Origin: Oligoflexales bacterium | GTDB lineage: Bacteria > Bdellovibrionota_B > Oligoflexia > Oligoflexales > Bog-1112 | DNA length: 20,897 nt | Assembly: GCA_045105515.1 (NCBI GenBank) | Contig: JBGCDR010000105.1 | Span: 1 to 20,897, forward strand | Direction of reading: 5' to 3' | Shown: one piece after another, positions 1-20,897 of the stretch | How positions within the stretch are numbered: the stretch's first letter is position 1 | Layout: every line of letters begins with the position of its first letter | The notes under the pieces: generated by a model | Database searches by the model: none | Seen by the model: only the letters and a program-made list of their open reading frames with translations | Told to the model about the DNA's origin: nothing | Position numbers and translations under genes: made by a program

Positions 1-131
1 TTATAAAGCATCAAGTTGGCCTTGATAGGACAAAAATAAATTAGTACGAAATAGTTGAATTAACTGATGTGTCGGAAAATTTAAACAAGTAGTTATACTG
101 ACTCAATTAAGAAATAAAAGCATTTCGGTCA

Positions 132-1121
132 ATGCTCCTCTGTAGCTACACAGCCTTTCTTGACTCAGGTAACCTAACAGTGTTTTCGGCGCCATACGAT
201 GTTGCAAAGTCTGAAATTTTCGAATCTCACTCAGCTGCTCATACTGAGAAAGAAAAACTAAAAAAAGAGCTATCAAAAACTTCTAGATCAGTTCAGGCCC
301 AGGTCGAAAAAGCTTCTAAAGGTAAAGGAAAGCTGAGCAAACGCGGTATCAGCAATAAGGACCACGACTCTAAAGAGAAGATTAATCGAGCTAAGCTATT
401 TGGAGCTGATCTTGCTGATAGTCGCAAGAAGCAAATACTTAGTCAACGAAGTGAGCGGATCAGCAAGCAGATGGATGGAGTCAAGGTCAAAAAAGAGTAT
501 AGCCTAGGACTTTTTTTCGAGAAGATCCCCAGGGTAAAAAAACTTCACTTTGAAAAGACAGTTTTTAGCTATCATTTTCTGACTATAGATCAGCCAGAAA
601 TAAACCTTGAGCCAGGTCAAAAGCTCGCTATTACCGGTGACAATGGTGCTGGAAAATCTACTCTTTTGAGGGCATGGCTTTCGAAATTTCCTTACTCCTA
701 TGCATATGGTCCTCAGGAGTTTACATCGGCGGATATTAGGCGGTTAACTGATGAGTTGGCGCAGTTTGATAAAGAGACCCGAGGTAAAATCATGACCTTG
801 GTCAGCTGTTTAGGCTCTGACCCCAAGTCAATAGCAGCAGGAAGCATTCCGAGTCCTGGAGTTTGGCAAAAGATAGTCATTGCTCGTGCCATTATCGATG
901 CGGTGCCCTTTTTGATCCTTGATGAACCTACGAACCATATGGATCTATCAGCAATAGAAGTACTTGAAGAAGCTCTTGAAAAATTCAAGGGGACACTGAT
1001 TTGCGTTTCACATGATGCTGAATTTATTTCAAAAGTTTGCAATATCAAGCTTGATCTCCAAAAAACCAGCATGAAAACTAAGGCAAGGTTGATTTATTTG
1101 GATAAGGAAATTGAAAAATGA
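132..1121 (+). pseudogene. ABC-F family ATP-binding protein, N-terminally truncated (inter-domain linker plus second NBD only)
   Basis: One NBD: Walker A GDNGAGKST, degenerate signature SPGVWQK, Walker B LILDEPTNHMD, H-loop SHD. It is preceded by a charged helical linker and has no TM segments. The ORF begins (LLCSYTAFLDSGNL) at what looks like the tail of a first NBD, and the upstream frame is closed by a stop. Confidence 0.75.
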
Positions 1122-1657
1122 CGATATATATTATTACCGGCCCTCCTGGAGCTGGGAAATCAACCCTTGCAGATAAACTTGCGACACAGTTAGAGCAGGG
1201 GTTACATCTGCATTGTGACGATATATATAATATGGTCAAAGGTGGTTACAAAGCTCCATGGGATGATCATGATCATCGTCTCAAGAATCTCATGTTTGAT
1301 GCGGCTATCAATATTATTCAGACATATTCTTCTAACGGTTTTGATACTGTTGTTGACTATGTTTTCTCTCTAGATCAGCTGCGTAAATTTGTTTCTTCCG
1401 TATCTGGGCCAGCAGTTCTTCAAGTGGTACTGCCCGATGTAAAAATAAATGTAAAACAAGACCTGGATCGCAAGTGGGTGGCTGGTGAAGATAGAGTTCG
1501 CAAGTACCATCGTGAGTTTAGTGGTACCAAACAACTGCGTAGTTTTCTACTCGATACAACTTTGCTTGACCCTGGTGAAGCTCTACAGAAAATACTTAGT
1601 ATAACTCCCATAGATACCGACCATCTTGTGAATCAGATGGAGGATGCTATCGGATGA
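1118..1657 (+). CDS. P-loop small-molecule kinase (AAA_33/AAA_18-like, nucleoside/antibiotic kinase fold)
   Basis: N-terminal IYIITGPPGAGKST Walker A, HCDD and VVDY motifs; ATGA overlap with the upstream gene. Confidence 0.8.
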   Translation: MTIYIITGPPGAGKSTLADKLATQLEQGLHLHCDDIYNMVKGGYKAPWDDHDHRLKNLMFDAAINIIQTYSSNGFDTVVDYVFSLDQLRKFVSSVSGPAVLQVVLPDVKINVKQDLDRKWVAGEDRVRKYHREFSGTKQLRSFLLDTTLLDPGEALQKILSITPIDTDHLVNQMEDAIG

Positions 1658-2736
1658 CTTCGATTTCTATTTGTGCGCCAAAACCTAAATGGAAAGAAAA
1701 GTTTCTGACTTTTGGAAAGCGGAACGAAGTATTTCATATACCTTGGGTAACAACCCCAAACACTGATGAAGAATTTTTTGCATATCTTGAGCGCTATAAA
1801 GGTGAAGAGAATATTAGCTATTGGGCTCTGAAAGATAATGAAATTGTTGGAGTAATCAACCTCAACAACATTATTCTTGGCAAGTTTAGAAACGCTTTCT
1901 TAGGTTATTATGGCTCCAAAGAACTGTCAGGAAAAGGTTTTATGTCGCAAGGGATGAATCTGGTTTTGCAACAAGCATTCAACAAAGTCAAGTTGCATCG
2001 AGTTGAGTGTGCAATTCAGCCTGGCAACACCTCGTCTTTGAGTTTTATCAGACGCCTTGGATTTAACTTTGAAGGATATGCCCCGAAGTACCTCAATATA
2101 AATGGAGATTGGAAAGATCACTTCAAGTGGTCTCTGACCAAGGAGCAGTGGTCAGGGGAATCGTTTACATCTGGAGCTGCTAAACTTAGTGAATATGATT
2201 CCAATTGGCCTCAAGTCTTTGATGATATTCGCCAATCAATCATCGAAATAAGTCCGGTGATTCTTCCAATAGAGCATATTGGATCAACGGCAGTTCCTAA
2301 TTTAGCTGCCAAGCCAGTGATAGATATGCAAGTCGGAGTTGAGGATTTTAAACAAATTTCTCGGCTTAAATCTAGATTGGAAAATCTTGGATTAGAGTTT
2401 GTGAATGGAGTTGATCGTGATCATGTACCTTTTGAAGAACTAGAATTTGCAAGTTCAGGTTGGGAAAAACGATTCTTTCGAGGTGAGATAAGCGAATTTC
2501 GAGTAAATGTCCATATTAGAATTTTTGGGAATCCCAACTGGCGCTTTGCCCTTCTTTTTCGTGATTTTCTTAGGGCGAACGAGAAAGCTCTAATGGCCTA
2601 TGAGCAGGTAAAGAGAAGACTTAGTGAGCTCTGTATTGCAAGCGGGATATACGCCTACACCAAAGATCCTGTCTGCGATTTGATTTATTTACAGGCAGAG
2701 GAATGGGCTACCAAGACCAACTGGAAGGGAGTTTGA
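1654..2736 (+). CDS. RimJ/RimL-type GNAT acetyltransferase fused to a GrpB (nucleotidyltransferase-fold) domain
   Basis: N-half has AFLGYY, GKGFMS, LHRVECAIQPGNTSS, GFNFEG and INGDWKDH (RimJ-like). C-half has YDSNWP, IEHIGSTAVPNLAAKPVIDMQVGV, FRDFLR and YAYTKD (GrpB). Confidence 0.9.
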   Translation: MTSISICAPKPKWKEKFLTFGKRNEVFHIPWVTTPNTDEEFFAYLERYKGEENISYWALKDNEIVGVINLNNIILGKFRNAFLGYYGSKELSGKGFMSQGMNLVLQQAFNKVKLHRVECAIQPGNTSSLSFIRRLGFNFEGYAPKYLNINGDWKDHFKWSLTKEQWSGESFTSGAAKLSEYDSNWPQVFDDIRQSIIEISPVILPIEHIGSTAVPNLAAKPVIDMQVGVEDFKQISRLKSRLENLGLEFVNGVDRDHVPFEELEFASSGWEKRFFRGEISEFRVNVHIRIFGNPNWRFALLFRDFLRANEKALMAYEQVKRRLSELCIASGIYAYTKDPVCDLIYLQAEEWATKTNWKGV

Positions 2737-2765
2737 GTTCAATGCGGAACTCAACTTATCTTTTT
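2733..2765 (+). terminator. Possible intrinsic terminator or processing hairpin
   Basis: TTGAGTTC-aatgcg-GAACTCAA 8-bp stem overlapping the stop codon, followed by cttatcttttt. Confidence 0.4.
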
Positions 2766-2798
2766 ACTGTTAAAAGGGAATTTGAAGGATAAATATCC

Positions 2799-3563
2799 AT
2801 GTCTGAAGAAATCTATTTAAAATCCAATGTTCCGGTTTTTGAAGCGATATATGGAGAAGGATTTATATCCCTAGGGGGAGAAGTTGCAACCCTCAAAATG
2901 TTTAAACATGAAGAGGTTGCTAATAATACTCTTTTGGACATAGGTTTTGGGATTGGAGGAATGGCACATCTTTTGGCATCAAAATTTAATAGTAGAGTCC
3001 TAGGTGTAGAAGTCCATTCATGGATGCCAGACTACGCAAGAGAAACAGCTCCTAAACTCCAAAAGAGCCAATTCGATTTTGCTACTTACACGACCTCAGG
3101 TGAAATTCCATTTTTAGATGGTTCCGTTGATCTTGCCTATAGCAAAGGTGTTCTGACAAACGTTAAAGACAAAAGATCTTTATTTAAAGAAGTCAATCGT
3201 CTCCTTAAGTCAAATGGAAAGATTTGCCTGATTGACTGGCTTGTTCCAGCATCCAAAGGACCAATGTCTGAAACTCTCCCAATGGGAGATGCTTCACACA
3301 AGGAAACTGAATCAACATATAAATATTTGTTGCAACAAGCTGGTTTTTCAGAAATTTATTTTGAGGATGTATCTGAGGAGTACCTAGGATATGTGAGGAA
3401 TTTGGATGAAAAACTACGTTCTCGAGATCATCAAGAACAATACACAAACATAATTAATGACAATTTGCGTATCCAATTGATTGAATCCAATCAGATATTG
3501 ATGGCCTCAATTGAAAACGGACAGCAGCTCTCAGTAAAAATTAAGGCGAATAAGAGTGAATAG
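2799..3563 (+). CDS. Class I SAM-dependent methyltransferase (phosphoethanolamine N-methyltransferase-like)
   Basis: IYGEGFISLGG N-terminal motif, motif I LLDIGFGIGG, then VLGVE, SVDLAYS and LLKSNGKICLIDW. Confidence 0.85.
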   Translation: MSEEIYLKSNVPVFEAIYGEGFISLGGEVATLKMFKHEEVANNTLLDIGFGIGGMAHLLASKFNSRVLGVEVHSWMPDYARETAPKLQKSQFDFATYTTSGEIPFLDGSVDLAYSKGVLTNVKDKRSLFKEVNRLLKSNGKICLIDWLVPASKGPMSETLPMGDASHKETESTYKYLLQQAGFSEIYFEDVSEEYLGYVRNLDEKLRSRDHQEQYTNIINDNLRIQLIESNQILMASIENGQQLSVKIKANKSE

Positions 3564-4581
3564 AATAACTAAAATATTATTATTAGGGACATTAATGATA
3601 AGTAATAACGGGAAAGCCAATATTGAAGACCAGTATCTGGCTGAAACATCTTCTGGAATCATTGAAAGAGATGATATTTTTGTACTTTCAGGTTGTTCTG
3701 GAGGTGGAAAGTCGACCCTTCTTAGTGAATTGGCAGGGTATGGCTATTCAATAATACCTGAACCCGGAAGGGAAATTGTTAAGGAACAGACAGTAATTTC
3801 TGGGCCTGCTCTTCCATGGAAAAATTTGGATAAATTCTTAGAACTGGCCCTATCGAGGTACATTTTTCGATTCAATTCAGAACCTAAGAATGGCAAGCCT
3901 GTATTTGCAGATCGAAGTATTATAGATGCTGTCCTACTAAACAGCGCCCAACCGAGTTATTTTCAAGCTGCCGCTAGAAAATTTCGTTACAATAAGACTG
4001 TTTTCTTGGTCCCTCCATGGCCCGAGTTATTCAAGGCTGATTCTGAACGTAAGCATTCTTACAAAGATGCTGTTAAAGAATATGATGAGCTGGTCGCAAA
4101 ATATAAGAAATACGGCTATAAAACAATTCTAGTCCCCAAGACTAATGTGAAAGAAAGAGCATCTTTTATACTTGAACACGTAAATATGGTGAGACACACA
4201 AGGAATGATGACTTTGCGCTAGCGCAAACTAAAAAGCTGCTTAAATGGAATCAACAAAAACTAACTCATCAAGCAGAATTAAAAAAGTCAGATCTTAAAG
4301 AGCTTTTCTCTCAGAAGTTTACAGTTAAGGCAAATGAAAGAACTTATGATGCGGATTATGAGAACTATTATGCTTTCTTAAATCAATTTCGTTCTACCAT
4401 TAAGTCGATTGAATATGATGTTCAAGAGTATATAGTTTCAGGTTTGTCAATAACTCTCCCTTTGACTGCCAAAGTTACACGCCTTTCAGGTAGTGTAGAC
4501 ATGTTTTCAGCAATCATGCTTGTAAAATATAGCCCTGAAGGAAAAATTGTCCACTGGCAAGAAGTGTACTCAAAGAATTGA
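3556..4581 (+). CDS. AAA_28-type P-loop ATPase/kinase with a C-terminal NTF2/SnoaL-like domain and a possible signal peptide
   Basis: FVLSGCSGGGKSTLL, EPGR, FADRSIID, VFLVPPW and ERKH motifs. The C-terminal ~125 aa ends GKIVHWQEVY (NTF2-like). The N-terminus is basic then hydrophobic. Confidence 0.75.
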   Translation: MNRITKILLLGTLMISNNGKANIEDQYLAETSSGIIERDDIFVLSGCSGGGKSTLLSELAGYGYSIIPEPGREIVKEQTVISGPALPWKNLDKFLELALSRYIFRFNSEPKNGKPVFADRSIIDAVLLNSAQPSYFQAAARKFRYNKTVFLVPPWPELFKADSERKHSYKDAVKEYDELVAKYKKYGYKTILVPKTNVKERASFILEHVNMVRHTRNDDFALAQTKKLLKWNQQKLTHQAELKKSDLKELFSQKFTVKANERTYDADYENYYAFLNQFRSTIKSIEYDVQEYIVSGLSITLPLTAKVTRLSGSVDMFSAIMLVKYSPEGKIVHWQEVYSKN

Positions 4582-4615
4582 CAGTGCCATTTAACATAGA
4601 GTGTGGAAGATAAAA

Positions 4616-5146
4616 ATGCCTAGAATTGATCATTATAGCGTTAGAGTCATACTTATCAATGATAAGAACGAATTACTTCTAATGCACGCTAAAGATCCTT
4701 CAACTACAAGAACTGACGGAAAATACAATGGTGACTTTTGGTTTTTGATTGGAGGAGAGCAAGAAAACGGGGAATCTGTCATTCAGACAGCGGTAAGAGA
4801 ACTTTGGGAAGAAACCGGACTAAAGGAAGCCGAATTTAAACTTGGACCCATAGTTTGGAAGGGGGAGTTCGATTTAGTGTTGTCTGGTAAAGAGAGGCGA
4901 ATGAAGCAGAAGTTTATTGTTGCTAGAACTGATGATAATTCTGTTTGCCTTAACAACCTGACCGAATCAGAGAAAAAGGTTGTTAAAGAGATTAGGTGGT
5001 TTTCTCTTGATGAAATTAAGCAAAGTGAGGAAATCATATATCCGGTATTGCTTCCCGAATATCTAGCGCCCATTTTGTCTGGGATATATCCATCTGAAGC
5101 CATAGAAGTGGATATAGGAAGAAATCCTGATGAGGTAATAAAGTAA
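4616..5146 (+). CDS. NUDIX hydrolase
   Basis: Nudix box GGEQENGESVIQTAVRELWEETGL. ATG 4616 preferred over GTG 4601. Confidence 0.9.
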   Translation: MPRIDHYSVRVILINDKNELLLMHAKDPSTTRTDGKYNGDFWFLIGGEQENGESVIQTAVRELWEETGLKEAEFKLGPIVWKGEFDLVLSGKERRMKQKFIVARTDDNSVCLNNLTESEKKVVKEIRWFSLDEIKQSEEIIYPVLLPEYLAPILSGIYPSEAIEVDIGRNPDEVIK

Positions 5147-6043
5147 ATGCCAGAAACAAAACTTCACGACGATGAAGTCGATATTGATGTGACAATCGTT
5201 AAACATTTGATAGCTAAGCAGTTCCCTCAGTATGATAGACAAGTTGTTTCAGCTCTTGTCCCTTCTGGGACTGATAACAAAATGTTTAAGCTTGGTCTGG
5301 ATAAGATTGTTCGACTTCCGAGAACTAGTGGTGCTGTAGCAAGTTTGCAAAAAGAAGAAAAATGGTTACCAATAATCGGAGAAAATCTTCCGACAGCTGT
5401 GCCAATACCAATCCATGCGGGAGAGCCTACAAAGGAATACCCCTTTCCATGGCTTATAATTCCATTCATCAGTGGAAGTACTCCAGGGCTATCGAACCCA
5501 CTCGATGGAGAGCAGGCAGCATTCGATCTTGCTAAATTCATTGGTGCAATGCAACAACAAGATACGAATGGTGCTCCATTATGCACCAGAGGGCAGCATA
5601 TAAAGAATAGGGATAGTGCTGTTAGGAAAAGTGTTGAGTTGTTGGGTGATGAATATGATTTGGATCAACTCTTAGAAATTTGGAACGATTCTGTAAACAC
5701 GCCTAGATGGGAAGGGCCTTCATGCTGGATTCATGGTGATCTGCATGTAGGAAATATTCTCAGCAACGGTGGTAAAATTAACGCTATTGTTGACTTTGGC
5801 TTGTGTGGGGTCGGTGAGCCTTCTTGTGATTTCATGCCCGCTTGGACTCTACTCAAAAAAGAGAATCGAGAGAAGTTTCGATCGTTGATAAACGCTGATG
5901 AAAATTGTTGGAAGCGAGCTAGGGGTTGGGCTTTTAGTATGGGAGTCCTTGGGTATCCATACTACAAAAATACTAATCCTATTTTTGCATCGATCGCAAA
6001 AAATGCCATGGACCAAGCTATTGCTGACTTTGTCGGTTATTAG
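5147..6043 (+). CDS. Aminoglycoside phosphotransferase (APH)-family kinase
   Basis: SGTDN loop, VRLPR, Brenner motif WIHGDLHVGNIL, IVDFG, RARGWA; directly abuts the NUDIX stop. Confidence 0.9.
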   Translation: MPETKLHDDEVDIDVTIVKHLIAKQFPQYDRQVVSALVPSGTDNKMFKLGLDKIVRLPRTSGAVASLQKEEKWLPIIGENLPTAVPIPIHAGEPTKEYPFPWLIIPFISGSTPGLSNPLDGEQAAFDLAKFIGAMQQQDTNGAPLCTRGQHIKNRDSAVRKSVELLGDEYDLDQLLEIWNDSVNTPRWEGPSCWIHGDLHVGNILSNGGKINAIVDFGLCGVGEPSCDFMPAWTLLKKENREKFRSLINADENCWKRARGWAFSMGVLGYPYYKNTNPIFASIAKNAMDQAIADFVGY

Positions 6044-6071
6044 CTAATAATATCATGAAGGAAGCAGAGCC

Positions 6072-7073
6072 ATGTCCGATTTGAAGAAAATTATCATTGA
6101 TTGCTTGCAAACTCACTATCTCATTAAAGTCACCATGGTCAAACAGCTTGCGTTAGGAGCGGATATAAACGCATGTGTATTTGAAGCTCAAAGCAGTGAT
6201 GAAAAATCTTACTTCGTCAAAGTAAAAAATGGTCATCCTGATGAAATGAATTTGATGATTTTCGAGCTTTTGCAATCGGTAGGGATACAAGATATCATTT
6301 TTCCGCTCAAAACAACTGAAGGGAACCTAACTCATAAACATGATGACAATAACTTGATTGTTTACCCTTTTGTTGATGGTCAGGATGGATTTCATCGATC
6401 TTTAAGCCATCAACAATGGATTCGTCTCGGTAAAACATTATCAAAAATTCATAGCGTGGAAGTTCCTGGTTCAATACAAGACGTTATTCGACGAGAAGAT
6501 TTTTCTCCTAAGTGGAGAAATGTCGTTAAGTCTCTTTACGCTCAGATTGAAAAAATGGAAATTACTGATGAAATAGGCCTTAAATTCTCACAGCTCATAG
6601 TAGAGAATAAAGAAACTATTGAGCAGATGATAAATTATGCTGAAAAACTTGGTGTAGGTCTACAAAATCAGTCCCTAAAATATGTCCTGTGTCATTCAGA
6701 TATTCATGCTGGAAATATTCTATTAAGTGAAAACGATACGTTTCATATTGTCGATTGGGATGACCCGATAATGGCACCTAAAGAGAGAGATCTTATGTTT
6801 ATTGGTGGTGGCGTAGGAAATGTTTGGAATCAACAAAATGAGGAGGAGTTGTTTTATAAAGGCTATGAAAATGAATCGATAGACGAGACAATCCTAGCCT
6901 ATTATCGCTTTGAACGGATCGTTGAAGATATTGCAGAATATGGCCAGGAACTGCTTTTTAACGATGGTGTCAACAAAGATAGAGAGCAGATGTACAGAGA
7001 TGTTTTAGATCAGTTCGAACCGCAAGGCGTCATTGATATAGCTTTTCGAACTTATAAGAAGCTGGTTCAATAA
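6072..7073 (+). CDS. aph(9): APH(9)-like spectinomycin phosphotransferase
   Basis: GADINA, SYFVKVK, SPKWR, YVLCHSDIHAGNIL, DWDDPIMAPKERDLMFIGGGVGNVWN and YYRFERIVEDIA closely match my recollection of Legionella APH(9)-Ia. Confidence 0.8.
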   Translation: MSDLKKIIIDCLQTHYLIKVTMVKQLALGADINACVFEAQSSDEKSYFVKVKNGHPDEMNLMIFELLQSVGIQDIIFPLKTTEGNLTHKHDDNNLIVYPFVDGQDGFHRSLSHQQWIRLGKTLSKIHSVEVPGSIQDVIRREDFSPKWRNVVKSLYAQIEKMEITDEIGLKFSQLIVENKETIEQMINYAEKLGVGLQNQSLKYVLCHSDIHAGNILLSENDTFHIVDWDDPIMAPKERDLMFIGGGVGNVWNQQNEEELFYKGYENESIDETILAYYRFERIVEDIAEYGQELLFNDGVNKDREQMYRDVLDQFEPQGVIDIAFRTYKKLVQ

Positions 7074-7119
7074 AGAACTCCATTTGAGTCATTGGGGTCT
7101 TTTAATAAAGAGGTTTATA

Positions 7120-7752
7120 ATGGAATATCCAAATCCTAATCAACTATTTCCCATTCAGGGAACCAAACGTGTATGTTTCATTGCGAATACCGTCAAGAAT
7201 CCAAATATTAAAATTGGTGATTACACATATTATGATGATCCAGATGATGCAGAGAATTTTGAAAGGAACGTACTGTATCATTTTGACTTTGTTGGCGACC
7301 AGCTAATTATTGGAAAATTCTGTGCTATTGCAACAGGCGTAAAGTTCATCATGAACGGAGCCAACCATCGTTCAGATACTTTTTCATCTTATCCCTTTGC
7401 TGTTATGGGTGGTGAGTGGGCATCTATGCTAAAAGGACAAGATATTGGAGCTCCGTCAAAAGGTGATACAGTTATAGGAAATGATGTCTGGATAGGATAC
7501 GAAGCAACCATTATGCCAGGTGTGAAAATAGGAGATGGATCGATCATTGCATCCAAGTCAGTTGTCGTAAAAGATGTAGAGCCTTACTCTATTGTAGGTG
7601 GAAATCCTGCTAAAGAAATCAGAAAACGATTTGATGAGAAGACGGTTGGGGATTTGCTGCGATTAAAGTGGTGGGATTGGACAGTTGAAAAAATCACAAA
7701 AAGGCTTCCAAATATTTTTAGTAGCGACCGCTCAAAGCTTCAAAATTTATGA
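7120..7752 (+). CDS. vat: Vat/CatB-type xenobiotic O-acetyltransferase (streptogramin A acetyltransferase-like)
   Basis: PNPNQLFP, NPNIKIGDYTYYDD, VLYHFDFVGDQLIIGKFCAIA, MNGANH, KGDTVIGNDVWIG, hexapeptide repeats and WWDW. ATG 7120 follows AGAGG. Confidence 0.8.
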   Translation: MEYPNPNQLFPIQGTKRVCFIANTVKNPNIKIGDYTYYDDPDDAENFERNVLYHFDFVGDQLIIGKFCAIATGVKFIMNGANHRSDTFSSYPFAVMGGEWASMLKGQDIGAPSKGDTVIGNDVWIGYEATIMPGVKIGDGSIIASKSVVVKDVEPYSIVGGNPAKEIRKRFDEKTVGDLLRLKWWDWTVEKITKRLPNIFSSDRSKLQNL

Positions 7753-7837
7753 TGAGCCTTGACATCAAGGGATGTCTGTTGGCAAAAAAGATGTTTTTCT
7801 TAAGTTTTGGAACATGGCGACTTGTGCTCTCCTAAAG

Positions 7838-7859
7838 TAGCTCTCTCATTAGAGAGCTA
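7838..7859. terminator. Hairpin between the convergent vat-like and flavodoxin genes
   Basis: TAGCTCTCT-catt-AGAGAGCTA perfect 9-bp stem; weak U-tract. Confidence 0.45.
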
Positions 7860-8435
7860 GCGCTCTACATTTAAATATTCCAATTGGCCTCTCTTGAAAG
7901 TGGTTGTAATGGCAGCGATTCGCTTTCCAAACAACTCGGCAGTCAAGAGGTCTTCCACTCTTAATTTCTGATTCTTATCAGAAATGGAACTTGCCCCAAG
8001 TCCCATCCAGAATCCATCGCAGTTTCTTCGGTCCTTTGAATCAGAAAACTTGTCGCCTAATTCACTTTGTCCCACCCATATCATTCCATGTTGAGCAGCA
8101 AAAACTGCTAATTGAACCAGCGTCATTAGTTTGTCTCCGGATGGGCACCCTCCAACTGTGAATCCAGCAGCGACCTTGTCCTTCCAAGGCTGCTCAGTCC
8201 AAAATTTGCTTGTAGCATCCATGAAGCCTTTAAAGTGTGAGTCAGCACTGCCCATATATGTCGGTGAACCGAATACTAATCCATCCATTTTATGCAGATC
8301 TTCGATATCAAAATCTTGCCTGACATCTATAATCTGCACTCTAGCAATTTCCTCAATTCCTTTTGCAAGATGTTTTGCCACTAGTTCTGTGTGGCCACTG
8401 CCAGTTGAGTATAGGACTGCTATGTCTGCATTCAT
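7857..8435 (-). CDS. WrbA-like flavodoxin / NAD(P)H-dependent oxidoreductase
   Basis: FMN loop YSTGSGHT, FGSPTYMGS, WKDKVAAGFT, SGDK and AAQHGMIWVG. Alternative TTG start at 8444. Confidence 0.88.
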   Translation of the reverse strand: MNADIAVLYSTGSGHTELVAKHLAKGIEEIARVQIIDVRQDFDIEDLHKMDGLVFGSPTYMGSADSHFKGFMDATSKFWTEQPWKDKVAAGFTVGGCPSGDKLMTLVQLAVFAAQHGMIWVGQSELGDKFSDSKDRRNCDGFWMGLGASSISDKNQKLRVEDLLTAELFGKRIAAITTTFKRGQLEYLNVER

Positions 8436-8468
8436 TTTTCTCAATACTCCAAGAATTCTTTGGTCATT

Positions 8469-8882
8469 TTATCCCTCAATCTGTCTTTTCAAGCTTTCCA
8501 TGTCGTTGCGGACCCAACTTTCTTTTATTTTTCCATTTTCAAAACTCACCATCGTGAGACTGCTTATCTTTACTCTCCTTCCTGTGGCATCGAGGCCAAA
8601 AATATTTCCAGAATGTGTACCTTCAAAAGTGGCTTTTGAGGCAACGAAGGCATCTTCAGCAACAAGATGGTCGAGGGTTATTTTGAAATCTGGAAAAGCA
8701 CCTTTGAACATAGAGACAACTTGCTCTATGGCTTTTTTGCCTGAGTCAATATTGGGTGGTGCATCGTGCAATGTGTAGTCATCTGTGACATATTGATCGA
8801 GTAATTCAAGCTTCCCCTGATTGAAGATTTCCTCAATGTAGCTTCTATAGGTTATTTTGTTCTTTGAGGTTGTGCTTTCCAT
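8469..8882 (-). CDS. SnoaL-like ester cyclase family protein
   Basis: EIFNQG, AFPDFKITLDHLVAED, FEGTHSG, ATGRRV and ENGKIKESW. ATG 8882 follows the RBS AGGAG. Confidence 0.88.
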   Translation of the reverse strand: MESTTSKNKITYRSYIEEIFNQGKLELLDQYVTDDYTLHDAPPNIDSGKKAIEQVVSMFKGAFPDFKITLDHLVAEDAFVASKATFEGTHSGNIFGLDATGRRVKISSLTMVSFENGKIKESWVRNDMESLKRQIEG

Positions 8883-8915
8883 GATTTCTCCTGTTATTGG
8901 TGACTGAAAGTAGGT

Positions 8916-8946
8916 ATGATAAAACCTCAAGTTAACTTGAGGTCAA
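8916..8946 (-). promoter_or_regulatory. SoxR-activated promoter with sox box
   Basis: On the - strand, -35 TTGACC (8946-8941), 19-bp spacer and -10 TATCAT (8921-8916). The perfect palindrome ACCTCAAGTTAACTTGAGGT (8924-8943) matches the canonical SoxR operator. Confidence 0.93.
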
Positions 8947-8951
8947 GTAAA

Positions 8952-9407
8952 ATGAAGGAAAAAGCACAAGTTGCTATTAAAACAGAACTAACAGTCGGAG
9001 AATTGGCTGAAAGAAGCGGTGTAGCCGTCTCAGCACTTCATTTTTACGAACAAAAAGGGCTTATCCCAGCTTTTAGAACTGAGGGGAACCAAAGGCGTTT
9101 CCCAAGGGGGGTTTTAAGGCGCGTAGCTATTATCAAGGTTGCTCAAAGGCTAGGGATTTCACTAAATGAAATCGGAGATGCCTTTGATTCTCTGCCAAAA
9201 AACCGAGCACCGACAGCCAAGGATTGGGCAAAGCTGTCCTCAGTATGGCGGAAAGAACTAAACCAGCGTATTGAAGTCATGACAAAGCTAAGGGATCAAT
9301 TGAATGATTGTATCGGTTGTGGCTGTTTATCAATGTCTGAATGCCCATTGAGGAACCCCAAAGACAAACTTGGAAAGAAGGGTTCCGGTGCTAAGCTTCT
9401 GGAATAG
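8952..9407 (+). CDS. soxR: Redox-sensitive transcriptional activator SoxR
   Basis: Mer[49 protein letters not shown] and the [2Fe-2S] motif [12 protein letters not shown]. Confidence 0.96.
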
Positions 9408-9470
9408 AGATGCTAACTAAATTCAAAGACATCGGAAAATCGAATTGTTACAAGTCTATGAAGAAGAAAT

Positions 9471-9763
9471 ATGAAAAATAATGGTGTAACTGAACTTCTT
9501 ACTCAATTGGTTGAGGAAATAAATGGCCTTTACGGCTATTCTTCAATCCCTGATTTTGAAGGCCCATGCATTAACCTCGGGTCTTGTGGAGTTTTTGCCT
9601 ATGAATTTTACAAAGCATGGAATGACCTTTTTGAGGATAAGATTCATATTGTTTTTATAATGGACACGAAAACGAGGATTGTTGGCGTATTGTAGTTAGA
9701 CTAATAGATGGTTTAGTGATCTTGTCAGTGCTATCAAAGGAATTTGGATTCCTGCCTGATTAG
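9471..9763 (+). pseudogene. Probable frameshifted remnant of a hypothetical protein
   Basis: 74-aa ORF (INLGSCGVFA...HIVFIM). The -1 frame from the A-run at 9669-9672 continues ENEDCWRIVVRLIDG... to TAG 9761-9763. Confidence 0.45.
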
Positions 9764-9794
9764 GGACTAAATGGTTGTTTCGTTGTTTCTACTA

Positions 9795-9823
9795 TTGACA
9801 TTGCGAACTATTCCTAGTAGGTT
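9795..9823 (+). promoter_or_regulatory. Putative sigma70 promoter for the downstream methyltransferase
   Basis: TTGACA (9795-9800), 17-bp spacer, TAGGTT (9818-9823). Confidence 0.5.
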
Positions 9824-9977
9824 TTCCGCTATGAATACCTAAGAAAAAATCCCCTAAAAACCTGACCGTGATCAACACTACGAATGCAATATGTTGTGTA
9901 AGTTAGCTTCGCTAGCTTTCTTTACGTGATATTGGCATGTTAAAACGAAAATAAATTAAATTTTGGAGAACATAGGT

Positions 9978-10817
9978 ATGTTCAGCAAATTGATTAACAT
10001 AAATAAAAGGCCGACAGCCTTTGAATTTTACACCACCAAGACTTTGTGGACAGAGGACTATATTTCGAAGAAGATGCTGGAGATTCATTTGGATAGCAGC
10101 ACCGATCTTGCTACTAGGAAACCTGAATTCGTCAGAAAATCTGTTGATTGGATGGTTCGATATTTTTCAATAGGAAAAGATTTTAGGATTTGTGATTTTG
10201 GTTGTGGTCCAGGACTATACACAACTCCACTTGCACAAGTAGGAGCGAAGGTTACTGGAGTTGATTTTTCTAAAAGATCGATTAACTATGCAAATAAAGT
10301 AGCTGCTAAAGAAAAATTGGATATCGAATATATTCATAGTGACTATCTGAAGTATTCTTCGAATAGAAAATTCGATCTTGTTACTTTAATTTTCAATGAT
10401 TTTTGCGTTCTCTCTCCTCAGAAAAGAAAAGAGATGTTTAAGGTGTTTAAGGAGCATTTGGCGCCTGGGGGTAGTTTACTCCTTGATGTCTGCTCTTTGG
10501 AGCTATTTAACCAAGCTAAAGAATCAGTTAACTACGAATTTTCACAAAAAGATGGCTTTTGGTCAAACAACCCCTATTTTGAGTTTCAGAACACCTTCAA
10601 ATACGACAAGGAAAAAGTACTGCTTTATAAACATACAATCATAAACGACAAGTCTAAGAGAGAGATTTTCAACTGGCTTCAATGCTATGATTTGGCAAGT
10701 CTTGAAAATGAATTTCAAGAAAATGGCTTTACGATTATGGAACTCTTTTCTAATGTTTGTGGAGCTCCACTTGGTGATGAATCTGTAGACATTGCGGTCG
10801 TTGCAAAATTGCAATAA
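9978..10817 (+). CDS. Class I SAM-dependent methyltransferase
   Basis: ICDFGCGPGLY motif I, VTGVDFSKRSI, FDLVTLIFNDFCVL and LAPGGSLLLDV. ATG 9978 follows GGAGA. Confidence 0.9.
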   Translation: MFSKLININKRPTAFEFYTTKTLWTEDYISKKMLEIHLDSSTDLATRKPEFVRKSVDWMVRYFSIGKDFRICDFGCGPGLYTTPLAQVGAKVTGVDFSKRSINYANKVAAKEKLDIEYIHSDYLKYSSNRKFDLVTLIFNDFCVLSPQKRKEMFKVFKEHLAPGGSLLLDVCSLELFNQAKESVNYEFSQKDGFWSNNPYFEFQNTFKYDKEKVLLYKHTIINDKSKREIFNWLQCYDLASLENEFQENGFTIMELFSNVCGAPLGDESVDIAVVAKLQ

Positions 10818-10846
10818 TGCAGGATATGGAATTACTTTCTTTCTTC

Positions 10847-13141
<2,295 letters not shown>

Positions 13142-13396
13142 CCTAAATAGACTTAAAATTATGAATGAGATTTGGTGGTTATCTTTGTAATTCGAAAGGT
13201 GATAAAGACCCTGCCAATGTTGAAATTAGTCGATTCCCAAAGAGATGAAAACAACAAGCTTCTATGCTATCTCTAAATTGACGCTAGCTTGCCAGGTTAG
13301 AAACAATGCGCATACTTGCTGAACTATTTTTCCTTAGCCTTAGACTGCTTAGCAGCCTAGGATGAATCATTTATCATTTTTTTCAAGGAAATTTCC

Positions 13397-13762
13397 ATGA
13401 TCAAATTCTACGGCTACAAAAAATGCAGCACCTGCCGCAAGGCTGAAACCTTCCTTGAAAAGAACAAAGTCGGTTATGACTTTATCGATATAACTGAGAA
13501 CCCACCATCCAAGGCTCAGCTCAAGAAAATTCTGAAAAACAGCGGACAGCTGATCAAGAAGCTATTCAACACAAGTGGGCAGGTTTATCGCGAAATGGGG
13601 CTGAAGGATAAGGTAGATACTCTGGGTGAAAGTGAGATTTTCAGCATGATGGCGGATAACGGCAAGCTGATCAAACGGCCTCTGGCTTTTGATGGTGAAA
13701 AGGCCACGATTGGATTCCGCGAAGAGGATTATAAGCAAATTTGGAAGCGGCGACGTGATTAA
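13397..13762 (+). CDS. ArsC/Spx/MgsR family protein (YffB/YusI-like)
   Basis: FYGYKKCSTCRKA CxxC, FNTSGQVYRE and LIKRPL motifs; RBS AAGGA. Confidence 0.9.
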   Translation: MIKFYGYKKCSTCRKAETFLEKNKVGYDFIDITENPPSKAQLKKILKNSGQLIKKLFNTSGQVYREMGLKDKVDTLGESEIFSMMADNGKLIKRPLAFDGEKATIGFREEDYKQIWKRRRD

Positions 13763-13773
13763 TTTTTAGGCTT

Positions 13774-14049
13774 GTTTTGGTATGGTTGAGTACCTATGAG
13801 TATAGAGTGGTAAGTGATCTTAGATTTGTTAATTCCCACTTGGCAGCTCATTAAAAGCTTGAGATAGTTCCTGTAGGGGGAGGGGCGTCGCTGACGACCT
13901 TTCGATGGGGATCTTTGACATTGTTAGTAGATTGGAACTGAGCCGCGGGGGCGGGGGTGCTTTGGTTTCGGTAGAATGAGTGACATCGAATAAGCGGACA
14001 CAAAACGGACACAAATTTTGTACTTTTGGGTACCAAACCATACCAAAAC
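13774..14049. repeat. 21-bp imperfect inverted repeat pair bracketing a 276-bp G-rich segment
   Basis: GTTTTGGTATGGTTGAGTACC (13774-13794) versus GGTACCAAACCATACCAAAAC (14029-14049): 19/21 complementary, outer 14 bp perfect. Confidence 0.8.
13995..14016 (+). repeat. Tandem direct repeat CGGACACAAA(A/T) x2, putative integrase arm-type sites
   Basis: CGGACACAAAA CGGACACAAAT at an 11-bp period, about 130 bp left of the putative att core. Confidence 0.6.
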
Positions 14050-14137
14050 TTGTGCTTCCTTCGCTTTATTTGGTTAACGGTTTTACCAATGAATACCAAA
14101 GCATATTGCTCAGTATCCATCTTGTTTATGGCTTCCG

Positions 14138-14167
14138 CCACGCGGCGGCATGGGCGGCATGATGTAG
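14138..14167 (+). other. Putative att core: orphan copy of the groEL 3' end (GGMGGMM*)
   Basis: GGC GGC ATG GGC GGC ATG ATG TAG (14144-14167) encodes the GroEL GGM tail. There is no groEL body upstream, and it lies 163 bp from the integrase stop. Confidence 0.75.
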
Positions 14168-14211
14168 GATTATCCTACTGATTCCGACCGGTTACCTGGT
14201 CTTCGTGGCCC

Positions 14212-14302
14212 CGTGGCACGAATTTCCGGCACAATTCAGGCTTCAAAACCTGAAAAAAGGCTGGAAATAGAGGATCTTCTCGAAGATCCACGCGGCACAC
14301 TT
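14212..14302 (+). repeat. GGCAC-core direct repeats, putative arm-type sites of the adjacent integrase
   Basis: tGGCACgaat (core 14215), cGGCACaatt (14228) and cGGCACactt (14294). CCACGCGGC occurs at both 14138 and 14288. Confidence 0.5.
14272..14289 (-). terminator. Hairpin downstream of the integrase
   Basis: GGATCTTC-tc-GAAGATCC inverted repeat about 40 bp past the int stop, followed by tctattt on the - strand. Confidence 0.45.
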
Positions 14303-14329
14303 GATTCTTAAAAGGGTTTCTTCTCATCC

Positions 14330-15742
14330 CTAGTTCTTGCTGGAACGGATGAGTCGAAGCCCTTTTTTAATTGAGACAACATTGCCAATAGTCTCCTCAA
14401 TGACCTCGTTTTTTTCAGAAACTGAGACCTCCTCATTTCCTTTATTTGAACCATCTTTAGGTGTACTTTGCTCATCCTCAGACTTTTGTTTTAGCCGATC
14501 TTTCCTTGACCATTGGCGAGAAGCTGTATCATTGATGATGTCGCCGTGAACATATCGCATGGTCGTTTTGATATCCGAGTGCCCAGCAATTTGCTGCACT
14601 TTAGGGACAGGCAAAGGTTTTTCCATCCCATAGCCATTGGCCAAGTTTGTCAGACAAGTATGACGGAGACTGTGAAAATGGATCTCTTTAATACCAGCCC
14701 AGCGGCAAGTGCGAGAGAAGCATTTGATGCTGTTCATGTGAATATTGAAAAGGGGTTCTTTTTGAGGAGTATGCCTCTTTCTCATCAATATTTCCCTGAC
14801 ATCATCATTGATTTCAATGCGTCTGGCTTTCTTGCTTTTGGTGGTATTCTTACGAACCTTTTCTTTGTTGCTATATGACGCTCTAACAATAAGAAAGCCC
14901 CGAACTAAATCCACATCAGCATTGCGAATTGCACCAATTTCTCCAAGCCTCATTCCGGTACGCAAGGCAAATAAAACGATATCTCGAAGTTCCTGAGGAT
15001 TTCTAATCTGTAACTTTATAACTACTTTTTTTTTGCCTTTATGATGGTAACGTGAGGTTTCCTTTTCATAAAAACCACCAGCTTCTATCCAATCCAGAAA
15101 CTGATCTTCTTCCTCCAAACGCCAGTAGTCAAAAAGATGTTCTGGAGTTTTTGGGAGTTTGAAAGTCTCGAAAGGATTATCAGGAATTAAAGGAGGTCTT
15201 CGAGCAAATCCCCAAGAAGTAATCATGCAAGCAACAGTTAAAATTTCTCGTTGATAGGAAAGGCTTAGTTTATCTTCATCCTCGATGGCATTGTTTTCCC
15301 AGTGGGTCTTTCTAATGGCTAAATAGGATTTACTTTTAGCCTTTTTTATCCGAAGTTCTTTTGCCAATTTTTCAAGATGATCCAATTTTAATTTTCTCAA
15401 CTCAATCTGACCAAAAACAGGAAAGATATGATTTTTTAGATGACAAGAGTAATTCATAAGACATGATTCAGATATTTGCCTCACATGTCTTCCATGCTCG
15501 ATCCACCTAGCAGCTAGGTCTTGAAACGTCTTGAGGGATTCATTTATTTCTGACTCATTAGGGAACCAATGAGAGAGATTATCACCTCTAGCTATCGCCC
15601 GTTTCAAATTTTCAGCTTCAGTTTTGGTTCGACAGCTCTTGTTGCGATAAATGCCATCGGCATCATCATAAAACCTAACTTTCCAAGTTCCATATTCAGA
15701 TTGGTAAATTTTTGGTTCACTTTTGTTGTAATTGTTCTTCAT
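14330..15742 (-). CDS. int: Tyrosine recombinase / phage-type integrase
   Basis: N-terminal arm-binding-like beta domain (WKVRFYD...TKTEAE), SAM-like domain, and catalytic TGMR, TKSKK, HSLRH, AGH and TTMRY. ATG 15742 has the RBS AAGGAG and an ATGA overlap with xis. Confidence 0.95.
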   Translation of the reverse strand: MKNNYNKSEPKIYQSEYGTWKVRFYDDADGIYRNKSCRTKTEAENLKRAIARGDNLSHWFPNESEINESLKTFQDLAARWIEHGRHVRQISESCLMNYSCHLKNHIFPVFGQIELRKLKLDHLEKLAKELRIKKAKSKSYLAIRKTHWENNAIEDEDKLSLSYQREILTVACMITSWGFARRPPLIPDNPFETFKLPKTPEHLFDYWRLEEEDQFLDWIEAGGFYEKETSRYHHKGKKKVVIKLQIRNPQELRDIVLFALRTGMRLGEIGAIRNADVDLVRGFLIVRASYSNKEKVRKNTTKSKKARRIEINDDVREILMRKRHTPQKEPLFNIHMNSIKCFSRTCRWAGIKEIHFHSLRHTCLTNLANGYGMEKPLPVPKVQQIAGHSDIKTTMRYVHGDIINDTASRQWSRKDRLKQKSEDEQSTPKDGSNKGNEEVSVSEKNEVIEETIGNVVSIKKGLRLIRSSKN

Positions 15743-15939
15743 TTTGATCGTTCTCCTTGTAGCTGAGTCAGCACTTCGCTGACTCGAAACCTCAAAGAAT
15801 GACCAAGTTTGTAGTACGGAATTTTCTCCTGTTTTCGCCACTTGCGGATAGTATGGATCGACACCCTAAGGGTCTTCGCCAATTCTGCCGCAGTGACAAA
15901 TTTTTCGCTTATTCGGTTGTCAAAGATCACGCCACCCAT
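15739..15939 (-). CDS. xis: Excisionase-like HTH_17 DNA-binding protein
   Basis: FVTAAELAKTLRVSIHTIRKW...IPYYKLGHSLRF. ATG 15939 follows AAGGAGG; coupled to int. Confidence 0.85.
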   Translation of the reverse strand: MGGVIFDNRISEKFVTAAELAKTLRVSIHTIRKWRKQEKIPYYKLGHSLRFRVSEVLTQLQGERSK

Positions 15940-16015
15940 GGGCAAGCCTCCTTTTATATCTTCAATTTGCGATTTCTCAAAGGGAGAGAGACAAGTGCTT
16001 GGATTCAAAAGGAAC

Positions 16016-16759
16016 TTAGTTGAAAAGATTTCTCTCATGGGCCACTTCGCATCCTAATTTGGCCATTCGAGAAAGAATCGCGGCTGAAGCTTCAGGACAG
16101 AGTTCAACCCCGAGGCCAATCCTGCCGAGTTGCTCAGCAGCTTCAAAAATGGCTCCTGATCCTGCAAAAAGATCGAGAACAGCCTCATCTCTTAGGGTGT
16201 GATTGAGCATGGGGATTGTGTAGACCCCAATAGGTTTTTCTGTGGGATGAATACGTAGTTTTGGTTTAACAGAAGGAACATTCCATACAGATCGTTGCTT
16301 TCTATCCCCTGTCCAATGATCTGTAACCTTTACTCCTTGTTTTACACAAACTAAGCATTGCTCATGCTGGAGATGATAGAGGTGACGTTGCAAGGAGAAA
16401 TGATTTTTTACCCAGATGATCATTTGTTTGATGTCATAGCCAGCATCTTGGATGGATCGAGCAACTACATCGTAATGTTTGTAGGAAAACCACACATAGA
16501 GGACAGGAGCTTGTGACAAACGAAAGGCATTCCCCCAGCTTACAATATGATCGTTTTTCAATTTCAGTTTGTAGAGACTCTCATTAGCACACCTAGATGT
16601 GTAGCTGATCCCGTAAGGAGGATCTGTTAGGCACAATTTTGGTTTGTTCCCCCTTAGGAAAGCATCAAGCATTACTTTTTCAGTGCTGTCACCACAAAGC
16701 AGTCTATGCTTGCCCATTTTCCAGATGTCACCAAATTTAACTTTGTATTTTTCTGTCAT
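16016..16759 (-). CDS. Orphan N4-C/N6-A DNA methyltransferase (beta order of motifs)
   Basis: GDIWKMGKHRLLCGDS, catalytic TDPPY, HPTEKP and SAM-binding VLDLFAGSG. ATG 16759 follows AAGGAG. Confidence 0.92.
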   Translation of the reverse strand: MTEKYKVKFGDIWKMGKHRLLCGDSTEKVMLDAFLRGNKPKLCLTDPPYGISYTSRCANESLYKLKLKNDHIVSWGNAFRLSQAPVLYVWFSYKHYDVVARSIQDAGYDIKQMIIWVKNHFSLQRHLYHLQHEQCLVCVKQGVKVTDHWTGDRKQRSVWNVPSVKPKLRIHPTEKPIGVYTIPMLNHTLRDEAVLDLFAGSGAIFEAAEQLGRIGLGVELCPEASAAILSRMAKLGCEVAHERNLFN

Positions 16760-16848
16760 CTTTACTCCTTTGATTGAGCAAATAGTCACGAAGGATGGCG
16801 GCTGAATCTATGCCATCTCCCCGCCGAATGCTGAGCATCGTCATGCCG

Positions 16849-17220
16849 TTAATTGGATTCCTTTGGATTTGCCTGCTCTTTGATTTGATTGACCTGAGGC
16901 AATCCTTTAGCTAGAAGCATTTTCAAAAATTCATCTTTAGAAATGGTTCCACTTTGTTGACAGTATTTTTTGAATTGGATTTCCAAATGATCCTGGCTTG
17001 AGAAAGTTGCTTCCTTAATCTCTTTAATTTGAGGTTCACAAATCAGTTGCAGAGCCTTTAAAATCACGTTGTCCTGCTTGACTCTGCGTCCATGGGATTT
17101 TCGATTGCATTTGCTGACGATCGATTTTAGTAATCTAGCTGTGGTTTTGCTGACTCTAATTGGAATTGTGTTTGATGTTGTTGTTTTGGGTGACATTTTT
17201 TCTGTGGAGTTTGAATCCAT
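16849..17220 (-). CDS. Small basic DNA-binding protein, ribbon-helix-helix-like
   Basis: Alternating beta strand TIPIRVS followed by helices KTTARLLKSIV and QDNVILKALQL; RBS AAGGAG. Confidence 0.55.
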   Translation of the reverse strand: MDSNSTEKMSPKTTTSNTIPIRVSKTTARLLKSIVSKCNRKSHGRRVKQDNVILKALQLICEPQIKEIKEATFSSQDHLEIQFKKYCQQSGTISKDEFLKMLLAKGLPQVNQIKEQANPKESN

Positions 17221-17260
17221 AGTAAGCTCCTTAGATGGCTTGTTGTTATGAATATGAATA

Positions 17261-17390
17261 GGGGCAGAGAGAAGGAAGTGGAGAAATGAGACAAGGACAT
17301 AGATAAGGGCAAGAAGGAAATGAGAGGAAGAAATAGAGAAAGAGATACGGGAAACGAGAGAAAAAGAAAGGGAACGAGAAATAGCGAAAC
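17261..17390 (+). other. Polypurine tract in the relaxase-RHH intergenic region (candidate oriT/ori component)
   Basis: Hand count gives 113 of 130 nt as A/G, built from degenerate GAGAAA/GAAA units. Confidence 0.7.
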
Positions 17391-17460
17391 AAGTAGTCAG
17401 TCAGGATTGAAATATATAGCTAAAGTGCCTATTATCAAAGGGATGTGTCGTTTCTTGAAT

Positions 17461-17472
17461 GTGGGTACCCAC
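17461..17472. repeat. Perfect 12-bp palindrome GTGGGTACCCAC
   Basis: Self-complementary sequence 24 bp from the stop of the relaxase-like gene. Confidence 0.8.
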
Positions 17473-17495
17473 CTGCTTTCCATCAGCAACCCATA

Positions 17496-18215
17496 TCACA
17501 AAGTCAGAATCGCATTGTGATAATTCTTAAATTGCAATGATTCATTTTTTAGTAATAAATTGCTTACTTGGTAGAAAAACTTTGGTTGATCGCTGCTGAA
17601 TAACTCTCGCTCAATGCCCATTACTTTGTTACAAATTGATTGGCTGTCGGAGATGAATAAAATGAGTGGGTATATGTCAGAGTTGTAGTATTTCTTTAAA
17701 AAATCATCGTAGCGACGTTCCATTTTAAGAGTGCATTCATACTCAATCGGCAACTCAACTGCTTCAGACTGGATAATTGTAGTAACGATGGCATCAGAAT
17801 TTAGCCTGCATGCTTCATTTGTGCCCCATGTCTGGATCTCATTTTCTGTAGTATAATACTTAGTCTTATTTGAGTTCAATAAACTATGGCGAATGTCTAC
17901 CAGAGCAACATCATGATGCACCGAATCAGATTTTATTTCGATACGTTTTTCATTTCCCCTTCTAACAAAGTTCTCAAATGATTTTTTGGTATTGGAGACA
18001 ATTCTTTTTCCTTTTAGTAGTAAGCGACTTCTCTGAATTTGTACCAACCTATTGTCTTCTAATTTTCTGATTCTGTTACCAAGGCTTTCTTGAGTAATAT
18101 CACTGAAGACATCTCTGGTGATCTGCTCATAGGTAGCTGCTTTAACAGCATGTAAATACTTAAAGAGTAAAATATCCCTTTCATCGAGGTACATTCCCAT
18201 AATTTGTTGTTTCAT
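17496..18215 (-). CDS. Replication-relaxation (Replic_Relax / MOB_C-like) relaxase
   Basis: N-terminal winged HTH (LDERDILLF...ATYEQI...RIRKLEDNRLV) and HHDVAL. The motif D-x16-EYE-C-x2-K-x3-RY fits the MOB_C D-x(6-17)-ExE-[RL]-x2-K-x3-R-[YF] signature except at one position. Confidence 0.75.
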   Translation of the reverse strand: MKQQIMGMYLDERDILLFKYLHAVKAATYEQITRDVFSDITQESLGNRIRKLEDNRLVQIQRSRLLLKGKRIVSNTKKSFENFVRRGNEKRIEIKSDSVHHDVALVDIRHSLLNSNKTKYYTTENEIQTWGTNEACRLNSDAIVTTIIQSEAVELPIEYECTLKMERRYDDFLKKYYNSDIYPLILFISDSQSICNKVMGIERELFSSDQPKFFYQVSNLLLKNESLQFKNYHNAILTL

Positions 18216-19747
18216 GTGTTCTCCTTAACTGCCCCGTATGCCCTCTTGTGTTGTTTTGCTACCTTGCTCTTTTCCACATCACCCAACATTGGAGTGAACA
18301 TCTTCTTTTTCCCATTAGAAAATTGATCAACAATTCCTAGGCATCTTGCTTTAATCGTCTTTTCATCAATAAAGGGAGCCTGAACGATCACTTTCTTGGT
18401 GCCATAGTTCCACACCCCTCGACCTGGTATTTCAGGAAGGTCGCAAGCATCCTTCGTTCCCAAGACAATCAAGCTTCCTTGAAGAGAATTAGCACGAAAT
18501 GCCATGCGCCCTGAAATGTTCTCAGATACTGAGGTGGGGATGACCTGTCTATCAAGCTTTTGTGTTGCAAGGATCAAATGAATACTGGCAGCACGAGACA
18601 ACTTAGAGATAGAATCAGCAAGCTGTCTTGCTTCAAGTGCCGATTGGTATTCTGGATCATTTCTGGGCCGATTCATATACAGAACAGAGCATTCATCCAC
18701 ACCAACCACGATCCTATCCTTGTGGTCTTTCTCTGGAATGATTTGCTTACGGCTCTTGGCCTCAAGATACCTAAATCTGTCTTTCATCTCCTTTTCCACT
18801 CGCCTCAAAACCACCAAGGCATCGTCCATGGTCTTTACTACCTTGACGTTGGGACACTTCACAAAGTCGATCATCTCTACGCCGCCTTTGAGATCAATCA
18901 GATACATTTGCAAATGTGGTGATGATTCCAAGAGCCCCATGATAATTTGCTTAAACTGAACCGATTTACCACTGCCTGTGGTGCCTGCAATGATCATGTG
19001 GGGCAATTCATCGATGCGTTGTGTCACGACTCCTTCACCTGACATTCCAAGGAAGAACCCCTCTTTTGGCAAGACATTAGATGCAACAAGATCCGTGTAT
19101 TTGACTTTTTCTGGAAACTTCATCGTGCTAAAGGTTACAACGATCTGTCCTTGGTGTTTGCCATGTTTGATTGATTCGACATTTGTTCTAAAGAACGATT
19201 CCAAATGGCTTTTTTTGTCGCTGAAATTTTCTAAGCTAACCCCATTAGCATCAAAAATATAACTCCTTCGATGTTTATCATGCTTCTCAATTCTGATTAA
19301 TTTGGGTGTATCTTTCCTACCGTTTTGAATCCCGATCATTTCAAATAGCTTTTGATACTTTGTTCTTGTAGCTCTTGCCCATCCCCCTAAAACAAGCACT
19401 AATGGACTTAAAAACAAAATAAACAATACAATCCAGTGATACAAGATTGGGATATCATACATCCAACCAATTCGTTTCATGGTAATAAGATCAGGCTCTA
19501 ATTCATGAATCCAAACGATATGGATGCCATTTGCTGCTATATAAAAACTGTAATAAAGTAGAGCTATGAGGCTACCCCAGGAGAATGGGAACCACCTAGA
19601 GATGAGAGATTTTAGAAAAACCCATGTACCTATACTCGACACAACAATGAATTCTTGCAGGAACTCATTGAATGCAATTGCTAGTGCATCAGGCTGAGAC
19701 CCTGTTTTATTTTGAAACTTTTCTTTGCTATTAGGATATTTGTCCAT
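18212..19747 (-). CDS. FtsK/SpoIIIE-domain membrane ATPase (putative coupling protein / DNA translocase)
   Basis: N-terminal TM segments, PHMIIAGTTGSGKS Walker A, IDLKGG, VGVDE Walker B, SRAASIHLILATQK and LPEIPGRG. ATGA overlap with the relaxase. Confidence 0.9.
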   Translation of the reverse strand: MDKYPNSKEKFQNKTGSQPDALAIAFNEFLQEFIVVSSIGTWVFLKSLISRWFPFSWGSLIALLYYSFYIAANGIHIVWIHELEPDLITMKRIGWMYDIPILYHWIVLFILFLSPLVLVLGGWARATRTKYQKLFEMIGIQNGRKDTPKLIRIEKHDKHRRSYIFDANGVSLENFSDKKSHLESFFRTNVESIKHGKHQGQIVVTFSTMKFPEKVKYTDLVASNVLPKEGFFLGMSGEGVVTQRIDELPHMIIAGTTGSGKSVQFKQIIMGLLESSPHLQMYLIDLKGGVEMIDFVKCPNVKVVKTMDDALVVLRRVEKEMKDRFRYLEAKSRKQIIPEKDHKDRIVVGVDECSVLYMNRPRNDPEYQSALEARQLADSISKLSRAASIHLILATQKLDRQVIPTSVSENISGRMAFRANSLQGSLIVLGTKDACDLPEIPGRGVWNYGTKKVIVQAPFIDEKTIKARCLGIVDQFSNGKKKMFTPMLGDVEKSKVAKQHKRAYGAVKENT

Positions 19748-19756
19748 ACATCACAC

Positions 19757-20791
19757 CTACACCTTTCTTGCTACAGCTGACGCAGCTCCAGTGGTTCCAC
19801 CTGTAGCTGCTCCAACTCCAATATCTTTGGCATCAGTAACCACTTGAGGCGCTTGTTCTGTTTGTGAATCAGTCAAAAATGATGAGAATAGACCGTAGCC
19901 TAGGATCAGCGTCGGCAGTGGGCCTACAAGAATTTGCAACCAAGAGTAGAGTGCATAGAATTGGTAAAGCTTTGCAGTCACGAAACTAGCAGAATACAAC
20001 GAAATTCCATCGGATATCTCCCCCCACTCCATCATGAGATCATTGGAAACAGCAATACTGGTCATTAAATGGTAAAGCAGTGTCCAAATTGGGGTCCACA
20101 GAAGAACTGAGATATACAAAGCAAACCAAGCAATGATTACCTTCCAACGACCTGCTATAACAAAGAAGATGAGCCAAGGGAACAGAAAGATAAGAAACAT
20201 CTTTACCATGCCTTTGAGGTGAGGTGCTCTTTGAAGATACTCGGAAAATTTCTCAGCTCGCTCTGCGGTTAATGCAGCACCAACTTGATCCCTTTGCCCC
20301 AATGTGGACAGAAAACCATCCCAGGACCAAAAACGGCTCCAACCGTGGATGATTTTGGCTAATGTCCCTCGAACCTCAGAGCCTTTTTGAATACCTAAAT
20401 TATCCTCAGTTTGTGCTAGGTAGTGGTTGACTAAAACATTTGAAGCGATGAGATTGCGCTCGTCGGTCTCAGTGATCTCACTGCGTCTGATGGAATATTT
20501 CCCTGAATAGCTTTGATAGAACTTAGCTCCTTTTCTTTCTGCATAAGACCATAGGTTTGAGCGCACCAGATTTTTCAAAGTGAGGCAATTAATCTTGCTA
20601 CCATCGTCAAGGGTGATTGGGATGTGCTTTAATTCACGGTCGATAACCCCATTGAGTCCAAAAAATTCATCTATTTTGTCTTTTCTAGCTGTCATTCCAA
20701 GCATGGGAAGAATCTTGTCAAAGCAGCTATCCGTATAGACATCAATCTTGTCTCTGAGAGCCAGGGTTGATTCAAGTAAGCTTTTAACCAA
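19757..20791 (-). CDS. TraG_N/VirB6-like polytopic membrane protein, probably 5'-truncated
   Basis: Soluble region with two Cys, then PHLKGMVKMFLIFLFPWLIF...YISVLLWTPIW TM helices and a Gly/Ala-rich tail. TTG start without an RBS; in-frame stop at 20816-20818. Confidence 0.55.
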   Translation of the reverse strand: MVKSLLESTLALRDKIDVYTDSCFDKILPMLGMTARKDKIDEFFGLNGVIDRELKHIPITLDDGSKINCLTLKNLVRSNLWSYAERKGAKFYQSYSGKYSIRRSEITETDERNLIASNVLVNHYLAQTEDNLGIQKGSEVRGTLAKIIHGWSRFWSWDGFLSTLGQRDQVGAALTAERAEKFSEYLQRAPHLKGMVKMFLIFLFPWLIFFVIAGRWKVIIAWFALYISVLLWTPIWTLLYHLMTSIAVSNDLMMEWGEISDGISLYSASFVTAKLYQFYALYSWLQILVGPLPTLILGYGLFSSFLTDSQTEQAPQVVTDAKDIGVGAATGGTTGAASAVARKV

Positions 20792-20897
20792 ATTTTGAAG
20801 TACGTTAAAATGGGTTCAGCATATTTTTTTAACAAAATTTTTGTTGTCAAAAATATTTGAGATGTATTTTTTTGACTATTCAAGCATAATCTAACAA

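What the first reader, a model, noticed from the sequence alone, without database searches (positions are those of the whole stretch)
14138..14167. Hidden att site: an orphan GroEL C-terminal tail (GGMGGMM*) next to the integrase
Seen: a GC-rich 24-mer in AT-rich intergenic DNA reads GGC GGC ATG GGC GGC ATG ATG TAG, with no chaperonin ORF upstream, 163 bp from the integrase 3' end. It is too short for the ORF track. Known: GroEL ends in GGM repeats, and tyrosine-integrase elements duplicate the 3' end of their target gene (groEL is a target of some staphylococcal SaPIs). Inference: this integrase targets the last codons of groEL and restores them on integration.
Basis: partly seen in the sequence, partly recalled or inferred. 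Interest (0 to 1): 0.8.

Follow-up and report, generated by a model that had tools for sequence, protein, structure and literature searches.

The report
Mobile-element docking site copying groEL's end
The stray copy of the last codons of the chaperonin gene groEL is a real docking (att) site: it marks the seam between two large transferable DNA elements inserted one behind the other after groEL in an uncultured Oligoflexales bacterium, a known principle seen here in a new element family.

Summary
Observation confirmed: GGCGGCATGGGCGGCATGATGTAG (GGMGGMM*) lies at 14144-14167, 162 nt from the 3' end of a tyrosine integrase, with no groEL in the window. The genome's only groEL (contig C131) ends in this sequence (23/24) and is followed by a 61%-identical integrase. 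A third copy (C404) also has a paralogous integrase beside it. Integrase homologues lie beside groEL in 11 of 18 relatives' loci and 17 of 25 named Oligoflexales loci, including Oligoflexus tunisiensis. There a 22-bp groEL-tail repeat bounds an 82.7-kb element.

One correction: the tail is not the far end of its neighbouring integrase's element. It is a shared seam. It is attR of a ~59-kb conjugative element (E1) that starts at groEL on C131 and runs into the window through an IS-split ABC-F gene. It is also attL of a second element (E2). E1's private arm repeats (CGGACACA) flank the tail on the left and E2's (CGGCACA) on the right.

groEL-end targeting (staphylococcal PICIs) and tandem accretion are both known, so this is a new member of a known kind.

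The parts
1..137 (.). End of a multicopy insertion sequence that breaks the assembly. The opposite IS end forms the last 137 nt of contig C131.
   Evidence: The terminal 31-mers of C105 and C131 recur at the ends of at least 10 other contigs each (the list was cut at 10). Imperfect terminal inverted repeats were seen by eye in the print.
138..147 (+). CTCTGTAGCT, the target-site duplication of that IS. The same 10-mer is at C131:76711-76720.
132..1121 (+). 3' two-thirds of an ABC-F (ribosomal-protection-like) gene, cargo of E1. The 5' third lies at the end of C131.
   Evidence: NCBIfam ribo_prot_ABC_F profile positions 181-498 of 499. A 504-aa homologue from G011 aligns by residues 5-181 to the C131 end and by residues 179-488 to window 138-1064.
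148..14143 (.). Distal (cargo) 14 kb of element E1. Genes: ABC-F, P-loop kinases, GNAT-GrpB, methyltransferases, NUDIX, two APH-family kinases, hexapeptide transferase, flavodoxin-like, SnoaL, MerR, a 764-aa 2OG-Fe(II) oxygenase protein, ArsC.
   Evidence: Pfam; contiguity with C131; E1-type arm repeats at its end
13995..14013 (+). P-arm pair of direct repeats CGGACACA (13995 and 14006, period 11), 149 nt before the tail. Read as arm-type sites of the E1 integrase.
   Evidence: The 8-mer occurs 32 times genome-wide. The paired form occurs at only two places: here, and next to the E1 integrase at C131:31561/31574, where a third copy lies at 31626. The same geometry is seen at 4 other orphan junctions and in O. 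tunisiensis.
14031..14047 (+). TACCAAA pair (14031 and 14041, with a third copy at 14094). A similar ATACCAA motif recurs in the P arms of C404 and O. tunisiensis. Candidate sites for an accessory factor (Xis or a host bending protein); this is inference only.
14144..14167 (+). Core: the last 7 codons plus stop of groEL (GGMGGMM*). It is attR of E1 and attL of E2, and strand exchange is inferred to occur inside it.
14168..14185 (+). GATTATCCTACTGATTCC: 18 nt that resemble the native sequence downstream of groEL in relatives with apparently unoccupied sites. Together with the stop codon it forms the palindrome GTAGGAT-T-ATCCTAC (14164-14178).
   Evidence: Match of 42/43 to C404. Compare G013 (GATTTTCTTACTGAGTTCC), G007 and G005. 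Palindrome position.
14186..14201 (+). Small hairpin GACCGGTTACCTGGTC with a TTAC loop. A hairpin with a TTA(C) loop lies at this position in most related elements.
   Evidence: by eye
14214..14299 (+). P'-arm repeats of E2: TGGCACGA (14214) and CGGCACA (14227), period 13, about 46 nt after the stop; third copy CGGCACA at 14293.
   Evidence: An exact pair of period 13 lies at +43 to +47 in 21 of 24 related loci and in 14 of 30 groEL loci of relatives.
14330..15841 (-). Tyrosine integrase Int2 of E2. The likely start is the ATG at 15742 (470 aa). It has the catalytic R...HxxR...H...Y residues and an N-terminal domain of three strands plus a helix.
15739..16038 (-). Excisionase-type HTH protein (Xis)
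   Evidence: Pfam HTH_17 2.5e-10; NCBIfam TIGR01764 'excise' 29.9 bits against a cutoff of 28.8
16016..16789 (-). N6/N4 DNA methyltransferase of E2
   Evidence: the homologue in E1 is at C131:33390-34199
16849..20791 (-). Start of the E2 transfer module: two proteins of unknown family (123 and 239 aa), an FtsK/SpoIIIE-type ATPase (18212-19747), and a gene cut off by the IS at the contig end (19757-20791). It is 87.6% identical in DNA to E1 (window 16916-20767 against C131:34239-38079).

Best explanation
The orphan GGMGGMM* tail is the shared att site between two integrative conjugative elements stacked in tandem behind groEL in an Oligoflexales (Bdellovibrionota) genome.

E1 is about 59.2 kb plus one IS. 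It starts directly after the groEL stop on contig C131 with its integrase Int1. It continues through an F-like transfer module and cargo, crosses an IS-split ABC-F gene into the window, and ends at 14143. The tail (14144-14167) is therefore attR of E1. E2 starts immediately to its right with its own P' arm, Int2, Xis, a methylase and a transfer module, so the same tail is attL of E2.

The integrases resemble lambda Int and are read as heterobivalent (inferred). Their catalytic and core-binding domains would act on a common core, the last 21-24 nt of groEL. Their N-terminal domains would bind element-specific arm repeats at fixed positions: a pair of period 13 about 45 nt right of the stop, and a pair of period 11 about 149 nt left of the tail. 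Each element carries the groEL tail in its attP, so integration leaves groEL intact and creates one orphan tail per element. A further element can integrate into an existing att site, which gives the array.

Shown by sequence: the three tail copies, the integrase paralogues, the arm repeats, the link between contigs, and the conservation in relatives. Inferred: which protein binds which repeat, the exact crossover point (between positions 4 and 22 of the 24-mer), and present-day activity.
For: 1. Copies. A search of all 461 contigs for the 24-mer with <=2 mismatches gives 3 hits: the window, C404:8175-8198, and the 3' end of groEL at C131. groEL is single-copy.

2. Integrases. Int paralogues (61-62% identity) lie right of all three copies in the same orientation.

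3. E1/E2 homology. Window 16916-20767 is 87.6% identical to C131:34239-38079, and the int region is 69% identical.

4. Arm repeats. Paired CGGACAC repeats occur at only two places in the genome: C131:31561 next to Int1, and window 13995 left of the tail. The right arm in the window carries CGGCACA instead.

5. Contiguity. C131 ends and the window begins with opposite ends of one IS, flanked by the same 10-mer. The two flanks are consecutive parts of one ABC-F gene: G011 homologue residues 5-181 and 179-488.

6. E1 is a conjugative element. It carries TraC/VirB4-like, TrbI, TraU, a T2SSE ATPase, FtsK-like and Prim-Pol/DUF3987 proteins.

7. The same logic holds elsewhere. In two other MAGs the repeat left of an orphan tail equals the repeat of that MAG's groEL-adjacent element: L064 CGACACGG against L066 CCGACACGA, and L063 CGCCCCGAA against L061 TGCGCCCCGAATT. 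In O. tunisiensis a 22-bp repeat 82.7 kb apart has CGGACCA pairs in both arms.

8. Register. All orphan tails begin in the same register, 21 nt before the stop; one, L077, is ambiguous by a single base.

9. Integrase fold. Invariant R, HxxR, H and Y. The model has three strands and a helix at residues 11-52 with pLDDT near 80. The best fold matches are full-length lambda Int (1z1b, E 2.3e-9) and Tn1549 Int.

10. Assembly. Contigs of three runs cover 13400-14900 in one piece with no differences. These runs may be the source of this DNA, so they are not independent.
Against: No excised circle, empty site or joint was seen; only contigs could be laid, and they showed none.

The outermost attR of the array was not found. 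This would be a tail followed by chromosomal DNA with no integrase. E2's far end was not found either. Only 3 tails are in the assembly, and two candidate CGGCAC-like pairs on C34 and C135 have no tail within the 170 nt printed after the pair.

The C131-to-window link is inferred from a split gene, a 10-bp duplication and the arm repeats, not read through.

The bin is a MAG of 461 contigs with 4.83% contamination, so strain mixing cannot be excluded.

Both elements carry IS insertions, so they may no longer move. E1 has one in the ABC-F gene plus further transposase and RT genes. E2 has one in a conserved transfer gene at the window's end.

Pfam does not recognise the N-terminal domain, so arm binding rests on a model and on repeat geometry.

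C404's arms do not fit the simple rule. Its P' arm has a CCCAATAA pair and also one ACCACAGAT copy that matches the left neighbour's repeat.
Confidence: 0.85

Rival explanations
1. The window shows attP of a free, circular or plasmid-like form of E2. On this reading the left 14 kb is E2's own distal end, and the tail has never been recombined with a neighbour.
For: An attP would look the same locally: arm, tail, arm, int. The contig ends in IS copies on both sides, so its wider context is not read directly. The tail plus 18 nt (42 nt) mimics attB, as an attP would.
Against: The left-arm repeats are CGGACACA, identical to those beside Int1 at groEL, not E2's CGGCACA. In E1 and in the O. tunisiensis element the two arms of one element carry the same repeat. 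The window's left end continues the ABC-F gene that ends C131, the groEL contig. The same left/right mismatch, matched to the groEL-adjacent element, recurs in two other MAGs.
Confidence: 0.06
2. The junction is genuine but a fossil. One or both elements are immobilised, and the tail is a scar with no present function.
For: IS insertions lie in E1 cargo and in a conserved E2 transfer gene. E1 also holds DUF772 and DDE transposase genes and a reverse transcriptase gene. No excision product was seen. Arm-like repeat pairs without a recognisable integrase exist behind groEL in relatives (L039, L048) and after the O. tunisiensis orphan tail.
Against: Int1, Int2 and the C404 integrase are full-length ORFs, and the family's invariant catalytic residues are kept across an alignment that includes all three. 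Xis is intact. Arm repeats are exact in both E1 arms. The tail is identical to groEL at 23 of 24 positions.
Confidence: 0.3
3. Assembly chimera. The left and right halves of the window were joined wrongly at the repeated 42-43 bp, and the true neighbours differ.
For: The 43-bp block occurs twice and a 28-bp part a third time. The MAG is fragmented.
Against: The longest exact stretch shared with another copy is under 31 nt, by my count on the sequences printed. Contigs assembled separately from three runs all span 13400-14900 with 0 differences, although these may be the source data. Even if the window were chimeric, the tail would still be an att site.
Confidence: 0.03
4. Remnant of a decayed groEL paralogue or a chance GGM-coding repeat, unrelated to the integrase.
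For: None beyond the coding look of the 24-mer.
Against: There is no further GroEL similarity in the window. 0 of 100 shuffles gave a match. The left boundary is the same, 21 nt before the stop, at independent orphan tails in other genomes (L077 ambiguous by one base). Every copy has an integrase to its right.
Confidence: 0.01

Closest known systems
Staphylococcal phage-inducible chromosomal islands at groEL (SeCISE48, SaPI2/SaPI2R, SePIfusB-857)
   Same: A tyrosine-integrase element inserts at the 3' end of groEL without altering the gene. For SeCISE48 the last 18 bp of groEL overlap the att site (PMC8125051, passages read). SaPI2R is flanked by 20-bp att repeats in groEL (PMC4457420, passage read). 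Here the overlap is 21-24 bp.
   Different: Those are roughly 15-kb phage satellites of Firmicutes. The elements here are ~59 kb (E1) and ~83 kb (O. tunisiensis) and conjugative, plus a 7-kb primase element, in Bdellovibrionota. No phage-packaging genes were seen among the genes scanned. Relatedness of the integrases was not tested because no SaPI integrase sequence was on hand.
Tandem accretion of ICEs, IMEs and CIMEs at one att site (ICESt1/ICESt3 and CIMEs at the 3' end of fda; streptococcal ICE-IME tandems)
   Same: [quoted passage not shown]
   Different: The target gene, host phylum and integrase family differ. Here each stacked element has its own arm-repeat word at fixed positions. I did not find this feature in the passages I read, and I did not search for it further.
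Lambda Int, Tn1549 and Tn916-type heterobivalent tyrosine recombinases
   Same: Catalytic R/HxxR/H/Y residues, a SAM-like core-binding domain and a small N-terminal strand-helix domain. Repeats lie in both arms at a distance from the core. An excisionase gene is next to int.
   Different: Sequence identity to the solved structures is only 14-18%. The N-terminal domain matches no Pfam family. Binding of the arm repeats is inferred, not shown.
Mycobacteriophage Bxb1 attB in groEL1 of Mycobacterium smegmatis
   Same: A chaperonin gene serves as the integration target. This rests on recall; one search showed only the titles and abstract openings of Bxb1 papers, and those do not name the target gene.
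   Different: A serine integrase with small att sites and no arm sites. By recall, integration interrupts groEL1 rather than restoring it.
Integrase-less cassettes at the groEL stop codon in SAR11
   Same: A site-specific att at the end of groEL with stacked inserts, as that note describes it. I did not check it.
   Different: Those cassettes are reported as about 1.5 kb and integrase-less, in another phylum. Here the elements are integrase-bearing ICEs.

Membership tests
Tyrosine recombinase (Phage_integrase, lambda Int type) | Catalytic domain with conserved Arg, His-x-x-Arg, His/Trp and the Tyr nucleophile | tested here: met
   Pfam PF00589 3.4e-20. R265, H357-R360, H388 and Y397 are invariant in 13 homologues (motifs read).
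Tyrosine recombinase (Phage_integrase, lambda Int type) | Separate N-terminal arm-binding domain (three-stranded sheet plus helix) | tested here: inconclusive
   The AF2 model has strands 11-14, 20-26, 31-37 and helix 40-52 with pLDDT near 80. The best fold hit is full-length lambda Int. No Pfam arm-domain match was found.
Tyrosine recombinase (Phage_integrase, lambda Int type) | Arm-type repeats in both arms of attP, distinct from the core | tested here: met
   For E1, CGGACACA occurs three times in P' and twice in P. For O. tunisiensis, CGGACCA pairs are in both arms. Fixed geometry in 21 of 24 loci. Binding itself was not tested.
Tyrosine recombinase (Phage_integrase, lambda Int type) | Catalyses attP x attB recombination | not testable with these tools
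   Needs an in vivo or in vitro assay.
Integrative and conjugative element (ICE) | Integrase plus excisionase at one end | tested here: met
   Int2 and Xis in the window; Int1 on C131
Integrative and conjugative element (ICE) | Own conjugative type IV secretion genes and coupling ATPase | tested here: met
   E1 has TraC_F_IV/TraG P-loop, TrbI, TraU, T2SSE ATPase and FtsK_SpoIIIE. For E2 only the FtsK-type ATPase and homologues of E1 genes are visible before the contig ends.
Integrative and conjugative element (ICE) | Relaxase and oriT | not tested
No relaxase family was hit.
Integrative and conjugative element (ICE) | Direct repeats (attL/attR) bounding the element | tested here: met
   E1: groEL end and window tail, 27/28 over 28 bp. 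O. tunisiensis: 22/22, 82.7 kb apart. E2: far end not found.
Staphylococcal groEL-targeting PICIs (SaPI2 type) | att core overlaps the last codons of groEL and the gene stays intact | tested here: met
Staphylococcal groEL-targeting PICIs (SaPI2 type) | Phage-satellite gene set of about 15 kb (packaging and interference genes, phage-induced) | tested here: not met
   Conjugation genes are present instead, and no packaging families appear. It works like these elements at the att site but is not a member.
Staphylococcal groEL-targeting PICIs (SaPI2 type) | Integrase of the SaPI2 type | not tested
Tandem accretion array | Two elements separated by one att copy, each with its own integrase of the same target specificity | tested here: met
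Tandem accretion array | Outermost attR followed by chromosome | tested here: not met
   Only three tails are in the assembly, and none has the makings of the outermost attR: one is the real groEL end and each of the two orphan tails has an integrase to its right. The junction may lie in unassembled or unbinned DNA: the MAG is 90.9% complete, and E3's far arm runs into an IS.

The most novel reading that the evidence does not exclude
The GGMGGMM* end of groEL is an order-wide landing pad in Oligoflexales. Many integrase lineages share one 21-nt core, but each has a private arm-repeat word (CGGACAC, CGGCAC, CCCAATAA, CGGGACGA, GATGACGA, TGGGCCA, CGGACCA, GCGACCC and others) at fixed positions. 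This is the reverse of lambda and HK022, which by recall share arm sites but differ in core. Such a bar code would let ICEs and small primase elements stack behind groEL and still excise independently. It would also provide a natural set of orthogonal integrase/arm pairs for one target.
Probability: 0.4. Interest if true: 0.6.

Novelty: new member of a known kind. Interest (0 to 1): 0.45.

Why it matters
The finding explains an otherwise puzzling stray gene end and shows how the fragmented contigs of this MAG fit together: groEL, then E1, then E2. It also identifies the integration site of the F-like ICE family of Bdellovibrionota.

groEL's 3' end now appears as an integration hotspot in at least two unrelated lineages, staphylococci and Oligoflexales. 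An unchecked note of this scan adds SAR11.

The fixed arm geometry, with element-specific repeat words around one shared core, gives a testable natural system for how integrase arm specificity diversifies. The cultured, non-pathogenic Oligoflexus tunisiensis Shr3 carries a clean 82.7-kb example in which excision could be assayed.

In practice, many relatives' contigs end just after groEL. Annotators of these genomes should expect stacked elements there.

Tried and rejected
- tRNA, tmRNA and Rfam scans of the window found nothing, so this is not a tRNA-type att.
- The search for related loci with the single integrase found no relative. The alignment-based repeat worked.
- A fourth tail was sought with up to 2-4 mismatches on three sub-windows of the site. 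None was found.
- E2's far end was sought through paired CGGCAC-like repeats. Two candidates (C34:49152, C135:17359) have no tail within the 170 nt printed after the pair, so both were rejected.
- I tried to find the native gene downstream of groEL by synteny. Downstream genes differ among relatives, and only a weak 35% paralogue exists in G000, so the array's chromosomal exit could not be located.
- Pfam on the first 100 residues of Int2 and Int1 at E<=10 gave only noise.
- I tried to place E2's continuation by homology to E1. Many paralogous ICE pieces exist (C21, C350, C439, C64 and others, 64-74% identity), and none abuts window 20767 cleanly.
- Laying runs showed no joints or loose ends that indicate excision. 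Only contigs were available, so this says nothing about absence.
- Run X4, from another study, holds only two short low-depth pieces of the left arm. It is no evidence of habitat.
- Literature searches: groEL+attB+integrase+integrative (24 papers; from the listing alone none concerns Oligoflexia). 'end of groEL' + 'integrative and conjugative' (0 papers). Oligoflexus+integrase (2 papers, both on sul4). groEL+tandem+ICE+attR (6 papers, unrelated by title and abstract start). Bdellovibrio/ICE/integrase/groEL (40 papers hold at least 3 of the 4 terms and the top 10 were listed; none of those 10 is relevant by title). 'downstream of groEL' + genomic island (1 paper, unrelated). PMC7660254 mentions groEL only as an expression marker.
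- One search failed on a term format and was rephrased. One search picked the wrong ORF through a script bug, corrected.

Full report
**Observation.** The window is one whole contig, C105 (20,897 bp), of a 6.29-Mb MAG with 461 contigs, 90.9% completeness and 4.8% contamination. At 14144-14167 the + strand reads GGCGGCATGGGCGGCATGATGTAG, which is GGMGGMM*. With up to 3 mismatches it occurs once in the window, and none of 100 shuffles gave a match. Its frame is open for only 24 codons, and tblastn with the genome's GroEL finds nothing in the window. A tyrosine integrase ORF (14330-15841, minus strand) ends 162 nt to the right. No tRNA, tmRNA or Rfam family is present.

**The tail in the genome.** A search of all contigs finds three copies.
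- The window.
- C404:8175-8198, which is identical and matches 42/43 when the next 18 nt and one preceding base are included.
- The 3' end of the genome's only groEL (C131:29854-31515), which matches 23/24, or 27/28 with the following GATT.

Each copy has a paralogous integrase on the minus strand about 160-200 nt to its right. These are Int2 in the window, Int1 at C131:31714-33129 (61% identity) and the C404 integrase at 8359-9777 (62%). Three other integrase hits in the genome are only 31-37% identical over part of the protein.

**Relatives.**
- Spread of the integrase: among 41 genomes of the same order, 17 have an integrase match at E<=1e-30.
- Integrase loci from relatives (18): 11 contain groEL beside the integrase, 2 show only a weak 8-9-residue tail hit, and 5 show neither.
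- groEL loci (30, starting from groEL): 11 have the integrase within 1.5 kb downstream. Several others end at a contig edge within 30-650 nt of the stop.
- Named records, found with an alignment of 13 integrases: the family belongs to Oligoflexales/Oligoflexia, including Pseudobdellovibrionaceae, Pseudobacteriovorax and Oligoflexus.
- Named loci with >=44% identity (25): 17 have groEL next to the integrase. 5 have a clear orphan tail with no groEL (L063, L064, L068, L072, L077). 2 have a tail too close to the contig end to judge (L069, L070). 1 has none (L082).
- The 5 distant hits (L083-L087) have neither groEL nor a tail.

**A clean single example.** In the isolate Oligoflexus tunisiensis Shr3, groEL's tail at 2097423-2097508 is repeated as an exact 22-mer at 2014730-2014751. 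The repeat is on the same strand, 82.7 kb away, on the side where the integrase's element lies. That genome has only one integrase of this family.

**What the window's tail is.** It is not the far end of Int2's element. Three lines show it is the seam between two elements.

1. Arm repeats. The octamer CGGACACA occurs 32 times in the genome. As a closely spaced pair it occurs at only two places: beside Int1 at C131:31561/31574, with a third copy at 31626, and at window 13995/14006, left of the tail. Right of the tail the repeats are TGGCACGA/CGGCACA (14214/14227), with a third CGGCACA at 14293.

2. Contiguity.
   - C131 ends and the window begins with 137 nt of opposite ends of a multicopy IS, each next to the 10-mer CTCTGTAGCT.
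   - The sequence before the IS on C131 and after it in the window are consecutive parts of one ABC-F gene.
   - A 504-aa homologue from G011 aligns by residues 5-181 to the C131 end (57%) and by residues 179-488 to window 138-1064 (51%).
   - NCBIfam places window ORF1 at profile positions 181-498 of 499.

3. Gene content. C131 downstream of groEL is an ICE. It carries int, a methylase, an FtsK-type ATPase, TraC/VirB4-like, TrbI, TraU, a PilB/GspE-type ATPase and Prim-Pol/DUF3987, followed by cargo. The window's right part repeats the start of that layout and is 87.6% identical in DNA over 3.9 kb, but only 69% identical over int, xis and the methylase.

E1 therefore runs from C131:31516 to 76720, across the IS, and from window 148 to 14143. 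That is 59,201 bp without the IS. The tail is attR of E1 and attL of E2.

**Support for the join and for the pattern elsewhere.** Contigs from three runs span 13400-14900 without a difference. These runs may be the source of this DNA, so this is not independent support. The same pattern recurs in two other MAGs. The repeat left of the orphan tail equals that of the groEL-adjacent element of the same MAG, and differs from the repeat on the right. In one MAG, L064 upstream has CGACACGG, L066 has CCGACACGA, and L064 downstream has TCGGGACGATT. In the other, L063 upstream has CGCCCCGAA, L061 has TGCGCCCCGAATT, and L063 downstream has CGGTCAAA.

**Anatomy of the site.**
- Left boundary: all orphan tails begin in the same register, 21 nt before the stop; one, L077, is ambiguous by a single base.
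- P' arm: an exact repeat pair of period 13 lies 43-47 nt after the stop in 21 of 24 related loci, and one more has period 14. The same holds for 14 of 30 groEL loci of relatives.
- P arm: a pair of period 11 lies 143-151 nt before the tail at the window, L063, L064, L068 and L077. By my count on the print it lies about 146 nt before the O. tunisiensis orphan tail. C404 has an imperfect pair.
- Right of the tail: the window and C404 carry 18 nt (GATT[A/T]TCCTACTGATTCC) that resemble the sequence after groEL in relatives with no integrase or repeat pair downstream (G013, G007). With the stop codon these form a palindrome. G013, which has a TAA stop, keeps the palindrome through a matching change: GTAAGA...TCTTAC against GTAGGA...TCCTAC.
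- Crossover: in G000 and in the MAG that holds L061 and L063, the groEL copy has GGT where the orphan has GGC at tail position 3. In O. tunisiensis identity ends at the first base of the stop codon. If these differences predate integration, the crossover lies between positions 4 and 22 of the 24-mer. This is inference.

**Integrase.** Int2 has the invariant R, HxxR, H and Y of tyrosine recombinases, and Pfam Phage_integrase and SAM-like domains. Its modelled N-terminus has three strands and a helix at good confidence. The best structural matches are full-length lambda Int and Tn1549 Int. No Pfam arm-domain family is matched. An excisionase-type HTH gene lies just upstream. A lambda-like heterobivalent mechanism is the best-supported reading. 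The protein-DNA contacts themselves are inferred.

**Comparison with what is known.**
- Staphylococcal PICIs integrate at the 3' end of groEL, with the last 18 bp of the gene inside att and the gene unaltered (PMC8125051, passages). SaPI2R has 20-bp att repeats in groEL (PMC4457420, passage).
- The elements here are not PICIs: they carry conjugation genes and no packaging genes.
- My searches found no paper on groEL-targeting elements in Oligoflexia or Bdellovibrionota.
- Earlier notes of this scan describe the F-like conjugation module of Bdellovibrionota ICEs in this genome (e1-2192334) and integrase-less cassettes at the groEL stop in SAR11 (e1-5234453). I checked the first only in part and the second not at all.

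**Open points.**
- No excision product was observed.
- The outermost attR and E2's far end are missing from the assembly.
- IS insertions may have disabled one or both elements.
- C404's arms are mixed: a CCCAATAA pair plus one ACCACAGAT copy.

**Verdict.** It is a new member of a known kind, and interest is moderate.

Noticed in passing
window 1-147 and C131:76711-76857: A multicopy IS with imperfect terminal inverted repeats and a 10-bp duplication (CTCTGTAGCT) splits an ABC-F ribosomal-protection-like gene. Its end sequences sit at the ends of at least 10 other contigs each, so this IS is a main cause of the fragmented assembly.
   Followed up: partly
window 132-7752; C131:60057-62090: E1 cargo is a run of small-molecule-modifying enzymes: the ABC-F gene, P-loop kinases including a CPT-like one, a GNAT-GrpB fusion, methyltransferases, NUDIX, two APH-family kinases and a hexapeptide transferase. 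A second GrpB-GNAT plus APH pair lies further up E1. It looks like a collection of antibiotic-modification-type genes in an environmental bacterium.
   Followed up: no
window 10847-13141 (-): A 764-aa protein whose only recognised part is a 2OG-Fe(II) oxygenase domain (residues 121-211). No NCBIfam match; function unknown.
   Followed up: no
window 13775-13881 vs C404:7819-7925: A G+C-rich block of about 107 bp in the P arms of two different elements is 73% identical, 260-370 nt before each orphan tail. No Rfam hit. It could be an oriT, a regulatory RNA or a protein-binding region.
   Followed up: no
C404 (L057) 8217-15430: A small element (~7.2 kb) behind the third tail carries int, DUF3987 plus Prim-Pol, an HTH_3 repressor-like gene and unknowns. 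CCCAATAA pairs lie at both ends (8246/8259 and 15281/15292), and the far arm runs into an IS630-like transposase (DDE_3/HTH_33). Its P' arm also holds one ACCACAGAT copy that matches the left neighbour's arm repeat; this is unexplained. Left of the tail lie type I R-M, GmrSD and DUF4062 defence genes.
   Followed up: partly
L089 (O. tunisiensis NZ_BDFO01000001.1, about 2014600-2014730): Right after the orphan tail there is another P'-like arm: a hairpin with a TTAC loop and a CCGGACAA pair. No integrase of the family follows, which suggests the remnant of an older element (CIME-like).
   Followed up: partly
window 14164-14178; L033, L036, L026, C404:8195-8209: A palindrome spans the groEL stop codon and is kept by a compensating change when the stop is TAA instead of TAG (GTAAGA...TCTTAC against GTAGGA...TCCTAC). 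It could be core-type integrase sites or an mRNA 3' hairpin.
   Followed up: partly
G000 contigs C439, C64, C48, C21, C350, C150, C323, C144, C244: There are many further paralogous pieces of the same ICE family, 64-74% identical in DNA to E1. C48 carries other, distant integrases. This may explain why this MAG (6.29 Mb) is larger than the 40 relatives sampled (1.8-5.5 Mb).
   Followed up: no
L030 (G004:C97), downstream of groEL: The region after groEL in G004 encodes a homologue (49-57% identity) of the AAA_28 protein at window 3556-4581 but no integrase. E1-type cargo may have been left behind groEL in a relative.
   Followed up: no
groEL loci of relatives: In at least eight relatives the contig ends within a few hundred bases of the groEL stop (for example G005:C48, G002:C17, G017:C14, G006:C10, G033:C6). 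This fits variable or repeated elements at this site breaking assemblies.
   Followed up: no

Follow-up and report, generated by a model that had tools for sequence, protein, structure and literature searches.

The segment 14143-20761 of the window, which denotes here the whole 20,897-bp stretch of DNA analysed and which comprises the entire contig, is likely the att-proximal end of an ICE (integrative and conjugative element) from an uncultured bacterium of Oligoflexales/Bdellovibrionota type, in which the coupling role would be taken by an FtsK/TcpA-like ATPase and the relaxase role by a MOB_C-type protein. An FtsK/TcpA-type motor and a nuclease-type relaxase appear to deliver the DNA of such an element to an F-like mating machine. 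The features are collected in Table 1. A check of the open reading frames between 14330 and 20791 recovered all seven co-oriented genes of the first-pass annotation, each on the minus strand and at its given coordinates. Their order had to be corrected: as read, it is TraG-like protein, ATPase, 239-aa protein, 123-aa protein, methyltransferase, excisionase (xis) and integrase (int), so that the TraG-like gene precedes the ATPase gene and the methyltransferase gene follows the 123-aa gene. Both ATGA couplings were found as described, the ATPase stop overlapping the start of the 239-aa gene at 18215-18212 and the xis stop overlapping the integrase ATG at 15742-15739. The arrangement is not due to chance: as far as the contigs reach, this gene order is repeated in 9/9 loci from other genomes and in four further contigs of the genome to which the window belongs.

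Table 1. Features of the window, with the evidence on which each assignment rests
Feature	Position	Strand	Evidence
Cargo-like flank left of att	1..14142	.	Pfam matches
att core	14143..14185	.	Sequence, short BLAST, comparison with groEL 3' end
Tyrosine integrase, 470 aa	14330..15742	-	PF00589, PF14659, phrog_1, ATGA overlap
Excisionase-type HTH_17 protein, probably ~66 aa	15739..15939	-	PF12728, TIGR01764
Orphan beta-class N6/N4 DNA methyltransferase, 257 aa	16016..16789	-	PF01555, phrog_498
123-aa protein, candidate relaxosome accessory protein	16849..17220	-	Atlas leads, synteny
Pyrimidine-rich intergenic region, 275 bp	17221..17495	-	Short direct repeats, motif CTGACTGACTACT
Winged-helix (wHTH) + PD-(D/E)xK protein, 239 aa	17496..18215	-	AF2 fold, profile links
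Membrane-anchored FtsK/TcpA-like ATPase, 511 aa	18212..19747	-	PF01580, PDB and plasmid matches
TraG_N-like membrane protein gene, 3' part, 334 codons	19757..20761	-	C131 paralogue, Atlas
End of multicopy repeat, probably insertion sequence	20762..20897	.	BLAST

The window being the whole contig, nothing lies further along in this stretch, and the VirB4/TraC protein that was to be looked for there is found in full copies of the element. The sister copy on contig C131 reads groEL, int, xis, methyltransferase, a 112-aa protein, the 239-aa protein, ATPase, a 521-aa TraG-like protein and a TraH-like protein, and continues (with a kinase and an IS) with TraC (PF11130, E 3e-24), TraV, TrbI, TraK_C, TraE, a thioredoxin-like protein, a T2SSE ATPase (E 1e-87), TraU and sigma-r4 regulators (Pfam). 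Sister copies in the same genome and a bounded element of a relative, G012, share the set TraC, TraV, TrbI, TraU and TraH together with a PilB-type ATPase; the pore is called F-like from Pfam matches, of which those to TraH, TraK_C and TraE lie under the curated cut-offs. In full copies, the F-like pore set upstream comprises TraE, TraK, TrbI/TraB, TraV, TraC, TraU, TraH and a TraG_N-like protein with a PilB/GspE-class ATPase, and the module seen in the window would serve DNA processing and integration. These pore proteins are shared with MPF_F systems such as the F plasmid and the SXT/R391 ICEs, and the succession of TraH, TraG, coupling ATPase and relaxase corresponds to the distal tra order of F, traH-traG-...-traD-traI. 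Unlike MPF_F systems, the elements described here carry an added PilB/GspE-class ATPase, integrate at groEL by a tyrosine integrase and are without TraD/VirD4 and a TraI-type relaxase; TraN, TraW and TraF had no matches among the ORFs scanned in the F-like elements. Full elements are without a VirD4-type coupling protein and without canonical relaxase families: PF02534, PF10412, PF03432, PF08751, PF07514, PF03389 and PF02486 stayed without a match (E <= 0.01) throughout the genome, a 90.9% complete metagenome-assembled genome (MAG) in 461 contigs in which absence is not proof, and none of the seven occurs among the 47 ORFs of the ~44.9-kb G012 element.

The ATPase, our candidate coupling protein, matches PF01580 (FtsK_SpoIIIE) at E 4e-21 in Pfam and has a hydrophobic segment at residues 95-127 and a Walker A motif at 255. 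Its best solved relatives are the entries 6o1w/x/z, 'DNA translocase coupling protein' (E 3.7e-24, residues 129-462), which we take to be TcpA in view of a near-identical code in a T4SS review; FtsK structures follow at E 8e-13, and the 10 structure-chain matches include no TrwB/VirD4 chain. The best plasmid matches come from Clostridium perfringens, where 71-80% of the query aligns at 26-30% identity. With TcpA (C. perfringens pCW3, Tn916/ICEBs1-type) the ATPase shares an N-terminal membrane anchor followed by the FtsK_SpoIIIE ATPase, the lack of a long C-terminal DNA-recognition part and a gene directly upstream of that of the relaxase, in the window of the candidate relaxase. It differs in its partners, a MOB_C-like nuclease and a Gram-negative pore of F-like or VirB-like kind, and it would replace the VirD4/TraD coupling protein. 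The pairings that the first-pass annotation had named for known systems are borne out by two reviews, in the portions of their text available: TcpA-type coupling proteins are reported from Firmicutes MPF_FA systems only, where the relaxase is MOB_T or MOB_M (PMC12857230, PMC5357655), and MobC elements carry VirD4 (PMC5357655). In the same portions, the combination of an FtsK/TcpA-type ATPase, a MOB_C-like nuclease and an F-like pore is not listed.

The likeness to FtsK raises the question whether the ATPase is a pump of double-stranded DNA, with the nuclease making a double-strand or non-covalent cut and no relaxase-piloted transfer of single-stranded DNA, a reading that we consider very unlikely. 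A double-strand DNA pump has been proposed for Streptomyces TraB. Here, a complete F-like or VirB-like pore with VirB4/TraC accompanies the ATPase-nuclease pair, and to our knowledge all studied systems with such a pore and VirB4/TraC move single-stranded DNA; moreover, as judged from length only, the protein stops shortly past the ATPase core, so that no γ-type DNA-recognition domain is evident. The pump would be consistent with the ATPase being nearer to 6o1w/x/z and FtsK than to VirD4-type proteins, with the suggestion of double-stranded DNA prompted by TcpA being closer to FtsK than to TrwB, and with the covalent DNA intermediate not having been seen for the MOB_C relaxase TraX (the latter two from the available part of PMC12857230).

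The 239-aa protein, a distant relative of the Replic_Relax/MOB_C proteins, is the candidate relaxase. Its AF2 model has a pLDDT of 92.2 as a whole and of 90.9 in the C-terminal domain. The N-terminal winged helix resembles MarR-type structures (Z ~11), and the neighbours of the nuclease domain are mostly PD-(D/E)xK enzymes, among them LlaBIII (Z 8.7, rmsd 3.9 A, 128 residues aligned), BsaWI (8.1), N.BspD6I (7.6) and many more, whereby VIA Z values up to 8.7 fall in the middling range of the tool and the Foldseek E-values are weak (at least 0.007). The fold that the first-pass annotation had proposed is hence found, and the MOB_C label stands as far as this architecture is concerned; it does not stand at the curated thresholds. 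PF13814 (Replic_Relax) does not match the window protein itself, which scores 16 bits (E 0.0047) on the NCBIfam MobC_subf model with its cut-off of 200 bits, so that membership holds at superfamily level only. In a set of 29 relatives, 10 match PF13814 and 20 match NF041423 (MobC_subf), and in a set of 136 relatives 51 match PF13814, 31 of them over the curated cut-off. A tblastn search of 72,556 plasmid records with one Replic_Relax-positive relative (P0172) gave nothing at E <= 1e-3, and the PDB contains no sequence relative of the family. H101, D102, D141, E158 and K164 are invariant in one alignment (A1) and E160 in another (A2), giving a putative catalytic constellation D...ExE...K, not the textbook (D/E)xK. 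That the nuclease domain keeps its acidic and lysine residues unchanged across the 29 relatives (39-92% identity) argues for catalysis; nicking by the protein is putative. With the MOB_C relaxases pAD1 TraX and CloDF13 MobC it shares the length of about 240 aa, the winged helix joined to a restriction-endonuclease-fold domain, as described for TraX in the text available of PMC12857230, relatives that match both families and a gene in a conjugation module adjoining that of the coupling ATPase. It differs from them by lying under the curated thresholds, by pairing with an FtsK/TcpA-like ATPase instead of the VirD4 of MobC elements, and by its Bdellovibrionota-type host in place of Enterobacteria or Firmicutes.

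There is a small chance that the 239-aa protein is not a relaxase and serves the excised element as regulator or as replication/maintenance factor, nicking being left to an unrecognised or a Prim-Pol/DUF3987 protein. Prim-Pol and DUF3987 are encoded in the G012 element and on contig C404, many ORFs of full elements are without family assignment, and a survey of PD-(D/E)xK proteins describes Replic_Relax, in the part available, as a 'predicted transcriptional regulator' that is usually HTH-fused (PMC3424549). Against this stand the invariant residues described above, the position of the gene, which is that of traI in the F order, its translational overlap with the ATPase gene, and the distribution of the two genes. 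In 8/9 loci the 239-aa gene has the ATPase gene as its immediate upstream neighbour, the ninth locus being cut by its contig, and the two are adjacent in 12/14 further surveyed loci, whereas in 2/14 the nuclease gene is without an adjacent ATPase match. The pair recurs beside two different pore types, one of the further loci being a compact element of VirB2/VirB4/VirB9/VirB10-like type that carries a serine recombinase, and one locus (L039) carries nuclease, xis and int only, which is the layout of a mobilisable island. The survey finds ATPase, nuclease and small protein together, and the trio of the first-pass annotation is conserved. Also against a regulator is the predicted binding of the 239-aa protein to the ATPase: the modelled complex scored 0.69 versus 0.01 for the best of three controls, a mark that 116/157 solved complexes and 2/215 mismatched pairs reached. 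The runs agree in at least 87% of contacts with a partner pLDDT of at least 85, and the modelled interface places the ATPase tail (residues 489-510) against the nuclease domain. As a MOB_C-type relaxase, the 239-aa protein would be recruited by this C-terminal tail. Were it a regulator, the coupling role might still fall to the FtsK-like ATPase.

The relaxase would act at an oriT, for which the probable place is the 275-bp region that follows its gene immediately downstream and which by its sequence is a candidate oriT or promoter. The motif CTGACTGACTACT occurs once in the window, at 17392-17404, with 0 occurrences expected; it is present in 4/5 sister copies (window, C131, C64, C439), with a shortened form in C48, and in one further locus of the same genus, its conservation being confined to the genus. 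The adjoining 123-aa protein, whose gene is kept downstream of that for the 239-aa protein in every contig that extends so far, belongs to a Bdellovibrionota-restricted family without a match in Pfam, NCBIfam or PHROG and is likely an accessory DNA-binding factor; its designation as RHH, for which Atlas gave sub-threshold leads only (MetJ 0.85; RHH_1 cluster, TM 0.33), is putative. The methyltransferase matches PF01555 (N6_N4_Mtase, E 1.4e-15) and phrog_498 (E 1.4e-55), and no restriction enzyme adjoins its gene. It is present in 5/5 copies of this genome and in loci L010, L013 and L014, is absent in L009, and would probably shield the element DNA from restriction.

The elements insert at the 3' end of groEL, where excision and integration would be carried out by xis and the tyrosine integrase. 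The integrase matches PF00589 (E 3e-20), PF14659 and phrog_1 (E 1e-46) and is 62.6% identical over residues 1-470 to its 471-aa paralogue on C131. A 503-aa ORF with a GTG start (14330-15841) was rejected, since the overlap with the xis stop places the ATG at 15742. The xis ORF stays open up to 16038 (15739-16038); the product matches PF12728 at E 2.5e-10, scores 29.9 bits on the TIGR01764 excisionase model (cut-off 28.8 bits), and aligns in its 66-aa form at 77% identity in C131, L009 and L013. In C131, G012 and G042 the integrase borders directly on the 3' end of groEL, and 60-bp direct repeats flank the G012 element. Of the att core in the window, 25 bp (14147-14171) are identical to the last groEL codons, the stop and 4 nt beside the C131 integrase, and all 43 bp are common to a third integrase locus, C404, at 97.7% identity. 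Although groEL is the target elsewhere, none lies upstream of the att core in the window; this groEL-less copy suggests a tandem array, which is beyond read-through in so fragmented a MAG and of which the window copy is probably one member. The flank would then be the distal end of the neighbouring element. It encodes two APH-family kinases, a GrpB-GNAT protein, a CPT-like kinase, NUDIX, methyltransferases, a hexapeptide acyltransferase, flavodoxin, SnoaL, MerR, a 2OG oxygenase and an ArsC-like protein.

At its other end, the element is interrupted inside the TraG_N-like gene by the terminal repeat. The ORF 19757-20791 (344 aa) is an incomplete gene, whose residues 11-344 match residues 188-521 of the 521-aa C131 paralogue at 96% identity and which lacks about 187 codons at its 5' end. 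The name TraG-like is upheld by synteny and by Atlas, in which 29/30 feature matches are TraG_N clusters (0.95, TM 0.58-0.68), and not by the Pfam TraG_N model, which gave no match. Mating-pore genes are absent from the window, and a truncated copy without them is by itself mobilisable at most. It is possible, if rather doubtful, that the window copy, as distinct from the family, is a decaying remnant without activity, with a gene order that is inherited and not maintained. The truncation, the missing pore genes and the 39 copies of the same repeat at ends of other contigs would fit this. However, the six other genes are of full length against their paralogues (ATPase 511/511 at 94.7%, nuclease 239/239 at 91.6%), internal stops are absent and the att core is intact; with a pore provided by sister elements, the window copy could at best still be mobilised. 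The repeat itself runs over ~136 bp from 20762 to the contig end and gave 42 BLAST matches, the window included, with 40 at ends of other contigs and 2 internal. Of the contig-end matches, 39 are copies of 129-143 bp with 98.6-100% identity, one contig having the repeat at either end, and the remaining match, on C64, is weak. Of the two internal matches, one is a repeat copy that lies 135 bp short of the end of C98, and the other, on C131, is to the TraG-like gene sequence next to the repeat. The assembly lacks the body of the repeat. The first ~137 bp of the window are another multicopy contig-end repeat, found in 19 other contigs.

The module copy in the window is an incomplete member of a conserved and coherent ICE-type system. 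The window makes up one complete contig of 20,897 bp. As described in the first-pass annotation, the module consists of seven co-oriented open reading frames on the minus strand, and both of the claimed ATGA couplings, between the FtsK and relaxase-like genes and between xis and int, were found in the sequence. The 257-aa product was assigned by Pfam to N6_N4_Mtase (PF01555), the 99-aa ORF is an HTH_17/excisionase with a TIGR01764 score above the cut-off, and the last ORF of the module, the integrase, contains Phage_integrase and SAM_3 domains. The 344-, 239- and 123-aa products had no Pfam match. The second ATGA overlap places the integrase start so that the protein comprises 470 aa, against 471 aa in a paralogue. 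The 344-aa ORF corresponds to residues 188-521 of a 521-aa paralogue (96% identity), hence the contig lacks about 187 codons together with all that lies upstream, and the remaining six module genes are full length when set against their paralogues. The right end of the contig, about 136 bp, is a multicopy repeat that 40 other contigs also have at their ends, and the first ~137 bp are a different multicopy repeat, shared in this way by 19 other contigs. The bodies of both repeats are absent from the assembly, in which no contig is shorter than 2.5 kb, and these contig-end repeats point to a heavy insertion-sequence load in the 6.3-Mb genome; upon comparison, the two are not obviously both ends of one insertion sequence. 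As the contig stops in a repeat, the cut TraG_N-like gene is the sole pore gene in the window, and the window copy does not carry the mating-pore genes of its own that an ICE has on the same element. The identification of this TraG-like protein is supported by its resemblance to TraG_N, since 29 of 30 Atlas feature matches are TraG_N clusters (0.95; TM 0.58-0.68), and by the position of its gene after the TraH gene, but not by the profile PF07916 (TraG_N), which had no match at E <= 0.01 among the ORFs of the window and of contig C131 and nothing at E <= 10 over the whole genome.

Coordinates of the features found in the window (empty cells: nothing reported)
Feature	Position	Strand	Remark
Multicopy repeat, left contig end	1-137		
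Dense cargo-like cluster	132-13762		holds also a hexapeptide acyltransferase, NUDIX, two SAM methyltransferases, flavodoxin, SnoaL, MerR and an ArsC-like protein
CPT-like kinase	1118-1657		cargo
GrpB-GNAT fusion	1654-2736		cargo
Two APH-family phosphotransferases	5147-6043, 6072-7073		cargo
764-aa protein	10847-13141	minus	N-terminal 2OG-Fe(II) oxygenase, PF13640, E 4e-7
att core	14143-14185		about 150 bp past the integrase stop
Identity with groEL end	14147-14171		25 bp; codons for ...GGMGGMM, stop and 4 more nt
Module of seven ORFs	14330-20791	minus	
Integrase start	15742	minus	
Candidate oriT or promoter region	17221-17495		275 bp, pyrimidine-rich, short repeats
Motif in candidate region	17392-17404		
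239-aa nuclease-type protein	17496-18215	minus	
511-aa ATPase	18212-19747	minus	
Multicopy repeat, right contig end	20762-20897		

The module is present again on four other contigs of the same genome (C131, C48, C64 and C439), and TraC and TraH copies were also found on C21 and C350, TraH being cut there at the contig ends. On C131 the order is groEL, integrase, xis, MTase, 112-aa protein, 239-aa protein, ATPase, the 521-aa protein, a TraH-like protein (PF06122, E 0.0036), a CPT-like kinase, a transposase, TraC (PF11130, E 3e-24), TraV, TrbI-like, TraK_C-like and TraE-like proteins, two cargo genes, a thioredoxin-like protein, a T2SSE/PilB-type ATPase (E 1e-87), TraU and sigma-70 region-4 regulators. 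The VirB4/TraC component, which was to be looked for further along the element, was thus recovered together with other pore genes in the sister copies and in a bounded element of another genome (G012). The latter comprises 47 ORFs including an F-like set, a PilB-type ATPase, the ATPase and 239-aa protein pair, xis and int, and neither a VirD4-type protein nor a canonical relaxase was found among these 47 ORFs. Likewise, no VirD4-type or relaxase family was matched by the C131 ORFs scanned, and PF02534, PF10412, PF03432, PF08751, PF07514, PF03389 and PF02486 had no match at E <= 0.01 in the genome of the window (90.9% completeness). The transposase between the kinase gene and traC of the C131 element is of the DUF772 type (L001, 14916-16340), and the cargo region of this element contains a group-II-intron-type reverse transcriptase (L002, 16797-18509).

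These elements use the 3' end of groEL as integration site. The att core of the window shares its groEL-identical sequence with the groEL end adjoining the C131 integrase, which is the single groEL in the genome, and a 43-bp core of 97.7% identity lies beside a third integrase on contig C404. The integrase abuts the groEL 3' end also in G012 and in a further genome, G042. In G012, 60-bp direct repeats of 96.7% identity (contig positions 190-249 and 45056-45115) bound an element of ~44.9 kb, so that an integrase and xis next to an att site with bounding repeats, as characteristic for an ICE, are present; the window shows one att copy only. Since the core is not accompanied by groEL in either the window or C404, several elements seem to be stacked at one groEL site, an arrangement not readable through the 461-contig assembly. 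An RNA gene as integration target was considered and rejected, ARAGORN and Rfam being empty for the whole window at gathering thresholds and for 13700-14400 at E <= 10, and the target proved to be groEL. Within the G012 element (L044, on contig C9) an extra 27-nt copy of the groEL-end core was observed at 2695-2721, 2.5 kb inside; the segment it delimits contains a Cro/C1-type HTH gene and a DUF2975 gene and may be a remnant or satellite.

The claim that the 239-aa protein is MOB_C-like holds for its fold, its winged-helix domain and its relatives matching PF13814, but its own scores stay below the family thresholds. AlphaFold2 gave a pLDDT of 92.2 for the whole protein and of 90.9 for residues 92-239, which were folded alone because the winged-helix (wHTH) domain filled the list of the whole-protein VIA search and made it uninformative for the nuclease domain. 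Residues 1-91 resemble MarR-type winged-helix structures (Z 9-11.3), and the protein thus has an N-terminal wHTH. When the C-terminal domain was searched by itself with VIA-align (48,161 chains), LlaBIII ranked first (Z 8.7, rmsd 3.9, 128 aligned residues), followed by BsaWI (8.1), N.BspD6I (7.6), BstEII, R.BspD6I, SdaI, PaqCI and FokI, with Can2, Card1, NucS, Hjc and others as further neighbours; the top 50 are mostly restriction endonucleases and other PD-(D/E)xK nucleases. The model accordingly predicts a PD-(D/E)xK restriction-endonuclease fold, assigned at the fold level and to no specific family since the Z values are middling and the Foldseek E values are at least 0.007. Among others, H101, D102, D141, E158 and K164 are invariant in the alignment of 29 relatives (A1), and E160 is invariant in the C-terminal-domain set.

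A word-indexed search returned 31 relatives of this protein, and the profile built from the 29 found 1239 cluster representatives at E <= 1e-3, 213 of them at <= 1e-30. The protein itself has no match to PF13814 (Replic_Relax) at E <= 1 and scores 16.2 bits against NF041423 (MobC_subf), whose cut-off is 200 bits; over the whole genome PF13814 yielded noise only (E > 4, on an unrelated contig). PF13814 matches 10 of the 29 aligned relatives. Of the best 150 representatives from the profile search, 136 were scanned and 51 matched, 31 of them above the 25.3-bit cut-off, with no other family recurring, and a distant homologue adjoining an ATPase gene reaches 37.6 bits. NF041423 matches 20 of the 29 (best E 4.4e-9), all far under the 200-bit cut-off. 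As the window protein misses the curated thresholds and its relatives reach that of PF13814, the kinship to MOB_C/Replic_Relax is one at the superfamily level. In the parts of the sources cited here, Replic_Relax is placed in the PD-(D/E)xK superfamily (Steczkiewicz et al. 2012, PMC3424549) and read as MobC by CONJscan (PMC5357655). A tblastn search of 72,556 plasmid records with a Replic_Relax-positive relative (P0172) found nothing at E <= 1e-3, and the CloDF13 record NC_002119 lists no mobC, its mob region reading as fragmented ORFs.

The assignment of the neighbouring 511-aa protein as an FtsK-type ATPase was confirmed by its match to FtsK_SpoIIIE (PF01580, E 4e-21), by a Walker A motif (GTTGSGKS at residue 255) and by its nearest solved relatives, the "DNA translocase coupling protein" chains 6o1w/6o1x/6o1z (E 3.7e-24, residues 129-462). 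We take these chains to be TcpA of pCW3, TcpA102-530 being cited in a review under a near-identical code. Lower-ranked relatives are the FtsK/SpoIIIE-family chain 4nh0 (2.6e-16), FtsK (8e-13) and EccC, and no TrwB/VirD4-type chain is among the 10 structure matches. In a tblastn search of plasmids, 340 records were matched, dominated by Bacillus (121) and Clostridium (108), the best being Clostridium perfringens with 26-30% identity over 71-80% of the query. Judged from its sequence, the ATPase core is closer to TcpA/FtsK than to VirD4, and residues 95-127, strongly hydrophobic by the crude Kyte-Doolittle measure (>1.6), would form an N-terminal membrane anchor. When the ATPase (residues 129-511) and the 239-aa protein were modelled as a complex, the result supported a predicted binding of the two: the score was 0.69 against 0.01 for the best control, a mark that 116 of 157 solved complexes attained, as did 2 of 215 mismatched pairs. 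Both counts hold only roughly, since own alignments were supplied. The runs agree in at least 87% of contacts with a partner pLDDT of at least 85, and the modelled interface involves the C-terminal tail 489-510 and 308-312 of the ATPase and 148-153, 174-184, 210-212 and 230-238 of the nuclease domain. It is unlikely that the score reflects a similar complex already known to the model, since the nuclease family has no sequence relative in the PDB (family profile, 0 matches at E <= 10). This tail-to-nuclease contact offers a concrete, testable interaction.

The synteny of the trio of ATPase, 239-aa protein and ~112-aa protein suggested for survey was found in nine loci of other genomes, labelled Oligoflexales, Bacteriovoracaceae and "Deltaproteobacteria" MAGs, which keep, within contig reach, the order TraV, TraC, TraH, TraG-like, ATPase, 239-aa, ~112-aa, (MTase), (xis, int). 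The ATPase gene lies immediately upstream of the 239-aa gene in eight of the nine, the ninth being cut by the contig. In a survey of 131 genomes (55 genera) of the phylum, the profile of the 29 relatives matched 26 genomes from 18 genera, the genome of the window counted, and the two genes adjoin in 12 of 14 further loci (exceptions L039 and L040), of which one duplicates an earlier locus (L009) and several probably overlap the nine-locus records. Distant loci vary in pore type. A compact element (L031, G047:C1:1624100-1644099) of a closed 2.2-Mb genome with eight nuclease-family matches encodes a VirB2-like pilin, a VirB4/TraC-like ATPase, CagX-like and TrbI-like proteins, an FtsK-like ATPase and a Replic_Relax protein (37.6 bits, above the cut-off), and ends in a large serine recombinase of 602 aa beside rpoA-rplQ-gcvTHP-yebC, and L039 has Replic_Relax, HTH_17 and integrase alone, the layout of a mobilisable island. 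The pair thus travels as a unit for DNA processing, combined with different pore types and different recombinases.

The mixed module proposed in the first-pass annotation, an FtsK/TcpA-like ATPase with a MOB_C-like protein and an F-like pore set, recurs in full copies and is a real, conserved and coherent system. In the passages of PMC12857230 cited here, the T4CPs of "all Gram-negative T4SSs" are put in the VirD4 family, TcpA is limited to an MPF_FA subset, MOB_C is described as PD-(D/E)xK-related, and TraX is reported to carry a wHTH at its N-terminus, to bind repeats 70-120 bp from nic and to show no covalent intermediate; in those of Coluzzi et al. 2017 (PMC5357655), TcpA occurs in Firmicutes only and never with canonical relaxases, and MobC elements carry VirD4. 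By this description, TraX resembles the 239-aa protein in its N-terminal wHTH. However, while known MOB_C members pair with a VirD4-type coupling protein, the neighbour of the 239-aa protein is an FtsK_SpoIIIE protein, and the VirD4 profiles PF02534 and PF10412 are without a match in the genome (E <= 0.01) or in the bounded G012 element. In contrast to known TcpA, found in Firmicutes MPF_FA systems with a MOB_T or MOB_M relaxase, the ATPases of the window family occur in genomes labelled Oligoflexales or Bacteriovoracaceae, where their partners are a MOB_C-like protein and a pore of F-like or VirB-like type. Measured against the rules as worded in the cited passages, the family breaks three at once and repeatedly: VirD4 universality, TcpA confinement and MOB_C-VirD4 pairing. 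A search confined to one open-access library found no paper on this combination or on ICEs of Bdellovibrionota. We therefore regard the pairing of ATPase, relaxase-like protein and pore as an unlisted combination within a known kind, the ICE. That in F-like and VirB-like Gram-negative systems of the phylum an FtsK/TcpA-type motor, docked by its tail on a nuclease-type, non-HUH and possibly non-covalent relaxase, replaced VirD4 and the HUH relaxase, with the DNA reaching the pore by another route, appears rather improbable to us; if true, DNA would be handed over with no pilot protein covalently bound to it, or even in duplex form. The family provides a Gram-negative setting for the question how a non-HUH relaxase without a known covalent intermediate feeds DNA into a T4SS, and for the question whether the DNA moved by an FtsK-like coupling ATPase is single- or double-stranded. 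ICE finders built on profiles are expected to overlook such elements where they require both a VirD4-type coupling protein and a known relaxase.

The 123-aa protein had no match in Pfam, NCBIfam and PHROG, the Atlas leads for the proposed RHH fold are all under the Atlas's own bars (MetJ cluster 0.85; RHH_1 cluster TM 0.33), and its family is seen mainly in Bdellovibrionota. Between its gene and that of the nuclease-type protein, the motif CTGACTGACTACT was seen once against 0 expected and is common to four of five sister copies and one same-genus locus, those only; from its sequence, the region with this motif is solely a candidate oriT or promoter. In the corresponding region of C439 (L004, ~14400-14560), which separates the nuclease gene from the ~112-aa gene, a long CCAATA-type hexanucleotide tandem repeat was observed.

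The left 14 kb of the window are cargo-like, as is the sequence left of the C404 core, and had no match over 150 bp on other contigs of the genome. On C404 (L006, 257-14929), the genes to the left of the core encode Type I R-M S and R subunits, GmrSD and DUF4062, so that defence cargo is present at the same hotspot. The C404 island contains int, xis, DUF3987, Prim-Pol, HTH, MauJ-like and Fic genes, and neither pore genes nor the pair were found in it. As an integration hotspot with apparently stacked elements that bring kinase, acetyltransferase and defence cargo, the groEL 3' end is a practical island marker in Bdellovibrionota genomes. In the window cargo, the oxygenase domain of the 764-aa protein is followed by a run of acidic residues, (ED)n, and by an extended C-terminal part without a family. 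The C131 element has a set similar to the window cargo at its far end, MepB, GrpB-GNAT, APH and glyoxalase, and the cargo of the G012 element includes APH, GNAT and an aminoglycoside-nucleotidyltransferase-like gene.
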